Below are positions 1-64,000 of a stretch of 64,000 nt of DNA, piece by piece. Both the position numbers and the translations under genes were made by a program. Numbering within the stretch: the first letter of the stretch is position 1; each line of letters begins with the position of its first letter. The notes beneath the pieces are model-generated. The model was not told the origin of the DNA. It worked only from the letters and a program-made list of their open reading frames with translations, and searched no databases. The stretch is from Anaerolineales bacterium (lineage in GTDB: Bacteria > Chloroflexota > Anaerolineae > Anaerolineales > UBA11579): NCBI GenBank assembly GCA_963676155.2, contig CAXXOS010000003.1, positions 18,414-82,413 of the forward strand, given 5' to 3'.

Positions 1-1
1 T

Positions 2-691
2 CTTCGCCATGGCACCCTAACACTGGATGACTTACTCACTGAAGTCACAAAAATCCAAATTGAGGGGGCTGGCAAAAACGATCAAATCACACTTCAACAT
101 GTCTATCATCGTGTCCCCATGATTACTTCCTTGCTCCCCATCTGGGCCAATAGCATTTCTTTAAAAATGAAAAATCGCATTGTCAAACATAACTTTGCCA
201 AAGCAAAACGATTTAATGAAAATTTTGGCATGCCCGAGTTCATCCCCACTCCTTCCCTGACCAATAAGATTGAGCACGTCTCTGTCTCTTTACCACATTC
301 CGTTTTGGTCATCGAAGCCTTATTAAAAATGGGAGAGGTCAAATTAGCCGCAGAGCATCTCACCAAAATCGTGACTGCCCAAGGTTTGTGTTTGCGCAAT
401 CAAGGCGCCCTCTTTGAACGCTATGACGTCCACACTGCCCAAGGGTTTGACTCGCCTTATACGTGGAACAGTTTGTTCCCCATCGGTTTGTTCCTCAAAG
501 TGGCTGGCATCGAAATTCTCTCTCCCACTAAGGTCAAACTTCACTATTGCAATCCTCTGCCAGCTAAATTCAAAGTTAGTTACCGTGGGCTAGAAATTAT
601 GCATGGGTTAAAAGAAACACAGATCACTTTCCCCAACGGCACGCAAGTAGAATATGATGGGGAAAGCACACAAATTTTTGAAATGAAATAG
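2..691 (+). CDS. C-terminal part of a six-hairpin glycoside-hydrolase-like protein (5' end outside window)
   Basis: The reading frame is open from base 2 to the stop at 689-691, so the ATG at 119 in the track is internal. The C-terminal ALFERYDVHTAQGFDSPYTWNSLFP segment resembles the catalytic end of (alpha/alpha)6 glycosidases (GH63/GDE_C/trehalase-like). The family call is pattern-level only. Confidence 0.45.
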   Translation, partial: LRHGTLTLDDLLTEVTKIQIEGAGKNDQITLQHVYHRVPMITSLLPIWANSISLKMKNRIVKHNFAKAKRFNENFGMPEFIPTPSLTNKIEHVSVSLPHSVLVIEALLKMGEVKLAAEHLTKIVTAQGLCLRNQGALFERYDVHTAQGFDSPYTWNSLFPIGLFLKVAGIEILSPTKVKLHYCNPLPAKFKVSYRGLEIMHGLKETQITFPNGTQVEYDGESTQIFEMK

Positions 692-702
692 AAGGTAATA
701 AA

Positions 703-2616
703 ATGGGTATCCATGATGTTGAGATCATTCTGATCATCTTACTTTTTCTCGCTGCCTTAGTTGGCATCATCATTAAGCGGCTTCGCATGCCCTATACTGT
801 GGGCTTGGTCATTGTGGGACTTGCTTTGGCATTTTTTGGACCTCTCGATGCCTTAGGCATTAGCGTTGAAGAATTACGTACCTACTTATCTGCCGAATTG
901 ATTCTGAGCATCTTTGTTCCACCCTTGGTCTTTGAAGCGGCATTTCATATCAACTTCAAAGAGCTCACCAAAAATCTCAAAATTATTTTAGTATTCGCCA
1001 TCCCCGGTTTGATTCTCACCATGTTTTTGGTGGGTTGGATGGTCTCTCGCACGGTGGGGATTCCCCTCACAGATGCATTGCTATTTGGTGCTTTAATCGC
1101 TGCTACAGACCCTGTCGCCGTAGTGTCCTTGTTCCGTACTTTAGGGGTGCCCAAACGCCTTCAAATCCTTTTGGAAGGGGAGAGTTTGTTCAATGACGGC
1201 ACCGCAATTGTGATGTATAACATTATGCTTAGCGTGATTGCCACCGGCACATTTAGTTTTTCTCAAAGCGTGGTTGATTTCCTGATGGTCGCGGGGGGAG
1301 GGGTGCTGGTTGGCATCATTGTCGGTTGGATCGCCACGCGCTTTATTGGCTTTGTCAACGACGCCATGTTAGAGATTACCATCACCTTGGTTGCCGTTTA
1401 CGGTTCCTACCTCACCGCAGAGAATTTCCATTTTAGCGGCGTGCTCGCCGTGGTGGCTGCCGGCTTGGTGGCTGGCAATTTGTCCTCCACACGCATGTCT
1501 CCCACTAGCAAAATCACCTTGCTTAACTTCTGGGACTATCTCGCATTCATAGCCAACACGTTGGTCTTCCTTTTGATTGGATTGGAAATTGACTTAAATT
1601 TATTGGTCGAAAGTTGGCAAGCGATTTTCTTTGCAATTATCATTGTGCTTGCTGCTCGGGCAATTGTAATTTATGGATTTTCGCGGATGTTCAGCTCGCT
1701 TACGATGAAGATTCAACATGTGCTCTATTGGGGTGGTTTGCGTGGTGCGGTATCCTTGGCTTTGGTACTGAGTTTGCCTGCCACGATGGGTCCCGAACGA
1801 GACATTCTGCAGGCGATGACTTTTGGCGTGGTGCTTTTCACCATTCTCATTCAAGGGGTATCCATGGGACCTTTGGTCAAAAAATTGGGATTTGTCACCC
1901 GTTCGTCCAAAGCGATTATCTATGAGCTTAACAAAGCACGTTCAGTGGCAGCCGCAGAAGCCTATCAACATGTGGAGCAATTGGTGGACGAAGGCTTTGT
2001 CTCTGATGATGCTTGGCGAATTTTGGAACATCCCATGAAACAACAGCTCGAAAGCCGCAAAAAAGCCGTCAGCGCTATCGTGGCTCAAGAAAAAGAATTG
2101 CAAGTCACTGAAGTCAATTTTGCTTATCGGGAAAGTTTGCGCGTGCAACGAGCCACTTATTCAGAGCTCCTTTCAGAAGGAATCATTGGGGAGGACGTCT
2201 ACACCACTTTGATTACAGAGATCGACAATGCACTCATCAATGAAGACATTAACTACGCTGATTTTTTGGTCAATCGCAATGGTGCCACTGAAAACATCAA
2301 TCGCCTACTCATCACCACCATCTTAGAAAATGATCTCACAGATGTGGCTTCTTTGCTCAATATGATGGGGGTTTATATCACCACCTATGATCTTGAAAAA
2401 CAATCTCATCATCCCAATATGATTAATATCATGATTGGCATGCAAGCTGGCCAAGAAGAGAATGTGATTCGTGCCATCAAAGCGGTCACCAAGCTCACCC
2501 CCCTTGCTCGCAATGAACTCATCCGACAAGGCATTCCCATGACCAATATCAAACAAATCTTGGTCAATGGTGCTACATTTTATGTCTTTGAAATCGAACG
2601 CTACGAAGTGATTTGA
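703..2616 (+). CDS. CPA1-family Na+/H+ (cation/proton) antiporter with a roughly 220-aa cytoplasmic C-terminal extension
   Basis: 637 aa with many TM helices. It has the NhaP/CPA1 signature LFGALIAATDPVAVVSLF and ESLFNDG. An RBS-like aaggtaa lies upstream of the ATG. Confidence 0.85.
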   Translation: MGIHDVEIILIILLFLAALVGIIIKRLRMPYTVGLVIVGLALAFFGPLDALGISVEELRTYLSAELILSIFVPPLVFEAAFHINFKELTKNLKIILVFAIPGLILTMFLVGWMVSRTVGIPLTDALLFGALIAATDPVAVVSLFRTLGVPKRLQILLEGESLFNDGTAIVMYNIMLSVIATGTFSFSQSVVDFLMVAGGGVLVGIIVGWIATRFIGFVNDAMLEITITLVAVYGSYLTAENFHFSGVLAVVAAGLVAGNLSSTRMSPTSKITLLNFWDYLAFIANTLVFLLIGLEIDLNLLVESWQAIFFAIIIVLAARAIVIYGFSRMFSSLTMKIQHVLYWGGLRGAVSLALVLSLPATMGPERDILQAMTFGVVLFTILIQGVSMGPLVKKLGFVTRSSKAIIYELNKARSVAAAEAYQHVEQLVDEGFVSDDAWRILEHPMKQQLESRKKAVSAIVAQEKELQVTEVNFAYRESLRVQRATYSELLSEGIIGEDVYTTLITEIDNALINEDINYADFLVNRNGATENINRLLITTILENDLTDVASLLNMMGVYITTYDLEKQSHHPNMINIMIGMQAGQEENVIRAIKAVTKLTPLARNELIRQGIPMTNIKQILVNGATFYVFEIERYEVI

Positions 2617-2633
2617 GTAGAAAAAACAACTAA

Positions 2634-2670
2634 TAAAAAAGGCTCTTCTGAAAAGAGCCTTTTCTTTTTA
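2634..2670. terminator. Bidirectional intrinsic terminator between convergent genes
   Basis: A-run, then hairpin GGCTCTT-ctgaa-AAGAGCC (2641-2659), then a T-rich run. It reads as a hairpin plus U-tract on both strands. Confidence 0.8.
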
Positions 2671-2677
2671 ATAAAAT

Positions 2678-3949
2678 TTATGCCACCAATTCTTCCAAAA
2701 TAGCAATTGCGGTTGCAACGCCATCTTCTCCGCGAATTTGCTCTCCTAGAAGTTTTGCATTTTTTTGGATTTGCTCATTTTGAGTCACTTCTTCAATCGC
2801 TGCTGCAAGTTTCTCCGCACTCAATTTTTTATAAGGCAAGGGAGCACTGCCCACACAAAGCTCAAACACTCGTTTGGCCCAAATAGGTTGGTCAATCATA
2901 AATGGACAAATCACACTCGGTTTGCCAGCGCGTAGTCCCGCACCCGTCGTGCCGGCACCGCCATGGTGCACCATCGCTGCCATGTGAGGGAACAACCAAT
3001 CATGCGGTGCGCTTTTCAACACAAACACCGAATCTGGCACATCCATCGCATCCATGCCCCCCCATCCTGTGGCCAAGATGCCGCGTTTGTTCGCTTTTTG
3101 CAATGCTTCAATCACCATCTCTGCTATCTTTTGTGGGTTTCGTCCGGCCATGCTTCCAAACCCCACATAAACAGGGGCTTCTCCTGCTGCTAAAAATGCT
3201 TCCAATTCAGGGGAAGGGGACCAATCTGCTCCGGCGTCCAAAAACCAATAGCCGGTTACATGCGTAGTGCTTGCCCAATCTTTTGGTGCTGGCCACACAT
3301 GCGTGCTATGAGCGTGCAAGATTGTGATTGCGCTTCCATCTGCCATTTCGATTGGCGATGCTTTTTTGGATAATTTCTCCAAACCCAACACATCCACGCG
3401 GAACTCATTCAGAATATCGTCATAACTGTGATAGCCTTTGTGTATCACCACATAGCTCATTTGATTATATTTCTTCCCCAAGCGCAAAAGAGGGACGCCC
3501 ACTGCAGGAAATTCATCGGTGGGCACAATCACCGGCACAGGCAGCCCTAACACGGCTGGGATTTGCATTTTTTCTGCAATATGTGGTCCTGCCATGGCTT
3601 TGGGATGATAGACGATTAAATCTGGTTGAAAATCTTGGGCGGTTTGCCAAGCGTCGCGCATCATTTCTCTCAACAAGCGCTTTGCATCTTGCATCATCGT
3701 CGCCATAGACTTGAGCAAACCCAAAAATCCGCTCCCCTCCATTGCACTTTTTGCGGCTTCTGAATCAACAAATTTCATAAAATCATCATTCATGTACCCA
3801 TATTGCAAACCATTTTCTTTGATAAATGGGGCAAAACTTTCGCAAGTGTTCACCATTGCCACATGCCCTTTGGCCTGCAATCCTTTGCCAAGCGCCACAT
3901 AAGGTTGCACATCCCCGCGGGATCCCGCACAAATAATTAAAACCTTCAT
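2678..3949 (-). CDS. GT1-family UDP-glycosyltransferase (MGT/OleD/sterol-glucosyltransferase-like)
   Basis: 423 aa. N-terminal CAGSRGDVQPYVALGKGL and C-terminal HHGGAGTTGAGLRAGKP are nucleotide-sugar binding motifs typical of GT1/GT28-C glycosyltransferases. Confidence 0.8.
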   Translation of the reverse strand: MKVLIICAGSRGDVQPYVALGKGLQAKGHVAMVNTCESFAPFIKENGLQYGYMNDDFMKFVDSEAAKSAMEGSGFLGLLKSMATMMQDAKRLLREMMRDAWQTAQDFQPDLIVYHPKAMAGPHIAEKMQIPAVLGLPVPVIVPTDEFPAVGVPLLRLGKKYNQMSYVVIHKGYHSYDDILNEFRVDVLGLEKLSKKASPIEMADGSAITILHAHSTHVWPAPKDWASTTHVTGYWFLDAGADWSPSPELEAFLAAGEAPVYVGFGSMAGRNPQKIAEMVIEALQKANKRGILATGWGGMDAMDVPDSVFVLKSAPHDWLFPHMAAMVHHGGAGTTGAGLRAGKPSVICPFMIDQPIWAKRVFELCVGSAPLPYKKLSAEKLAAAIEEVTQNEQIQKNAKLLGEQIRGEDGVATAIAILEELVA

Positions 3950-3985
3950 TCCAAAACTCCTTGTTGATGAATCAATCCCTGATTC

Positions 3986-4684
3986 TTATTTTTTCTGTTC
4001 ATATTGGTCAAAATTGAGTTGTCCCGCTTCAGAGATTTGACGCAGTACTTCTTTTCCCACAGCAGGGTCATAACCCTCTTCAGGGGCTAAGCCACGTTCC
4101 ATTAATGAAGCGATTCCTTCAATCAATTCATCCAATGCTGGCACTTGGTCTGCTTCACGAATATCTTCCATGCTCACCAAGGCAAATGCAAGCATATCCA
4201 TCACATAGGCTACCACTTCCGCATGGATATCTTTTCGCATTGCGCCTGCGCTTTGCATCATCTTCACAAACAGACTACGTTCTGAGCCCGACCCACCTGC
4301 ATTCATCCGCTTGAATAAATTAGTAGGCAATTTCAAATAGGTACCCAAGATGCGCGCGTCTTGCTTAAAGATGGCCGCCATAAAAGCGCTTTCTGTCAGG
4401 GCATACAAGCTATTCTTATACATGCTTGCCACGCTCCCCCCCTGTGGGTCCGCTTCCACCAGCGCCCACCAGCGTTTGGCATAGGCCTGAAATTCTTGCA
4501 GAATTAAATTTTCTAGCAGATCTTCTTTGCTTTGAAAATGCAAATAGATTGCGCCTTTGCTGATCCCGGCTTCTTTCGCAATTTCGCTCACGGTTGTTTT
4601 ATCAAAGCCATATTGCACGAATAATTTGTTGGCTGCTTTCAAAATTCTATTTTCTCTTAACTGATTATTTTCTTTGTCTTGCAT
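3986..4684 (-). CDS. TetR/AcrR-family transcriptional regulator
   Basis: HTH segment FDKTTVSEIAKEAGISKGAIYLHFQSKEDLL. The track start (GTG at 4735) runs through the operator palindrome. The ATG at 4684 (MQDKENN...) lies behind a GGAAG RBS and is preferred. Confidence 0.85.
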   Translation of the reverse strand: MQDKENNQLRENRILKAANKLFVQYGFDKTTVSEIAKEAGISKGAIYLHFQSKEDLLENLILQEFQAYAKRWWALVEADPQGGSVASMYKNSLYALTESAFMAAIFKQDARILGTYLKLPTNLFKRMNAGGSGSERSLFVKMMQSAGAMRKDIHAEVVAYVMDMLAFALVSMEDIREADQVPALDELIEGIASLMERGLAPEEGYDPAVGKEVLRQISEAGQLNFDQYEQKK

Positions 4685-4695
4685 ATTCTTCCAAA

Positions 4696-4754
4696 CTATT
4701 TGACCAAAAATACGATATTGGTCAAATAGTATCACTCTGATTTCATTTGGTCAA
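4696..4754 (-). promoter_or_regulatory. Promoter plus palindromic operator of the tetR-glycosyltransferase operon
   Basis: On the minus strand: TTGACC (4754-4749), 17-nt spacer, TACTAT (4731-4726). A perfect 12-bp inverted repeat CTATTTGACCAA-N10-TTGGTCAAATAG spans 4696-4729 and overlaps the -10. The -35 itself is a third TTGACCAAA half-site. Confidence 0.75.
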
Positions 4755-4757
4755 GAT

Positions 4758-4790
4758 AAAAAAAAGATACTCAAGCGAGTATCTTTTTTT
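4758..4790 (-). terminator. Intrinsic terminator of the Yip1-like gene
   Basis: Hairpin GATACTC-aagc-GAGTATC (4766-4783) flanked by an A8 run and a T7 run. Confidence 0.75.
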
Positions 4791-4809
4791 AGGGTTCCAA
4801 TTAGACTTC

Positions 4810-5409
4810 TTAATGAGGCAAAATCCAAGAAACTGCCACCACAATCCAAGTGATTAGTAACACTCCGGCTGCCTTGCGATAGCCAAATTTATAGATATTT
4901 TGCAGCATGAACAAACACAACAATCCCGGCCACGCCCAAGCGGTCCCCACCCAGCCGAGCACTCGTGGCACCATCTCTGCAAATGCTCCATACGGAATTA
5001 GATTCTGCCACACCAATAGGGAAAAGATTAGCTCAATCAAGGTCAATGGGATCATCGGAATCAGGCTATACGCCATGCTCCCCATCATGGTGAAGATATT
5101 TTCCCTCCCCCCAAAGATCAAGGAGATCACCTGCAAAACCAAGCTCAAGAACAACCAAATATAAAAAAAGGTGAACGTGGTTGAATAGAGCGTTTCTTTC
5201 CAACTTGCCTGCTCCATAAACATCCAGCTTTGCACTTGGTCATTGGCAATGGAGAGTACCAAAAAGCTCAACAAATAGACCCATGCTTCTTTCCATTGAT
5301 AGAGGGTGTTTTCCATCGTTTTTTGAGGGTGCACCAACACCCCCACAAAGATCTGCCACACTCGTTTTGGCGTCGTATAACTTTTGAATTCCTGTGTTTT
5401 TTGTTTCAT
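4810..5409 (-). CDS. Yip1-domain-like polytopic membrane protein
   Basis: 199 aa with about 5 TM helices. The N-terminal VLVHPQKTMENT segment is typical of bacterial Yip1-family proteins. This is a weak, pattern-level call. Confidence 0.45.
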   Translation of the reverse strand: MKQKTQEFKSYTTPKRVWQIFVGVLVHPQKTMENTLYQWKEAWVYLLSFLVLSIANDQVQSWMFMEQASWKETLYSTTFTFFYIWLFLSLVLQVISLIFGGRENIFTMMGSMAYSLIPMIPLTLIELIFSLLVWQNLIPYGAFAEMVPRVLGWVGTAWAWPGLLCLFMLQNIYKFGYRKAAGVLLITWIVVAVSWILPH

Positions 5410-5415
5410 ATTGGC

Positions 5416-5919
5416 CTAGTCCTCTCGCTCAAACAACACATCCCCAGTCAGCTCATCACGCATCACCAACATTGCTTCTTGTGCATCATACACGGCATCC
5501 AACACAAACGCTTTCTCAGCGCGCATCGCTTCATAGAAATAGAAGTCTGTCGGTGGAATCAAATCTTTTGCCACTGTCATCGGATCAACCCACTCTAGCA
5601 CGCCTTCATTGCACGCCGGTGGATTCACCTTTTCAATATCGGCATAATACACATACAAAATCCAGTTATAGTCTGTTGGACTGCTCTCGGTCAGCATACC
5701 TGCAAATTTCAGCGCATCCGGTGCAATTTGGATGCCCGTCTCTTCATAGGTCTCCCGAATCGCACAAGCACGTGGGCTTTCATGCAGCTCCAACTTGCCA
5801 CCCACCGGAGAATAGCGCCCGGCATGGGGCATCTTGCTCCGTTTCAACAGCAAAAACTCGTTTCCATGCCGCAGTGCACACACCACCGCAATTTTTTTCA
5901 CAACCTTGAATTCACTCAT
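5416..5919 (-). CDS. NUDIX hydrolase
   Basis: Nudix box GGKLELHESPRACAIRETYEETG, matching GX5EX7REUXEEXGU. Confidence 0.85.
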   Translation of the reverse strand: MSEFKVVKKIAVVCALRHGNEFLLLKRSKMPHAGRYSPVGGKLELHESPRACAIRETYEETGIQIAPDALKFAGMLTESSPTDYNWILYVYYADIEKVNPPACNEGVLEWVDPMTVAKDLIPPTDFYFYEAMRAEKAFVLDAVYDAQEAMLVMRDELTGDVLFERED

Positions 5920-5931
5920 TTGCCGCTCTAT

Positions 5932-7116
5932 CTACCCAATCACGCCAAGCTCTTTGCCCACTTTTTCAAAGATAGACAACCCTTGTGATAAGTCATCTTT
6001 GCTGTGTGCGGCAGACAACATCACCCGAATGCGAGCCTTGCCCTTCGGCACAGTGGGGAAGCCAATCGCTGTCCCAAATACGCCTTCTTCATACAAGCGC
6101 TTGCTGAATTGTTGCGCCAAAGGTGCTTCGCCTAGCATCACAGGGGTGATCGGCGTTTCGCTCACGCCCGTATCAAACCCGAGCGCTTTCATTTCTGTTT
6201 TGAAGAATTTGGCATTCTCCCACAAACGATCGACTAATTCGGTCGATTCTTCCAAAATATCAATGGATGCCAAACAAGCGGCCACATCGGCGACGCTCAT
6301 GGCAGAGGAGAACAAGAATGGACGACCGCGTTGTTTCAACCAATCGACAATTTCTTGCTTGCCAGCAACCACGCCACCCATCACGCCAAATGCCTTCGAC
6401 ATCGTACCGACTTCAATATCAAATTTGCCATGCAAGCCAAAATGATCCACAATTCCACGTCCCCCACGGCCAACCACTCCTTCGCCATGTGCATCGTCCA
6501 CCATCGTAATCACGTCATAGCCTTGCACCGCTTCATATAATTCATCCAATGGCGCTAAATCGCCATCCATGCTAAACACCCCATCGGTGACCATCAAGGC
6601 CCGGCGATACTTTCCACGTTCTTCTTTTAATACCCGCTTCAAATCTTCGGCACTGTTATGTTCATAGGCAATAATCTTCGCCCCAGACAAACGGCACCCG
6701 TCAATAATGCTGGCATGGTTCAATCGATCGGAGAAGATCACATCTTCTTTGCCCACCAAAGCGGGGATGGTAGCGATATTGGCGCTGAATCCACTTTGCA
6801 TCGTCACCGCTGCTTCCACACCCTTAAATCCCGCCATACGGGCATCCAATTGATTGTGCAATTCCATATTCCCTGCAATCGTCCGCACAGCCCCAGGGCC
6901 TACGCCGTAGCGCGCGACTGCCTCTTGCACGGCTTTCACCAAGCGGGGGTCATTGGCCAATCCCAAATAGTTATTTGAACAAAAATTGAGCACCTTTTTG
7001 CCATCCACCACCAACCAAGCCCCTTGGGGGGAAGACAACGTACGAATATTGGTAAAAAATCCGGTTTCTTTGAGCGTATTCAATTCTTCTGTGATCCAAG
7101 CAAGTGTCATTTGCAT
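5932..7116 (-). CDS. kbl: Glycine C-acetyltransferase (2-amino-3-ketobutyrate CoA ligase), alpha-oxoamine synthase family
   Basis: 394 aa, collinear with E. coli Kbl blocks: [43 protein letters not shown], the PLP-lysine motif [15 protein letters not shown] and [16 protein letters not shown]. Confidence 0.85.
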
Positions 7117-7360
7117 CTCCTATTAATCGTCATTTTTCTACATTGTACCTTAATTAAATCAACAAGTGAATTTGAGGTTTTTTGAAGAAAGAACTCTGCT
7201 TAAAACTCTCTAAATATTCAAAATCGGCTTGTCTAATTCTTAAGTGAGATTAACTTGACCGAGAAAGATAAAAAGATATAGTTCATCTAAATACTACTAT
7301 TAAAAATCAATTGTATTGAATCCAAATTGTTTGGATAGGAAGAATGAGAGGAATCAAAGA

Positions 7361-7903
7361 ATGAATAAAAAAGTAGTGCTAATTGCCTCACTTTTGTTGC
7401 TTGTTTTGCTTTTCACCGCCTGCAACACCGCTGAACCTGTTGAAACACAAACCCCATCTATGGAATCCGAATCAGAGTCTATGGAAGCAGAAACAGAATC
7501 AATGGAAACTGAGATGGACACAGAAATGGACGAAAGCATGGAAGCAGACATGGAAACCGATTCGATGATGGTCGGTGAAATGATGGACGGCTATTATGAC
7601 GTCACTCCCGAACAAGCCAAACAATTAATCGACACCATGCCCGAATTAGTCATTATTGACGTCTCATCTGCATATGCTCAAGGGCACCTCCCCGGCGCAA
7701 TCAATTATTACGTTGGTGACGGGTCACTCGATGAAGCCATTCCCACCTTAGACCCTGCCAAAACCTATCTTGTCTATTGCCATTCCGATAGCGCCTCGAT
7801 TTCAGGGGCAACAAAACTAGTCAATGCTGGTTTTGAAAATGTCTATCGCCTGATCGGCAACTATGGTGCTTGGGTAGCCGCCGGCTACGAAGTGGAACAA
7901 TAA
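7361..7903 (+). CDS. Rhodanese-domain lipoprotein with a Met/Glu/Asp-rich linker
   Basis: The ATG at 7361 follows a GAGAGG RBS. It has a signal peptide with lipobox LFTAC and a C-terminal rhodanese fold with active-site loop YCHSDSAS. The upstream extension in the track (7316) is not needed. Confidence 0.75.
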   Translation: MNKKVVLIASLLLLVLLFTACNTAEPVETQTPSMESESESMEAETESMETEMDTEMDESMEADMETDSMMVGEMMDGYYDVTPEQAKQLIDTMPELVIIDVSSAYAQGHLPGAINYYVGDGSLDEAIPTLDPAKTYLVYCHSDSASISGATKLVNAGFENVYRLIGNYGAWVAAGYEVEQ

Positions 7904-7925
7904 GTTTAGTAGTAATTAAGTGTAA

Positions 7926-7959
7926 AAAGAACATCCTCTATTGAATAGGGGATGTTTTT
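7926..7959. terminator. Bidirectional intrinsic terminator
   Basis: Hairpin AACATCCTCTA-ttgaa-TAGGGGATGTT (one G-U pair) flanked by A- and T-runs, between convergent genes. Confidence 0.75.
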
Positions 7960-7977
7960 AGTTAACAGAGAAAAAAA

Positions 7978-9258
7978 TTATTGGGTGGATTCCAAATCTA
8001 ATGAATATACAAGATTATCAACAATCACCCACAAAACATGATTTGAATCTTCAGTGATAATCGCGTGTTTATCCAATAATCGACATCCTTCATGTGAGAT
8101 AGGATCAAACCAACCGAATCCATTTATGGCAACTCCTTCGGTATAACGCTTTAACCAAACAATTCCATTTGAAGAATGATATATTGGAGCTGCGCTAAAT
8201 AATCGATAATTCATAATGTCATTTAAATAATCAGTTGGAGAAGTAAAAATTTGATGCCACTGAAAATTTTCATCAAAATAACCAAATGGAAAATTCCAGA
8301 GAGACTTTGATGAATTTTTATAAAAGAAATTGAATCCGTATACATTATTTGGGGAATCAAAAGAAAATACTTGTTTGTTTTTTCGATTTATTGCAATAAT
8401 GTCAGATTCAGAATAAACATTTATGAATCGATTCATAATAAAAAAATAATCTTCACTTATTAATATTTGTGAATCATCAAAATTCTTTTGAATAAGATTA
8501 AGTTTTTTTTCTTTTATGGAATATTCATAGAATCCATTTTGAACATGAGAAAAGATAATTGTATCGTAGCTATTAAACTTAATTTTCAATTTAAAATCAT
8601 TGGCTTTGTTTTGATTAAATACTTCAAATTTTTGAGTATCATAAAATTCAAAAGTGCCAGTGTCATTTGAAAATAGATAAAGAGACAGCAAGATTTTGGT
8701 TTCTAATTTTTCAAAATAAAAAAACCAAAGTTGATTGTTAGGGGAGGAAAGAATTCTACGATAGGAGAAATGTTCAATTTCTTTTGGAAGTTGAACTGGA
8801 AGAATTTTTTGAGTTTGAGGATAGAAAAAACAAATGCCATCACATGAATCACCGCCATAAAATAAAAATCTTACAGCCCCATTTGAATCTACATTTGTCA
8901 CAATAGAATTGTAAATATTGATATCGTATTTATCTATATCGACTATAAATTTCCATGGAGATGATAATTCTAGAGTCGGTGTTTCCGGAGTAATAATTTC
9001 TTTATTAAACATAAAATCATCAAGCGATTCAATACAATCTCCAAATCGATCAGAATGAATATATTCAAAATCCCCACTTTCATCAATCAAAGAAATAGGC
9101 ACGTCATAAGTAGGATATGCATTAATATTGGTTTCAAATGGAATTTGAGTAGCAGCGGTTGTTGCAAAATGGGCTTGGGTGAGTTGAGTGGTCGGATTGA
9201 AAACAAAAATAATAAGCAGTAGGAAAAGTATGAAAATAATTAAGATTTTTTTCTTCAT
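7978..9258 (-). CDS. Secreted hypothetical protein, possibly beta-propeller-like
   Basis: 426 aa with a GGGGAG RBS and an N-terminal signal/anchor helix. It is an aromatic/Asn-rich repetitive beta-type sequence (e.g. SNGIVWLKRY, SNHVLWVIVDNLVYSLD). Codon usage is very AT-rich and no catalytic motif was recognised. Confidence 0.55.
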   Translation of the reverse strand: MKKKILIIFILFLLLIIFVFNPTTQLTQAHFATTAATQIPFETNINAYPTYDVPISLIDESGDFEYIHSDRFGDCIESLDDFMFNKEIITPETPTLELSSPWKFIVDIDKYDINIYNSIVTNVDSNGAVRFLFYGGDSCDGICFFYPQTQKILPVQLPKEIEHFSYRRILSSPNNQLWFFYFEKLETKILLSLYLFSNDTGTFEFYDTQKFEVFNQNKANDFKLKIKFNSYDTIIFSHVQNGFYEYSIKEKKLNLIQKNFDDSQILISEDYFFIMNRFINVYSESDIIAINRKNKQVFSFDSPNNVYGFNFFYKNSSKSLWNFPFGYFDENFQWHQIFTSPTDYLNDIMNYRLFSAAPIYHSSNGIVWLKRYTEGVAINGFGWFDPISHEGCRLLDKHAIITEDSNHVLWVIVDNLVYSLDLESTQ

Positions 9259-9567
9259 AGACTAGAGCTCCCCAATAAGATTGGAACAAGAGTAGAAGTT
9301 TAAATTATAGGAGATAAAACTTTGGAAACAATGAGAAGAACCATAAAATTTTTTAAATAAGCATTCGCATAAATTGCCAAAACGGAGGTGCATCACACTA
9401 ATACTCTCTTTGCTGTGTTTTGCAAGCTTTACTCGCATTAACGGGAGAAAGAGCATGAATAGCGAAGTAATCATACGAGAGGGTATTCCTCACTAGTCAT
9501 TATTCTATAGAAGAAATTAATAGAAAAATTTAAAAGGTTCAAGAATAATTTAATTTAAATTTTTATT

Positions 9568-10428
9568 TCAAGATTTTAATTTTTGATTTAAATCATTTAA
9601 ATTTTTTCTTGCATCAAGATATTTTTGCTCTTCTTCTTTTTCTGCTAGTTTTTTATCTAATATTATCTCGATAACATCTTTCATTATAGGGAAGTAATCA
9701 AGGCAAGTTTCTTCTGATAATTGATGAACTCCTAAACTTAAAATACTATATAGTGGCTGGAAAAGTTCAATAAGCTTTTTATCAAAATGGGATTCAAATA
9801 ATTTGACTTTTTCGCCAAATCTTTTTTTTATATATTTTTCCTCATCCCATTCTTTATTATTGTTCTTTTCTAACTCATGAATCTCTTCTATTAAATTTTC
9901 TAAAATTCTTCTCAAGTAAACAAAAGAACCTATGCCAATTCCGTGTGAAAATAAACCTATTGCACGATTTAAGTCTTTATAATCGTTAATTAAAACTTTT
10001 TGATACTTTTTTATATTAGCTTGAGAAATTGTTGCTATAGATGGAAATTGCCCTATTTTTTCTAAAAGAACTACATTATCAATAACTTCAATAATAAAAT
10101 AAAATATAAATTTTTTATTACACCTTTGACAGTAAGAATCAATTCTTTTTTCCGAATAGTTAATTTTATAGAAAATTAAATCAATAGATTGAATTGGAGT
10201 GACATTATCAATTTTTTCATCTGATAATTTATTATTATATACCGATAGTTTTGAATGAAAAATACTATTACTATTACATTTAGGATAGTGAGAGTCAAAG
10301 TAAAATTGTTGTCTTCCAATAATAATATTATTAATGCTTTTAATTTCATTAATTTGATTAATTTCTATTTGATTATATAGTCCAATATTAACTATTTTAT
10401 TAATTAAGTTTTGATCGTAGTAAGTCAT
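9568..10428 (-). CDS. Hypothetical cytoplasmic protein with a DUF4145-like helical C-terminal domain
   Basis: 286 aa with a strong RBS (AAGGAGTGGG, then 3 nt, then ATG). The C-terminal half (AIGLFSHGIGIGSFVYLRRILENLIEE ... YSILSLGVHQLSEETCLDYF) matches the DUF4145 helix pattern by eye. The N-terminal half has a CxxC (YCQRC). Confidence 0.5.
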   Translation of the reverse strand: MTYYDQNLINKIVNIGLYNQIEINQINEIKSINNIIIGRQQFYFDSHYPKCNSNSIFHSKLSVYNNKLSDEKIDNVTPIQSIDLIFYKINYSEKRIDSYCQRCNKKFIFYFIIEVIDNVVLLEKIGQFPSIATISQANIKKYQKVLINDYKDLNRAIGLFSHGIGIGSFVYLRRILENLIEEIHELEKNNNKEWDEEKYIKKRFGEKVKLFESHFDKKLIELFQPLYSILSLGVHQLSEETCLDYFPIMKDVIEIILDKKLAEKEEEQKYLDARKNLNDLNQKLKS

Positions 10429-10455
10429 TACCCACTCCTTAAAAATATATTAAAT

Positions 10456-10484
10456 ATTATATACTAATTGTAAATTGAATCCAA
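10456..10484 (-). promoter_or_regulatory. Predicted sigma-70 promoter of the 286-aa orphan gene
   Basis: On the minus strand: TTGGAT (10484-10479), 17-nt spacer, TATAAT (10461-10456), about 28 nt upstream of the ATG at 10428. Confidence 0.6.
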
Positions 10485-10486
10485 AT

Positions 10487-10515
10487 TTGACATTCACCCC
10501 AAACCCTGCTATAAT
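10487..10515 (+). promoter_or_regulatory. Perfect consensus sigma-70 promoter with no downstream ORF
   Basis: TTGACA (10487-10492), exactly 17 nt, TATAAT (10510-10515). It is divergent from the promoter above and their -35 boxes are 2 bp apart. Confidence 0.6.
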
Positions 10516-10541
10516 ACAGAACAAATATTCTAACGAATAAA

Positions 10542-10730
10542 TTGGACACTCAAAAAACAAACTGTCCAAAAATATGTTCAACCCTCATATATGGCGCTAA
10601 ACCTCACCTAAAACCCCTCGCACCCCCCATATACGCCATTTTGAAAATTGGACACCTGTCCAAAAAGTGTCCAAAAAGTGTCAAGCAAGTGTCCAAAAGT
10701 GTCCAAAAATAGGTTGACACTGTCAAAAAA
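10542..10730. repeat. Array of TGTCCAA/TTGGACA motifs: two palindromes plus five 10-11-bp phased direct repeats
   Basis: - TTGGACA-N14-TGTCCAA at 10542-10569.
- TTGGACA-CC-TGTCCAA at 10648-10663.
- TGTCC/TGTCA unit starts at 10657, 10668, 10679, 10690 and 10700, each followed by A4-5.
- TTGACA-C-TGTCAA at 10714-10726. Confidence 0.85.
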
Positions 10731-10754
10731 GGTCCCCCACATTTGCAGGAGACC
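10725..10754 (-). terminator. Intrinsic terminator of metE
   Basis: The minus-strand RNA forms GGUCUCC-ugcaaaugu-GGGGACC followed by U6 (plus-strand A-run 10725-10730), 22 nt after the metE stop. Confidence 0.7.
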
Positions 10755-10775
10755 TCATTATCAATTCCAAAAAAA

Positions 10776-13037
10776 TTATATTTCTGCGCGAATCTCCTTC
10801 ACCGCAGCGACCATGTTTTGCAAAGCGGGACGAACTTCTTCCCATCGGCGGGTTTTCAACCCACAGTCAGGGTTCACCCACAATTGACTCACAGGGAGCA
10901 CTTCCAATCGAGAGTTAATCTCTGCTTTTAGTTCAGCCATCGATGGCACTCTAGGAGAATGAATATCATAAACCCCCGGACCAATTTCATTCTGATAATT
11001 ATGATCACGGAAAATCTTCAACAACTCATTCCCACTTCTCGCAGTTTCAATCGTAATCACATCCGCATCCAATTCTTCAATCACATCAATAATTTCATTA
11101 AACTCGCTATAACACATATGCGTATGGATTTGCGTCTCGGGGTTTGCTGTGCTCACGGCTCGCTTAAAATTCTTCACAGCCCAATCTTCATAGTCAACCA
11201 CCTTTTCAGCGCGCAGCGGATAGCCTTCTTTAAAAGCAGCTTCATCCACTTGGATAATTTTAATCCCTGCTTTTTGCAAATCACTGACCTCATCTTTCAA
11301 AACCAATGCCAATTGCAAGGCAACCTCTGAGCGAGGCAGGTCTGTGCGCACAAAAGACCAATTCAAAATTGTGATCGGACCCGTCAACATCGCTTTCATC
11401 GGTTTGTCTGTTTTGCTTTGAGCATAGCGAATCCATTCCACCGTCATCGCTTCCGGATGGCTAATATCCCCAAAGATCACCGGCGGTTTCACACACCGGC
11501 TCCCATAACTCTGTACCCAGCCATTTTGAGTAAAATGAAACCCTTTCAGCAATTCCCCAAAATATTCAACCATATCATTCCGCTCTGGTTCACCATGCAC
11601 AAAAACATCCAACCCTGCTTCTTCTTGAAATGCAACACATTCATCAATATAAGCTTTCATTTGGGCTTGATACTCAGCCTCTGAAATCTTATTCTGGCGA
11701 TAAGAGCTTCTTGTTTTGCGTAATTCGACCGTTTGTGGAAAACTTCCAATCGTAGTAGTGGGTAAGATGGGCAAGTTTAATGCTTTCTTCTGAATCTGGA
11801 TTCGATCTTCAAACTTTGCACTTCGCTCTGTTCCTAAATCAATTTTCATTCGGAAGCGGATCACAGAATTATGAATCATCTCATCCGATTTTTTCGCTGC
11901 CAGCACATTTCTTCGCTCAAGCAAGAGTGCTTCTTCATCTTCTGAGAGCTCTTTTTTGCCTGTAACATGGCTCAAAAATGTTAATTCTGCCAATTTTTCT
12001 TTCCCAAAAGCCAACCAATTTTTCACCATAGACTCGGGTTCATTCTCAATCGTATAAGGCACATGCAACAAAGAACAACTTGTGGAAAGATAGATTTGAT
12101 CCGCAGGGATAGAGTTCGTTAATTGAGTCAACAAGCTCAACGACGCATCATACTCATTTAACCAAATATTTCGCCCGTCTATCACCCCAGCGATCAAAAC
12201 CTTTTCATTAAAATCTTGCAACACATCTATATTTTCTTTGCCATACACAAAATCTAACCCAATCCCCCATACCGGTGTCTTAACTAAAACTCGAACCGCT
12301 TCACTAGCATGTTCAAAATAAGTCACCACTGCCACCCGCACATTTTCACTCACACTTGCCAAACGTTGGTAACTAGTGTTCAATCGTTCAGCCATAGCTG
12401 TGTCTACCCCCTTCACCAAAACAGGTTCATCAAATTGCACTGTCACACATTCGTCCCAGTTGGCGACTTCTTTCAGCAATTCGGTATAAACATCCAAAAC
12501 AGCGGGTAAATAATCAAACACATCAGAATTATCCGTTGTTTTTGAAAGAGCCAAGAAGGTCAATGGACCGATCAAATTGATTTTCCCATTAATCCCCAAA
12601 GCCTTTGCTTCTTGAAACTCTTGCTTCACTTTTTTTGCATCCAGTATTAATTTTATTTCTCTATTCAACTCAGGCACCAAATAATGATAATTCGTATTGA
12701 ACCATTTGGTCATTTCCATGGCAGGGACATCATCATTCCCCCGGGCCATTGCAAAATAGCGTGCCAGCTCATCATCAATTTGCTTAAACCGAGCAGGCAC
12801 TGCATTTAACAACACAGCGGCATCCAACATAGTGTCATAATAGCTAAAATCGTTGATAGAGATTAAATCAATTCCGGCATTCTGTTGGGTTAGCCAATGT
12901 TTTTTGCGCAAGGTTTGCGCAGTTTCTTCTAGGGCATCTTGGCTTATTTTCCCCCGCCAAAAATTTTCCAAAGCTCTTTTGAGCTCGCGGTTTTCTCCAA
13001 TCCGAGAAAAACCAGTTACATAAGTCTTAAATGTCAT
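10776..13037 (-). CDS. metE: Cobalamin-independent methionine synthase
   Basis: About 753 aa. The N-terminus MTFKTYVTGFSRIGENRELKRALENFW and the C-terminal Zn/homocysteine region (HTHMCYSEF, CGLKTR) are collinear with MetE. The ATG at 13037 sits 6 nt after AAGGAG. The track start (TTG at 13064) lies inside the leader. Confidence 0.95.
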   Translation of the reverse strand: MTFKTYVTGFSRIGENRELKRALENFWRGKISQDALEETAQTLRKKHWLTQQNAGIDLISINDFSYYDTMLDAAVLLNAVPARFKQIDDELARYFAMARGNDDVPAMEMTKWFNTNYHYLVPELNREIKLILDAKKVKQEFQEAKALGINGKINLIGPLTFLALSKTTDNSDVFDYLPAVLDVYTELLKEVANWDECVTVQFDEPVLVKGVDTAMAERLNTSYQRLASVSENVRVAVVTYFEHASEAVRVLVKTPVWGIGLDFVYGKENIDVLQDFNEKVLIAGVIDGRNIWLNEYDASLSLLTQLTNSIPADQIYLSTSCSLLHVPYTIENEPESMVKNWLAFGKEKLAELTFLSHVTGKKELSEDEEALLLERRNVLAAKKSDEMIHNSVIRFRMKIDLGTERSAKFEDRIQIQKKALNLPILPTTTIGSFPQTVELRKTRSSYRQNKISEAEYQAQMKAYIDECVAFQEEAGLDVFVHGEPERNDMVEYFGELLKGFHFTQNGWVQSYGSRCVKPPVIFGDISHPEAMTVEWIRYAQSKTDKPMKAMLTGPITILNWSFVRTDLPRSEVALQLALVLKDEVSDLQKAGIKIIQVDEAAFKEGYPLRAEKVVDYEDWAVKNFKRAVSTANPETQIHTHMCYSEFNEIIDVIEELDADVITIETARSGNELLKIFRDHNYQNEIGPGVYDIHSPRVPSMAELKAEINSRLEVLPVSQLWVNPDCGLKTRRWEEVRPALQNMVAAVKEIRAEI

Positions 13038-13040
13038 CAT

Positions 13041-13170
13041 ATACTCCTTTTGTTTACGCGACAAAACGAATTTTTAGCTTTTCTGAGTATCGGACTTAAG
13101 TTTTGAACTATATACCGTAGCGCGACTGTGCCTGATTCTCACAGGACTTCCTCATGATAAAAAGCTAACT
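13041..13170 (-). promoter_or_regulatory. Compact cobalamin (B12) riboswitch plus SD-sequestering expression platform in the metE leader
   Basis: - Minus-strand RNA: P1 is AGCUUUU (13166-13160) pairing with AAAAGCU (13082-13076).
- Core GGAAGUCCUGUGAGAAUCAGGCACAGUCGCGCUACGGUA matches the conserved GGGAA..GGUGNGAAUCC..GCAC.GUC.CGC.AC.GU core.
- It is followed by AAGUCCGAUACUCAG.
- The downstream helix CGUUUUGU/ACAAAAGG can occlude the AAGGAG SD. Confidence 0.7.
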
Positions 13171-13284
13171 CAATAGACAGTATTATAAATCAACAATATA
13201 AAAAAGAGCAGAGAGTCTTTAGATTGAATAATTTATATTTTTTAACCAAAATGTAACCTATTTGCTCCGAACTATGTTAAAATT

Positions 13285-14928
13285 ATGAGCATGACAAAGA
13301 AATTAAGAATTATACCCATAGGTGGGTCTGGTGAAGTCGGCAAGAACAGTACCGTCGTAGAATACGATAATCAAATTCTCATCGTCGACTCCGGAATTAT
13401 GTTCCCAGAAAACGACATGCTCGGGATTGACTATATTATTCCCGACTTTAACTATATTGTAGAAAATAAAGAAAAAGTAGTCGCAGTAGTAATCACACAC
13501 GGTCATGAAGATCACACAGGCTCCATTCGCCATTTGATGGAAGTCGTAGATGCCCCCATTTACGGCACCCCTCTCACACTTGGTTTGTTAGAAGTTAAAC
13601 TCGCGAAAGCAGACATGTTGGAACAAGTCCAACTCAATGTCGTCCATGCTGGCGATTCATTCACCGTCGGTGATTTCACCGTCGAACTGTGTCATGTCTG
13701 CCACTCCATCCCGGATGGCGTCGCACTAGGCATCACCACCCCCGCTGGGCTCATCGTCCACTCTGGGGACTATAAGTTCGACCATACCCCGGTAGACAAT
13801 TGGCCCACAGACTATGCCAAACTCGCCGAATGGTCTAAGCGTGGTGTGCTTGCGCTCCTCGCAGATAGCACCAACGCCGAACGACCTGGCTGGACTCCGT
13901 CTGAAAAGGTCATCGATGGCGCCCTCGACACCGTTTTCAAAAACGCAAAAGGTCGCATCATCGTTGCCACCTTTGCCTCCCTCATCTCCCGTATGGAGCA
14001 AGTAGGCAAAGCAGCTCAGCGCTACGGGCGAAAAATGGCCTTCGCGGGCTATTCAATGAAAGAAAATTCCAAGATGGCCATGCAACTCGGCTATCTCAAA
14101 ATTCCCAAGAAGACCATCGTCTCCTTAGAAAAAGCGCTCGAAATGCCGCCCTCCAAGGTCGTCATCATGGGCACTGGCTCTCAAGGCGAACCGTCTTCCA
14201 TCATGGGCCGTTTGGCTAGCGGGCGCAACAATATGTTTGATGTTGTCCCTGGGGACACCATCGTGCTTTCTTCTCATCCCATCCCGGGTAATGAAGAAAC
14301 CGTCTCCCGCACCATCAATCGCCTCATCCAAAAAGGTGCCAACATGATCTATGATCCCATCTTGCCCGTGCATGTCTCCGGACACGCCAGCCAAGAAGAG
14401 ATCAAGTTCCTCATTCATTTGGTCAAACCCAAACACCTCATTCCCATCCATGGTGAAGCGCGCCAATTGCGCCAACACGCCAACATGGCCGCTGAGCTTG
14501 GCATCCCGCGCGATCATATCGGTGAGGTCGAAAACGGCACCATCATTGAGTTTGAGAATGGCAAAATGGAGATTAAAGAACGTCTCCCCGGTGGCTACAT
14601 CTTCGTTGATGGCGCCAGCGTAGGCGAAACTGACTTCCGCATCATCCGCCAGAGAGAATCCCTCTCCCGCGCCGGTGTGGTCATCGTCAGTGCCTTAATC
14701 AACAAAGCCAGTGGGCGCACCATCCGCAAACCAGAGATCACCACGCACGGCTTTCAATATCAAGACGAAATGCAAGAACTGATGGAGAAGATCGTCAACG
14801 AAACCGAAGATATCCTTCGTATGAAACCTGATGATCCTGTCAAAACGGTTGAACGTGCAGTCAAAGGTCTCATCAGCAAAGAAATTCGTATCAAACCGAT
14901 CGTCTTTGCCGTCATTCAAGAAATCTAG
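13285..14928 (+). CDS. rnj: Ribonuclease J (beta-CASP metallo-beta-lactamase RNase)
   Basis: 547 aa with the HGHEDHTG motif, the beta-CASP region and VSGHASQEE. Confidence 0.9.
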   Translation: MSMTKKLRIIPIGGSGEVGKNSTVVEYDNQILIVDSGIMFPENDMLGIDYIIPDFNYIVENKEKVVAVVITHGHEDHTGSIRHLMEVVDAPIYGTPLTLGLLEVKLAKADMLEQVQLNVVHAGDSFTVGDFTVELCHVCHSIPDGVALGITTPAGLIVHSGDYKFDHTPVDNWPTDYAKLAEWSKRGVLALLADSTNAERPGWTPSEKVIDGALDTVFKNAKGRIIVATFASLISRMEQVGKAAQRYGRKMAFAGYSMKENSKMAMQLGYLKIPKKTIVSLEKALEMPPSKVVIMGTGSQGEPSSIMGRLASGRNNMFDVVPGDTIVLSSHPIPGNEETVSRTINRLIQKGANMIYDPILPVHVSGHASQEEIKFLIHLVKPKHLIPIHGEARQLRQHANMAAELGIPRDHIGEVENGTIIEFENGKMEIKERLPGGYIFVDGASVGETDFRIIRQRESLSRAGVVIVSALINKASGRTIRKPEITTHGFQYQDEMQELMEKIVNETEDILRMKPDDPVKTVERAVKGLISKEIRIKPIVFAVIQEI

Positions 14929-14954
14929 TCTGAAAGCAGAATAAGAAAGGTAAA

Positions 14955-14986
14955 CAAAAAGCTCTTCGAAATGAAGAGCTTTTTTT
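14955..14986. terminator. Bidirectional intrinsic terminator
   Basis: A5, then hairpin GCTCTTC-gaaat-GAAGAGC (14961-14979), then T7, between convergent rnj and the SIMPL gene. Confidence 0.85.
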
Positions 14987-15017
14987 ATCAAATTTAGGAA
15001 TCAGGTAGATCAAAAAT

Positions 15018-15755
15018 CTATTTCATTTCTACCCTCATCAACACGTTCACAGATATCTCAATCTCACCGGAAGAAACTGGGGTTCCACCACCACCGCCCA
15101 TGCCATAAGCGTTTTTCGCCATCACATCACCGGAGAGGGTATATCCACCACCATAAAGTGCGGTTGAAATGGAAAGTACTTCACCCAAGTCAGCATTCAC
15201 AGTATTTGCCATCACTTCCGCGCGGCTCATCCCGTTTTTGATTGCTTGTTCCAATACATCCGCATAGACTTCTTCCTTGTTAGAAAGATCGTAGGTGATC
15301 CCTTGCACATCGTTTGCGCCATTTTCCAAAACAGTGCTAATCACATCGCCCAACTTATCCAAATCACGTACCACCACAGAAACGGTGTTGGTCACGTTGT
15401 AATAAATATTGGTACGATTACCATCATCATCAAAGTTATAGTTTTGATAAACAAAGAAGTTGGATGTTTGAATGTCAGATCGTTCAATGCCCAATTCTTC
15501 CAACTTACCAAAAATCACATTCATAATCGCTGAGTTTTCTGCTTCAGCATCTGCAGCAGTCTTGTCATTGGTTTGCACACCCAAAGTGATGGTTGCAATA
15601 TCAGGTGCTTTATACTTAATCGCTTCACCATTCACTTCGATTGTTCGCACACCGTTGGTGTCGCCATCTTGTGCTTGCACAACTGTGTTCATGCCAAACG
15701 CACCCATAACAAGTGCAAAAAGTACTGCAATAATTAAAATATTTTTGTGTTTCAT
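15018..15755 (-). CDS. SIMPL/DUF541-domain secreted protein
   Basis: 245 aa with a signal peptide. The layout is typical of SIMPL (26-kDa periplasmic immunogenic protein-like) proteins, and a GGAG RBS is present. Confidence 0.6.
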   Translation of the reverse strand: MKHKNILIIAVLFALVMGAFGMNTVVQAQDGDTNGVRTIEVNGEAIKYKAPDIATITLGVQTNDKTAADAEAENSAIMNVIFGKLEELGIERSDIQTSNFFVYQNYNFDDDGNRTNIYYNVTNTVSVVVRDLDKLGDVISTVLENGANDVQGITYDLSNKEEVYADVLEQAIKNGMSRAEVMANTVNADLGEVLSISTALYGGGYTLSGDVMAKNAYGMGGGGGTPVSSGEIEISVNVLMRVEMK

Positions 15756-15878
15756 TTAAATCTCCTTTATGTAGGGTTAGTTATAGAACGATCAGATACC
15801 CCTAAAAGTTCCCAATTGGTTCATCATTAATTCTAATTTAAATTAATATTTTTTAAGATTAATACAGGTAGAGAAATG

Positions 15879-15907
15879 TTGCTTTTACTGAATAAATGTT
15901 CTATAAT
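15879..15907 (+). promoter_or_regulatory. Predicted sigma-70 promoter
   Basis: TTGCTT (15879-15884), 17 nt, TATAAT (15902-15907), 42 nt upstream of the ATG at 15949. The heptamer AAATGTT occurs three times around it. Confidence 0.5.
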
Positions 15908-15948
15908 GTGGAAGATAAAACAAATGTTCAGTAAAAAGGAGCAAAAAA

Positions 15949-16635
15949 ATGACCACCACCACCAAGTTTCAAACCAATTCTCAATCAATCAATGACAAAA
16001 GATCCCAAGCATTGGGGTTTTTGATCATCGGGGCGTTCATCGCTTTCGAAGTGTTCAACTTCAGCACCACAGATTTCGCCTTGCGCGACATCTTAGGGGA
16101 GCTGAAATTTTTAGGATTGCGCTGGTCCACCATGCTCGCACTTGCCTTCTGCGCAATTGATTTTGCTGGCTTGGCCAAACTCTTCACCCCAGAATCGAAC
16201 AAAGGTATGGTCAAAGAAACTTGGTTCTTATTTGCAGCGTGGTTCTTGGCAGCAGTGATGAATGCAATCCTCACCTGGTGGGGAGTCTCCGTGGCATTTG
16301 TCAACAATCTCTCCTTGGGTGCCACCATCATTTCCTATCAAACCATGCTCCGTGTCATCCCTGTGTTTGTAGCCGTCATGGTTTGGCTCGTACGTGTTTT
16401 GGTCATCAGCTCTCTTTCTCTCTCCGCCAACGCGTTGCTCGGCACCAAATCTGAAAACAAGATTGTCTTCAAAAAAGCAGATAAAGCAGAAAAGAAACCT
16501 GCTCAAAACCAACGGGTCTATCGCAAACCAATGCCTCAAACACCCGCCAAGTCCTATCCCCGTACGAACTATCGTAAAAACAACGCTCCTGTGCATGCAA
16601 AATCTGACACGAAGAATCAACAAATTTATTTCTAA
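15949..16635 (+). CDS. Hypothetical 4-5 TM membrane protein with a Lys/Arg/Pro-rich tail
   Basis: 228 aa with an AAAGGAG RBS, a hydrophobic core and a basic C-terminal 60 aa. No family was recognised. Confidence 0.5.
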   Translation: MTTTTKFQTNSQSINDKRSQALGFLIIGAFIAFEVFNFSTTDFALRDILGELKFLGLRWSTMLALAFCAIDFAGLAKLFTPESNKGMVKETWFLFAAWFLAAVMNAILTWWGVSVAFVNNLSLGATIISYQTMLRVIPVFVAVMVWLVRVLVISSLSLSANALLGTKSENKIVFKKADKAEKKPAQNQRVYRKPMPQTPAKSYPRTNYRKNNAPVHAKSDTKNQQIYF

Positions 16636-16656
16636 CTAGAATTTGTTTCACCTCCA

Positions 16657-16696
16657 AGAGCTTTTATCCACCAATAAAAGCTCTTTTTATTTTTTT
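16657..16696 (+). terminator. Intrinsic terminator
   Basis: Hairpin AGAGCTTTTA-tccaccaa-TAAAAGCTCT followed by a T-rich run. Confidence 0.8.
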
Positions 16697-16790
16697 AGAT
16701 CATGAAAATATTTTAAAGTGCAATTGCTTGAAGCCAATCAAACTTTTAGTTAAACTTAGAGAAACAAAACAAGAAGAGTGAAGAGGTAGT

Positions 16791-17366
16791 ATGAAACATA
16801 CAAAAGGCAGTATTGAAGTTATTTGTGGCCCCATGTATTGTGGGAAGACCGAAGAATTGATTCGCAGATTGTTCCGCGCGAAACTTGCCAAACAAAATGT
16901 GCAAGTCTTCAAACCCGTCATCGATGATCGTTATGGTGGCATCTTCAAGATTAGTTCACATTCTGGTTCAGAATTTGAAGCAATCCCCGTCAAAACATCT
17001 GATGAAATTAAAGCCAAGATTGAACCCAACACCACCGTTGTGGGGTTTGACGAAGTCCAATTTTTTGATGAAGGCATCCTCGATCTTGCCACCGAATTAG
17101 CCGATAGCGGTATTCGCGTTATAATCGCTGGGCTAGACCTCACCTTCACTGGCGAACCTTTTGGTGTCATGCCTCAATTAATGGCGGTTGCCGAAGAAGT
17201 CTCCAAGCTTTCTGCCATTTGCATGGTTTGTGGCGACCTTGCTTATCGTTCTCAACGCCTAGTCAACGGCAAGCCTGCGCATTATAATGACCCTATAATT
17301 ATTGTTGGTGCAAGTGAGATGTATGAAGCGCGTTGTCGCAACCATCACATTGTGCCAAAAGACTAA
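16791..17366 (+). CDS. tdk: Thymidine kinase
   Basis: P-loop GPMYCGKTEEL and a C-terminal Zn-ribbon (CMVCG ... ARCRNHH). Confidence 0.9.
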   Translation: MKHTKGSIEVICGPMYCGKTEELIRRLFRAKLAKQNVQVFKPVIDDRYGGIFKISSHSGSEFEAIPVKTSDEIKAKIEPNTTVVGFDEVQFFDEGILDLATELADSGIRVIIAGLDLTFTGEPFGVMPQLMAVAEEVSKLSAICMVCGDLAYRSQRLVNGKPAHYNDPIIIVGASEMYEARCRNHHIVPKD

Positions 17367-17398
17367 ATCATTGAGTATATTGAAGGACTAAAAAACAT

Positions 17399-17965
17399 AT
17401 GACAGATATCCCAGCATTAGACAAATTATTGAAATATAAACTAATAAATGAAGAAGATCTTCAAAAAAGAGTCAAAGAATTAGCAGCAGTTATCAATGAA
17501 GATTATGCCGGGGAAGAATTATTATTGATTTGCATTTTGCGCGGAGGAGTGATGTTTATGACTGACCTCATGCGTCATCTTACTGTGCCCAATGCAATTG
17601 ACTTCATGTCTGTTTCCTCCTATGGGGTTGGTGCTCGCGAAAGCACTGGCACAGTACGAATCACTTTAGATCTTCGCACAGATATTAAAGATAAAAATGT
17701 CATTTTAGTCGAAGATATTGTCGATAGCGGGAACACAGTCAAATCAGTTGTCGATATGCTCGAAATGCGTGACCCAAAATCAGTCAAGATTTGTTCCTTA
17801 TTAGATAAGATCGACCGCCGCACTGCAGATGTCAAGATCGACTATATAGGCTTCCAAATCCCTGATGAATTTGTTTTTGGCTATGGCCTTGATATAGATG
17901 AATACTATCGCAACCTACCCTATATCGGCGTTGCCAATCCTGATGTTTTTATCATGCCTGAATAA
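17399..17965 (+). CDS. hpt: Hypoxanthine-guanine phosphoribosyltransferase
   Basis: PRPP-binding motif NVILVEDIVDSGNT, the FVFGYGLDIDEYYRNLPYI motif, and a length of 188 aa. Confidence 0.9.
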   Translation: MTDIPALDKLLKYKLINEEDLQKRVKELAAVINEDYAGEELLLICILRGGVMFMTDLMRHLTVPNAIDFMSVSSYGVGARESTGTVRITLDLRTDIKDKNVILVEDIVDSGNTVKSVVDMLEMRDPKSVKICSLLDKIDRRTADVKIDYIGFQIPDEFVFGYGLDIDEYYRNLPYIGVANPDVFIMPE

Positions 17966-17973
17966 ATGACCGA

Positions 17974-19521
17974 ATGAATCAAAAAAATCCTCCCTTTGAC
18001 CCATCAGACGAAAAGTTCAGTGCCTATCGTGGCATATGGGTTGCCCTAATCGGTGACAAAGTCGTGGGTCAAGGGGCTTCAGAAGCGGAAGCAAAGCGGT
18101 TTGCCGCTCTCAGCAGACGGAGAGAGAAACCTGTTTTGCAATTCATTCCACCGCTTCCCATCCTCAATCTTCCCGACTATTTTTTTAAGATCCAAGCATT
18201 AACCACCAATGACAGCAAAGCCTATCTTGTTGGCGGTGCTGTCCGGGATATGCTCAAAGGGGTGCCGATTCATGATCTGGATTTTGTCATCACCGGTAAT
18301 GTACAATCCTTTGCACGAAAAATTGCTAATGCTCTTGAAGGGGCCTATTATTGCGTAAATAAAGAATTTGATGTCGCTCGCGTAATCTTTTATTGGGATG
18401 GAGTGAAACAAGTGGCTGATTTTGTTGCATTGCAAGGAGAAACAATTGAAGAAGATTTGCAACAAAGAGATTTCACAATCAATGCCATTGCGTTAGACCT
18501 CAAAGAACCAACTTATTTGATTGATCCCTTGCATGGTGCCACTCACTTATTTGCTAAACAACTTCATCTTTGTGCCCCTTTTGCCATTGCAAATGACCCA
18601 ATCCGGATTTTACGCGCGATTCGTATTAGCCTAAAATATGAACTTCAATTAATGCCTCAAGTGATTTCTGAGATCCAGACTCACAAAGCCAATTTATCTA
18701 CCGATCCATCCAAAGAGCGCATCCGAGATGAATTCTTCAAATTCTTCCAATTGCCAACCTTCAAACCAGCTTTTCTACTTTTGCATCATTTTGGGATTGA
18801 TAAAATTCTGTTTCCGCATCATGATTTTGATCCACAAGCAAGCAAACAACTCACTCAACAATTTCATGCGCTCAATCAACTGCTTCATTTGTTCCAACCC
18901 ACTGAAAATGAAGTTAATCGATTGCAAATTGGGATGATTTATACAATCTTAAAGCCCTATCTAGTCGAGATTCAAGAGGTTCTCCATGCACCTATCTCAG
19001 ACGAACGTTGCATACAAGATCTCTTATATTTTGCTCACTTTACTAGTCTAGAAAATCTGAAAACAGATATCGAAACTTTTCGGCTTAGCAATGCGGAGCA
19101 ATTGATTCTCAAAAAACTGTTGAGTAGTCTGCTTTTGGTTTCTCAGATTGATGTGGAAGAAAGCCCTCAGCAACATTTGCAAATCTATCGTTTTTATCAA
19201 AATACCCAACCTGCTGCATTTGGGGTTCTTTACCTTGCCATCACAAACATGCTTGCTCAGCAATCATATCAACCAAAGATTTCTGAGATCCAAAGTTTTC
19301 TCGAAAAATGCAGAGTCCTACTCGATGTTTGGGTCAACCATTATGATGAATGGATTGAACCACCGTTTTTGATCGATGGTCGTCTGTTAATGAGAAAAAC
19401 CGGACTCAAGCCCGGTCCAAAAGTAGGGGAAATATTGGAAAGTATTCGTGAAGCGCAACTCTTAGGAAAAATTAACTCTGAAAAAGACGCCATCGACTAT
19501 GCAATTTTGTTATTGAAATAA
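17974..19521 (+). CDS. CCA-adding enzyme / poly(A) polymerase-family nucleotidyltransferase with an extra N-terminal roughly 60-aa domain
   Basis: Head-domain motifs YLVGGAVRDMLKGVPIHDLDF and RDFTINA. Residues 1-60 (YRGIWVALIGDKVVGQGASEAEAKRFA) resemble DUF5678. There is no internal ATG before the catalytic motif. Confidence 0.8.
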   Translation: MNQKNPPFDPSDEKFSAYRGIWVALIGDKVVGQGASEAEAKRFAALSRRREKPVLQFIPPLPILNLPDYFFKIQALTTNDSKAYLVGGAVRDMLKGVPIHDLDFVITGNVQSFARKIANALEGAYYCVNKEFDVARVIFYWDGVKQVADFVALQGETIEEDLQQRDFTINAIALDLKEPTYLIDPLHGATHLFAKQLHLCAPFAIANDPIRILRAIRISLKYELQLMPQVISEIQTHKANLSTDPSKERIRDEFFKFFQLPTFKPAFLLLHHFGIDKILFPHHDFDPQASKQLTQQFHALNQLLHLFQPTENEVNRLQIGMIYTILKPYLVEIQEVLHAPISDERCIQDLLYFAHFTSLENLKTDIETFRLSNAEQLILKKLLSSLLLVSQIDVEESPQQHLQIYRFYQNTQPAAFGVLYLAITNMLAQQSYQPKISEIQSFLEKCRVLLDVWVNHYDEWIEPPFLIDGRLLMRKTGLKPGPKVGEILESIREAQLLGKINSEKDAIDYAILLLK

Positions 19522-19526
19522 ATGGT

Positions 19527-20111
19527 TTAGAGAACAGAGAGCGTCGTGGGGTTTACGATGATATGTTGATAAAGCACATTTAATCCAATTAAGATTAAGA
19601 TTGTACCACCCACCAAAAGCATTTTATTCCCAAAGGTTTTGCCTAGTTTTTTCCCAAGCAACACTCCGATTAAAGCTACCAAAAATACCACTACGCCAAT
19701 AATAATACTGGTTTGTAAGATGTTTACATTCACCAGTGCCAAACCAATGCCAATCGAAAGTCCATCAATGCTCGTGGCAAACGCAAGTGAGAATAATAAT
19801 TTCCCTTTAGAAGGATCGTTATCAAAACATACATTATCATTCTTAACGCCATCCCGCAGCATACTGATACCCACTATCCCTAGCAGAATAAAAACCACCC
19901 AATGATCAAACCGTTCGATATAACTAGCAATCGAACCACCAATCGCCCATCCAATTAAAACAGACAATACATGAAAAACACCAAAAGTGCTACTCAGTCG
20001 CAATGAATAAAAAGTACTTTGCATGGGAGCCACCGCCCCAGCACAAAGAGACACAGAAAAACAATCCATTGCCAACCCAATGGCAAGGATCAAAATTTCG
20101 AATAATTGCAT
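19527..20111 (-). CDS. mntP: Manganese efflux pump MntP
   Basis: 194 aa with 6 TM helices and the N-terminal LAIGLAMDCFSVSL motif typical of MntP/YebN. Confidence 0.8.
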   Translation of the reverse strand: MQLFEILILAIGLAMDCFSVSLCAGAVAPMQSTFYSLRLSSTFGVFHVLSVLIGWAIGGSIASYIERFDHWVVFILLGIVGISMLRDGVKNDNVCFDNDPSKGKLLFSLAFATSIDGLSIGIGLALVNVNILQTSIIIGVVVFLVALIGVLLGKKLGKTFGNKMLLVGGTILILIGLNVLYQHIIVNPTTLSVL

Positions 20112-20114
20112 TTA

Positions 20115-20312
20115 CTATCCCTTGAGAGTTTCTAATTTTAATTCTGCTTCTTCCAGAAGCTTTGTACAATGTGCAGTCAGTTTTTGGCCTTCTTCATAAA
20201 AAGCCAGTGCATCTGACAATGGCAAATTCTCTTCTTCCATTTGTTTCAAAATGGCCTGCAAGGCGCCGAAAGCTTCTTCAAATGAAAGTGTCGCGATTTC
20301 TTTGGTCGGCAT
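20115..20312 (-). CDS. xseB: Exodeoxyribonuclease VII small subunit
   Basis: 65 aa with LSFEEAFGALQAILKQMEEENLPLSDALAFYEEG, located immediately downstream of xseA. Confidence 0.85.
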   Translation of the reverse strand: MPTKEIATLSFEEAFGALQAILKQMEEENLPLSDALAFYEEGQKLTAHCTKLLEEAELKLETLKG

Positions 20313-20314
20313 AA

Positions 20315-21550
20315 CTATTCCTTTTGCGGTTCAATAGTATTCAAAGTAGCGTTCAAATTTCCGTCAGAAAATTGAATCTGGATTTTATCATCAACAGTCA
20401 CAGCATTCACACTACTGATGGGGGTTTCTTCTTTATAAACAATCGCATACCCTCGTTTGAGCACATTTTGTGGGGTAAGCAATTCCAAACTTTCTTTGGC
20501 GTGATTAAGTTGTTGTCTCACATGGCTCAATTTTTGTTGCATGATACGTGTTTGGGTTTCTGAAAGTGTTCGTAAGTTCTCACGATGGAGGGCTAATTGT
20601 TTTTCAGGAGAGAGTAAATTAAGCAAACGTTTTTCATCATCTAAGTTAGCATGCAACGTAGCCATTTTCTCAGTGATCATCGCTTCAAAATAGACACTCG
20701 CACTGTCTAATTGCAGTAAAAATTCTTTTTGATCTGGGGTTGCCAATTCAGCCGCCGCTGTCGGGGTAGGGGCGCGTAAATCTGCCACAAAATCTGCAAT
20801 CGTAAAATCTGTTTCATGCCCCACACCTGAGATTACGGGTGCTTCTGAAGCATAGATTGCACGAGCCAGCGCTTCGTCATTGAAGCACCACAAATCTTCT
20901 AAAGAACCGCCCCCACGTCCGATTAAGATCACATCTGGGTGCACTTCGTTATTCAAACGTTGCAGCGCAGCAATCAATTCTTTTGCAGCTGCATCCCCTT
21001 GCACGGTCGCAGGGGCAAGCACCACTCTTGCCAATGGATATCGTCGCTCAATTGTGTGCAACATATCTCGTACGGCTGCCCCAGTCGCTGAGGTCACGAT
21101 TCCGATTGTCTTAGGCAAATAGGGGATGGGGCGTTTATGGCTCGCATCAAACAAGCCTTCATTTTCCAATTTTTGTTTTGTTTCTAGAAAAGCTTGATAA
21201 AGTTTTCCTTCTCCAGCGGGGCGAATCAAATTCGTTACTAATTGATATTGTCCACTTTTTTCATATACAGTCACAGACCCTTTGACTTCCACCGCATCGC
21301 CTTCTTTTGGCATTTGGAGTAAGCGTGCCACTTGAGAGCGCCACATCACACATCGCAATGCTGCTTGACTATCTTTCAAGGTGAAATAAAGGTGTCCTGA
21401 AGCGGGTTTTGATAGATTTGAAATCTCACCCTTCACCCACACATTTTGAAAAAGCAGATTATTTTCCAACGCACTTTTAATTTGGTTTGTGAACTGTGCC
21501 ACACTTAAGGCGTCTTGAGAAATTGAAAAAAGAGAAGTTTGTTCAAACAT
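20315..21550 (-). CDS. xseA: Exodeoxyribonuclease VII large subunit
   Basis: 411 aa with an N-terminal OB fold (VWVKGEISN ... SGHLYFTLKD) and the catalytic block GRGGGSLEDLWCFNDE. Confidence 0.9.
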   Translation of the reverse strand: MFEQTSLFSISQDALSVAQFTNQIKSALENNLLFQNVWVKGEISNLSKPASGHLYFTLKDSQAALRCVMWRSQVARLLQMPKEGDAVEVKGSVTVYEKSGQYQLVTNLIRPAGEGKLYQAFLETKQKLENEGLFDASHKRPIPYLPKTIGIVTSATGAAVRDMLHTIERRYPLARVVLAPATVQGDAAAKELIAALQRLNNEVHPDVILIGRGGGSLEDLWCFNDEALARAIYASEAPVISGVGHETDFTIADFVADLRAPTPTAAAELATPDQKEFLLQLDSASVYFEAMITEKMATLHANLDDEKRLLNLLSPEKQLALHRENLRTLSETQTRIMQQKLSHVRQQLNHAKESLELLTPQNVLKRGYAIVYKEETPISSVNAVTVDDKIQIQFSDGNLNATLNTIEPQKE

Positions 21551-21662
21551 AACTCTTGAAACTATACCGTGATATTAGGTGACTGTCAAAGGTTAACAAA
21601 TTAAAGTCAAGATATTTTCTTTGTGTGATAGAATTAGGTTTATTAGTTTTAAAGGAACCAGA

Positions 21663-22154
21663 ATGAATTATATGTTTGCGTCCTGGCGCAGAAAATATAT
21701 CACTGAAAAAAAGAATAATAAAAAATGTGTATTTTGTTCAGCTATTGAACAAAATGAAGACTCTGTTGAAAATCTCATCGTACATCGCGGCGAACATGCT
21801 TTTTTGATATTAAACCGTTATCCTTATACAAGTGGACATGTTATGGTACTTCCCTATAAACATGTTTTAGACTTAAATGATTTGGACAATGAAACGCGCA
21901 CTGAAATGATGAATATGGTAGACCAAACCATCAAAGCGCTCAAAATAGCGTATGCTCCAGATGCTTTTAATATCGGCATTAATATGGGGGCGGCCGCAGG
22001 TGCTGGGATCGAAGCGCATATCCATATGCATGTCGTTCCTCGTTGGAATGGAGATGTTAATTTTATGACCTCAGTTGGTGACGTGCGCATCTTACCAGAG
22101 TCCTTAGAAGACTCCTTTCAAAAAATTAAAAACGCTTGGGATTCAATTCTTTAA
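21663..22154 (+). CDS. HIT-family nucleotide hydrolase/transferase
   Basis: Histidine triad HIHMHVVPR and NRYPYTSGHVMVLP. The ATG at 21663 follows AAGGA. The track start at 21621 is a TTG extension. Confidence 0.8.
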   Translation: MNYMFASWRRKYITEKKNNKKCVFCSAIEQNEDSVENLIVHRGEHAFLILNRYPYTSGHVMVLPYKHVLDLNDLDNETRTEMMNMVDQTIKALKIAYAPDAFNIGINMGAAAGAGIEAHIHMHVVPRWNGDVNFMTSVGDVRILPESLEDSFQKIKNAWDSIL

Positions 22155-22244
22155 GATTTGATTAAAAATCCTTAAGCAATTATAATTAGTTACCAAAACC
22201 GATTCAGAGAAGTCAAATTTATTAACATTTGGAGTTATTAACAC

Positions 22245-22910
22245 GTGAGTGCAAAGTTATTATCCCCTGCAAAAATCTTATGGGTTAAAGGTCGCTGGAC
22301 CAATCACGAAGATTTTGTGCAAGCTTTAGAAAAAAAAGGAATGGAAATAGATGTTGTTTCCAATGGAAAAAACGCTGTTGCACAAGTGGTAGAAAAAAAA
22401 TACGATGTGATTATCGTAGATGCCGCTTCCATGCGCACAAATGGCAAAAGAATTTGTAAGTCTCTTCGAGAAACTGTTGATCTCCCCTTAATCCTCATTG
22501 TAGATGAAACCCCCAATAACGAACCGGATGCTTCCGTTGTTTTGGAACTTCCTTTCACATCCCGTAAATTAACCAATCGAATTTTGCCTTTTATCCCTGG
22601 CGAAGGGAAAAATACAATAAAAGTAGGTGAAATTATGTTGGATGTGGATCGCAAACAGATTGTCAAAAATGGCGAAAGAGAAGTGATTACCCCTCGCTTA
22701 TGCCATCTCTTACGCATTCTGATGGAAAAACAAGGCATAGTGGTAGAACGAAATGAATTGTTCAAAAAAGTGTGGCACACAGATTATACGGGCGACACAC
22801 GTACCTTAGACGTACATATCTCATGGTTGCGACAAATCATCGAGGATGATCCGCGCAAACCCAAACATTTGGTCACTATTCGTGGAGTGGGCTACCGATT
22901 TGATGAATAA
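22245..22910 (+). CDS. OmpR/PhoB-type winged-helix regulator with a degenerate (pseudo-)receiver domain
   Basis: The C-terminal trans_reg_C domain ends in RGVGYRF. The receiver keeps the Asp in DVIIVDA but lacks the acidic pair (KGR instead of DD/ED), the Thr/Ser (IVD) and the Lys (LPF instead of KPF). The start codon is GTG. Confidence 0.8.
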   Translation: MSAKLLSPAKILWVKGRWTNHEDFVQALEKKGMEIDVVSNGKNAVAQVVEKKYDVIIVDAASMRTNGKRICKSLRETVDLPLILIVDETPNNEPDASVVLELPFTSRKLTNRILPFIPGEGKNTIKVGEIMLDVDRKQIVKNGEREVITPRLCHLLRILMEKQGIVVERNELFKKVWHTDYTGDTRTLDVHISWLRQIIEDDPRKPKHLVTIRGVGYRFDE

Positions 22911-22944
22911 AAAGTGACATAAATTTCTGAAGAACAATGAGAAT

Positions 22945-22966
22945 GGTTGGAATTCCAACCTTTTTT
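22945..22966. terminator. Bidirectional intrinsic terminator
   Basis: Perfect palindrome GGTTGGAATTCCAACC followed by T6, between convergent genes. Confidence 0.7.
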
Positions 22967-22969
22967 ATT

Positions 22970-23335
22970 TTAAATCCATTCTTGGTCTTCAACAGAAATG
23001 GCATGATTTGATTCTGTTTCACCCAAATGTTTTGTGCTGGCCGGTTCCATCATCATAAAGTGTGTGTTCGGTTTTGCTTTTGGGCAATGTTCCACCCCTT
23101 TGGGCACCACAAACATTTCCCCTGGAGAAAGCACAATATCGCGATTTCTCAATTGGATGGTCAGCTCTCCTTCAAAAACATAGAAAAGCTCATCTTCATT
23201 TTTGTGAAAATGCCATTCCAACTCTCCGCTCCCTTTTGCAATCTTGATTAATTGACCATTTGATTCCGCAACAATCTTTGGCGTCCAAATCGTGTCGAAC
23301 TTCTTAAATTTATCTGAAAAATTAACTTTATCCAT
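22970..23335 (-). CDS. Cupin-domain protein
   Basis: 121 aa with cupin motifs (HFHKNEDELFYVFEG ... PKGVEH). Confidence 0.7.
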   Translation of the reverse strand: MDKVNFSDKFKKFDTIWTPKIVAESNGQLIKIAKGSGELEWHFHKNEDELFYVFEGELTIQLRNRDIVLSPGEMFVVPKGVEHCPKAKPNTHFMMMEPASTKHLGETESNHAISVEDQEWI

Positions 23336-23390
23336 TGAGACCTCCCGAAAACAAATCCAACCAATATCTAGTATTGTATCAAGAATTTGA

Positions 23391-23425
23391 ATTAAATAAA
23401 TAGAGGCTGTGTAGAACAGCCTCTA
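23391..23425 (-). terminator. Intrinsic terminator of argS
   Basis: The minus-strand RNA forms UAGAGGCUG-uucuaca-CAGCCUCUA followed by UUUAUUUAAU. Confidence 0.7.
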
Positions 23426-23450
23426 TTTTATTGGATAAGAAAGCGATAAA

Positions 23451-25214
23451 CTACATTTTTAAAGGTGCTTCAATCGTCAAAATTCCTAAGGCGTTTGCAA
23501 TCACTTGTCGAGTCGCATCCACTAAGCGCATTCGGAATTGAGCAACTTCCGGTTCTGCTTTCAAAACAGGGCATTGGCGATAGAAGGCATTGAATGCTTT
23601 GGCAACTTCATAGGCCAGATTCGTGATATGCAATGTTTTGTTCTCAGCAGAAGCCGCTTGCACTGCGGTTGGGAATCGGGAAATTAATTCAATCAATTCA
23701 ATTTCGCTAGGTTCCAAAATATGGTTGATGGCGCCATCGCTAGCTTTTAATTCATCTGCGCGACGTAGCATGCTCATGCAGCGTACATGTGCATATTGAA
23801 TATAAGGCGCTGCTTGACCATTAAAATCAAGCGCAGCTTCCCAATCAAAGGTGGCAATTTTTGCATTGTCGCGTGCCAACATTGGATATTTGATGGCAGC
23901 TAAGCCCACGGCTTTAGCGGCGGCATCTCGTTCATCTTCTGTCAGGTCGGGGTTGCGTTCGCTGCCAATTTCTTTGGCACGGTTGATTGCTTCTCGCATC
24001 AAATCTTCGAGCAACACCACAGTCCCTTCGCGAGATTTCATTGTCACGTTACCGGGCAAGTTCACAATTTCATAAGGAACGTGTTCACACACTTGTGCGG
24101 CATCATATCCGGCAATTTCTAGAATTTTAAATACTTGTTTGAAATGCATTGATTGGCGCACATCCACCACATAGAAAGAATGATTCAAATTAAATTCATC
24201 TTTTTTCTTTTGTGCCAAGGCCAAATCCCATGTGGCATAAAGCGCGGTACTATCCGAGCGCAACACTACTGCCACGCGATATTTTTCTTTTTCCAAACCA
24301 AGCTTTTCATCAATGCGTACAATCACAGGTCCTTCGGGGCGTTCATCTTCTGCAATCCCGCGTTCGATTAATGAATCTACTACAACTTTACCATCTGCAT
24401 CTTGTCCACTTTGGAAGTAGACCTTATCAAAATGAATCCCCATTTCATCGTAAATGCGATTGAAACCGTCTAAAGACCATTGTTTGGTCACTTCCCACAA
24501 TTGCATCAATGCGGGGTCTTTGGCGTCCCATCGAGCGAAAACAGCTTTAATCTCATCTTCAAATTCTGGGTTTTCTTCCAAACGAGTGTTTGCCTCAGCA
24601 TAGAGGTCTCCAAGCCAGCGGATCACATCTGTTTCTGGCGGGGTTTCACCTTGATGATATTTTTCAAAGTTCCACAGCCATTTAATCACATGTAAACCTG
24701 TATCCCCTAAATAATTGGCACGTACAACATCGTAGCCCGCAAATTCATGAATATTTGAGAGAGCTGCTCCTAAGATCATGGAGCGCAAATGGCCAATATG
24801 AAATGCCTTATGGGTGTTGGGTTGAGAAAATTCGACCATGGTACGTTCATTTTTAGAAACGCCTTTACCATAATTTTCTTTTCGTTCGATCACTTCATCA
24901 ATCACACGTTGGGCATAGGTGTTTGTGGTGAAATATAAATTCAAATATCCTCGCACTGCTTCCATGCGAGAGAAGTTTTCTTGTTCGCCCAATGCTTCGA
25001 TAACGCCTTCGGCAATCTCTTGCGCACGTTTGGGGACGATTACTTTTTTACCTTGTTTGGCTTCGTTGGCAGCTGTTTGGAAGAAAGAAGTGGAAATGCC
25101 CCACTCACCAGAGAAGGGGATATTGGTCCATTTGATCTCATCCAAAGGAATTTCATTTTCTTCACAATAGTGAAGAATGATTTTAGTTACGTTGGCTTGT
25201 TCTTTTTCAAACAT
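23451..25214 (-). CDS. argS: Arginine--tRNA ligase
   Basis: 587 aa with the class-I HIGH motif (NTHKAFHIGHLR), an MSK-like loop (VTMKSREG) and the C-terminal DALR anticodon-binding domain. Confidence 0.95.
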   Translation of the reverse strand: MFEKEQANVTKIILHYCEENEIPLDEIKWTNIPFSGEWGISTSFFQTAANEAKQGKKVIVPKRAQEIAEGVIEALGEQENFSRMEAVRGYLNLYFTTNTYAQRVIDEVIERKENYGKGVSKNERTMVEFSQPNTHKAFHIGHLRSMILGAALSNIHEFAGYDVVRANYLGDTGLHVIKWLWNFEKYHQGETPPETDVIRWLGDLYAEANTRLEENPEFEDEIKAVFARWDAKDPALMQLWEVTKQWSLDGFNRIYDEMGIHFDKVYFQSGQDADGKVVVDSLIERGIAEDERPEGPVIVRIDEKLGLEKEKYRVAVVLRSDSTALYATWDLALAQKKKDEFNLNHSFYVVDVRQSMHFKQVFKILEIAGYDAAQVCEHVPYEIVNLPGNVTMKSREGTVVLLEDLMREAINRAKEIGSERNPDLTEDERDAAAKAVGLAAIKYPMLARDNAKIATFDWEAALDFNGQAAPYIQYAHVRCMSMLRRADELKASDGAINHILEPSEIELIELISRFPTAVQAASAENKTLHITNLAYEVAKAFNAFYRQCPVLKAEPEVAQFRMRLVDATRQVIANALGILTIEAPLKM

Positions 25215-25244
25215 ATACTTTTACTCTTTAGGTCCTTTTTTGAA

Positions 25245-25280
25245 TAAAAAAAACGAGAAACAAAATTGCTCCCGTTTTTT
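25245..25280 (-). terminator. Probable intrinsic terminator of rpsT
   Basis: The minus-strand RNA forms a 7-bp hairpin ACGGGAG/UUCUCGU (two G-U pairs) followed by U8. Confidence 0.5.
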
Positions 25281-25321
25281 AATGCCGATATTAATTTGAT
25301 AATTGAACTATCAAATCAGGA

Positions 25322-25594
25322 TTATTGAGCTTTTTCCAATTGATTGAGTTTGCTCATCACACTGCTTTTGCGGCGGGCAGCGTTATTTTTGTGGATCACA
25401 CCTTTTTGAGCAGCTTTGTCAAGTGCTTTCACTGCGTTTGCAGCTTGGGTGCGAGCGGTTTCGAGGTCATTAGATTCGAAAGCAGCGTCGAATTTTTTGA
25501 TGTAAGTACGTGCGCTTCCACGGAAAACTCGGTTGTGTTGTCGACGTTTTTCGTTTTGTCGATTACGTTTGATTTGTGATTTAATATTTGCCAT
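25322..25594 (-). CDS. rpsT: 30S ribosomal protein S20
   Basis: MANIKSQIKRNRQNEKRR... with a GGAG RBS 5 nt upstream of the ATG at 25594. The track start at 25615 is an extension. Confidence 0.9.
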   Translation of the reverse strand: MANIKSQIKRNRQNEKRRQHNRVFRGSARTYIKKFDAAFESNDLETARTQAANAVKALDKAAQKGVIHKNNAARRKSSVMSKLNQLEKAQ

Positions 25595-25779
25595 TCTAAC
25601 TCCAAGATAATTCAATTATTTAAGATCTGCGAACGCTAATTTTATATCGTAGCGTTATATTTGTCTAGTGATTAAATGCAAGCTTTTAACCTTACGGATT
25701 TTACCATAAAACAAGCCTTTCACAAAGACATTGCGGAAGTAGTATTGTAACACAAAATCAAACTCATTTTGAGAACTGC

Positions 25780-26988
25780 TCAAATGTTAAGGTCAAGAAA
25801 TTCTTGCAACACTCTGGTATAGCGTGGGTGTCGCAAACGCTTCAGCGCTTGGGTCTCAATTTGGCGAATTCTTTCGCGAGTGAGGTCAAATTGCTGACCA
25901 ATCTCTTCGAGAGTATATTCACGTCCATCTTTGATGCCATAGCGCATTTCAATGATCTCTTTTTCACGTGGCTCGAGAATATTCAGCACCTGATGCACTT
26001 TCATGCTCAATTGTGTTTCCTCAAGGTTTTGCACAGGGGAGGGCGTGGTTTCATCAGGGATGATCTCATCAAAGTTGCGACTTTCTTCATTTTGACTGAT
26101 TGGTTGATCTAAAGAAATCGGTTGTTGACGATAATGCAACATTTGTTTGACTTTGCTTTCAGGCATTTCCATCTTTTCAGCAATTTCTTTTTCAGTTGGG
26201 TTTCGATTCAACTCTTGCTTCAAAGCCTCTTCAATCTTGTTCATTTTTTTAATTTGATCAGACATATGCACAGGAATGCGAATGGCACGTGCTTTTTCTG
26301 AGATTGAGCGGCTAATTGCCTGTCGGATCCACCAATGGGCATAAGTTGAGAATTTAAACCCAAGTGTATGATCAAATTTGTCCACTGCACGCATCAGACC
26401 ACAATTGCCTTCTTGAATTAAATCAATGAATTCCAATCCGTCGTTGCCACGTTTGAGATATTTCTTAGCAATACTGACCACCAAACGAGTGTTGGCTTTG
26501 ATGAGGTGTTTTCTTGCATCTTCCCCTTCAAATTCAAGCAATTTAAGTTCTTTAATTGCTCGCTCTGAGAGATGGCTGGGGTTCTTTAAAATTTCACGGG
26601 CTTTTTTCCCTTTTTGAATCTTTGTTGCCAGTTCGACTTCTTGTTCTTTTGTCAAAAGATCAATACAGGAGATGTTCTTTAAGTACAAACTGATCGCATC
26701 CACATCTTCTTTAGTATTAGAATATTTGGAAAAATCTTCTTGAGATTCTTCTATATCTTCTAAAGAGTCAATCTCTTCGATTTCTTCGATCTCTTCAATT
26801 TCATCAACAGTATCAAAGGAGTCAAAATCTGCCTCATTAAGCACGGAAGATTTTTTGGGTAAGTCTTGAATTTCAGTTTCCACCACTTTAAATTCAAGTT
26901 GTTTTGTTTTATTCCAAAAAGTAAGCGCGCCTGGAACAGGTACGTTTTCTTTAAAGGAATGATTTGATTCCTGTAAGTTGGATGCCAT
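25780..26988 (-). CDS. rpoD: Primary-type sigma-70 factor (RpoD/SigA-like) with an acidic repeat-rich N-terminus
   Basis: Region 2 (YAHWWIRQAISR), region 3 and region 4.2 (TLEEIGQQFDLTRERIRQIETQALKRLRHP) are present. The ATG at 26988 (MASNLQ) lies 6 nt after GGAGG. An earlier in-frame ATG at 27015 is possible. The N-terminus carries an EIEEIEEIEEID repeat. Confidence 0.9.
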   Translation of the reverse strand: MASNLQESNHSFKENVPVPGALTFWNKTKQLEFKVVETEIQDLPKKSSVLNEADFDSFDTVDEIEEIEEIEEIDSLEDIEESQEDFSKYSNTKEDVDAISLYLKNISCIDLLTKEQEVELATKIQKGKKAREILKNPSHLSERAIKELKLLEFEGEDARKHLIKANTRLVVSIAKKYLKRGNDGLEFIDLIQEGNCGLMRAVDKFDHTLGFKFSTYAHWWIRQAISRSISEKARAIRIPVHMSDQIKKMNKIEEALKQELNRNPTEKEIAEKMEMPESKVKQMLHYRQQPISLDQPISQNEESRNFDEIIPDETTPSPVQNLEETQLSMKVHQVLNILEPREKEIIEMRYGIKDGREYTLEEIGQQFDLTRERIRQIETQALKRLRHPRYTRVLQEFLDLNI

Positions 26989-27062
26989 TGTTGCCTCCAT
27001 TCTGCGGTCCACCATCCGCTCTATGGCATATATCAGGTATTCAGTTGTTGGTTTTATCCTTT

Positions 27063-27599
27063 TTAAGTGTTTGCTTTATTGTCTTCTTTATTTTTTAATA
27101 ATTGTTCTAGGATTTGCATCTTCGGGTTAATTGGATTCTCCAAATTTGCCTCATAAGGAGTGGTCCGTTTTTCACCTGTTTCAAGATTTAATCCATAACA
27201 ATCCTTCTTACAGATTGGATTAATCGCGACACCAAGCAAGATATAATCTCGGAATAAGGGTGCCAGATCAATCACGCCAGTCTCTGGAATTAAAAGTATT
27301 TCTTCCGTTGCAGATTTTTCATGAAATGCAAAAAGTTCAGTAAAATCTGTTTCAACTTGGTAATCAAATTCATCTAAGCAACGTACACAATCTGCTTTTG
27401 TGATGCACTTGATTGAAACTTCACAGAGAAGGCCTTGTTGTGTTTTTTGAAAGAGAATATTCGCCTTGAGATTTTTTACATCAAGATCTGGAGGGAAATG
27501 CATTTCCTCCAAAGCAATCTCATATTCTTTTTCATAGCCAACATTTTCATGGACAATAAAGCCCACGTTAATTTTAAATTGTTTTAAATTGTTTTCCAT
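27063..27599 (-). CDS. YceD/DUF177-family protein
   Basis: 178 aa with the CVRCLDEF motif and a C-terminal Cys-containing segment typical of DUF177 (23S rRNA accumulation protein YceD). Confidence 0.7.
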   Translation of the reverse strand: MENNLKQFKINVGFIVHENVGYEKEYEIALEEMHFPPDLDVKNLKANILFQKTQQGLLCEVSIKCITKADCVRCLDEFDYQVETDFTELFAFHEKSATEEILLIPETGVIDLAPLFRDYILLGVAINPICKKDCYGLNLETGEKRTTPYEANLENPINPKMQILEQLLKNKEDNKANT

Positions 27600-27779
27600 A
27601 AATGTTGCCTCTCGTTTTTATTTTTGCCTCTGAGAGACGATGACTGAGTTAGTAGTATAAATTATACACATTGTATCATAATTATCAAGAGATAAAATAT
27701 TAGAAAATGCGTATAGCCTGCCTTTTTGACAACAAGAATCGTTTATAATCATTTGCATAAATAATGAGGTGCGCGACGA

Positions 27780-28382
27780 ATGCAAAAAACAAAGATCCTT
27801 TTAGCAACCAATAATCAAGGGAAAATGCAGGAATTTAAAAAGATTTATGCAGATTTCCCCCAAATAGAGTTTTTAACCCCCAGTGAGATGGGGATTGAAT
27901 TAGAGGTTGCTGAAACTGGCTCAACCTATGAAGAGAATGCCAAATTGAAAGCGCTTGCTTTTGCCAAGGCTTCAGGCATGCTCTGTATAGCTGATGATAG
28001 TGGACTTGAGGTGGATGCACTTGATGGCGCTCCTGGGGTTTTTTCTGCTCGATTTTCACCTTTACCAAACGCTACAGATGCTGATCGCAGAGAACATTTA
28101 ATCGCAGCCATAGGGAGAACTCCTCAACCATGGACAGCACGCTTTCAATGTACGCTGGTGATTGCCAATCAGATAGGAATACTTGGGGTTTATCAAGGAA
28201 CTTGTGAAGGGCAAATACTTGCTGAAGATAGGGGCGCACATGGATTTGGATATGATCCCTGTTTTATGGTTGATGGGTATGACAAAACCATGGCAGAGAT
28301 TCCAAGCGAATTAAAAAATCAGATAAGCCATCGCGCACGAGCTGCGCAAAAAACATTTTCCTTTTTTGAGACTTTAATCTAG
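27780..28382 (+). CDS. rdgB: dITP/XTP pyrophosphatase (non-canonical purine NTPase, Ham1/RdgB)
   Basis: Motifs ATNNQGKMQEF, DDSGLEVDALDGAPGVFSARF, GFGYDPCF and SHRARA. Confidence 0.9.
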   Translation: MQKTKILLATNNQGKMQEFKKIYADFPQIEFLTPSEMGIELEVAETGSTYEENAKLKALAFAKASGMLCIADDSGLEVDALDGAPGVFSARFSPLPNATDADRREHLIAAIGRTPQPWTARFQCTLVIANQIGILGVYQGTCEGQILAEDRGAHGFGYDPCFMVDGYDKTMAEIPSELKNQISHRARAAQKTFSFFETLI

Positions 28383-29351
28383 CGCATAAAAATTTTTATA
28401 AAGTGCAAGGTCATTGGAAGTTTCCAATACGGTTTTGATTCTTGATTGCGTGGGCAGATAATCCCTGCCACCATTGCCTGCCAACACAACATGAGCGGCA
28501 GCATTGCCAATTTTGGCGGCTTCGGTTAGGGAAAAACCTCGCAAATGAGCACATAAGAACCCAGCGCAAAACGCATCCCCAGCACCAACAGCATTTTTTA
28601 TATGAGTTTGTGGATAGGCAGGAATAATTTTTATACCTTCTGCTTCATTTTGATCCGTAAAGCTACATCCATCCTCATCCAATTTTAAAATAGGATACAC
28701 AATTTGTTTCTCTTTGAGTATATAAAGTTGCTCTGAGAGTTTTTGTGTTTGGGTGATTTGATACGCTTCACTTCGATTTGGAAAAAGATAAGTCAATTTT
28801 TTTAAAATACCAGAAAACGCGGTTGAATTCAGATGGCTACTTAAGTAGGAAGGGTCAATTGAAAGTGGAATTGATTGTTTATTCGCAGCGTCTATCAATT
28901 TTAAAGCAGTTTCTTTTGAGTGTTGATCTTGCAAACAATAGCCACTAATATGGATTGCATCAAACTCCTTCACAAGTGTTTGAAAATCTGCCTCATACCG
29001 ATATTCAGCATTAACACCACGGTAGGAGAGCATGGTTCGTTCGCCCGATTTGTTAATCATTGCGAGGATCATTGAGCTTTTACCTAGTTTTTCTTGCACC
29101 AGATCAGTCCTCACATTATTTTTTTTAAGGTCTTGGATCAAAAGCTCACTATAAAGATCATTCCCAACAAATCCCATATAAAACGCTTCAGCACCGAGGC
29201 TAGCAGCGACAGATGCACTGTTTGCAGATGAGCCCCCAAATTGTAGATCAAGATCTTTAATACTCGCATCGTGCCCATCATCAGGCATTGCTTCCGTTTC
29301 GATCACCAGATCCATGGCGATATCCCCATAAAATAAAATTTTAACCGTCAT
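28374..29351 (-). CDS. PfkB-family carbohydrate/nucleoside kinase
   Basis: 325 aa with GGSSANSA and the C-terminal NAVGAGDAFCAGFL PfkB signature. Its 3' end overlaps the rdgB 3' end by 9 nt (convergent). Confidence 0.8.
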   Translation of the reverse strand: MTVKILFYGDIAMDLVIETEAMPDDGHDASIKDLDLQFGGSSANSASVAASLGAEAFYMGFVGNDLYSELLIQDLKKNNVRTDLVQEKLGKSSMILAMINKSGERTMLSYRGVNAEYRYEADFQTLVKEFDAIHISGYCLQDQHSKETALKLIDAANKQSIPLSIDPSYLSSHLNSTAFSGILKKLTYLFPNRSEAYQITQTQKLSEQLYILKEKQIVYPILKLDEDGCSFTDQNEAEGIKIIPAYPQTHIKNAVGAGDAFCAGFLCAHLRGFSLTEAAKIGNAAAHVVLAGNGGRDYLPTQSRIKTVLETSNDLALYKNFYALD

Positions 29352-29473
29352 TTTTGCTCCACTAGAATTGATATTTTAATGCGATAAATAAATTCTCTAT
29401 CCAAAGCGGCCAAATGTCCGCTATAATGAATAAAAGTTACTCTTTGATTATACGGAAATTGTTTGGAGTGAAT

Positions 29474-31243
29474 ATGGGAAAAGTAACCCTAATTTCTGAT
29501 TTTGTATATGGTTCAATTGAGATATCAGATTTTGAGAAATTCGTCCTTTCTACGCGTATCTTTAATCGCCTACATAACGTTTTGCAAACTTCCACCGCTT
29601 ATCTCACCTTTCCTACCTTGCGTACCACTCGTTTTTCGCATTCAATCGGTGCAATGCATTTGGCAGGTAGCATTTTTGCAAATTCTTTTCAAAATGCAAA
29701 TTTCCATGATAAAGAACAATTTTTGCTCAATATCAAAACAGAAGTGGATCTATTGCTTAGAGAAATTGGTGAAGATCCTACCCAAAACTTTAATTATCCT
29801 TGGCAAAAAATATCTTGTGAATTTTTACAGAACAACCTTCCAAACGGACCAATTTTTCAACAAAATAATGCTTTTCTCTACGCCTATATGGTAGCCTTTC
29901 AGGCAATTCGTATTAGTGCTTTGAATCATGACATTGGTCATCCACCTTTTTCGCATGTTGTAGAACGTTTTTATCAACAACTTCGAGAAGAGTATCAAGA
30001 AGAAACAATGTCAGGGAAGCAGATTCATCGGATTTTTAAAAAGTTTGATGATGAAAAACCACTCCATGAACAATTAGGTGAATTTTTGACAAGTGCAATG
30101 TTTGAGGAAATCTTTACAGAATATGCTTTGCATGCTCTCAAAAATGATGTTGTGTTTATCAAGGTGGTCTCTAAATTTGCCCAAAAGATCACTAACGCAG
30201 GTGCACAATCCAATCCCATATACCCAACCTTACACACCATCATCGCCAGTGATTTGGATGCTGACCGAATGGATTATGTTAGTCGAGATTATTTTATCAG
30301 TGGTTTGGTGGGGAGCCCTATTCGCTATGACCGTTTGATTTCATCGTATTCATTGAAGTGCAAAGAAGGATTTTCAGGTTTCTATCCATCTGTGCGCGCT
30401 TTGAACACACTCGAAAATTATTTTCAATCTCGTTTCAATTTATATAAACATGCACTTTATCATCATCGTGTGGCCAAAACAGATGCTTTGTTAGAATATT
30501 GCCTCACTGTGATTGTGAAAAGATGGGTTCAACTCCAAACTAGCCTTTCTCAAGATCCACAAGACCGATATCTTAAAGTGGATGTGGAAAATTTATGGAA
30601 AGTTTTGGCATATGATGAAACTGTGGATTCTTTGGATGTGTTTATTGATCGCTTATCTCAATGGGATGATGCATGGGTTCTTTCTCTTCTACGAAAAGAA
30701 TATTTTGGATTAATTCAAAAACAACACCAAGATCAATTATCTTCAGATGAAAAAATTCTCGTCAAACGGCTAGCGGAATTATTATCAAATCACAAAAACT
30801 ATTACTCATTATATAAACGGTTAGATTCGATGATGGATTTTGAAGAAGCTGTTTGCGAAACCTATCATTCAGAATGCTCTACGAAAGTGGATAAATTGGA
30901 TGAACTACGGGAGCCTGAAATGGTTGAAAAAATCATCACACTGTTGAAATCTCCTCAAGTTCAGCAAGAAATCACGCAAAAAACTGATGTTCTTGATTGT
31001 ATGATTGTTGAGAAAAAATTGAACGCTGGAATTTCAGGCGATAATCCGTTTTTGTTGGTAAAAGATGATAGTTTGGTGGCTTTAGATCGCATTTCATCCA
31101 TTCGGAGTGAGTTAAACGAATCAATCAAATTAATGCCACAATATTATATATTTGTGCTTTTCAAACAAGGAGTACAGGCTCCAGAATCTATGAAAGAGTT
31201 GCGCACACAAATTGGGAATATCGTTGGAAAATACTTAAAATAA
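29474..31243 (+). CDS. HD-domain phosphohydrolase, SAMHD1/COG1078-like putative dNTP triphosphohydrolase
   Basis: Motifs RFSHSIGAMHLA, NHDIGHPPFSH and DADRMDYVSRD. The ATG at 29474 follows GGAG. The track start at 29414 overlaps a TATAAT box at 29422-29427. Confidence 0.75.
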   Translation: MGKVTLISDFVYGSIEISDFEKFVLSTRIFNRLHNVLQTSTAYLTFPTLRTTRFSHSIGAMHLAGSIFANSFQNANFHDKEQFLLNIKTEVDLLLREIGEDPTQNFNYPWQKISCEFLQNNLPNGPIFQQNNAFLYAYMVAFQAIRISALNHDIGHPPFSHVVERFYQQLREEYQEETMSGKQIHRIFKKFDDEKPLHEQLGEFLTSAMFEEIFTEYALHALKNDVVFIKVVSKFAQKITNAGAQSNPIYPTLHTIIASDLDADRMDYVSRDYFISGLVGSPIRYDRLISSYSLKCKEGFSGFYPSVRALNTLENYFQSRFNLYKHALYHHRVAKTDALLEYCLTVIVKRWVQLQTSLSQDPQDRYLKVDVENLWKVLAYDETVDSLDVFIDRLSQWDDAWVLSLLRKEYFGLIQKQHQDQLSSDEKILVKRLAELLSNHKNYYSLYKRLDSMMDFEEAVCETYHSECSTKVDKLDELREPEMVEKIITLLKSPQVQQEITQKTDVLDCMIVEKKLNAGISGDNPFLLVKDDSLVALDRISSIRSELNESIKLMPQYYIFVLFKQGVQAPESMKELRTQIGNIVGKYLK

Positions 31244-31267
31244 AAAAACTGGCATTTGCCAGTTTTT
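31244..31267. terminator. Intrinsic terminator
   Basis: AAAAACTGGC-attt-GCCAGTTTTT directly after the stop codon. Confidence 0.75.
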
Positions 31268-31274
31268 GTTTTAG

Positions 31275-31347
31275 CACCCTCGATGCGGGTCGAACGCATA
31301 ACCTACGGCTTAGAAGGCCGGTGCTCTATCCATTGAGCTACGAGGGC
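31275..31347 (-). tRNA. tRNA-Arg (anticodon TCT)
   Basis: - The reverse complement is GCCCTCGTAGCTCAATGGATAGAGCACCGGCCTTCTAAGCCGTAGGTTATGCGTTCGACCCGCATCGAGGGTG and folds as a 73-nt cloverleaf.
- Acceptor stem is 7 bp with G1-U72. The D-arm is GCTC/GAGC.
- The anticodon loop is CT-TCT-AA.
- The T-arm is ATGCG-TTCGACC-CGCAT.
- CCA is not encoded.
- An extended -10 (TGATATAAT) lies 14 nt upstream. Confidence 0.9.
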
Positions 31348-31420
31348 GTTTTGCGTACGAGATTATATCATAAGATATTCGATTAATCTATTTTCAATTC
31401 AAAATAAAAAAATATTTATT

Positions 31421-32239
31421 CTAGCTTTTAATCACTTGATAAATCACCCAATCAACTAAGCGTTTAGGGATCAAATTCAAAAATAGCGGCATAATCTTTG
31501 CATCATATGTGGAGCGGTAGATTAACCGTGGAGAAGGGGAGGTGATTGCTTTGACCATTGCTCTGACAGTGCTTTTGGGAGAAGAGCTAAATTTCATAGC
31601 TTTATTCAAGAAATTGAATATTTTTTCTAATATGACACCATATGCATCGCTTGAGGAGATATGTCCATCATTCATTGCGACGGAATAGAAAGCTGTGTTT
31701 ACAATCCCCGGCTCAATCATGGCAACTTGAATGCCATAAGGACGCACTTCTTGGCGCAAAGAGGTGCCTAATGCGTTTAAAGCATGTTTGGTGCTTGCAT
31801 ACCAGCCAATCCCAGCGGTTGAGAAATTACTCACCATAGAATTGGTCATCACAATTCTTCCAGATTGTTGATTACGCATATAAGGCAAAACAGCTTTGAA
31901 CAAGCGGACCATTCCCAATACATTTACATCAAATTGATATTCCGCATCTTTTAGAGACACATCTTCTATGGAACCATATTGCCCAAAACCAGCATTAGAG
32001 AGCAAGGCATCGATTCTGCCTTCAGATGCGATGATTTCTGCCACACCTGCGTTGACTTCATCTGAATTTGTGACATCCATTCGAATTGCGCGAGCACCTA
32101 GCTTAACCAATGGCTCCATTTTTTCCACTCGTCTTGCTGCCACGTAGACAATATAGTCATCTCGTTTAAGCATTTCTTCTGCTACCCCATATCCAAAACC
32201 AGAACTAGCACCTGTAATTAATAAAACTTTTTGAGCCAT
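31421..32239 (-). CDS. Short-chain dehydrogenase/reductase (SDR)
   Basis: TGASSGFG cofactor motif and the YASTKHAL (YxxxK) catalytic motif. Confidence 0.85.
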   Translation of the reverse strand: MAQKVLLITGASSGFGYGVAEEMLKRDDYIVYVAARRVEKMEPLVKLGARAIRMDVTNSDEVNAGVAEIIASEGRIDALLSNAGFGQYGSIEDVSLKDAEYQFDVNVLGMVRLFKAVLPYMRNQQSGRIVMTNSMVSNFSTAGIGWYASTKHALNALGTSLRQEVRPYGIQVAMIEPGIVNTAFYSVAMNDGHISSSDAYGVILEKIFNFLNKAMKFSSSPKSTVRAMVKAITSPSPRLIYRSTYDAKIMPLFLNLIPKRLVDWVIYQVIKS

Positions 32240-32296
32240 ATAAACCCTCCGCTTTTTGCAGATTCAAAATTGATAAAGATACACAAGCTCATTATA

Positions 32297-32313
32297 AGTA
32301 ACAACATGTTACT
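32297..32313. promoter_or_regulatory. Palindromic operator candidate between the divergent SDR and TetR genes
   Basis: AGTAACA-aca-TGTTACT, with perfect 7-bp arms, in the 108-bp divergent intergenic region. Confidence 0.55.
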
Positions 32314-32347
32314 AGTCAAGTAATGGAGAATATGATATTATCAGCGC

Positions 32348-33001
32348 ATGAAACCAAAAGAAATGAATTTTCAAAGAGCAAGAAATTTTGAGCAAAAAGA
32401 GATCCGCATGCAACAAATCATGGATGCCACCCTTGAGCTTTATGAAAATCAACCTTATCAAAAGATTTCTCTTTCTACGATTGCAAAAAAATTAAATTTC
32501 ACTAGAGCAAATCTTTATAAATATGTGCGTACAAAAGAAGAAATTTTTTTGTATATCCTGATTAAAGAAGCTGAAAAATTTATCATCGAGCTTAAAAAGA
32601 AGTTTGTTCGCAAAAAAGATTTGAGTGTTGAAGAGTTTGCAAATTTATGGGCAGAATCTTTTGATCAAAACCATCGATTTATTGAATTAATGTCGATTAT
32701 GTATTCGATTATTCAGAAAAATGTTTCTTTGGAATATTTGATTGAGTTTAAAAAGAAATTTTCAATATTTTTAATTGAAGCAAATGAAATCATTCAAGTG
32801 GCCTTGCCAAACCTCTCCAAAGAAGTGATTCAACAATTTCTAACGATGCAAATTTTTTACGCGATGGGGTTGTATCCTGCTTCAAATGAGTCTAAAGTAC
32901 AAAAAGAAGCAATTGAGAAATCTGGCATTCCCTATCAATCCCCTAATTTCAAACAAGAATTCTCAAAATTTATTATCTTAATTATAAAAGGACTGGCATA
33001 A
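32348..33001 (+). CDS. TetR/AcrR-family transcriptional regulator
   Basis: HTH segment YQKISLSTIAKKLNFTRANLYKYVRTKEEIF. It is divergent from the SDR gene. Confidence 0.8.
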   Translation: MKPKEMNFQRARNFEQKEIRMQQIMDATLELYENQPYQKISLSTIAKKLNFTRANLYKYVRTKEEIFLYILIKEAEKFIIELKKKFVRKKDLSVEEFANLWAESFDQNHRFIELMSIMYSIIQKNVSLEYLIEFKKKFSIFLIEANEIIQVALPNLSKEVIQQFLTMQIFYAMGLYPASNESKVQKEAIEKSGIPYQSPNFKQEFSKFIILIIKGLA

Positions 33002-33017
33002 GACAGTCCTTTATTTA

Positions 33018-33452
33018 TTATTCAACTAAGGGGCGAATCCCGCGATAAACACGTGGGCCAGATAACATCCGTAAGATTTGGCGGGGATCCCTTCCTAAGC
33101 GTTCACCGATTTCTTCTGCTGTGAGTGGCTGATTTGCATTGATCAATAAGAGGCGGAAAATTGCTTCAGTAAGTGCGGTATTCTCTGAAAGAAACCCTTC
33201 TTGTTTGGCAGTTTTAGTCATCAACACATGCAACAATCCATCCACTTGAGCCACTTCGGCAGTTCGTGAGTCAACTACATCTATTTGAACATCTTCACCA
33301 ATATTATCTAACGTTTGAATATCTTCTTCGCTTAATAAGCCGCGTAAGATTACTCTATATTCCCGATCATGATTGTTCCACCAATTAAAATCAATATGAT
33401 AAGGGGTTTTTTTAGTTGGTTTTGCAATTGAAAAAGTCACTTTATCATTCAT
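33018..33452 (-). CDS. Hypothetical protein (144 aa)
   Basis: The ATG at 33452 lies 8 nt after GAGGTGA. No family was recognised. The C-terminal LTAEEIGERLGRDPRQILRML segment looks HTH-like. Confidence 0.55.
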   Translation of the reverse strand: MNDKVTFSIAKPTKKTPYHIDFNWWNNHDREYRVILRGLLSEEDIQTLDNIGEDVQIDVVDSRTAEVAQVDGLLHVLMTKTAKQEGFLSENTALTEAIFRLLLINANQPLTAEEIGERLGRDPRQILRMLSGPRVYRGIRPLVE

Positions 33453-33542
33453 AAATACTCTCACCTCTCTTAAGTGTATTAATAGACTCCTTAAGTTAAT
33501 AAGGCTTTTACTTCCATTCTAATTATATAGAAAAAGTTTTGA

Positions 33543-35111
33543 TTAGGCGTCTAAATTTTCATATCGATAATGAAAATCGCCAACATGAACAAATCGTTTG
33601 TCAGTTGCCAAGATTTCCAAAATAGGAGCAGGTGGACAACGTCGAATTGCATTCACCGCAGAATAAATTTCTTCTACGTGCACGTGAAATTGTGGGTTCA
33701 TACGAGCCAAGTCGTTAATAATTTCCGTGATTATATTGACAAGCGGTTTGCGGAGATTGGAACGATTCTTCCAAGATTCATCCAATGCAGAAACATCGCT
33801 AGGCATTGCGATATACATATGCGGGTCATATAAAGTTGAAATGGGTTGCTTCAGATTTGCATATACAATCCCACCATCGGTACCAATCATTGCTGTTCGC
33901 ACCCAATCTTTGGAAGAGTGATGTGGTTCCACACCGACTACAACATCGCCTGGTCGGCTTCCTTTTTGCAAGTGAATTACACTCCCCGGCATGACATTAT
34001 TGGTTTCATACCAATCAGAAAGTCCGGTGACATAACCTTGTGTACGAGCTACCCAGCCTTCAAATTCTTCTCTTGTTTGTTCATCAATAAAAGTGAAGCG
34101 CACTCGCTCAGATTCTAGAGCGGTGGGGAAGATGGTTTTTGTCTTGTTGGTAATTGGCAAAGTGCCACTGCGCCAATGCGGGAATAGCAATGATATGCTT
34201 AATTTTTTGAAGGTTTTATCGTTGAACACATTGGAAAGCTCATCATCAATCTCTGTTTCCAAAGCGACCATTTCTTCTGTCAAAAGGTCACGATTGACTT
34301 CAATTTCATCGTATTGCAAAAAAATGGGTTTGTTCAACACAACATCTGGTTCAAGTCTTTTCAAATACCAAGTCATTTCGCCAGAAGTGCCCACTTCATC
34401 AAAACGGGGGTCATCTTGCATGGCAAGGTCAAGGGAAAATTCTGCTAATTTTGGATTGTCTTCACTGGAGAATCCAATTTGTTCTAAAATATCTTTGGTG
34501 TACATCGGGCCGCCACCATTCATATCAAGAACGGCTTCTGCCAAATTGAGCAAACCAATATTGACATCAATTAACAAAGCGGAAGGGAACCATTTCCCAC
34601 CGATATAGGTAAAATCATCATTTTCATTCAAAGAGTTGATCAAAATATTAATGCTATGTTGACCAAATTCGTTCAAAAGTTTTGAGAGCGCACTTGCGTC
34701 ATCTTCCAAAGTAGCTTTGGATGCTTCATTGAGAATATGTTCTTCTAAACCAGCGGCGAATTCTTTTTCTTCACCATCCACAATCACAGTGATTACTTTA
34801 AATTCAAGATCAAAAGAATTTGCGTCGCGTACTTTTGTGACTGTACCAACATGGTTTTCTAATTGAGGGAAGATGATTGTGTCCCCAACCTTATATTCAT
34901 TTTTCGGTAGATAAGGGGCGCCATGTTCTTCTTCTTGTTCTTTGGCATGAATTTTTTCTTTTTCAATTCTATCGGCCAAAATAATCCCCAACAATTCAGC
35001 TGGGGTTTGAGGTATTTCAACATTAAGTAAGTGGGAATAGATAATTTCAATATCTTCATTCGTAATTTGGAAGTTTTTCCAATAAGAGTCGTTCATCATT
35101 ATCGATAGCAT
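33543..35111 (-). CDS. Hypothetical protein (522 aa), acidic and soluble
   Basis: AGGA RBS 7 nt upstream. No catalytic motif was recognised. The C-terminal 60 aa (VEEIYSAVNAIRRCPPAPILEILATDKRFVHVGDFHY) resembles a HARE-HTH/winged-helix ending. Confidence 0.6.
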   Translation of the reverse strand: MLSIMMNDSYWKNFQITNEDIEIIYSHLLNVEIPQTPAELLGIILADRIEKEKIHAKEQEEEHGAPYLPKNEYKVGDTIIFPQLENHVGTVTKVRDANSFDLEFKVITVIVDGEEKEFAAGLEEHILNEASKATLEDDASALSKLLNEFGQHSINILINSLNENDDFTYIGGKWFPSALLIDVNIGLLNLAEAVLDMNGGGPMYTKDILEQIGFSSEDNPKLAEFSLDLAMQDDPRFDEVGTSGEMTWYLKRLEPDVVLNKPIFLQYDEIEVNRDLLTEEMVALETEIDDELSNVFNDKTFKKLSISLLFPHWRSGTLPITNKTKTIFPTALESERVRFTFIDEQTREEFEGWVARTQGYVTGLSDWYETNNVMPGSVIHLQKGSRPGDVVVGVEPHHSSKDWVRTAMIGTDGGIVYANLKQPISTLYDPHMYIAMPSDVSALDESWKNRSNLRKPLVNIITEIINDLARMNPQFHVHVEEIYSAVNAIRRCPPAPILEILATDKRFVHVGDFHYRYENLDA

Positions 35112-35226
35112 AGTATGTCCTTTTTGAGTGCACTAGAATTCTGCGGTTATGCACACACATCAAATCTATTATACCCTATATTTTTGAAAGGCTCTATTCT
35201 TGAATAAAATGAGCTAAAAATGGAAT

Positions 35227-36180
35227 TTATTCTACGGGGGGACTGATTACCATAAACCAGTTATTGACTTCATCGGCAACTTTAAGAGGATAGCCGGTTC
35301 TTTTTTCTGGGTTTTTCCATGCATCTAAAAAGTTTTCTTTTAATACCCAATGATAGGTTGGATTATTATAGATGTTTGGATTTAAGATCTCGGCAACTGC
35401 CACTTTTCTATCATTTTTAAACCCAAGAACTCTGGTGAAATGTGCGATTGGCAAGTCAGGATATGCAGGTTGAGGAGATTCGTTTTGGAAATATGTGCCA
35501 GAAGTGGTTTTGTCGGTGAGAATCAAGACATCAACAATCACTTGCCAGTTCATCAATCGGAAATCGTTCATCATTTGCCATGCTTCTTCTTCATTCACAG
35601 GTTGATAACATTGCACCGCACCATCTGCGCCAAAAGCATTTCCATCCACTGCATCTCCCACTGCTTTGCATAAGTCGGTGGGTTGGATGCCAATCAAAGG
35701 ATTATAGTTGTTACCTGTATAGGCTGTTAGTGCAGGAATGCAACTTGCAAAATCAGCATTGGGGTATCCAAGGTCTTGCAGTGCAGCACACACAGAGATT
35801 AAACCGCAAGCTTGAGTGCCCACGCCATAATTAAAAAAGCGGATATCAAATTGATTGGCAACAGTGAAATCTGAGGGTATTTTTGCCCAAGCAGGAGTGG
35901 GGGTGAATGTTTGCGTTGGGATTGGTGTTGCACTAGGCTGAGTTGTTTGGGTTAGTGTGGGAGTTAAGGTAGCGGTTTCAGTAGGAAGAGGAGTCGGAGT
36001 GATGGTCGCTGTTAAAGTTGGTGTAAGGCTAGCGGTAGCTGTGGGAATTTGTGTGGGTGTGGCTGATTTTGTAGGATAGGCAACCACAATTTTGAAAGAT
36101 GAACATGAAGAAAAAATCAATCCTGAGATCAATATATTAAAAACGAAAAATAAAAGCAATAATATGGATTGTTTTTTCAT
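35227..36180 (-). CDS. Secreted C39-like (Peptidase_C39_2-type) cysteine peptidase-domain protein with a Thr/Pro-rich linker
   Basis: It has a signal peptide and a roughly 60-aa TPT/TAT linker. The TQACGLISVCAALQDLGY segment matches the nCGptS..m.L...G nucleophile block, and there is a later AHFTRVLGF His block. Confidence 0.55.
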   Translation of the reverse strand: MKKQSILLLLFFVFNILISGLIFSSCSSFKIVVAYPTKSATPTQIPTATASLTPTLTATITPTPLPTETATLTPTLTQTTQPSATPIPTQTFTPTPAWAKIPSDFTVANQFDIRFFNYGVGTQACGLISVCAALQDLGYPNADFASCIPALTAYTGNNYNPLIGIQPTDLCKAVGDAVDGNAFGADGAVQCYQPVNEEEAWQMMNDFRLMNWQVIVDVLILTDKTTSGTYFQNESPQPAYPDLPIAHFTRVLGFKNDRKVAVAEILNPNIYNNPTYHWVLKENFLDAWKNPEKRTGYPLKVADEVNNWFMVISPPVE

Positions 36181-37046
36181 TTATTTAAACTTTCTTCAAG
36201 TTGAGAATTTTTCCAGTGATAGATACAAAACCCGCGACGTGTGAAGCTTCGTCTTGTTTCCACTTCAAATCCCATTTTTTCAACCTCTTCTATGCAAGAT
36301 GCATACCACTGTTGGAAGCCATGTTCTCGGATATGGATTGTTGATTGAGCTGCTTTGCTCCATGATTGGATGAACTCAAAAATTGGATGCCCAGATTGCA
36401 TATGGTGAATCAAATTTTTGGGCAAGAAAGGTTGAAAATCTTGAGGATTAAACCCATCTCGAAAATTAGTGCTAAAAACTAAACCTTCATAGTGAAGAAA
36501 ATCATTTTGTTTACGAATCAAATTTGCCACCCAAAAACGACCTGTTGGATTGGATGTTCCTTCAATTAACAATCCCCCATTGATCATTCCTTCTGTAAGT
36601 GTTTTGATATGTGTTTCAAATTCATCTTCCTCGTATTGTCTTAAGACATTGAAGGAACGAATGTAGCGTGCTTTCTCGTTTGAAAGATATGGGATATCAA
36701 ATCCTCCTAAACGAAAATCAATTGTAGGAGAAAGAAAAGGAGTTCCTGTTTCCACACGTTCTGGGGAGATTTCGACCCCTACGATTTTGAGATTGGGATT
36801 AATCTGATGAAATTGTCTGGCGCTTTCCAATGTTGTCACCGGCGACCAACCATATCCATGGTCTACGTAGATTGATTTGATTGAACCGCTATCCTGACGT
36901 TGGATTAACATAGAATCATATTGCAATATAAATTGATCTACTCGACGGAGACGATTGTGGGCTGTTTTGCCACGGGTAATCTGCCCTTGATGTGTTTTTG
37001 AAGGAATAACATCTTTATTCATAAGTCTTATTGTACTAAAACACAC
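36177..37046 (-). CDS. Class I SAM-dependent methyltransferase-like protein
   Basis: Motif I-like VDHGYGWSP, post-I IVGVEISPERV, then FNVLRQY and GGLLIEGTSNP. Its stop overlaps the start of the downstream peptidase gene (ATGA). An alternative start is the ATG at 37022. Confidence 0.55.
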   Translation of the reverse strand: MCFSTIRLMNKDVIPSKTHQGQITRGKTAHNRLRRVDQFILQYDSMLIQRQDSGSIKSIYVDHGYGWSPVTTLESARQFHQINPNLKIVGVEISPERVETGTPFLSPTIDFRLGGFDIPYLSNEKARYIRSFNVLRQYEEDEFETHIKTLTEGMINGGLLIEGTSNPTGRFWVANLIRKQNDFLHYEGLVFSTNFRDGFNPQDFQPFLPKNLIHHMQSGHPIFEFIQSWSKAAQSTIHIREHGFQQWYASCIEEVEKMGFEVETRRSFTRRGFCIYHWKNSQLEESLNK

Positions 37047-37070
37047 TATGATGGGTAGTCAATTTAATCA

Positions 37071-37102
37071 AAAAAAGCTCATGTGAATTCATGAGCTTTT
37101 TT
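37071..37102 (-). terminator. Intrinsic terminator of the MFS gene
   Basis: A6, then GCTCATG-tgaatt-CATGAGC, then T6. It is symmetrical and works on both strands. Confidence 0.8.
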
Positions 37103-37125
37103 ATAGTTATAGTAATATCAAGACA

Positions 37126-38424
37126 TTATTCTATCTTGGCTTCACCTTTTTTGACACCTAACATAAATACGAATGCGAGTGCCATAAAGACTGGCCCAAT
37201 CGCCATCATCAGACGATAGTTATTGCCTGCAAATTGAACTGTCCAACCAAAAATCAATGGACCAACTGTGGCAGCGACTTGAGAGAAGAAATAATATAAA
37301 CCGGTGTATGTACCAATATGCTCATCATCTGTCATATCGACTACCATAGGTAAAGAGTTGATGTTAATCATAGCCCAACCGATACCTGCTAACATACCAA
37401 AGATTGAAACTAAATACAGACCATTCCCCATTAAGGATGCGTATTTGATTACTTGAGCATCAACTGGAATAAAGTACATGGAAACAATACAAAGGAAGAA
37501 TAATACGATCCCACTCATAATGGCGCGTTTTCGGCCAATTGCCTTGGCAAGATAGCCGGCTGGAATGGCAGCAATCATAAAGACTAAACCAATATAGGTA
37601 AATTGGAATGCAGAATCAGCTGCATCTAAACCTAAGAATTTGTGGCAATAAAGTGTGAAGAAAGTCTCAATTGCGTTATAGGAGATAAACCATGCTAAGA
37701 TCGCTAAAAAGATCCACATTGGGCTTTTATCAGGTTGTTGGAAAACTCTAACAATATCTCTGAAAATGTGGGCTTTTCCTTTATGATCTCCTTGATTTGC
37801 ATGCGGGACTTCATCAACCATATGTGTTTTTTTACTAATAAATTCTTTTGGCTCTTTGATGAAAATGAAAACTAATACTGCGGCAACTACAACTAAAAGG
37901 GAACCAAGCCAAAAAGGATAGGCTGAGTTTTGACGATAGAGTGTGGCGCCAATCAATGTTGCCAAAACTGTACCAAGACCACCCATTAAGTTGATTACAC
38001 CGTTTGCTTCAGATCGGTTTTTTGAGGGGGTAATATCGGGCATCAAGGCAACCACAGGTGTGCGCCAAATTGCCATGGCGAGCAACAAAGTGATACAGCT
38101 CACTATGAATAACACCAATGAATCGATCAATGGAATGAATCCAAATGCAAATGCGGCTAATGGTGCTCCAGCCATGATGAATGGCAAGCGACGACCAATG
38201 GGTGAGCGCAACCGATCTGACCAAACACCAAGTGGGGGTTGGATCATAATTGCAGCGATGTTATCTAACACCATCACCACTGCGATCCAGCCTGCTTCCA
38301 AGCCGAATTTTTCTGAAAGCATCAACGGTACAAAGGCATTATAGATTGACCAAATGACACTTACCCCAAAAAAACCAAATCCTAATAAAAAGGTTTTGGG
38401 GTAGCTAAACTTTTTTTCTTGCAT
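37126..38424 (-). CDS. MFS transporter (GPH/sugar-cation symporter-like)
   Basis: 432 aa with 12 predicted TM helices and a loop 2-3 motif GVWSDRLRSPIGRRLPF. Confidence 0.8.
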   Translation of the reverse strand: MQEKKFSYPKTFLLGFGFFGVSVIWSIYNAFVPLMLSEKFGLEAGWIAVVMVLDNIAAIMIQPPLGVWSDRLRSPIGRRLPFIMAGAPLAAFAFGFIPLIDSLVLFIVSCITLLLAMAIWRTPVVALMPDITPSKNRSEANGVINLMGGLGTVLATLIGATLYRQNSAYPFWLGSLLVVVAAVLVFIFIKEPKEFISKKTHMVDEVPHANQGDHKGKAHIFRDIVRVFQQPDKSPMWIFLAILAWFISYNAIETFFTLYCHKFLGLDAADSAFQFTYIGLVFMIAAIPAGYLAKAIGRKRAIMSGIVLFFLCIVSMYFIPVDAQVIKYASLMGNGLYLVSIFGMLAGIGWAMININSLPMVVDMTDDEHIGTYTGLYYFFSQVAATVGPLIFGWTVQFAGNNYRLMMAIGPVFMALAFVFMLGVKKGEAKIE

Positions 38425-38448
38425 GAATTTTCTCCTTAGTGATATAGA

Positions 38449-39603
38449 TTATGGAATCAACTCTTCTGGATCAACAAACTCTTTTTGATAAAGCACTTCA
38501 AAATGAAATGCGTTTTTCACTGAACCTTCATTTGTCCCCGCAGTTCCGATGGGTGTTCGTTGCTGGACCACATCTCCACAGAATACAGAGGTGTCTTGCA
38601 AGTGGGCATAGATTGTTTGATAGCCATTGCCATGATCAATCATCACAGTATAGCCATATCCACCATTTGCCCAGCCGGCAAAAATCACAACGCCAGCATC
38701 AGCTGCGCGTACCATTTCATTTACTTCAGTATAAAAATCCACTCCAGGGTGGGCGTCGGAAAATGCATTTCCAACAATTTCATTGGAATAAACGGGTTGT
38801 GTAAAACTGCCTGAACCTTCAACAACTTCATAATTTCCTTCACAGGCACCGTATCCATGTGTAGGACGGAGATCTCCCATATAGGCTGTTGAGAGGTCTT
38901 TTAGGTCAAAACGGTTAAAATATTTTGAAGCATTGGGGAACATAACCCCTTGCCCACGTTGTGGCTCTCGATTTGTTTCACTTAGCCCATTGGGTGTCCA
39001 TGCAATCACTTCTTCTGGGGTTGTCTGAAAAATTGAGGAAACTACATCTAAGGTATCTGCAGATTGCCAAATATAATAAATGCCATCCGTTGGAGGGATC
39101 ATTAGATCCATATCAACCATTAAGTAATCAGCAACATCATCTAAGAGGTCTTCATTTGCCCATAAGATTGTTTCTGGTTCCAGACCGTAGTATCTTGCGA
39201 TGCTATCAACAGATTCACCTTCTTCAACAATATGACGAATCGGTTCTTTTCTGTTTTGGGGTCCCATTGGAATTGGCGTAATACTGGGGGTATACGTTGC
39301 AGATGGTGTTGCCGTGTTTGGAATGGGGGTAGGGGTGAGCGTTTCTGCCAAGGTTGCTGTGGCAGGGATTTTTGTTGAGGTAGCAGTTGCTTTCGTTAGG
39401 TCGATTACAATCGGGGAACCTTTCCAACTGATTGCAATGCCAATGGCTGCCAAAACTAACATAATCGCAATTCCCCATACCAAAATTTGAATATATTTTT
39501 CTTTACTCATCACGGGAGATTTTTCATTTTCAGACATTAAATAGATTTTAAGAGAAGAACAGGTCTTTGTAAACCTGTTCTTCATTCTTTCTAACAAAAT
39601 CAT
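38449..39603 (-). CDS. LysM-domain M23-family peptidoglycan endopeptidase
   Basis: It has a TM anchor, a Thr/Pro linker, a LysM domain (HIVEEGESVDSIARYYGLEPETILWANE) and M23 motifs HPGVDF and MIDHGNGYQTIYAHL. The start may be the internal ATG at 39537. Confidence 0.85.
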   Translation of the reverse strand: MILLERMKNRFTKTCSSLKIYLMSENEKSPVMSKEKYIQILVWGIAIMLVLAAIGIAISWKGSPIVIDLTKATATSTKIPATATLAETLTPTPIPNTATPSATYTPSITPIPMGPQNRKEPIRHIVEEGESVDSIARYYGLEPETILWANEDLLDDVADYLMVDMDLMIPPTDGIYYIWQSADTLDVVSSIFQTTPEEVIAWTPNGLSETNREPQRGQGVMFPNASKYFNRFDLKDLSTAYMGDLRPTHGYGACEGNYEVVEGSGSFTQPVYSNEIVGNAFSDAHPGVDFYTEVNEMVRAADAGVVIFAGWANGGYGYTVMIDHGNGYQTIYAHLQDTSVFCGDVVQQRTPIGTAGTNEGSVKNAFHFEVLYQKEFVDPEELIP

Positions 39604-39620
39604 TACTTTTGAACATGAAA

Positions 39621-40901
39621 TTAGTTTTTAGTTAAGGATTCTAAGAATTCCATGTTGTTTGTGGAGCGTTGGAAGCGTTGCAAAATTGCTTCTGTTGCTG
39701 CGGTATGCCCCATTCCAGCGCCTTGAGGAGGATCTGCAACCATTTGATTATACATTCTTCGTAATAACCAAACACGTTGTGTGATATCTGGACCTAAGAG
39801 CAATTCTTCTTTTCGTGTGGAAGATCGATCAATGTCAATTGCGGGGAAGATTCGACGTTCTTGCAATTTTCGCGAGAGATGCAATTCCATATTCCCAGTA
39901 CCTTTGAATTCTTCATACACCACATCATCCATTCGGGAACCTGTGTCCACCAAACATGTTGCGATGATGGTTAAGGAACCACCGTTTTCAATATTTCGAG
40001 CTGCGCCAAAGAAACGTTTAGGCGGATAGAGTGCTGAAGGATCGATACCACCAGAGAGTGTTCTCCCAGAAGGGTTAACGACCAAGTTATATGCACGAGC
40101 TAAACGGGTGATTGAATCTAGCAAGATTACAACATCGCGGCCATTTTCAACCAAACGTTTTGAACGCTCTAACACCATTTCAGCAATGCGCACGTGAGAG
40201 GTAACAGGTTCATCAAATGTAGATGAAATTACTTCTGCGTCTACAGATCGATCCATATCGGTTACTTCTTCGGGACGTTCGCCAATTAGGGCGACGATTA
40301 AATGCACATCAGGATATTGAGAAATAATGGAGTTTGCAATTTGTTTTAGTATGGTGGTTTTCCCAGATTTGGGAGGTGAAACAATTAGACCTCTTTGCCC
40401 TCGTCCGATGGGCGCAATTAAGTTGATCAAACGTGGTGCTAAATCATTTTGACCAGTTGCTAAATTAAATCGTTCATCAGGGAAAATAGGGACAAGATTT
40501 TCGAATTTTGGTCTTCTTTTAGCGTCATTGGTGGACATCAAGTTGACACTTTCAACTTTTACCATTCCAAAATGTTTTTCCGATTCTCTTGGTGGACGAA
40601 CATTTCCGATGACTAGATCACCATTACGCAATCCATATCTTCGAATTTGAGTTTGTGAGACATAGACATCGTTAGGACCACCTTTATAGTGGTTTGTCCT
40701 GAGGAAGCCGATTCCTTCGTTCATAATCTCGAGGATTCCCCCGTGAATTTCAATGTCTTCTTTGGCAGCTTCTGCTTGACGAATGTTAATAATTAATTCT
40801 TCTTTTTTCATCAAGCGAGTTTCTTCTATTCCAAGCTCTTTTGCCAAAGCGCGTAATTCGGGAATAGACTTCTTTTCTAGTTCTAATACATCCATGTACA
40901 C
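39621..40901 (-). CDS. rho: Transcription termination factor Rho
   Basis: 426 aa with the N-terminal Rho_N, a cold-shock-like RNA-binding domain, Walker A GQRGLIVSPPKSGKTT, and Q/R loops. Confidence 0.95.
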   Translation of the reverse strand: MYMDVLELEKKSIPELRALAKELGIEETRLMKKEELIINIRQAEAAKEDIEIHGGILEIMNEGIGFLRTNHYKGGPNDVYVSQTQIRRYGLRNGDLVIGNVRPPRESEKHFGMVKVESVNLMSTNDAKRRPKFENLVPIFPDERFNLATGQNDLAPRLINLIAPIGRGQRGLIVSPPKSGKTTILKQIANSIISQYPDVHLIVALIGERPEEVTDMDRSVDAEVISSTFDEPVTSHVRIAEMVLERSKRLVENGRDVVILLDSITRLARAYNLVVNPSGRTLSGGIDPSALYPPKRFFGAARNIENGGSLTIIATCLVDTGSRMDDVVYEEFKGTGNMELHLSRKLQERRIFPAIDIDRSSTRKEELLLGPDITQRVWLLRRMYNQMVADPPQGAGMGHTAATEAILQRFQRSTNNMEFLESLTKN

Positions 40902-41146
40902 TTCCTATTTAATATTGTTAAAATATGGGAATTTACCAAAACTGGCACCTTTATAAAATTTTTCATAAAAGTTCTTGGGAAAATAACGTCTTAATTATAC
41001 TTAAAGGCAAAAAGTTTTGCAAGCCCATTTTCTTGACAGGAAAATATTTCTAATTAGTTAAATGTGTTTTAACAATATTAATTGAAATTGAAACCTATAT
41101 ATAAGAGTAGTAGAATGAGAGGGGATATTATTATATGGAGGTAAAT

Positions 41147-41920
41147 ATGTCACAACAACTAATGCAAACTGGCGAACCTTATTTTTATCTCGGAGATGAG
41201 ATAGGCTGCTTACTGGTTCATGGTTTTACAGCGACACCGAAAGAAATGGCTTATTTAGTAAAATATTTAGCAAAACAAGGTCACACTGTTTTAGGCGTTC
41301 GTTTGGCTGGTCATTCAATGCAACCAAAACATATGGCGCGAAAAAAATATAATGATTGGTTGCTAAGTGTTGAAAATGGATATAAATTACTCAAACCTTT
41401 GTGCAAAAAGATTGTTGTGATTGGAATTTCTATGGGGGGAGCGTTGACCTTAACATTTTCTTCGTTTAATGATGTGGATGGTGTAATCTCAATGGATGCT
41501 CCTTACCGATTAAGTACATCACCGATATATGATAAATTTCGTTTGCCTTTTATTAAATTTTTATCTTTGTTTCATCCTTACTTAGAAAAAGGTCCTTCAA
41601 ATTGGTATCATCCAGAAAGATTATCAGAGAGAATTTCCTATGATGTCAATCCGACGGCAAGCGCTGCTGAATTAATCAAACTTTTGCAAATTTTGAGAAT
41701 CCAAATTCCAAAAATTCAAGCCCCGACATTAATCATTCATTCCATTGATGATGACTATGTTGTCCCAGAAAATGCGGAGTTGATCTTTAATGCATTAACA
41801 ACAGAAGACAAAGAACTCTTTTATATAGAAGAGGCATCTCATGTAATCACAGAAGATAGTGATTTTGAGATCTTATTCCCAAAAATTGAAGAATTTATTG
41901 ACAAAATAAGTGAGAAATAA
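41147..41920 (+). CDS. Alpha/beta-hydrolase carboxylesterase (Est/YvaK-like), copy 1
   Basis: HGFT oxyanion block and the GISMGG nucleophile elbow. The ATG at 41147 lies 6 nt after GGAGG, which is inside the ATG-41135 extension from the track. Confidence 0.8.
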   Translation: MSQQLMQTGEPYFYLGDEIGCLLVHGFTATPKEMAYLVKYLAKQGHTVLGVRLAGHSMQPKHMARKKYNDWLLSVENGYKLLKPLCKKIVVIGISMGGALTLTFSSFNDVDGVISMDAPYRLSTSPIYDKFRLPFIKFLSLFHPYLEKGPSNWYHPERLSERISYDVNPTASAAELIKLLQILRIQIPKIQAPTLIIHSIDDDYVVPENAELIFNALTTEDKELFYIEEASHVITEDSDFEILFPKIEEFIDKISEK

Positions 41921-41922
41921 AA

Positions 41923-42705
41923 ATGAAAATAGAAAATCAAATTATGTTAGGTGCTGAACCAATTTATTTACCCGGAGATGAGATCGGAATAATTTTAATC
42001 CATGGGTTCACAGGTGCACCTTCAGAAATGAAATATTTAGCAAAGTATTTAAATGATTTAGGTCATACCGTTCTAGTCCCGCGTTTATTTGCGCATGGAA
42101 CGAAAGTAGCTGATATGAATCGTGCCCATTGGGAAGATTGGGTGGCATCTGTTGAAGACAGCTATTACTTACTAAAAAACAACTGTAAAAAAATTGTGAT
42201 AGCTGGACTCTCGATGGGAGGAGCTTTATCTTTATATGTTAGTACGTATTTAGATATCGATGCTCTGATTGCAATGGCAGCACCATATGAATCTATTCGC
42301 ACATCTTCAAATCAATTTATTTTCCCTCTTTTAAAAGTAATCTCGATATTCAAGCCATATAATCGTTATGAACCTAACCCTGGTTCAGGTTGGTATACGC
42401 CAGAAAACGCAAAGGAAAATATTTCATATATTGGGTATACCCCGTTAGCTGCAGCCTATGAACTTGATCAATTATTACAAATTTCAAAAGATGAACTATC
42501 AAAGATTACAGCACCTACACAATTAATCTTTTCAAAGTCTGACCAAACAGTACCGATAAGTACAATTCAAAAAATTAAAAATACTGTTGGGGATGCAATA
42601 AAATCAGAGGTTGTTCTTGAGAAAAGTGGTCACGTTTTGCCGATGGATGGCGAAAAAGAAAAAGTCTTTGAATCAATAAGAAACTTTTTAGAAGAAGTCC
42701 TTTGA
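41923..42705 (+). CDS. Alpha/beta-hydrolase carboxylesterase, copy 2 (tandem paralogue)
   Basis: HGFT, GLSMGG and a C-terminal SGHVLP His block. It is collinear with copy 1 and separated from it by a 2-nt gap. Confidence 0.8.
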   Translation: MKIENQIMLGAEPIYLPGDEIGIILIHGFTGAPSEMKYLAKYLNDLGHTVLVPRLFAHGTKVADMNRAHWEDWVASVEDSYYLLKNNCKKIVIAGLSMGGALSLYVSTYLDIDALIAMAAPYESIRTSSNQFIFPLLKVISIFKPYNRYEPNPGSGWYTPENAKENISYIGYTPLAAAYELDQLLQISKDELSKITAPTQLIFSKSDQTVPISTIQKIKNTVGDAIKSEVVLEKSGHVLPMDGEKEKVFESIRNFLEEVL

Positions 42706-42720
42706 GAAAATGCAATCCCA

Positions 42721-44055
42721 TCAGTTTGTTTCAATTGATGGGATTGTTTTTATTAATGTTCCTAGGGTGATCCAGAAAATTATCCCTGAGGGGGTATACA
42801 TATATAAAATATCACTGATGAACATTGATGCACAACTTATTGAAACAATTATTGAAGTAAGAATTAAGATTATGAAATATTCTTCCCTAGGATTTTTTTG
42901 AATAATAATCTTCCAAATTCTTTTTATAATAAAAAATGTAAATAATATGAAAGGGATTAAGCCGATGATTCCTTGACTGATGGAAATATTCAAAATCACA
43001 TTATGTAATTCATAGGCTTTATCGTGTTGGGCAATATAAGTATTGGGGTAGTTTTCTGTAAAATATGGTTTGATGTTTTTGAAACCAATTCCTAAGATTG
43101 GGTGATCGAAAAAAGCATTAATCCCAGATGACCAAATATCAAATCTATTGTTGCTGATGTCAACATTTTCAACATAACTATTTCTTTCAATTTTATGTGT
43201 ATAAAGAGAATTGTAAGCGCTTCTTATTGGACTCGGCAAAATAAGGATAATTGAAACAATTGAAATAGAAACTAGTATTGAAGTAATAGTAGTTTTGTTT
43301 ATTATTTTTTTGAAATATAAAAATGATAAAACACAAATAGTAACTACTAAGGAAATGAAACCAGTTCGGGAATAAGTGAAAATGATGAAAATATAAGAAA
43401 TGGCTATTGAAATAGAAAGTAAAATCTTGAAGATTTTTTTATTCGATTTTATAAGAAAATAGATTGCAATTACAATAGAAAGCACGGCTAGAATGGAAGC
43501 ATAATTTGGGTCTGCATAGACTCCGTATAATCTTGTTCCATTTATTCCAGTATAGTGACAATCATAACCAGTGCATGTGATTCCAGAATAATTTGCTAAA
43601 AGCATAAATTCACTAATCAAGATTATGCTGGTGTTCCAAATCAAAACAAGTTTTAAAAATAGCTCAAAATCTCGCAAATGTTCTTTTTCAAAAAGATTTA
43701 CTTGTGTGGGGAACAAAAGAAGTAAAAGGACTATATGATTTAAGACATCACTATTTGAAAAAGTGACTTTTCCTTTTTCAAACAGAAAGAAAGAAAGAAT
43801 ATTTGAAACCAAAAACAAAGCTAGAAAAATTAAATAAGGTGTTTTGATATACTTTTTATGATTTGCTAGAATATTTACGAAGTAAAAGACAAAGGCAAAA
43901 ACAAAAATTAGGGTGGCGTACTTTAAAATGGAAAAAGGTAAATAAGGAATCCTGAATAAGAAAGAATAAATGAAAAACAAGGAAAAATTAAAAATAGGCC
44001 TTATTCTAAGATTTAGAAATGTTTTATTGAAAAAATTTTGATTTATCATAGTCAA
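42721..44055 (-). CDS. O-antigen ligase/polymerase-like (Wzy_C) polytopic membrane protein
   Basis: 444 aa with more than 10 TM helices and Wzy_C hallmarks YSRTGFISL and ELHNVILNISISQGIIGL. Coding is very AT-rich. Confidence 0.7.
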   Translation of the reverse strand: MTMINQNFFNKTFLNLRIRPIFNFSLFFIYSFLFRIPYLPFSILKYATLIFVFAFVFYFVNILANHKKYIKTPYLIFLALFLVSNILSFFLFEKGKVTFSNSDVLNHIVLLLLLFPTQVNLFEKEHLRDFELFLKLVLIWNTSIILISEFMLLANYSGITCTGYDCHYTGINGTRLYGVYADPNYASILAVLSIVIAIYFLIKSNKKIFKILLSISIAISYIFIIFTYSRTGFISLVVTICVLSFLYFKKIINKTTITSILVSISIVSIILILPSPIRSAYNSLYTHKIERNSYVENVDISNNRFDIWSSGINAFFDHPILGIGFKNIKPYFTENYPNTYIAQHDKAYELHNVILNISISQGIIGLIPFILFTFFIIKRIWKIIIQKNPREEYFIILILTSIIVSISCASMFISDILYMYTPSGIIFWITLGTLIKTIPSIETN

Positions 44056-44195
44056 AAATTCCGTTTTTATAGTTATTTAGATAGTATACATGAAAAATAG
44101 TCAATTATTCCTATAACAAGGTTACTTTTGACACATATTCTTAATGTTTTTAGGATTTTATACTAATATAAAATCTTAGATTAAGGAAAAATAAT

Positions 44196-45053
44196 ATGAA
44201 AATTGTTGTCGATAGTGGAATGGATATGTCTAAAGATCTGATTCAGAAATATGATATCACTATGGTTCCGCTGACATTGATGCTTGAAGGAAAAACATAT
44301 ATTGGGGACAAAGACATTACTAATGAAGAGTTTTATGCGGCTTTGGAAAAGACAGATGCCTACCCAAGCACTGCTACACCTTCACCAGGACAATTTGCAG
44401 AAATCTATAGAAAAATTGCAAAAGAAGATCCAGACATTCTTTCTATGCATATATCATCAGGTTTGAGCAGCACAATCGAAGCAGCTAGATCTGGCGGAGA
44501 GATGGTGCCTGAAGCAAATATTACTTATATCGATACAAAAGGATTATCAATTTCATTTGGTTGGCAGGTTGAAATTGCAGCGAAAGCTATTGAAAAAGGA
44601 TATTCATTTGATAAGATTAAAACTCTTATTCAAAAAGTGGCAGAAAATAGCAATGTAATGTTCACATTAAGTGACTTAAGATATTTGATTCATGGCGGAA
44701 GAATTAGCCATTTGAAAGGTCTTTTAGCATCCGTTCTTAAAATAAAACCCATCATCACAGTTACAAAAGATGACGGTGTCTATGAGACAGTCTCACAACA
44801 GAGGACAATGACAAAAGCTATGAGTTCAATGGTTGATAAATTAAAAGAAAAATTTGGCAATCAAAAACTTAGAATTCAACTTGTGCACACTGGCAATGAA
44901 GAAAACTTAGAATTTATTAGAAATTTGATTGAACAAAAACTGAATGCAGTTTTTTTGGAACCGCTTGCAGTGGCTACTGCGCTTGGGGCGCATACTGGAC
45001 CGACACTAGTTGGAGTGGGGTTTGGACCGCAAAGTCTTTTTGAAGAAATTTAG
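44196..45053 (+). CDS. DegV-family fatty-acid-binding protein
   Basis: 285 aa with N-terminal KIVVDSGMDM and an overall DegV layout. Confidence 0.85.
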   Translation: MKIVVDSGMDMSKDLIQKYDITMVPLTLMLEGKTYIGDKDITNEEFYAALEKTDAYPSTATPSPGQFAEIYRKIAKEDPDILSMHISSGLSSTIEAARSGGEMVPEANITYIDTKGLSISFGWQVEIAAKAIEKGYSFDKIKTLIQKVAENSNVMFTLSDLRYLIHGGRISHLKGLLASVLKIKPIITVTKDDGVYETVSQQRTMTKAMSSMVDKLKEKFGNQKLRIQLVHTGNEENLEFIRNLIEQKLNAVFLEPLAVATALGAHTGPTLVGVGFGPQSLFEEI

Positions 45054-45061
45054 ATATATTC

Positions 45062-45094
45062 AAAAGAGCAAGAAAAGTTCTTGCTCTTTTTTTT
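45062..45094 (+). terminator. Intrinsic terminator of degV
   Basis: Hairpin GAGCAAGA-aaagt-TCTTGCTC followed by T8. Confidence 0.85.
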
Positions 45095-45110
45095 ATGATA
45101 CTATTTCGTT

Positions 45111-45578
45111 ATGAATATATCTTCAATTTCATATGAAATTCAGCAAACTGATATAAAAGATTTGCGCTCTTTGCTTGAATTGGAACATTTATGTTTTTCA
45201 AAAAGCGAGATGTGGACGATGTTAGATTATATCGGTCTTTTATCTTTGCCTGAAATTATTAAATTTAAAGCAGTGATAGATGATTTGATGATTGGATTCA
45301 TTGCATTAGAGGATAAAAAAAGAAGTTCCATGGCACAAGTAATGACTTTGGCCGTACACCCAGAATATCGAAAACATGGAGTTGCATCACGCTTGCTTTC
45401 GGAAGCTGAATCAATGGTGCGATATGCTTCTTCAATTGAGCTTGTGGCGAGAGTGGATAATTTTTCTGCTATTGCTCTTTATAATAAATTTGGCTATCAA
45501 AATGACAATGTTCTATCTAATTATTATCGTGATGGTGTTGCTGGCCAAAGAATGGTTAAAAAATTAAAAAATAAATAA
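45111..45578 (+). CDS. GNAT N-acetyltransferase (RimI-like)
   Basis: Acetyl-CoA binding motif VHPEYRKHGVASRLL and a length of 155 aa. Confidence 0.75.
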   Translation: MNISSISYEIQQTDIKDLRSLLELEHLCFSKSEMWTMLDYIGLLSLPEIIKFKAVIDDLMIGFIALEDKKRSSMAQVMTLAVHPEYRKHGVASRLLSEAESMVRYASSIELVARVDNFSAIALYNKFGYQNDNVLSNYYRDGVAGQRMVKKLKNK

Positions 45579-45619
45579 TTGTATAGCGGGGGGATATGAT
45601 AGATAAAAAAGACTTTTGC

Positions 45620-45681
45620 TTGACTTATTCTCTTGTATTTCATATACTCAATGAGAGAGTATATACTCACCGAGAGAGTAT
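45620..45681 (+). promoter_or_regulatory. Promoter with two abutting palindromic operators upstream of padR
   Basis: TTGACT (45620-45625), 17 nt, TATACT (45643-45648). ATACTC-N7-GAGTAT is at 45644-45662 and a second ATACTC-N7-GAGTAT is at 45663-45681, covering the -10 and the transcription start. Confidence 0.7.
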
Positions 45682-45696
45682 TCTAAAGGGTCAACC

Positions 45697-46239
45697 ATGT
45701 CGAAATCTGATAATCAATTTTCACCTGTGTTCTTAATTTATGGATGTCTTGCAGAAGGTGCTGCTCATGGATATGAGATTCACCAACGCATTTCAACGGA
45801 CCTTGGTTTTGTTTGGTCGATTCGTCAAAGTCAATTATATTCTTTATTAAAAAGACTTGAAAATCAGAAATTGATTATTGGGGAGTTGCAACCTCAAGAA
45901 GGAAGACCAGATCGAAAAAAATTTTATTTATCTGAGAAAGCAAAAATTACATACCAGAAATGGGTTAATTCTCCTGTATGGGTAAGTATGAGAGCATTAC
46001 GGATGGAACTTTTGGCAAAAATCTATTTTCTTTCTTATCAAGACCCTGACAAAATTGAGGAGCTGATTGTTCAACAAATTGAGAAAATTGAATCTTCTCT
46101 TAAATCAATCGCAGCTGAAACAGAAAAAATCCCTCAAGAACAATCCATTAATAAAATTTCAATGCAAATCAAATATTCTCAAATTGAGATGATGTTTGAT
46201 TATTTAAAACAATTTAATATCGATCAGATCAGGAGTTGA
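45697..46239 (+). CDS. PadR-family transcriptional regulator
   Basis: N-terminal winged helix (HGYEIHQRIS ... SQLYSLLKRLENQKLI) with a long C-terminal helical domain. Confidence 0.8.
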   Translation: MSKSDNQFSPVFLIYGCLAEGAAHGYEIHQRISTDLGFVWSIRQSQLYSLLKRLENQKLIIGELQPQEGRPDRKKFYLSEKAKITYQKWVNSPVWVSMRALRMELLAKIYFLSYQDPDKIEELIVQQIEKIESSLKSIAAETEKIPQEQSINKISMQIKYSQIEMMFDYLKQFNIDQIRS

Positions 46240-46240
46240 T

Positions 46241-47317
46241 ATGAAAAAAATTTTTGTGTTTTTGATTCTCATTCTAAGTTTGCTGACTGTGCAAGCTGTT
46301 TTTGCTCAAAATGGTGATACCAATCCAATAGTGATTATTGATGCACTGGGAAGAGAAGTGGTTTTGGAGAGTGTTCCTCAAAGAATTGTTCTTGTTGGGA
46401 ATGGATTGCCTAGCATTGGCACAACCATATATGCTTTTCCAGAAGCTTCTGAAAGAATTGTGGGACAACCTCAAGTGGAACAAGGTGCAGGAGACTTAAC
46501 TCCCTTAGTTAATACTAATTATGAGAACCTCACAATTTTTGAAGGGAAAGGGTCAACAGAAGAAGCATTAAAATTGAATCCAGATTTAGTGCTTATCAAA
46601 TATTATATGCGTGAGAAATTTGGTGTTCCTTTTGAAGAGTTAGGGATTCCGGTTGTGTATTTGTCTTTTGAAGATGAAGCGACCTATATGCAAGATTTTG
46701 ATACGCTTGGAAAAATCTTTGATAATCCAACTCGTGCTAATGAATTAAAAACATATTACAAGAATATTTTGTCTCAAATGGAAGAATTGACGAATCAAAT
46801 TGCAAATGAAGAAAAGCCAACAATTGGGTTTGTATATTATTCCAGCAAAGATGGAGAAGTTGTTTTTAAAGTACCCCCTCAATCATGGATTCAAACTACA
46901 TTGATTGAAAAAGCCGGCGGAAATCCTGTTTGGTTGGATAGTAATATGTCAGACTCGTGGGCTACTGTTAATTTAGAGCAATATTATGTTTGGCAACCTG
47001 ATGTGATTTTTATGACTGCTTATTTTAATGATAGCAACGAAGTGATGCAGAGATTGCAAGATAGTCCTGATTGGCAAATTTTAGATGCTGTCAAAAATGA
47101 TATGTTATATGCCTTTCCGATAGATTTTTATTATTGGGATCAATCCATCCCACAATGGGGAATCACAATGCAATGGATCTTTGACACTCTTTATCCTAAT
47201 CAATCAGATTTTGACTTCGAAACAGCTACGTTAGACTTTTATCAATTTTTCTACAATATGGATAAAGATACATTCTATGCAGAAATTTACCCACTTTTAG
47301 TGGATTATATGAACTAA
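46241..47317 (+). CDS. ABC-transporter substrate-binding protein, FhuD/BtuF type (iron-siderophore/cobalamin class)
   Basis: It has a signal peptide and the IIDALGREVVLESVPQRIVLVGNG opening typical of PF01497-type binding proteins. It starts 1 nt after the padR stop. Confidence 0.75.
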   Translation: MKKIFVFLILILSLLTVQAVFAQNGDTNPIVIIDALGREVVLESVPQRIVLVGNGLPSIGTTIYAFPEASERIVGQPQVEQGAGDLTPLVNTNYENLTIFEGKGSTEEALKLNPDLVLIKYYMREKFGVPFEELGIPVVYLSFEDEATYMQDFDTLGKIFDNPTRANELKTYYKNILSQMEELTNQIANEEKPTIGFVYYSSKDGEVVFKVPPQSWIQTTLIEKAGGNPVWLDSNMSDSWATVNLEQYYVWQPDVIFMTAYFNDSNEVMQRLQDSPDWQILDAVKNDMLYAFPIDFYYWDQSIPQWGITMQWIFDTLYPNQSDFDFETATLDFYQFFYNMDKDTFYAEIYPLLVDYMN

Positions 47318-47336
47318 TTGAATTGGATACATTTGC

Positions 47337-48344
47337 ATGGCAGATCAAACAAAGAAAATAAATAAGCGATACTTAATCATACTTTTGATTTTGGTATTTC
47401 TTGTATTTATTCTTGGGGTGCTATTTGGACGATATCCTAAACTAGGCTTGATGTCGTTCAGAACAATTCTAGAGGACCCAATCGCACAATCACTAGTGCT
47501 CCGTTTGCGATTACCTAGAATGATTACTGCTTTATTAGTTGGTATGACTTTGGCAGGAGCAGGTCTTGCCATGCAGATGCTTTTTTCGAATCCTTTAGTG
47601 GAACCTGGATTCCTGGGTGTTTCTCAAGGAGCAGCTTTTGGCGCTGCTTTAGCAATTGTTTTTGTATCCAATATGGCTTGGGTAGTTCAAGGATTTTCAA
47701 TGTTTTTTGCATTGGTAGGTATGTTTACTTCTTATCTTTTAGCAGAAAAATTTCGTCTAGGTAGTTGGGTGTTGAAATTAGTGATGGCGGGAATGATTAT
47801 CTCTGCGTTTTTCTCCTCAGGTGTGGGGATAATGAAGTTCGTGGCTGATCCAACCAATCAATTACAGGAAATTACTTTTTGGTTATTAGGAAGCTTATCA
47901 AGTATTACTTGGGATCGATTATTAAGTATTATTGTTCCTGTTTTGTTAGGATTGATTGTGCTTTTTTTGTTGCGTTGGCGACTGAATGTACTTTCCTTGG
48001 AAGATCGCGTTGCTTTTTCATTAGGGGTTCATCCAACTGTGGAAAGAGTCATTCTCTTGGTGGCAGCCATCATCCCTGTTGCGGCCACGGTCTCGATAAG
48101 TGGGATTGTTGGTTGGGTAGGGCTTCTTATTCCTCATGTGACTCGTCAAATTTTTGGTGTTAATGCCCAATATTCATTGCCTGCCTCCATGTTATTAGGG
48201 GGTATTTTTGTGATGATTGCCGATACAATCTCTCGAGCGGCTTTTGCATCTGAAGTGCCATTAGGAATTTTGACTTCTCTATTTGGTGCTATGCTTTTTA
48301 CTGTTGTTTTGATTCGTCGTAAAACTTCGATGGAGATTTCATAA
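47337..48344 (+). CDS. FecCD/BtuC-family ABC permease
   Basis: 335 aa with RLPRMITALLVGMTLAGAGLAMQ and the GIVGWVGLLIPH motif. Confidence 0.9.
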   Translation: MADQTKKINKRYLIILLILVFLVFILGVLFGRYPKLGLMSFRTILEDPIAQSLVLRLRLPRMITALLVGMTLAGAGLAMQMLFSNPLVEPGFLGVSQGAAFGAALAIVFVSNMAWVVQGFSMFFALVGMFTSYLLAEKFRLGSWVLKLVMAGMIISAFFSSGVGIMKFVADPTNQLQEITFWLLGSLSSITWDRLLSIIVPVLLGLIVLFLLRWRLNVLSLEDRVAFSLGVHPTVERVILLVAAIIPVAATVSISGIVGWVGLLIPHVTRQIFGVNAQYSLPASMLLGGIFVMIADTISRAAFASEVPLGILTSLFGAMLFTVVLIRRKTSMEIS

Positions 48345-49130
48345 ATGTTTGAATCAAAGAAAAATTCACTCATTTCATTTCAAAAAGTCTTTTTTGGATA
48401 TCCAAATTCAAATCAAGAAGTGATTCATGATTTTTCTTTTGAAATTCATAAAGGAGATGTCGTTGCAATCTTAGGCCCAAATGGCGCTGGGAAAACCACT
48501 TTATTAAATTTGACTTTAGGTTTATTAGTACCTAAAAATGGTGAGATTCAACTTTCTGGAGAATCCATTGCTGATATTCATAGAAGGAATGTGGGGAAAA
48601 AAATTGCGTTTGTTCCTCAAACAGAAATGGTGAATTTTGAGTTCACTGTTCGAGAATTTTTATTATTAGGTCGGACGCCATACTTAGGATTTCTGGCAAC
48701 ACCCACTAAACGAGATTTGTTTTATGTAGAAAACGCTTTAGAAAAAACAGGTATCAAGCATTTAGAAAATAAATATGTTACTACCCTCAGTGGAGGAGAA
48801 TTTCAGCTCGTTTTAGTGGCACGAGCATTAACGCAAGACCCACAAATATTATTATTGGATGAACCGACTTCGCATTTAGATCTTGCGAATAAATCTCAAT
48901 TGGTAAAGATAATTCGAGAATTGAAAAAAGATGGTATTACATCAATACTTACCACTCACGATCCGCAATTGGCACAACGTTTAGCAAGCAAAGTAATTTT
49001 AATGAAAAAAGGAAATATTTATAAGTTTGGTCTTCCAAAAGATGTTTTGACCACTAAAGATTTATCTTTTACTTATGATGTGCCTGTTGAAGTGAAACAT
49101 GTGGAGGAACAATTACTTTTCCTTTGGTGA
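48345..49130 (+). CDS. ABC-transporter ATP-binding protein (FepC/BtuD-like)
   Basis: Walker A GPNGAGKTT, signature LSGGEFQ and Walker B LLLDEPTSHLD. Confidence 0.9.
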   Translation: MFESKKNSLISFQKVFFGYPNSNQEVIHDFSFEIHKGDVVAILGPNGAGKTTLLNLTLGLLVPKNGEIQLSGESIADIHRRNVGKKIAFVPQTEMVNFEFTVREFLLLGRTPYLGFLATPTKRDLFYVENALEKTGIKHLENKYVTTLSGGEFQLVLVARALTQDPQILLLDEPTSHLDLANKSQLVKIIRELKKDGITSILTTHDPQLAQRLASKVILMKKGNIYKFGLPKDVLTTKDLSFTYDVPVEVKHVEEQLLFLW

Positions 49131-49192
49131 TTTTTCTATTATTTCATTAAGGTTGATATAATTAGCTCAATCAAACTCGCAAGGTAGCCTTA

Positions 49193-50395
49193 ATGAAAAA
49201 CTCAATTTTCTCTAAAATTAAAAGCTTCATTCTCTCTATTAGTTTATATGTTTTATTAATTTTTGGAATAACTGCATTTCTATTACTATCTCAAAAAGCA
49301 ATTTTATATAGTTTAAATAATCAAACTAATGCGCTTTTTTATCAAGGGATTTCTACCTTTTCCGGCAAGGGAAGTGACGGAGATACACTTGAAGAAATCA
49401 CTAAAGAAAAATGGTGGCGTACTTTTTTTACATCTCCAAATGCAATTGTAATTGAAGATGAAAATGATGTTGCGCATGGGTTTATTGATCTTATCAACCA
49501 TTCTCAAGAGACAATTTATATCGCAGGATTTGAAGCAGATTATTTACCTATTGCAACTGCTTTAGTAAATGCTTCACAAAGAGGTATAGAAGTGATCTGG
49601 ATTACGGATGATGAGTATGGTATTGAAGCGGATTTGGTTGATGAAAATTATTTTTTTAAAATATTACAAGATGCAAATATAACAGTATTGGATGATCAAC
49701 GTTCTGCATTAATGCACAATAAATTCGCAATTTTTGACCATTCAATAGTTTGGACAGGATCCACAAATTTTACATACAATGGATTTACGCGAAATAATAA
49801 CAATGCGATTTGGATAAACGATAAGACAGTCGCGGAGATTTTTGAAAATGAATTCAATGAGATGTTAAGTGGAAATTTTGGACCTTCCTCTCCATCGTTC
49901 CAATATAAACAATTAACAAAAGTGGATAGCAGCAGAATTATTATCCTGTTCGGTTCAGAAGATAGCACAATCAATGAAATAAATTATTATTTGAATAATG
50001 CGAAACAAAATATTGTGATGATGACTTTTTCTTTTACACATGATGATATGGGAGACATGCTCATTGAAAAAATCAATCAAGGTGTTACGGTGGCGACTAT
50101 ATTTGAAAAAAGAGGAAGTATGACTGAATATAGTGAACTACCGCGACTTTATTGTGCAGGAGCCCATGTGCGTCAGGATGCAAATCCCGGTTCTATGCAT
50201 CATAAGGTGATTATTATTGATGGGGAAATTGTAATCACGGGTTCTCTAAATTTTACACAAAATGCTACGAAGAAAAATGATGAGAATGTTGTTATTATCT
50301 ATGATCCACAAATTGCAGAATCCTATATTCATGAATTTGAACGATTATGGTACGAGTCTGTTCTTCCACCAGTGATTGAATGCAATTCGAATTGA
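49193..50395 (+). CDS. Membrane-anchored phospholipase-D-superfamily protein with two HKD motifs
   Basis: N-terminal TM helix, then HNKFAIFDHSIVWTGSTNFT and HHKVIIIDGEIVITGSLNFT. Confidence 0.8.
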   Translation: MKNSIFSKIKSFILSISLYVLLIFGITAFLLLSQKAILYSLNNQTNALFYQGISTFSGKGSDGDTLEEITKEKWWRTFFTSPNAIVIEDENDVAHGFIDLINHSQETIYIAGFEADYLPIATALVNASQRGIEVIWITDDEYGIEADLVDENYFFKILQDANITVLDDQRSALMHNKFAIFDHSIVWTGSTNFTYNGFTRNNNNAIWINDKTVAEIFENEFNEMLSGNFGPSSPSFQYKQLTKVDSSRIIILFGSEDSTINEINYYLNNAKQNIVMMTFSFTHDDMGDMLIEKINQGVTVATIFEKRGSMTEYSELPRLYCAGAHVRQDANPGSMHHKVIIIDGEIVITGSLNFTQNATKKNDENVVIIYDPQIAESYIHEFERLWYESVLPPVIECNSN

Positions 50396-50411
50396 AGCTA
50401 TAATAAAGCGT

Positions 50412-51206
50412 ATGGATATAACAAGTCGATCAAACTCAAAAATTAAATTGGTTAGGTCTCTGCGCCAAAGAAAGTATCGCGAACAAGAACAAGCTTTTTT
50501 AGTTGAAGGGATTCGTCAAGTGGGGGAAGCCTATTCATCTGGTGCAAAAATCAAATTTGTTTTATATGATCCTGAAAATTTAAATTCAGATTATGAAAAA
50601 GAACTAATCCAAAATATCAAAACATCTGGTATACCAAATTTTTCCACTCTATCAGACATTATGTTGTCCATTGGTGAAAAAAAACATAGCAGCCGTATGA
50701 TTGCAGTTGTAGAGAATAATATTCATACACTCAATGATTTTGAACCTGATCAATATAATTGGATTGTAGCCTTGGATGCTCCTCAAGATCCAGGAAATGT
50801 CGGAACAATTTTACGAACAATCGATGCGGTGGGTGCTGATGCATTGGTGTTATTAGGTAATCATGTAGACCCCACACATCCATCTGCAATTAGAGCTAGT
50901 ATGGGAGTGGTGTTTCAAATTCCTGTTTTTTCAGGAGATTTTGATAATTTTGCAAAAAAAATCAAGCCTACTTTTTCAATAATTGGTACTTCAGCAAAAG
51001 CAAAAGAATTTGTAATCAATGCCAAATTTCCAGACAAAGTTGTTTTGTTGATGGGGAGTGAAAGAGAAGGGCTTACAATTACCCAAAAAGAAATTTGCGA
51101 CCAATTCATTAAATTACCCATGGAAGGTACCGCATCTTCATTAAATTTAAGTGTTGCAACAGGTGTGATCTTATATCAGATGTATCATCAAAGGCATGGA
51201 AAATAG
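50412..51206 (+). CDS. SpoU/TrmH-family RNA 2'-O-methyltransferase
   Basis: SPOUT motifs DPGNVGTILRT, LLMGSEREGLT and IPMEGTASSLNLSVATGVILYQ. The ATG at 50412 is preferred. The track TTG at 50376 overlaps the PLD gene. Confidence 0.85.
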   Translation: MDITSRSNSKIKLVRSLRQRKYREQEQAFLVEGIRQVGEAYSSGAKIKFVLYDPENLNSDYEKELIQNIKTSGIPNFSTLSDIMLSIGEKKHSSRMIAVVENNIHTLNDFEPDQYNWIVALDAPQDPGNVGTILRTIDAVGADALVLLGNHVDPTHPSAIRASMGVVFQIPVFSGDFDNFAKKIKPTFSIIGTSAKAKEFVINAKFPDKVVLLMGSEREGLTITQKEICDQFIKLPMEGTASSLNLSVATGVILYQMYHQRHGK

Positions 51207-51821
51207 ATGGTAAGAACAACAAATTATCGTGAAGCCTTTCGATATGCTCGGGCAACTTTACGTGAAAAATTAGATTCTCGTTTGGTATATCATAATGTCA
51301 ATCATACTGAAAATGATGTTGTGTTTTCAGTAATGCGTATGTGTGAATTGATTGATCTTAGTACGGAAAAAAGGAAATTACTGATTACAGCGGCATGGTT
51401 TCATGATATAGGATATATTGAAAAGAGAGTTGGACACGAAAAAATTGGTGTTGATCTGGCTAAGAAAAAACTGCCTGATTTTGGATTTTCTGACAAACAA
51501 ATTCAACAAATTGTTTCGATGATTAATGCGACAAAAATTCCTCAATCTCCTAAAAATCTAATGAGTAAAATTCTTGCAGATGCAGATTTAGATAATTTGG
51601 GCCGAAAAGATTTTTTTAAATTATCAAAAAGATTATTACAAGAATTGAATAACTTTGGAGAAAATTATTCAGAAGCGGAATGGTGGGAAAATCAATTAGA
51701 ATTTTTAAAAAACCACACCTATTTTACAACAGAAGCAAAAATGATCCGTGAACAAAAACAAAAAGAGAATATTCTTTTATTGGAAAAGATGCTCGCAGAA
51801 AAAAACTACCAAATCACATAA
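51207..51821 (+). CDS. HD-domain phosphohydrolase (small, 204 aa)
   Basis: YHNVNHT, AAWFHDIGY (the HD motif) and ADADLDNLG. Confidence 0.7.
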   Translation: MVRTTNYREAFRYARATLREKLDSRLVYHNVNHTENDVVFSVMRMCELIDLSTEKRKLLITAAWFHDIGYIEKRVGHEKIGVDLAKKKLPDFGFSDKQIQQIVSMINATKIPQSPKNLMSKILADADLDNLGRKDFFKLSKRLLQELNNFGENYSEAEWWENQLEFLKNHTYFTTEAKMIREQKQKENILLLEKMLAEKNYQIT

Positions 51822-51923
51822 TAAAGATAAAATTAAAAGACTTATTTTTTAAGTAAAAACTTTTATAATAAGTCACGCATGGTATAATATCGTGTTTGAA
51901 TTTATCGAATTTAGGAGAGCATT

Positions 51924-52973
51924 TTGGCTTTTAACCCCATTAACTGGTTCTTAGGGCTATTTTCATTAGACATAGGCATTGACCTTGGAACAGCTAACAC
52001 ACTCGTACATGTGCGCAATAAAGGGATTGTGATAAATGAGCCCTCTTTTGTTGTGATTGACAAAAGAACACATGCACCGTTCCGAGTGGGTGCTGAAGCA
52101 AAAGCAATGGTAGGACGTGTCCCCGGTAAATATATGACCGTACGTCCTCTTCAAGATGGTGTGATTTCAGAATTTGAAATTACTGCCGAAATGTTAGACC
52201 ATTTTATCTCCCGTGCCCACCAGCAAAGTATGGTTCCATTACCTCGTCCTCGTGTAGTGATTGGGGTGCCTTCAGGTGTGACAGAAGTTGAAAAAAGAGC
52301 TGTTTATAATGCGGCTGTTTTGGCTGGTGCTAGAGAAGTGTATTTGATTCCCGAACCAACTGCATCTGCTATTGCTGTGGGATTGCCAGTTTTCGAAATT
52401 GGCGGTTCAATGATCGTCGATATCGGTGGTGGCACAACAGAAATAACAGTTTTCTCTGGTGGGGGAGTAGTGACAAGTCGTTCGTTACGTGTTGCTGGAG
52501 ATGAATTAGACCAAGATATTTATCTCTATATGCGCGATAAATATAATCTCCATATTGGAGATCGTACTGCTGAACAAATTAAGATTACTTTAGGTTCAGC
52601 ATTTCCTCTATCAGAAGAAAAAACTATGGATGTTAGAGGCAAGAATTTAATCACAGGTCTTCCAGAAACAATTGAAGTTTCTTCAATTGAAATCAGAGAT
52701 GCAATTTCTGGTTCTGTGGATGTAATTTTACAAACAATCAAGGATGTTCTGGATGAAGTTCAACCTGAAATCATTTCAGACTTGATGGATATTGGCATTT
52801 GTTTAGCCGGTGGTGGCTCTCTTTTAGGTGGGCTTGCTGATCGTGTCGAACATGATGTGCGCATCAAAGCTTGGGTTGCCGAAGACCCGATGACATGTGT
52901 GGCACGTGGTGCTGGTAAGGCGCTCGAAAATCTCTCCAAATATGCCGGCTTGATGATGCCGTTGGAGAACTAA
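51924..52973 (+). CDS. mreB: Rod-shape-determining actin homologue MreB
   Basis: DIGIDLGTANTLV, the actin-fold phosphate motifs and DIGGGTTE. The TTG start lies 6 nt after GGAG. Confidence 0.95.
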   Translation: MAFNPINWFLGLFSLDIGIDLGTANTLVHVRNKGIVINEPSFVVIDKRTHAPFRVGAEAKAMVGRVPGKYMTVRPLQDGVISEFEITAEMLDHFISRAHQQSMVPLPRPRVVIGVPSGVTEVEKRAVYNAAVLAGAREVYLIPEPTASAIAVGLPVFEIGGSMIVDIGGGTTEITVFSGGGVVTSRSLRVAGDELDQDIYLYMRDKYNLHIGDRTAEQIKITLGSAFPLSEEKTMDVRGKNLITGLPETIEVSSIEIRDAISGSVDVILQTIKDVLDEVQPEIISDLMDIGICLAGGGSLLGGLADRVEHDVRIKAWVAEDPMTCVARGAGKALENLSKYAGLMMPLEN

Positions 52974-52977
52974 AAAT

Positions 52978-53823
52978 TTGGATCTTTTTTCACTTAAAAA
53001 TTGGCAAAAAATTGTAATTATTCTTTTATTGCTAGGTGTTTTGATGTTGGCTATTGGGGGTTATCTTCAACCTGTAATTAAAACTGCGCTAAATCCCGTC
53101 GTTAAAGTTCAAGAATGGTTTTATGATCGTTATCAAGGTATTCGAGTGATGTTGAATGCTTCTAGTGACTTGGTCATGTTGCAACAGCAGAATTCTGAAT
53201 TGGAACAAGAGAATGCGACCTTAAGATCTCAAATAGTCGCCTATCAACAACAAGTGACAGAAGTTGAAATTCTCTCTGCTCTATTAGATTTTGCAAGAGC
53301 ACAACCCCAAAATGAATATCAAGCAGCAGCTGTGATTGGACAAGACCCAAGTCCTTTTTTACAGTACGTGATTATAAATCGCGGTTCTGATGATGGATTG
53401 CGCCGTGGAATGCCTGTTGTTTCAAACAAAGGATTGGTTGGCAGAATTGATGCTGTGACGGCAAATGCAGCTCGTGTGCAATTAATCAATGATGCTGATT
53501 CTGCAATTAATGTAAATATTCAGCCTTCAGACGACACTGGAATTTTGGTTGGTGGATTAAATGGTGAAATCACAATTGAAAAGGTTCCCCAAAATGCTCA
53601 AATCAAACCAGGGGATACGGTTCTAACTTCCGGCATGGGAGGGGCTTACCCAGCGAATATTTTGATTGGAACAGTGTCCGGTGTGCAAGAGCAGCCATCA
53701 GATCTTTTTCAAACTGCCACTGTGCAACCATTTGTCGATTTTTCACAATTAGAAATTTTATTAGTGATTAAGAATTTTCAATCAATTGATGTAACCGATT
53801 TGATTCCAAATGAAACGGAGTGA
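52978..53823 (+). CDS. mreC: Rod-shape-determining protein MreC
   Basis: N-terminal TM helix, a coiled-coil and a C-terminal beta domain (GMPVVSNKGLVGRI ... GDTVLTSGMGGAYPANILIG). It lies between mreB and mreD. Confidence 0.9.
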   Translation: MDLFSLKNWQKIVIILLLLGVLMLAIGGYLQPVIKTALNPVVKVQEWFYDRYQGIRVMLNASSDLVMLQQQNSELEQENATLRSQIVAYQQQVTEVEILSALLDFARAQPQNEYQAAAVIGQDPSPFLQYVIINRGSDDGLRRGMPVVSNKGLVGRIDAVTANAARVQLINDADSAINVNIQPSDDTGILVGGLNGEITIEKVPQNAQIKPGDTVLTSGMGGAYPANILIGTVSGVQEQPSDLFQTATVQPFVDFSQLEILLVIKNFQSIDVTDLIPNETE

Positions 53824-53825
53824 TC

Positions 53826-54329
53826 ATGGCAATTTTGCTTGTTTCTATGATTTTCCTTTTTGCATTAATCTTGCAAGTTGGAATCATTTCAGATATTCAT
53901 TTAATTCAAGGTACTGCTGATCTGGTCCTATTGATTTATATTGCTTGGTCAATCAATAAAAGAACAAAAAATAATTTGGAATTAGCATTAATTGCTGGTA
54001 TGTTGATGAGTTTTGTGACAGCCATTCCATATTATATTGTGATTCCAGCCTACGTGGCAGTTTTTTTTCTAAATAGAGTTATTATCTTAAAATTTTTTGA
54101 TATTTCCATCTTAAAGACTGCAATTTCTATTCTAATCTCAACCTTAGGTTATCTCGGGCTTTCTTATGTATATTTATGGATAATGAAAGGTACGACTATC
54201 TCAATTCAAGATGCATTTGGGATGGTGATTGTGCCTTCAATGCTATTGAATATAGCATTCTCATTACCTGTTTTTGCGGTTATGCGTGAAGTGATTGCAA
54301 TTCTTTATCCAGAATATGAAGAGGCATAA
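53826..54329 (+). CDS. mreD: Rod-shape-determining protein MreD
   Basis: A small 5-TM protein directly after mreC. The ATG at 53826 lies 5 nt after GGAG. The GTG at 53820 in the track is an alternative start. Confidence 0.75.
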   Translation: MAILLVSMIFLFALILQVGIISDIHLIQGTADLVLLIYIAWSINKRTKNNLELALIAGMLMSFVTAIPYYIVIPAYVAVFFLNRVIILKFFDISILKTAISILISTLGYLGLSYVYLWIMKGTTISIQDAFGMVIVPSMLLNIAFSLPVFAVMREVIAILYPEYEEA

Positions 54330-54331
54330 TA

Positions 54332-56434
54332 ATGACAATTCAAGAAATCCATGAGAAAAAAGACACAATTCAAAATTGGCGAGTCAATTTCTTCTTGGGG
54401 ATTATAGGTCTTGCATTTATAATTTTCATAGGGAAATTATTTTATATACAGATTTTAAATGGGGAAACTTACCAAGCACAAGCGGAAGAAAATCGGATTT
54501 CTGAAGTGAGTGTTGCTACCCAGCGTGGAGTGATATATGACAGAAATGGGATTGTCTTAGCGCAAAACACTGCTTCATATAATATCGCTGTCACCCCCGC
54601 AGGTTTACCAGAAGATGAAGCTGAAAAGCAAGCAATTTTTCGAGAGTTATCAGACCTAACTGGGTTACCTGTACATAAAGGAGATGTTGAAGTAGATCCT
54701 TTAATTAATTGTGGCACCAACTTAGGTATTTCTGAAATGATTGAGATTGGTCTCTCATTTCAACCTTACAGTGCAGTTTTAGTGCAATGTGGTGTGGATG
54801 TTGAATTGGCCTTGATTATTGAAGAACGTGCTATTGATATGCCCGGGGTTTCAATTGAAACAGAACCTATGCGGGAATATCCGATTGGTGAAAGTGTATC
54901 AAGTTTGATCGGTTTTTTGGGGCCAATCCCTGAAGCTCAGGAAGATTTATATGTAGATGAAGGGTTTGTTGCAAATCGTGACAAAGTTGGGTATGCAGGT
55001 TTAGAACTCTATTTTGATGAGGAATTAAGGGGAGTACCAGGGAAACGAGTGGTAGAAGTTGATGTCGGTGGTTTAGTTACCAGAGATATTGAAAAACAAG
55101 TGGTACCAAAACCCGGAGAAAATCTCGTACTCACAATAGATGTGCGTTTTCAAGAAGCAGTTTATGAAATTTTGAAGGACGAAATCAAACTCTGGAATGA
55201 TTGGTTAGGTAAAAATGAATATACAAGTGGGGTGGTCGTTGCATTGAATCCAAAAACAGGTGAAGTTCTGGCGATGGTCAATTGGCCTACTTATGAAAAT
55301 AATCGTATGGCAAGTTTTATACCTGCATATTATTATGAACAACTTTCGGTAGATTCCACAAAACCTTTGGTTAATCATGCTGTTGGTTCAGAAGTTCCAG
55401 CTGGTTCAGTTTTTAAATTGGTTACAGCTGTGGGTTCGCTTAATGAAGGTGTAATTACTCCAGAAACCATCGTTGAAACCCCTGGTACTTTGGTAGTGGA
55501 ACAAAAATTTTATGAGGGAGAATCAAGCAATCTTACAATTGAGTACGTTGACTGGAATCGTGCAGGTTTTGGGTCATTAAATGTGGAAGGCGCAATTCAA
55601 AACTCAAGTAATGTATTTTTCTATAAAGTTGGGGGAGGCTTTGAAGACGAAATTCCAGAAGGTTTAGGAATATGTCGTTTAGGTGAATACGCCCGTGCAT
55701 TAGGATATGGAGATTATACTGGTGTTGAGTTATTGGAAGACGGAGATGGTCTCATTCCGAATCCTACATGGAAACGTATCAACCAAGGAGAAAACTGGGC
55801 GACAGGTGACACATATCTTGCTTCCGTTGGACAAGGGTATATTATTGTAACCCCTTTGCAAGTTGTGATGTCTGCATCAACGATTGCAAATGATGGGAAA
55901 TTAATGCAGCCCACATTGCTCTATCAAATACAAGATAGCGAAGGAAATGTAATTCAAGATTTTAGTTCTACAATGAAATGGGATATTACTGATCCTGAGA
56001 CTCCAATGATTACCAAATTTGAAAATCCTTCAGGTATTGGTAGTTGTAAACCACTTGTAGATGAAGCTGGTAATGATGTTAAAGTGAGCGTTGATAGCAA
56101 ATATATTGATGTGGTTCAACAGGGAATGCGAATGGCAGTTCTAGATGGTACATTAGCTGATATTTTTGAAAATTCAAATATTTCAGCAGCAGGCAAAACA
56201 GGAACCGCAGAATATTGTGATGATGTTGCAAGCGCTTTAGGGAAGTGTAATTATGGTGCTTGGCCCTCACATGCTTGGACTCTTGCTTATGCCCCATATG
56301 AAGATCCAGAAATTGCAGTGGTTGCTTTTGTCTATAATGGTACAGAAGGTTCCACTGTCGCTGGCCCTATTGTAGAAAAAGTGCTTCGAGCCTATTTTAA
56401 TCTAAAAGAAGTCGATAGTAATATTGGTAATTAA
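54332..56434 (+). CDS. mrdA: Class B penicillin-binding protein 2 (elongasome transpeptidase)
   Basis: 700 aa with an N-terminal TM helix, a dimerisation domain, and SxxK (GSVFK), SxN (SSN) and KTGTA motifs. Confidence 0.9.
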   Translation: MTIQEIHEKKDTIQNWRVNFFLGIIGLAFIIFIGKLFYIQILNGETYQAQAEENRISEVSVATQRGVIYDRNGIVLAQNTASYNIAVTPAGLPEDEAEKQAIFRELSDLTGLPVHKGDVEVDPLINCGTNLGISEMIEIGLSFQPYSAVLVQCGVDVELALIIEERAIDMPGVSIETEPMREYPIGESVSSLIGFLGPIPEAQEDLYVDEGFVANRDKVGYAGLELYFDEELRGVPGKRVVEVDVGGLVTRDIEKQVVPKPGENLVLTIDVRFQEAVYEILKDEIKLWNDWLGKNEYTSGVVVALNPKTGEVLAMVNWPTYENNRMASFIPAYYYEQLSVDSTKPLVNHAVGSEVPAGSVFKLVTAVGSLNEGVITPETIVETPGTLVVEQKFYEGESSNLTIEYVDWNRAGFGSLNVEGAIQNSSNVFFYKVGGGFEDEIPEGLGICRLGEYARALGYGDYTGVELLEDGDGLIPNPTWKRINQGENWATGDTYLASVGQGYIIVTPLQVVMSASTIANDGKLMQPTLLYQIQDSEGNVIQDFSSTMKWDITDPETPMITKFENPSGIGSCKPLVDEAGNDVKVSVDSKYIDVVQQGMRMAVLDGTLADIFENSNISAAGKTGTAEYCDDVASALGKCNYGAWPSHAWTLAYAPYEDPEIAVVAFVYNGTEGSTVAGPIVEKVLRAYFNLKEVDSNIGN

Positions 56435-56510
56435 TCTTAAGTCAAAAATTACCTTCTTCATCCTTTTTGTGATGAATTGAACATGCTATAATACACATGG
56501 AATAAAAGCT

Positions 56511-57191
56511 ATGGGAAATACTAATTTTGAAATCAAAGGCACTTCAGAAGGATTATTGATTACAATTAATGTATCTGATTGGAAGGATGGAAAAAATATC
56601 CTATTTTCAGAGATTGAAAATCAATCTGATTTTTTATCTGGTGCTGAGATATTCTTAGACGTAAAATCTCAAGTGATTAATGCACTTTCTATGGGCAAGC
56701 TTATTGAACAATTAGAAGATAAAGGGCTCAAACTTTTGGGTGTTCTTTCAGATTCATATAAAACTGAACGATCTGCTTTGTCATATGGGTTAAGAACAAC
56801 GTTAGAAAAACGCAGATCCATTTCAAATTATCAGGCACTTGCGCAAACTCTCTCTACCGAGAAACAGAAGACTGTTTTTTTAAGGCAAACACTACGGTCG
56901 GGATCTATTGTTGAAGCAACAGGAGATGTTACTGTATTAGGCGACGTAAATCCGGGTGCAACGATAATCTCAGCAGGAAACATTGTGGTTTGGGGCAAAC
57001 TTCGAGGAAATGTACATGCTGGATCTGAAGGTAATCAAGAAATGGTTATTTGTGCTTTAGAATTCAATACAGAGCAAGCGCGGATTGCAGGGAAGTTGAT
57101 CGAACTTCCTAAAAAGAGAAAAAAATTACAACCGGAAATAGCAAGCATTGTCGATAATAATACAATTCTCCAAATTTGGAAATCAAAATAG
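56511..57191 (+). CDS. minC: Septum site-determining protein MinC
   Basis: C-terminal beta-helix (GDVNPGATIISAGNIVVWGKLRGNVHAG), located upstream of minD. Confidence 0.85.
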   Translation: MGNTNFEIKGTSEGLLITINVSDWKDGKNILFSEIENQSDFLSGAEIFLDVKSQVINALSMGKLIEQLEDKGLKLLGVLSDSYKTERSALSYGLRTTLEKRRSISNYQALAQTLSTEKQKTVFLRQTLRSGSIVEATGDVTVLGDVNPGATIISAGNIVVWGKLRGNVHAGSEGNQEMVICALEFNTEQARIAGKLIELPKKRKKLQPEIASIVDNNTILQIWKSK

Positions 57192-57209
57192 ACTTTAGAA
57201 GGATTAATT

Positions 57210-58001
57210 ATGGTAGGAAAAGTAATCACCGTCACCTCAGGTAAAGGTGGTGTTGGGAAAACAACAACAACAGCTAATATTGGCGCTGCACTAGCATTAC
57301 GTGGTAAACAAGTAGTGTGTTTAGACGCAGATATTGGTTTGCGCAATCTAGATGTGGTGATGGGCTTAGAAAACCGAATAGTCTATGACATTGTTGATAT
57401 TGTTGAAGGTCGTTGTAAATTAAATCAAGCAATGATTAAAGATAAGAGAATTCCCGGACTGTTCTTAATTCCTGCAGCACAAACTCGTGATAAAAATGCT
57501 GTGTCACCTAATGATATGATTAAGATTTGTGCTGAATTAAGAGAAATCGTTGATTTTGTGATTATTGATTCCCCTGCTGGAATTGAAAGAGGATTTAGAA
57601 ATTCTATTGCACCAGCAGATGAGATTTTGATTGTAACAAATCCGGAAGTTTCTGCTGTTCGCGATGCAGATCGAATCATTGGCATAATTGAAGCTGAAGA
57701 GAAAGGCCCTGCATTTTTAGTCATCAATCGTGTAAATATAAGGATGATTCGCCAAGGTGAAATGTTAGAATCAGAAGACATCTTAGACCTTTTAGGAATT
57801 AGCCTAATAGGAGTTGTTCCTGAAGATGAACAAGTAATTGTAAGCACAAATCGTGGCTTGCCAATAGCTACAGAAGATAAAAATATGGCAGGGAAAGCTT
57901 TTCGCAATATTGCGGGTCGTTTGGATGGAGAAGAAATTCCACTGATGGACTTAGGTTCTGAATCGAATATTTTTAAAAGACTTTTTGGAACATCAAATTA
58001 A
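57210..58001 (+). CDS. minD: Septum site-determining ATPase MinD
   Basis: Deviant Walker A SGKGGVGKTT, and a C-terminal amphipathic helix IFKRLFG. Confidence 0.95.
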   Translation: MVGKVITVTSGKGGVGKTTTTANIGAALALRGKQVVCLDADIGLRNLDVVMGLENRIVYDIVDIVEGRCKLNQAMIKDKRIPGLFLIPAAQTRDKNAVSPNDMIKICAELREIVDFVIIDSPAGIERGFRNSIAPADEILIVTNPEVSAVRDADRIIGIIEAEEKGPAFLVINRVNIRMIRQGEMLESEDILDLLGISLIGVVPEDEQVIVSTNRGLPIATEDKNMAGKAFRNIAGRLDGEEIPLMDLGSESNIFKRLFGTSN

Positions 58002-58013
58002 GAGGTAAAAAAG

Positions 58014-58238
58014 ATGCCCAGAAAAAAAAGAAGTGGAAAAGAAGCAGCCGAAAGACTTCAAGTCATTCTTTATCATGATCGCGCTAGGATATCCCCAGGA
58101 ACAATGGAACAATTAAAAGAAGAATTAGTTCAAGTGATTGTGAAGCATATTGATGTGAACCCGGAGATGGTATCTATTGAATTATCTCAAAAGGGTAGAA
58201 GTCAAAGCTTAGTTGCAGATATTCCTCTAAATAATTAA
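58014..58238 (+). CDS. minE: Cell-division topological specificity factor MinE
   Basis: 74 aa with AAERLQVILYHDR, located directly after minD. Confidence 0.85.
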   Translation: MPRKKRSGKEAAERLQVILYHDRARISPGTMEQLKEELVQVIVKHIDVNPEMVSIELSQKGRSQSLVADIPLNN

Positions 58239-58273
58239 TTGATAAACTTTGACAAATATAAGGAGGCTTTATT

Positions 58274-59386
58274 GTGTCTCTTATTAAGTTATTTAAAAAC
58301 TTTGATTTTATTTTAATTGGCGCTATTATTATTCTTTGTATATTTAGTATAGCAATGATTGATTCTACAATTGCAGGAAATTTTGATTTATTAGACCAAA
58401 ATATTACACTAAAACAAATAATTTTCTTAATTATGAGTTTAGTGCTTGTAATTGGAGTTACGCTCTTAGACTATCATATGTGGGTTATGATTGCTCGATT
58501 GTTATATATCTTTTTGTTCTTTTTTTTGGGGTATGTTTTTATTGCAGGTGATTCAAGTTTTGGTTCTCAAAGATGGATTAATCTTGGATTTATCTCTATT
58601 CAGCCATCAGAATTAGCAAAAATCACAATTGTTGTCGTTTTAGCCGATTTTTTTTCTAGAACAAAAAACAAAGTGAATGATTTTCGCTATATGGCATTAA
58701 GTCTTGTGATTGTCGCTGGTTTAATGGGGTTTATATATCTTCAACCTGATCTCTCAACATCATTAGTATTACTTGTCATTTGGTTTGCCTTGTTATGGTC
58801 GACTGGACTGAGTTGGAAGAATCTCTCAATTTTGTTTATTTCGGGAATTGTATTAAGTGTAATTGCATTCCAATTTTTTCTGCAAGATTACCAAAAACAA
58901 AGAATATTTGACTTCTCAACACCTGACCCTGATGCAAGATATGGTGCGCAGTATAATATTGAACAAGCAATTATTACGTTAGGGAATGGCGGTTTATTAG
59001 GGAGGGGATATGGGCAAGGTTCGCAAATTCAATTACGATTTATGAAAGTTCGTCACACTGACTTTATATTTTCCGCCATCGGGGAAGAATTTGGCTTTAT
59101 AGGAAATATTTTTGTAATTATTATGCTTGCTATTATCCTTTGGAGAATCCTTAGAACAGCTGCACGAGCACATGATACCTTTGGTGCATTAATCTGTGTG
59201 GGGGTTGCCTCTGTGATTTTCTTCCATACTTTAATTAACATAGGAATGAATTTACAATTAATGCCAGTAACTGGTTTACCATTGCCATTTGTTAGTTATG
59301 GAGGGAGTTCGTTGCTCTCAATGATGCTTGGAATTGGACTAGTTGAAAGTGTTGCTGTGAGAACAAACCCAATCGAATCTACATAA
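58274..59386 (+). CDS. rodA: SEDS-family peptidoglycan glycosyltransferase RodA
   Basis: 370 aa with 10 TM helices and motifs SELAKI, HTDFIFSAIGEEFGFIG and LPFVSYGGSS. The GTG start lies 8 nt after AAGGAGG. Confidence 0.9.
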   Translation: MSLIKLFKNFDFILIGAIIILCIFSIAMIDSTIAGNFDLLDQNITLKQIIFLIMSLVLVIGVTLLDYHMWVMIARLLYIFLFFFLGYVFIAGDSSFGSQRWINLGFISIQPSELAKITIVVVLADFFSRTKNKVNDFRYMALSLVIVAGLMGFIYLQPDLSTSLVLLVIWFALLWSTGLSWKNLSILFISGIVLSVIAFQFFLQDYQKQRIFDFSTPDPDARYGAQYNIEQAIITLGNGGLLGRGYGQGSQIQLRFMKVRHTDFIFSAIGEEFGFIGNIFVIIMLAIILWRILRTAARAHDTFGALICVGVASVIFFHTLINIGMNLQLMPVTGLPLPFVSYGGSSLLSMMLGIGLVESVAVRTNPIEST

Positions 59387-59430
59387 AATAGTTTATAATT
59401 CTCATACATTTAAGAATAGGGAGATATTAC

Positions 59431-61029
59431 ATGAAAAAAATATTCAAAAATTTTTCGTTATATCATTTTTTTATTATTGGTTTGATATTTTTCTCTTCAG
59501 TAGCTGCATATTATTTTCATATGTTAACTTATGTAAAATTACCTTCACTGGAAGGATTGAATAAACTCTTATCAATTAATCTACCTACTTATTCAACGGG
59601 ATTAATTGATTATTTTATTTATACATTTTTAGCAGCAATAATTTATTGGATAATACCTAAGAAAATTCGTTGGATATGGTTAGTTTTTTATAGTAGTTTT
59701 ATTATTTTAAGTTGGGATATATTTTATTTATTGTTGCTAATCGCATTAACATTATTTACTTTTTTTGTGGCAAAGAAAATATCGGAAACTACTCTTCCTA
59801 AGAAAAGAATGCTTTGGATGAGAATTGGTGTTATCACCAGTGTTTTGTTTTTATTAGGTTTTAAAACAATTAATGTATTTATTCAATACTTAAGTTTAAA
59901 GGTTGAATTTAATTTAATGACAATTTTGCTTCCAATAGGTATTTCTTTTTATACGTTTCAAGCAATAAGTTATTTAGTTGATATAAATTCTGGTAAATAT
60001 CAAATTAATCAACACCTTGGGCACTATTATTTATATATGTCATTTTTCCCTCGGTTTGTTTCTGGGCCAATTGAAAGAGCTGATAAATTTATTAAACAAG
60101 TACAAGAATATAAATCATTTGATTATGAAGTGTTTGTAGATGGCCTTCGTCAAATATTATGGGGTTTGTTTGTTAAAACAGTAATATCAAATAGATTGTA
60201 TACAATTTATAATTCACCTCTTAAAGTGATTGAATTAATCTCACCTTTAGAAGCTTGGGTTAGCGTTATTGCTTTTTCATTTTATATATATTTTGATTTT
60301 TATGCGTATACACAATTGGCATTGGGAACCGCAAAAATGTTTGGGATTTCTTTAACGAATAATTTTAATAAACCTTATTTTGCCGACTCAATTGTTGAAT
60401 TTTGGAGAAGGTGGCACATATCATTTAGTTCTTGGTTAAGAGATTATGTTTTTATTCCATTGGAATTTTCGACTCGAAGAATAAAGGCGAGATGGGTTCA
60501 TGATTTAAATATAATTTTAACATTTTTAATTAGTGGCCTTTGGCATGGTTCATCAATTAATTTTTTAATTTGGGGGGGATTGCATGGCTTATTTCAAGTT
60601 ATTGAAGGGCGAGTAGCTGAAATTTGGATGAAAATAACAAAAAACAAGAATCCAGAACCTATCTTAGGTAAACCTGGAAGAATTCTTTTATCTTTTTCAT
60701 TAGTAACTTTGTCATGGGTATTTTTTAATAATACTCTTGGTCGAAGTCGAATGATATTCAAATTATTATTAAGTGGTGAAAAATTCTTTCGATTTAAGAT
60801 TGTAAACTTTGAAATATCTATAGAAGATTTCTGGCTTACAATTTTTATGATGTTAATTTTCTTATTGCTAAGTTTAATTGATATTAAACGTGATTTTTTA
60901 GAAATCCTAAAAGAACAACGCTTTTTATTTAGATTAGTTTTCTGTTTATTGTTAGCTGCAATCACATTAATTTTTTCTTACAGTGAATTTGCAAACATTG
61001 AAACTAATTTTATATATACGCAATTTTAA
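59431..61029 (+). CDS. MBOAT-family membrane-bound O-acyltransferase (AlgI/DltB/PatA-like)
   Basis: 532 aa and polytopic. It has FWRRWHISFSSWLRDYVFIPL and the catalytic-His block ISGLWHGSS. Confidence 0.9.
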   Translation: MKKIFKNFSLYHFFIIGLIFFSSVAAYYFHMLTYVKLPSLEGLNKLLSINLPTYSTGLIDYFIYTFLAAIIYWIIPKKIRWIWLVFYSSFIILSWDIFYLLLLIALTLFTFFVAKKISETTLPKKRMLWMRIGVITSVLFLLGFKTINVFIQYLSLKVEFNLMTILLPIGISFYTFQAISYLVDINSGKYQINQHLGHYYLYMSFFPRFVSGPIERADKFIKQVQEYKSFDYEVFVDGLRQILWGLFVKTVISNRLYTIYNSPLKVIELISPLEAWVSVIAFSFYIYFDFYAYTQLALGTAKMFGISLTNNFNKPYFADSIVEFWRRWHISFSSWLRDYVFIPLEFSTRRIKARWVHDLNIILTFLISGLWHGSSINFLIWGGLHGLFQVIEGRVAEIWMKITKNKNPEPILGKPGRILLSFSLVTLSWVFFNNTLGRSRMIFKLLLSGEKFFRFKIVNFEISIEDFWLTIFMMLIFLLLSLIDIKRDFLEILKEQRFLFRLVFCLLLAAITLIFSYSEFANIETNFIYTQF

Positions 61030-61036
61030 TTTTACT

Positions 61037-62077
61037 ATGAAAAAAATAAAATTCCTTTTGCAATTTACAATTGTTTGTTTTTCTTTTTGGATGCTTTATT
61101 TGCTACTTGGAAGGTATATAAATCCTAGAAATCAGTTGTCTCAATTGGAAGTTAAAAAATATCAATTATCACAAGAACAATATTCAGTATTTATTATGGG
61201 TAATTCACATGCATATCGTTCTATACAACCATTGGTTTTAGATGAATTATCAGAAAATAAATCTTTTCTAAATTTAACAACACCTGGAACATGGTTTTTT
61301 CCTTTATATGAATATTTAAAAATGGCAATAAATGAGGGTCAAAAACCTGAAATAGTTCTTGTAGAAGTGACCACATTGAGAATGAAAAACCAGGCTAATA
61401 ATATTCTTGAAATAATGGATGAAAATTATTTAAGTAGAGTATTTGATATGATTCGATTAATACCTGAAAAAGATCACAAAATTGCTTTTTCATTTATACC
61501 TACAGGCTTTGATTGGATGAATTTGCTTAATTATATTCAAAGAAATATTGAGTATTATCAAAGTTTAGAAAATATTGATAACTTTACTTTTGTTAAATCA
61601 AAAGGATATTGGTATCAAGACCATGAACTAGATATAGAAATGTATCAGAAAATAGTATCAACTGGAGATTATCCAATAGATATAAATTATTTTAATAAAC
61701 TTTTTCCAGCTTTTGTATCCTTATGCAAAGAAAATGATATTCAGCTTATTTTGTTTCATTCCCCAGCTGTTTATATTATAGGAAATGAAGATGCATATGC
61801 AGAAGAATTTGCTAAATATTATGGGATACCATATATTGATTTAAATAATAATATTGAAGCCGAAATAGAATTTCCTCACTTGCTTTTTGATGATGCTTTT
61901 TTGGGTATTAATGAACCGTCTAGTAGTCATACAAATGATACTGGCTCTCTTTACGCTTCACTTAAGCTTGCAAAAGAACTTGAAAAATCGGGATTAATTA
62001 AAATAAATCAAAATGCTTACGATTTATATTGGAATCAAATGATATACCGTTTACAAAATAGTAAAGAGGAGAAATAG
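61037..62077 (+). CDS. Membrane-anchored SGNH-like protein, paralogue 1 (putative MBOAT partner)
   Basis: The ATG at 61037 (MKKIKF) lies 7 nt after the MBOAT stop. It has one N-terminal TM helix, YSVFIMGNSH (block-I-like Ser), TPGTW (block-II-like Gly), QKPEIVLVE, and C-terminal SSSHTNDTG (block-V-like His). Confidence 0.6.
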   Translation: MKKIKFLLQFTIVCFSFWMLYLLLGRYINPRNQLSQLEVKKYQLSQEQYSVFIMGNSHAYRSIQPLVLDELSENKSFLNLTTPGTWFFPLYEYLKMAINEGQKPEIVLVEVTTLRMKNQANNILEIMDENYLSRVFDMIRLIPEKDHKIAFSFIPTGFDWMNLLNYIQRNIEYYQSLENIDNFTFVKSKGYWYQDHELDIEMYQKIVSTGDYPIDINYFNKLFPAFVSLCKENDIQLILFHSPAVYIIGNEDAYAEEFAKYYGIPYIDLNNNIEAEIEFPHLLFDDAFLGINEPSSSHTNDTGSLYASLKLAKELEKSGLIKINQNAYDLYWNQMIYRLQNSKEEK

Positions 62078-62079
62078 CT

Positions 62080-63095
62080 TTGAAAAAAATTTTGAGTTTG
62101 TCACAAGCAATGATAATAATTGTGACCTTTTTTTTAGGCTTTATATGGCTTGATAGAATTTTATTTCCTTTATATTCCGAAATAGATATGGAAAGTAAAA
62201 TTGAATTACTTGAAAAAGATAAATATTCAATTTTTATTATGGGTAATTCTCATTCGGTTAATTCTTATATTCCGAATCTTTTAAACCAAATAACTATAAA
62301 TCAAAACTTTATTAATTATTCAACATCAGGTGTCGGTTTGAATTCGTTATATTTTTATTTAGAAAATGCTATTCAAAAAAATCAAAAACCGGATTTAATA
62401 TTGTTAGAAACTTATTCTTTTTATTTTGATGAATATGATCAGAGTTTATTTTCATTAAAAGGAAATAATTATATTAAATCGTTTTATGATATTCAAAAAT
62501 TTATACCTATTGATGAGCACTTAATATCATATTCTTCTTTATTTATGAACTATAATTATCGAGATGTGTTAAAAACAATTTCAAAGAATTTTAATTTTTT
62601 AGAAAATAGAAAAGAAAACAAAGATAACCCTTGGGTTTTGTCTAAAGGTTATCGTATTGATTATTTATATGACATTGTTCCAAAAGAAAATTATGAAGAT
62701 TTATTAATGCTAGGCTCTACAAAATTAAAAATCAGTAAATATGAAAACATTTTTAAAAAATTTCTTTTATTATGTAGAAAAAATAATATAGAAGTAATTT
62801 TGATTAAGTCACCTAGTATAAATTTAATTAATAATAAAGATCAATATAGTGAAGAATTAGCTAAAGAATTTAATATTAAGTATATTGATTTAAATCAAAC
62901 AATAATATTTTTTTTGATGGATTTATTTTAGGAGATGGTGTTGTTAATAGTCATACAAATCACTATGGCGCACAATACTCATCTTTAAAATTGGTTCAAT
63001 ATTTGAATCAAATGGGTTATCTTGAATTAGATGAAAATAAGTTTAACTATTATTGGGAGAAGTTTGAGGAAACTATGATTAGTATTGAAAAATAA
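62080..63095 (+). pseudogene. SGNH-like paralogue 2, interrupted by a frameshift in a T8 tract
   Basis: - The frame-1 ORF 62080-62931 carries YSIFIMGNSH and QKPDLILLE.
- The conserved C-terminus FFDGFILGDGVVNSHTNHYGAQYSSLKL...ISIEK continues in another frame from the T8 tract at 62908-62915 to the stop at 63093-63095.
- It aligns with the paralogue-1 C-terminus LLFDDAFLG...SSSHTNDTGSLYASLKL.
- T9 would restore one ORF of about 339 aa. Confidence 0.75.
62908..62915 (+). repeat. T8 homopolymer at the frameshift site
   Basis: Read directly from the sequence: ...caaacaataata-TTTTTTTT-gatggattt... Confidence 0.95.
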
Positions 63096-63134
63096 TCCTT
63101 CATATCATTATTAATATATTTATTTGAGGTTTAA

Positions 63135-64000
63135 ATGTTTATAACAGACAAAAACAAATTTTTTTTTCAAGGATTAATTATCTTTATTATAGTCTTTTTT
63201 GGTTATCGAAATTTTGAAAAAATTGTTTATCTTCATTATCCTGGAAGATTGCTTGAATCAAAAGAATACTTATTAAAAAATGAAAAATATTCAATAATAA
63301 TAATGGGGAATTCTCACACATCTTATTCAATCAATCCTGAAATTATTAATAATGTAATGAAAAATGGAAGTTCTTTAAATTTATCTTCAAATGGAGCAGG
63401 AATTCCAACAATATATTTCTATCTAAAAAAGGCAATAGATCTTGGACAAAAACCAGATATTTTACTAATTGAGGCTTATACATTTCGATATAATGATTTT
63501 GATGAAAGTTTACCGATGATAAATAATAAAATATATCAAAAGTCAATATTTGATATATTAACTTTAATCCCAATAAAAGATCACAATCGTTCTTTTTCTT
63601 TTTTTTCTGAAAATTATCGTTGGAAAAATCTATTTTCGACGATAGAAACAAATATTGAATATAGAAAAGAAATTAAAAATATTGAAGAATATGAAAAGAA
63701 TGAATTTAAAGGATATATTCAAGTTGAAGAAATAGTCTCAAGAGAATCTTTTGATAATACTTATCAAAGAGATGCTTTTCCAATAGATTTTGAATATTAT
63801 GAAAAATTGATTCTTGAGATAATGCATATATGTGAACAAAATGATATAGAATTGTTGTTTTTTAGAGCTCCTACTATCAATACATTAGGTATACACGATG
63901 AATATATGCAACACTTTGCACATACAAATGTGATAGAGTTTCTTGACTTAAACGATAATATATTGAATGAGATTGATAATCCAAGATTATTATTTTCTGA
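63135..64000 (+). CDS. SGNH-like paralogue 3 (3' end outside window; absent from the ORF track)
   Basis: The ATG at 63135 follows a GAGG RBS. I translated this frame by hand and it is open to the window end. It has an N-terminal TM helix, YSIIIMGNSH, SNGAG, QKPDILLIE, and FLDLN near the end. It is collinear with paralogues 1 and 2. Confidence 0.7.
   Translation, partial: MFITDKNKFFFQGLIIFIIVFFGYRNFEKIVYLHYPGRLLESKEYLLKNEKYSIIIMGNSHTSYSINPEIINNVMKNGSSLNLSSNGAGIPTIYFYLKKAIDLGQKPDILLIEAYTFRYNDFDESLPMINNKIYQKSIFDILTLIPIKDHNRSFSFFSENYRWKNLFSTIETNIEYRKEIKNIEEYEKNEFKGYIQVEEIVSRESFDNTYQRDAFPIDFEYYEKLILEIMHICEQNDIELLFFRAPTINTLGIHDEYMQHFAHTNVIEFLDLNDNILNEIDNPRLLFS

Follow-up and report, generated by a model that had tools for sequence, protein, structure and literature searches.

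What kind of machinery lies behind rodA in an uncultured Anaerolineales (Chloroflexota) bacterium is the question raised by the 64,000-nucleotide stretch of DNA analysed here (the window; rodA, the MBOAT gene and the paralogues lie on its forward strand). An mreB-mreC-mreD-PBP2-minC-minD-minE-rodA cluster, for which the Pfam labels were carried over from L001, a colinear locus of 97.8% identity, spans positions 51924-59386 and ends with rodA itself (58274-59386; FtsW/RodA/SpoVE family), which is considered only as upstream context. As laid out in a preliminary description of this DNA, and as borne out by the ORF coordinates, an MBOAT gene (59431-61029) starts 44 nt after the rodA stop and is followed by three head-to-tail paralogues separated by gaps of 7, 2 and 39 nt. 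These are paralogue 1 (61037-62077; 346 aa), paralogue 2 (62080 to approximately 63095; disrupted) and paralogue 3 (63135-64000), which runs into the window end after 288 codons and is 348 aa long when complete, in L001. The block had been read as an expanded extracytoplasmic O-acylation module of an MBOAT with SGNH-type membrane-anchored partners, and our analysis supports this core reading. We consider it likely that the locus encodes an O-acyltransferase of the two-component MBOAT-SGNH type that acts on an extracytoplasmic polymer of the cell envelope, and in which one MBOAT serves several alternative transferases.

The identity of the 532-aa MBOAT was verified by an HMM search, in which it matched Pfam MBOAT (PF03062) with 87.8 bits against a cut-off of 27. 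The expected motifs are present, namely WRRWHISFSSWLRDYVF from residue 325 and GLWHG with the catalytic His372 (codon 60544-60546). The best NCBIfam match was DltB (TIGR04091), but the score of 170.6 bits is far under the equivalog cut-off of 375. The DltB structures 6bug and 8jem cover only residues 151-435, where WHG aligns with WHG and the His falls on the catalytic His of DltB. Hydropathy indicated two extra C-terminal transmembrane (TM) helices at about residues 460-490 and 496-523, and the protein ends in the hexapeptide FIYTQF (residues 527-532; 61009-61026), which fits the published FXYXXF acyl-shuttle motif. This tail had been overlooked in the preliminary description. The function of the motif has been demonstrated for PatA and DltX; non-Dlt bacterial MBOATs carry two extra C-terminal TM helices plus a terminal FXYXXF, and the PatA Tyr is auto-acetylated from acetyl-CoA, after which the acetyl group is handed to the SGNH protein PatB (PMC12148441). 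An FXYXXF-type tail is kept in the MBOATs of L002, L080, L076 and L079, and an FxYxxF-like terminal hexapeptide was found in 43 of 48 partner-adjacent metagenomic MBOATs. The MBOAT belongs to the PatA/AlgI/WssH class; it is PatA/AlgI-like and not a DltB, and Tyr529 of FIYTQF is its predicted covalent acyl carrier.

Each of the three paralogues has one N-terminal hydrophobic segment, as previously noted, and paralogue 1 combines an N-terminal TM anchor with a DltD-like SGNH domain. When its AF2 model (pLDDT 88.9) was searched with Foldseek, only SGNH folds were matched, with DltD at the top (6pfx, E 2.2e-4; also 6o93), followed by GDSL esterases, while the match to PatB (8tlb) had an E-value of 0.13. 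No Pfam SGNH-clan model matched paralogues 1 to 3 above threshold. The sole Pfam model touched by any of them was the SGNH-clan family DUF1574 (PF07611), which paralogue 3 matched below the gathering threshold (23.2 bits versus 29.1; E 5e-5) and to which paralogues 1 and 2 gave no match. A profile built from the window paralogues alone found GDS-type relatives with E-values of 5e-13 and 3e-7; furthermore, among 105 members of the partner family, 27 matched Lipase_GDSL_2, and five gave weak matches to DUF1574 that stayed below its gathering threshold. Together, the profile search, the Lipase_GDSL_2 matches and the Foldseek results support the SGNH fold proposed earlier for the partners. An exhaustive search returned 12,174 clusters, showing that the partner family is large (about 12,000 clusters) and effectively without a Pfam model.

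The motifs reported to be shared by the paralogues, YS(V/I)(F/I)IMGNSH, a QKP(E/D) block and SHTN...SLKL, were all confirmed, and the pairwise identity, put by eye at about a third, was computed as 33-38%. The Ser of GNSH and the His of SHTN had been assigned to SGNH blocks. Indeed, G55, S57, P243, H298 and G303 are invariant across the 105 family members, and in alignments, blocks I and V coincide with the blocks that hold the catalytic Ser and His in solved GDSL enzymes. In paralogue 1, Ser57 is encoded at 61205-61207 and His298 at 61928-61930, and Asp286 is invariant; the GNSH Ser60 of paralogue 3 lies at 63312-63314. Counting against the assignment, the partners lack the GxND that is canonical for block III and have no Asp at position -3 of the His; an insert of 8-11 residues separates Asp286 from His298. 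The replacement of GDS by GNS, previously regarded as unusual, is not so, since the GDSL-like structure 4iyj also has GNS and the consensus of the wider family is GDS. The catalytic blocks of the partners are 44-52% identical in pairwise comparisons, versus 20-28% at the centre (residues 121-220). The several partners most probably have different specificities for acceptor or position; variation peaks in the central helical insert, with the catalytic blocks conserved.

Based on the published PatAB and Dlt mechanisms, from which we infer an acyl-Tyr relay, an acetyl-CoA donor and an outward-facing topology, the module would operate as follows. The MBOAT would take up an acyl group at the cytoplasmic face, most likely acetyl from acetyl-CoA, and His372 would catalyse its transfer onto Tyr529 at the outer membrane face. 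Each membrane-anchored partner would then collect the acyl group on the block-I Ser57, assisted by His298 and probably Asp286, and would finally pass it to a hydroxyl group on the acceptor polymer. Conceivably, at least one paralogue could instead be an O-acyl esterase, like Ape1 of the pat operon, that trims or edits the modification. The SGNH fold allows both esterase and transferase chemistry, most structural neighbours of the partner are esterases, and the PatA/PatB operon contains an SGNH esterase (PMC12148441). We nevertheless judge this improbable, since all copies are TM-anchored alike and fall into one clade with single-copy partners, which must provide the transferase step beside their MBOAT, and since no copy displays a distinguishing active-site change.

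The preliminary description had pointed to homologues routinely lacking an adjacent MBOAT as a finding that would speak against its reading, and the survey came out in favour of that reading. In 48 of 50 testable loci, an MBOAT was located directly upstream of the family member on the same strand, and this was also the case after de-replication (30/32 clusters at 90% identity and 13/15 at 50%). L123, L152 and P0010 are family members with no neighbouring MBOAT, so that the family may not be strictly MBOAT-dependent. In at least one family context (L079), an AMP-ligase works with a carrier protein, indicating that not all of the family relies on an acyl-CoA donor, and the operon of the member P0005 also encodes an AMP-ligase, a PLP enzyme and a carrier protein of 75 aa. 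The latter operon, together with DltB as best NCBIfam match of the MBOAT and DltD as best structural match of the partner, would suit a Dlt-like aminoacylation, in which a D-alanyl or other aminoacyl group is delivered to a teichoic-acid-like polymer. For the present locus we regard such a function as highly improbable: besides the low DltB score, dltA, dltC and dltX-like genes are absent, and the shuttle tail is fused to the MBOAT on its extra helices. Neither an AMP-ligase nor a carrier-protein gene was found in the 21-kb locus L001.

The position of the module directly behind rodA had been taken as a hint that the substrate is peptidoglycan or a wall-linked polymer. In the case of peptidoglycan O-acetylation, the module would do the work of PatA/PatB and would lie behind rodA because its targets are nascent glycan strands made by the elongasome. 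No terminator-like site was found in the 44-nt gap between rodA and the MBOAT gene, which makes co-transcription with mre-PBP2-min-rodA plausible, and a PatA-class MBOAT ending in an FXYXXF tail would fit this role. The hint proved weak, however, because rodA adjacency is confined to this narrow clade, and an MBOAT or partner was present within the rodA flanks in none of 72 more distant GTDB species representatives; the adjacency therefore says little about the substrate. Moreover, the noted AT-richness was verified, with 22-27% GC for the module versus 37% for mreB-rodA, and the module is a low-GC island in four out of four genomes (22-29% versus 34-38%), which suggests insertion. The partners are only 31-39% identical across genomes that share 78-94% identity in RodA; they diverge so fast that an invariant acceptor is by no means the first assumption to make. 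A partner copy number that varies from one to four is equally unexpected for such an acceptor, and the partners do not belong to the PatB family, as they lack a DUF459 match. Peptidoglycan O-acetylation is therefore, in our view, an unlikely function of this locus.

The number of partners was found to be one in L002 and L080, three in the window and in L001, and four in the sister strain L083. The suggestion that more paralogues might lie past the window edge thus holds for the sister strain, whereas L001, the closest genome, stops at three. Copy 3 of L001 is chimeric and combines copies 3 and 4 of the four-copy strain, its last ~30 codons deriving from the fourth paralogue type. All partner types form one clade, and we propose that they were duplicated within this Anaerolineales lineage. 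Paralogue 2 of the window has a TTG start and a 283-codon frame with a stop at 62931; its C-terminal part runs on in another frame to 63095, includes the SHTN His (62952-62954) and still matches the family profile (E 6e-26). It had been described as switched off at a homopolymer. Alignment with L001 revealed instead that 25 nt have been deleted at the 62906/62907 junction; this deletion, the sole indel in 11 kb, shifts the frame, while the adjacent T8 run is of equal length in both. The gene is intact (346 aa) in L001 and L083, and its N-terminal part has a dN/dS of 0.06 relative to L001, implying that the loss is either recent or an assembly artefact.

These data also bear on the idea that the paralogues are redundant and drift under relaxed constraint, with one working, the others being lost and the expansion being non-adaptive. 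The dN/dS of the partners (0.25-0.48) is 3-10 times that of the MBOAT and flanking genes (0.00-0.09), and this excess may be due to relaxed constraint and not to functional diversification; in addition, one copy is disrupted in the window, recombination has removed one in L001, and a single partner suffices in related genomes. On the other hand, values well below 1 mean that the genes are still under purifying selection, and the catalytic residues are whole in every copy of every strain. Furthermore, the paralogue types are old (32-39% identical to one another), each being kept at 86-94% identity between strains, and even the broken copy bears the low N-terminal dN/dS mentioned above. We thus view redundancy with little favour as an explanation for the array.

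Among known systems, PatA/PatB of Neisseria and Campylobacter resembles the module in that its MBOAT is a separate protein, extended at the C-terminus by two TM helices and ending in a Tyr shuttle (FIYTQF here, FIYANF in PatA of N. gonorrhoeae), and also in the one-helix N-terminal anchor of the SGNH partner, the lack of a carrier protein and the canonical Ser...His order. It differs in having a single partner of the DUF459/PatB type, as opposed to three to four in this Chloroflexota member, and an Ape1-type esterase, for which no gene is present here. The DltB/DltD/DltX/DltC/DltA system for D-alanylation of teichoic acids likewise combines an MBOAT with a TM-anchored SGNH protein with a helical insert, and provides the best solved structures for both the MBOAT core and the partner; its shuttle motif, however, resides on a microprotein, and the partners described here lack a Pfam DltD match. 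Where several partners per MBOAT are concerned, alginate O-acetylation by AlgI/AlgJ/AlgX/AlgF comes closest, as a single MBOAT there works with both AlgJ and AlgX, which are SGNH-like; as with cellulose O-acetylation by WssH/WssI, the acceptor is an exopolysaccharide. Yet AlgJ, AlgX and WssI are members of the AlgX family, which is circularly permuted and has His before Ser, the reverse of the order found here, AlgJ and AlgX are neither recent tandem paralogues nor reported to vary in copy number, and the present locus has no AlgF-like gene. In Bacillus cereus/anthracis, PatA1/PatB1 and PatA2/PatB2 O-acetylate the secondary cell wall polysaccharide. Here, too, an MBOAT is paired with a partner of the SGNH superfamily, the target is a wall-linked polysaccharide and the bacterium has no outer membrane, but the whole system is doubled in one genome with an own MBOAT per partner, whereas in the window one MBOAT is followed by a partner array, and PatB1 and PatB2 are of the DHHW family (permuted fold) while the window partners are DltD-like.

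Taken together, the module represents a known type of surface-acetylation machine that is unusual in having one to four partners among close relatives. The partner set is under remodelling between strains, with one, three or four copies, one of them carrying a 25-nt deletion and one being chimeric.

The MBOAT gene (59431–61029, + strand) starts 44 nt past the rodA stop codon and encodes a protein of 532 aa that contains WRRWHISFSSWLRDYVF and the GLWHG motif. It is followed on the same strand by the ORFs of three partner paralogues, namely paralogue 1 (P1; 61037–62077, +) after a gap of 7 nt, the disrupted paralogue 2 (P2; 62080–~63095, +) after 2 nt, and paralogue 3 (P3; 63135 to beyond 64000, +), which is cut by the window end, after 39 nt. 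This was the layout given in the preliminary description, and its other claims on the shared architecture were likewise recovered. Specifically, the identity among the three products, estimated by eye at about one-third, was computed as 33–38%; the YS(V/I)(F/I)IMGNSH motif, the QKP(D/E) block and SHTN..G..Y.SLKL were found in the paralogues; a single N-terminal hydrophobic segment was present in each, in line with one transmembrane (TM) helix per protein; and the module is indeed AT-rich, with a GC content of 22–27% versus 37% for the mreB-rodA cluster. Our scans revealed no terminator between rodA and the MBOAT gene, and promoter-like sites did not exceed chance level. Antisense ORFs at 60594–60965 and 63346–63651 were taken as chance ORFs in AT-rich DNA.

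Paralogue 2 had been thought to be switched off at a homopolymer, but a different lesion emerged from the comparison with L001, a colinear relative with 97.8% nucleotide identity to the window (ENA ERZ21831104, on a 2.41-Mb contig). In L001, paralogue 2 is intact and encodes 346 aa. In the DNA alignment, 25 nt (AAAACAAGATATTAAAAACCCAAGA) that L001 carries directly upstream of a T8 run are missing from the window, and the T8 run itself does not differ in length between the two. All other T/A runs were also of equal length, and the 25-nt deletion was the sole indel across the 11 kb compared. We therefore conclude that paralogue 2 was broken by a small deletion rather than by homopolymer slippage. 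Homopolymer phase variation is ruled out by the same observations, and nothing suggests phase variation. Since the portion of paralogue 2 that encodes the N-terminus displays a dN/dS of 0.06 relative to L001, the lesion is either a recent event or an assembly error.

The product of ORF 59431–61029 matched the Pfam MBOAT model PF03062 well above the gathering score (87.8 bits, cut-off 27; E 1.1e-24), in agreement with its initial assignment. His372 of its GLWHG motif aligns with the GFWHG of DltB (6bug), and the solved DltB structures align, WHG on WHG, to residues 151–435 only. The ~95 residues past position 435 comprise two further hydrophobic helices (460–490 and 496–523) and end in NFIYTQF, whose last six residues form an FXYXXF hexapeptide. 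Anderson et al. (JBC 2025, PMC12148441) described such a C-terminal FXYXXF acyl-shuttle motif, carried on two extra TM helices, in bacterial MBOATs except DltB; in PatA the Tyr of the motif is auto-acetylated from acetyl-CoA, and the resulting acetyl-Tyr is the donor for the SGNH protein PatB. Judged by its sequence, the window MBOAT matches exactly this description of a shuttle-bearing, non-DltB MBOAT. The motif is kept in the orthologues of two relatives with a single partner (FIYTQF in L002 and FIYAEF in L080), and also in MBOATs located beside distant family members (FIYRFF, LIYAGF).

A rival but improbable explanation is that the system performs Dlt-like aminoacylation. Against the DltB equivalog model TIGR04091, however, the MBOAT scored 170.6 bits, far from the curated cut-off of 375, and is therefore not a DltB. 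Moreover, no genes for an AMP-binding enzyme or AMP-ligase, a carrier protein, dltA, dltC or dltX were detected across 21 kb of L001. On these findings and the fused shuttle tail, the DltB/Dlt pathway was rejected. A dlt-like operon that includes a family member does occur elsewhere (L079:1399–6960, Logan ERR245772; the protein cluster includes Anaerocolumna jejuensis). Its gene order is AMP-binding enzyme, PLP-dependent Orn/DAP-decarboxylase-like enzyme, 75-aa carrier protein (LDSFSIL), MBOAT and partner, and since the MBOAT ends in a fused LIYAGF, a carrier-protein donor and a fused shuttle are present in one locus. Non-Dlt MBOAT/SGNH pathways are described as having no such carrier protein (PMC12148441).

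None of P1–P3 matched Pfam or NCBIfam above threshold: P3 alone touched DUF1574 (PF07611; 23.2 bits versus a gathering score of 29.1), which had no match to P1 and P2, and DltD (PF04914) matched none of the three at E up to 1. Among 105 family members, Lipase_GDSL_2 was matched by 27, DUF1574 by 5, DltD by 2 (weakly) and ALGX by 1 (weakly), whereas PatB/DUF459 was absent from the Pfam matches of both P1–P3 and these 105 relatives. Membership of the PatB family was rejected for this reason and because the structure of Campylobacter jejuni PatB (8tlb) was only a weak Foldseek match (rank 49, E 0.13, probability 0.20). AlgX and DHHW membership was rejected as well, given the single weak ALGX match and the fact that Ser57 (numbering of paralogue 1) precedes His298, while in the AlgX/AlgJ/WssI-type permutation the His block lies ahead of the Ser block (PMC9487903).

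The size of the partner family was at first underestimated, as word-index protein searches retrieved 1 and then 5 proteins. This misleading impression was corrected by an exhaustive profile search, in which E-value limits of 1e-3 and 1e-10 gave 12,174 and 5,917 representative clusters, respectively. Scanning GTDB genomes with peptide patterns derived from the paralogues gave 191 pattern matches, none of which was a true relative. The window paralogues matched the family profile A5 with E values of 4e-52, 3e-41 and 3e-41, but A5 was built in part from paralogue 1 and the relatives' versions of paralogues 2 and 3. Independent support thus comes from a profile made of the paralogues alone, which reached GDS-type members, namely two distant proteins with canonical-looking blocks: P0004 (E 5e-13; GSSH...DSYH) and P0005 (E 3e-7; GDSE...NHLNYYGA). 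The 105-member alignment yielded the consensus GDSxxYxSxSP ... QxPKxVxLET ... KGY ... LCxxNxIxLxL..PS ... YIDxN ... DxGxHLNxxGA, with G55, S57, P243, H298 and G303 invariant. By their profile match, N-terminal TM helix and MBOAT-adjacent genes, P1–P3 belong to this unnamed, DltD-like partner family.

An AlphaFold2 (AF2) model of paralogue 1 based on a deep alignment reached a pLDDT of 88.9 and a pTM of 0.88. Foldseek placed DltD first (6pfx, E 2.2e-4; 6o93), followed by GDSL esterases, with the top matches at probability 1.00; a model from a shallow alignment matched SGNH proteins only. On these matches the SGNH fold proposed earlier holds, and the partners are predicted to adopt the SGNH α/β/α fold with DltD as the closest solved structure, although the Pfam model PF04914 misses P1–P3. 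In the profile alignment to solved GDSL enzymes (9hi6, 4iyj, 3mil, 2hsj), block I coincides with their GNS/GDS and block V with their catalytic His, which agrees with the suggested roles of S57 and H298, both invariant in the 105 members, as block I Ser and block V His. The AF2 model shows topological equivalence, as the Ser caps the N-terminus of the helix that follows strand 1 and the His lies directly ahead of the last long helix. The block I alignment also showed that GNS occurs in canonical enzymes, so the GNS of the partners is, contrary to what had been supposed, not unusual. The loss of GxND was borne out: block III is missing and (L/V)E(V/T/A)... is found instead, with E110 invariant. 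At position −3 of the His, the partners have S or V and not the Asp of the canonical DxxH; the invariant Asp286 of paralogue 1 precedes His298 by 12 residues, with a clade-specific insert in between.

The proposed acylation role had been made dependent on homologues not being routinely encountered without an adjacent MBOAT. In three single look-ups, the partner was located directly downstream of an MBOAT in all three. A neighbourhood survey was then based on a metagenome sample of 71 loci, 50 of which included 1.5 kb or more of sequence ahead of the first partner, and in 48 of these 50 a same-strand MBOAT was directly upstream of the first partner. Since this sample was obtained with a 5-sequence alignment via one peptide pattern, and is hence biased and redundant, it was de-replicated; the adjacency was then seen in 30 of the 32 clusters formed at 90% identity and in 13 of the 15 formed at 50%. 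An FxYxxF-like C-terminal hexapeptide, most commonly FIYNQF, was present in 43 of the 48 partner-adjacent MBOATs.

The adjacency had exceptions at L123, at L152 and in the L002 genome. Other tandem partner arrays were restricted to one locus in the metagenome sample. The unrelated array at L123:2298–5274 comprises three tandem partners (333, 333 and 322 aa), with gidB upstream, a sugar epimerase/dehydratase gene downstream and no MBOAT within 2.3 kb upstream. At L152:679–8649, one partner homologue with no adjoining MBOAT is located in a teichoic-acid-like locus with a GT2-TagF fusion and an ABC-2 TagG/TagH-like transporter, after which Mur ligase and Ddl genes come next. The L002 genome carries an orphan partner (P0010, 354 aa; L084:8001–9065) ~1.5 Mb from its rodA locus, with no adjacent MBOAT and neighboured by three PlsC-type acyltransferase (PF01553) genes and an ABC-2 transporter.

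The RodA-anchored loci assign the organism to an Anaerolineales MAG lineage. The closest GTDB representative by RodA is OY760067.1 (L002), with 94% identity to the window protein, while the next relatives show ~50%; RodA of L080 is 78% identical. The corresponding values for the MBOAT are 78% (L002) and 59% (L080). Within the clade, the module always has rodA on one side and, on the other, a convergent glyoxalase-fold gene and a methylmalonyl-CoA mutase gene, and it is a low-GC island in every genome compared. The position behind rodA had been taken as a hint at peptidoglycan, and a rival explanation accordingly holds that the module is specific for peptidoglycan acetylation. The adjacency is real in this clade, but it is lineage-specific, as an MBOAT or partner close to rodA was seen in just two of 74 RodA-anchored loci, L001 and L002. 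The position therefore says little about the substrate. The variability of the partners argues against peptidoglycan, which is a possible but less likely acceptor.

Several other features were recorded near the module. A Wzy_C/O-antigen-ligase-family membrane protein is encoded ~15 kb upstream (42721–44055, −) by the sole other surface-glycan gene among the ten ORFs examined in this section of the window, and two tandem alpha/beta-hydrolase genes (Hydrolase_4/Abhydrolase_6) are located at 41135–42705 (+). Right of the window edge in the relative, L001:16006–19926 contains a mevalonate-pathway cluster (HMG-CoA reductase, HMG-CoA synthase, thiolase and a DUF35-type (zf-ChsH2/OB) protein), which follows an Rrf2 regulator downstream of the convergent glyoxalase-fold and methylmalonyl-CoA mutase genes. 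Further away, an AdoCbl riboswitch (13038–13178, −; 66.5 bits) directly upstream of the gene for MetE, the cobalamin-independent methionine synthase (10776–13064, −), represents a classic B12-repressed arrangement, and a single tRNA gene is found at 31275–31347 (−; Rfam, 63.9 bits).

The number of partner copies varies from one in L002 and L080 to three in the window and L001, and four in L083, another strain recovered from the L001 sample, whose flanking proteins show 97–99.7% identity. Copies 1–3 of L083 are 94, 86 and 89% identical to types 1–3, and its fourth copy shares 57% identity with the sole partner of L002; all other partner types are mutually 31–39% identical. As all types of this lineage fall into one clade among 115 family sequences, they arose within the lineage. 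In a comparison of the third gene of L001 (12124–13170) with L083:9081–11164, nucleotides 1–~950 correspond to copy c of L083, and the final ~90 nt together with the spacer that follows correspond to copy d; the crossover lies within the conserved SLKL-coding block. This switch indicates that the three-copy state arose by c × d recombination in conserved 3′ blocks. The event removed about 1 kb (one copy) and produced a chimera. The window sequence stops short of the c/d junction.

Between L001 and L083, dN/dS amounted to 0.25, 0.28 and 0.48 for the partners, compared to 0.05 for the MBOAT and 0.00–0.09 for eleven flanking genes, with similar dS. The partners are thus constrained and yet evolve several-fold faster than their MBOAT. 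Their divergence centres on residues 121–220, a helical insert between the catalytic blocks, where pairwise identity is 20–28% versus 44–52% at the catalytic blocks. This fast evolution is consistent with shifting acceptor recognition and also with relaxed constraint. Two rival, less likely explanations are that the paralogues are decaying redundant duplicates, a view on which the broken paralogue 2 and the constraint on the partners both bear, or that they represent esterase subfunctionalisation, a view on which the GDSL esterases among the Foldseek matches bear.

By analogy with known systems, the best-supported relay would pass an acyl group from acyl-CoA via His372 of the MBOAT to Tyr529 in its FIYTQF tail, and from there to Ser57 of a partner and on to a hydroxyl of the acceptor polymer, with one shuttle probably common to several alternative partners. 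Our preferred guess for the acceptor is a variable surface glycan. We tentatively consider that one MBOAT shuttle might feed a strain-variable cassette of 1–4 fast-evolving SGNH transferases, each with its own acceptor or position, where recombination between conserved catalytic blocks would create, delete and hybridise specificities. The outcome, which we regard as possible but rather doubtful, would be a combinatorial, serotype-like diversity of surface-glycan O-acylation in Anaerolineales, possibly driven by phages or predators. Among known cases of one MBOAT with more than one partner, AlgI with its AlgJ and AlgX is the nearest precedent (PMC9487903). However, AlgJ and AlgX come from the permuted family and are not tandem paralogues of recent origin, whereas the window partners are tandem and have the Ser before the His. 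The kind of system, MBOAT-SGNH, is known; what is new is its membership of a large partner family without a Pfam model of its own, the array of 1–4 partners behind one MBOAT, and its recombination and deletion dynamics.

MBOAT-SGNH pairs are the chief bacterial route for acylating wall polymers, and to our knowledge only four partner families have been studied so far: PatB, AlgX/AlgJ/WssI, DHHW and DltD. The window locus represents a fifth, DltD-like partner family of about 12,000 clusters at 50% identity. Its named members are annotated merely as hypothetical or generic SGNH/GDSL proteins, and with a name for the family, thousands of envelope loci could be better annotated. With one shuttle-bearing MBOAT and 1–4 interchangeable partners, the near-identical strains constitute a natural experiment on how acceptor specificity is encoded in an SGNH partner, and they bear on whether a single FXYXXF tail can serve several transferases. 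Chloroflexota envelopes are poorly characterised, and the locus points to strain-level variation in the surface chemistry of this phylum.
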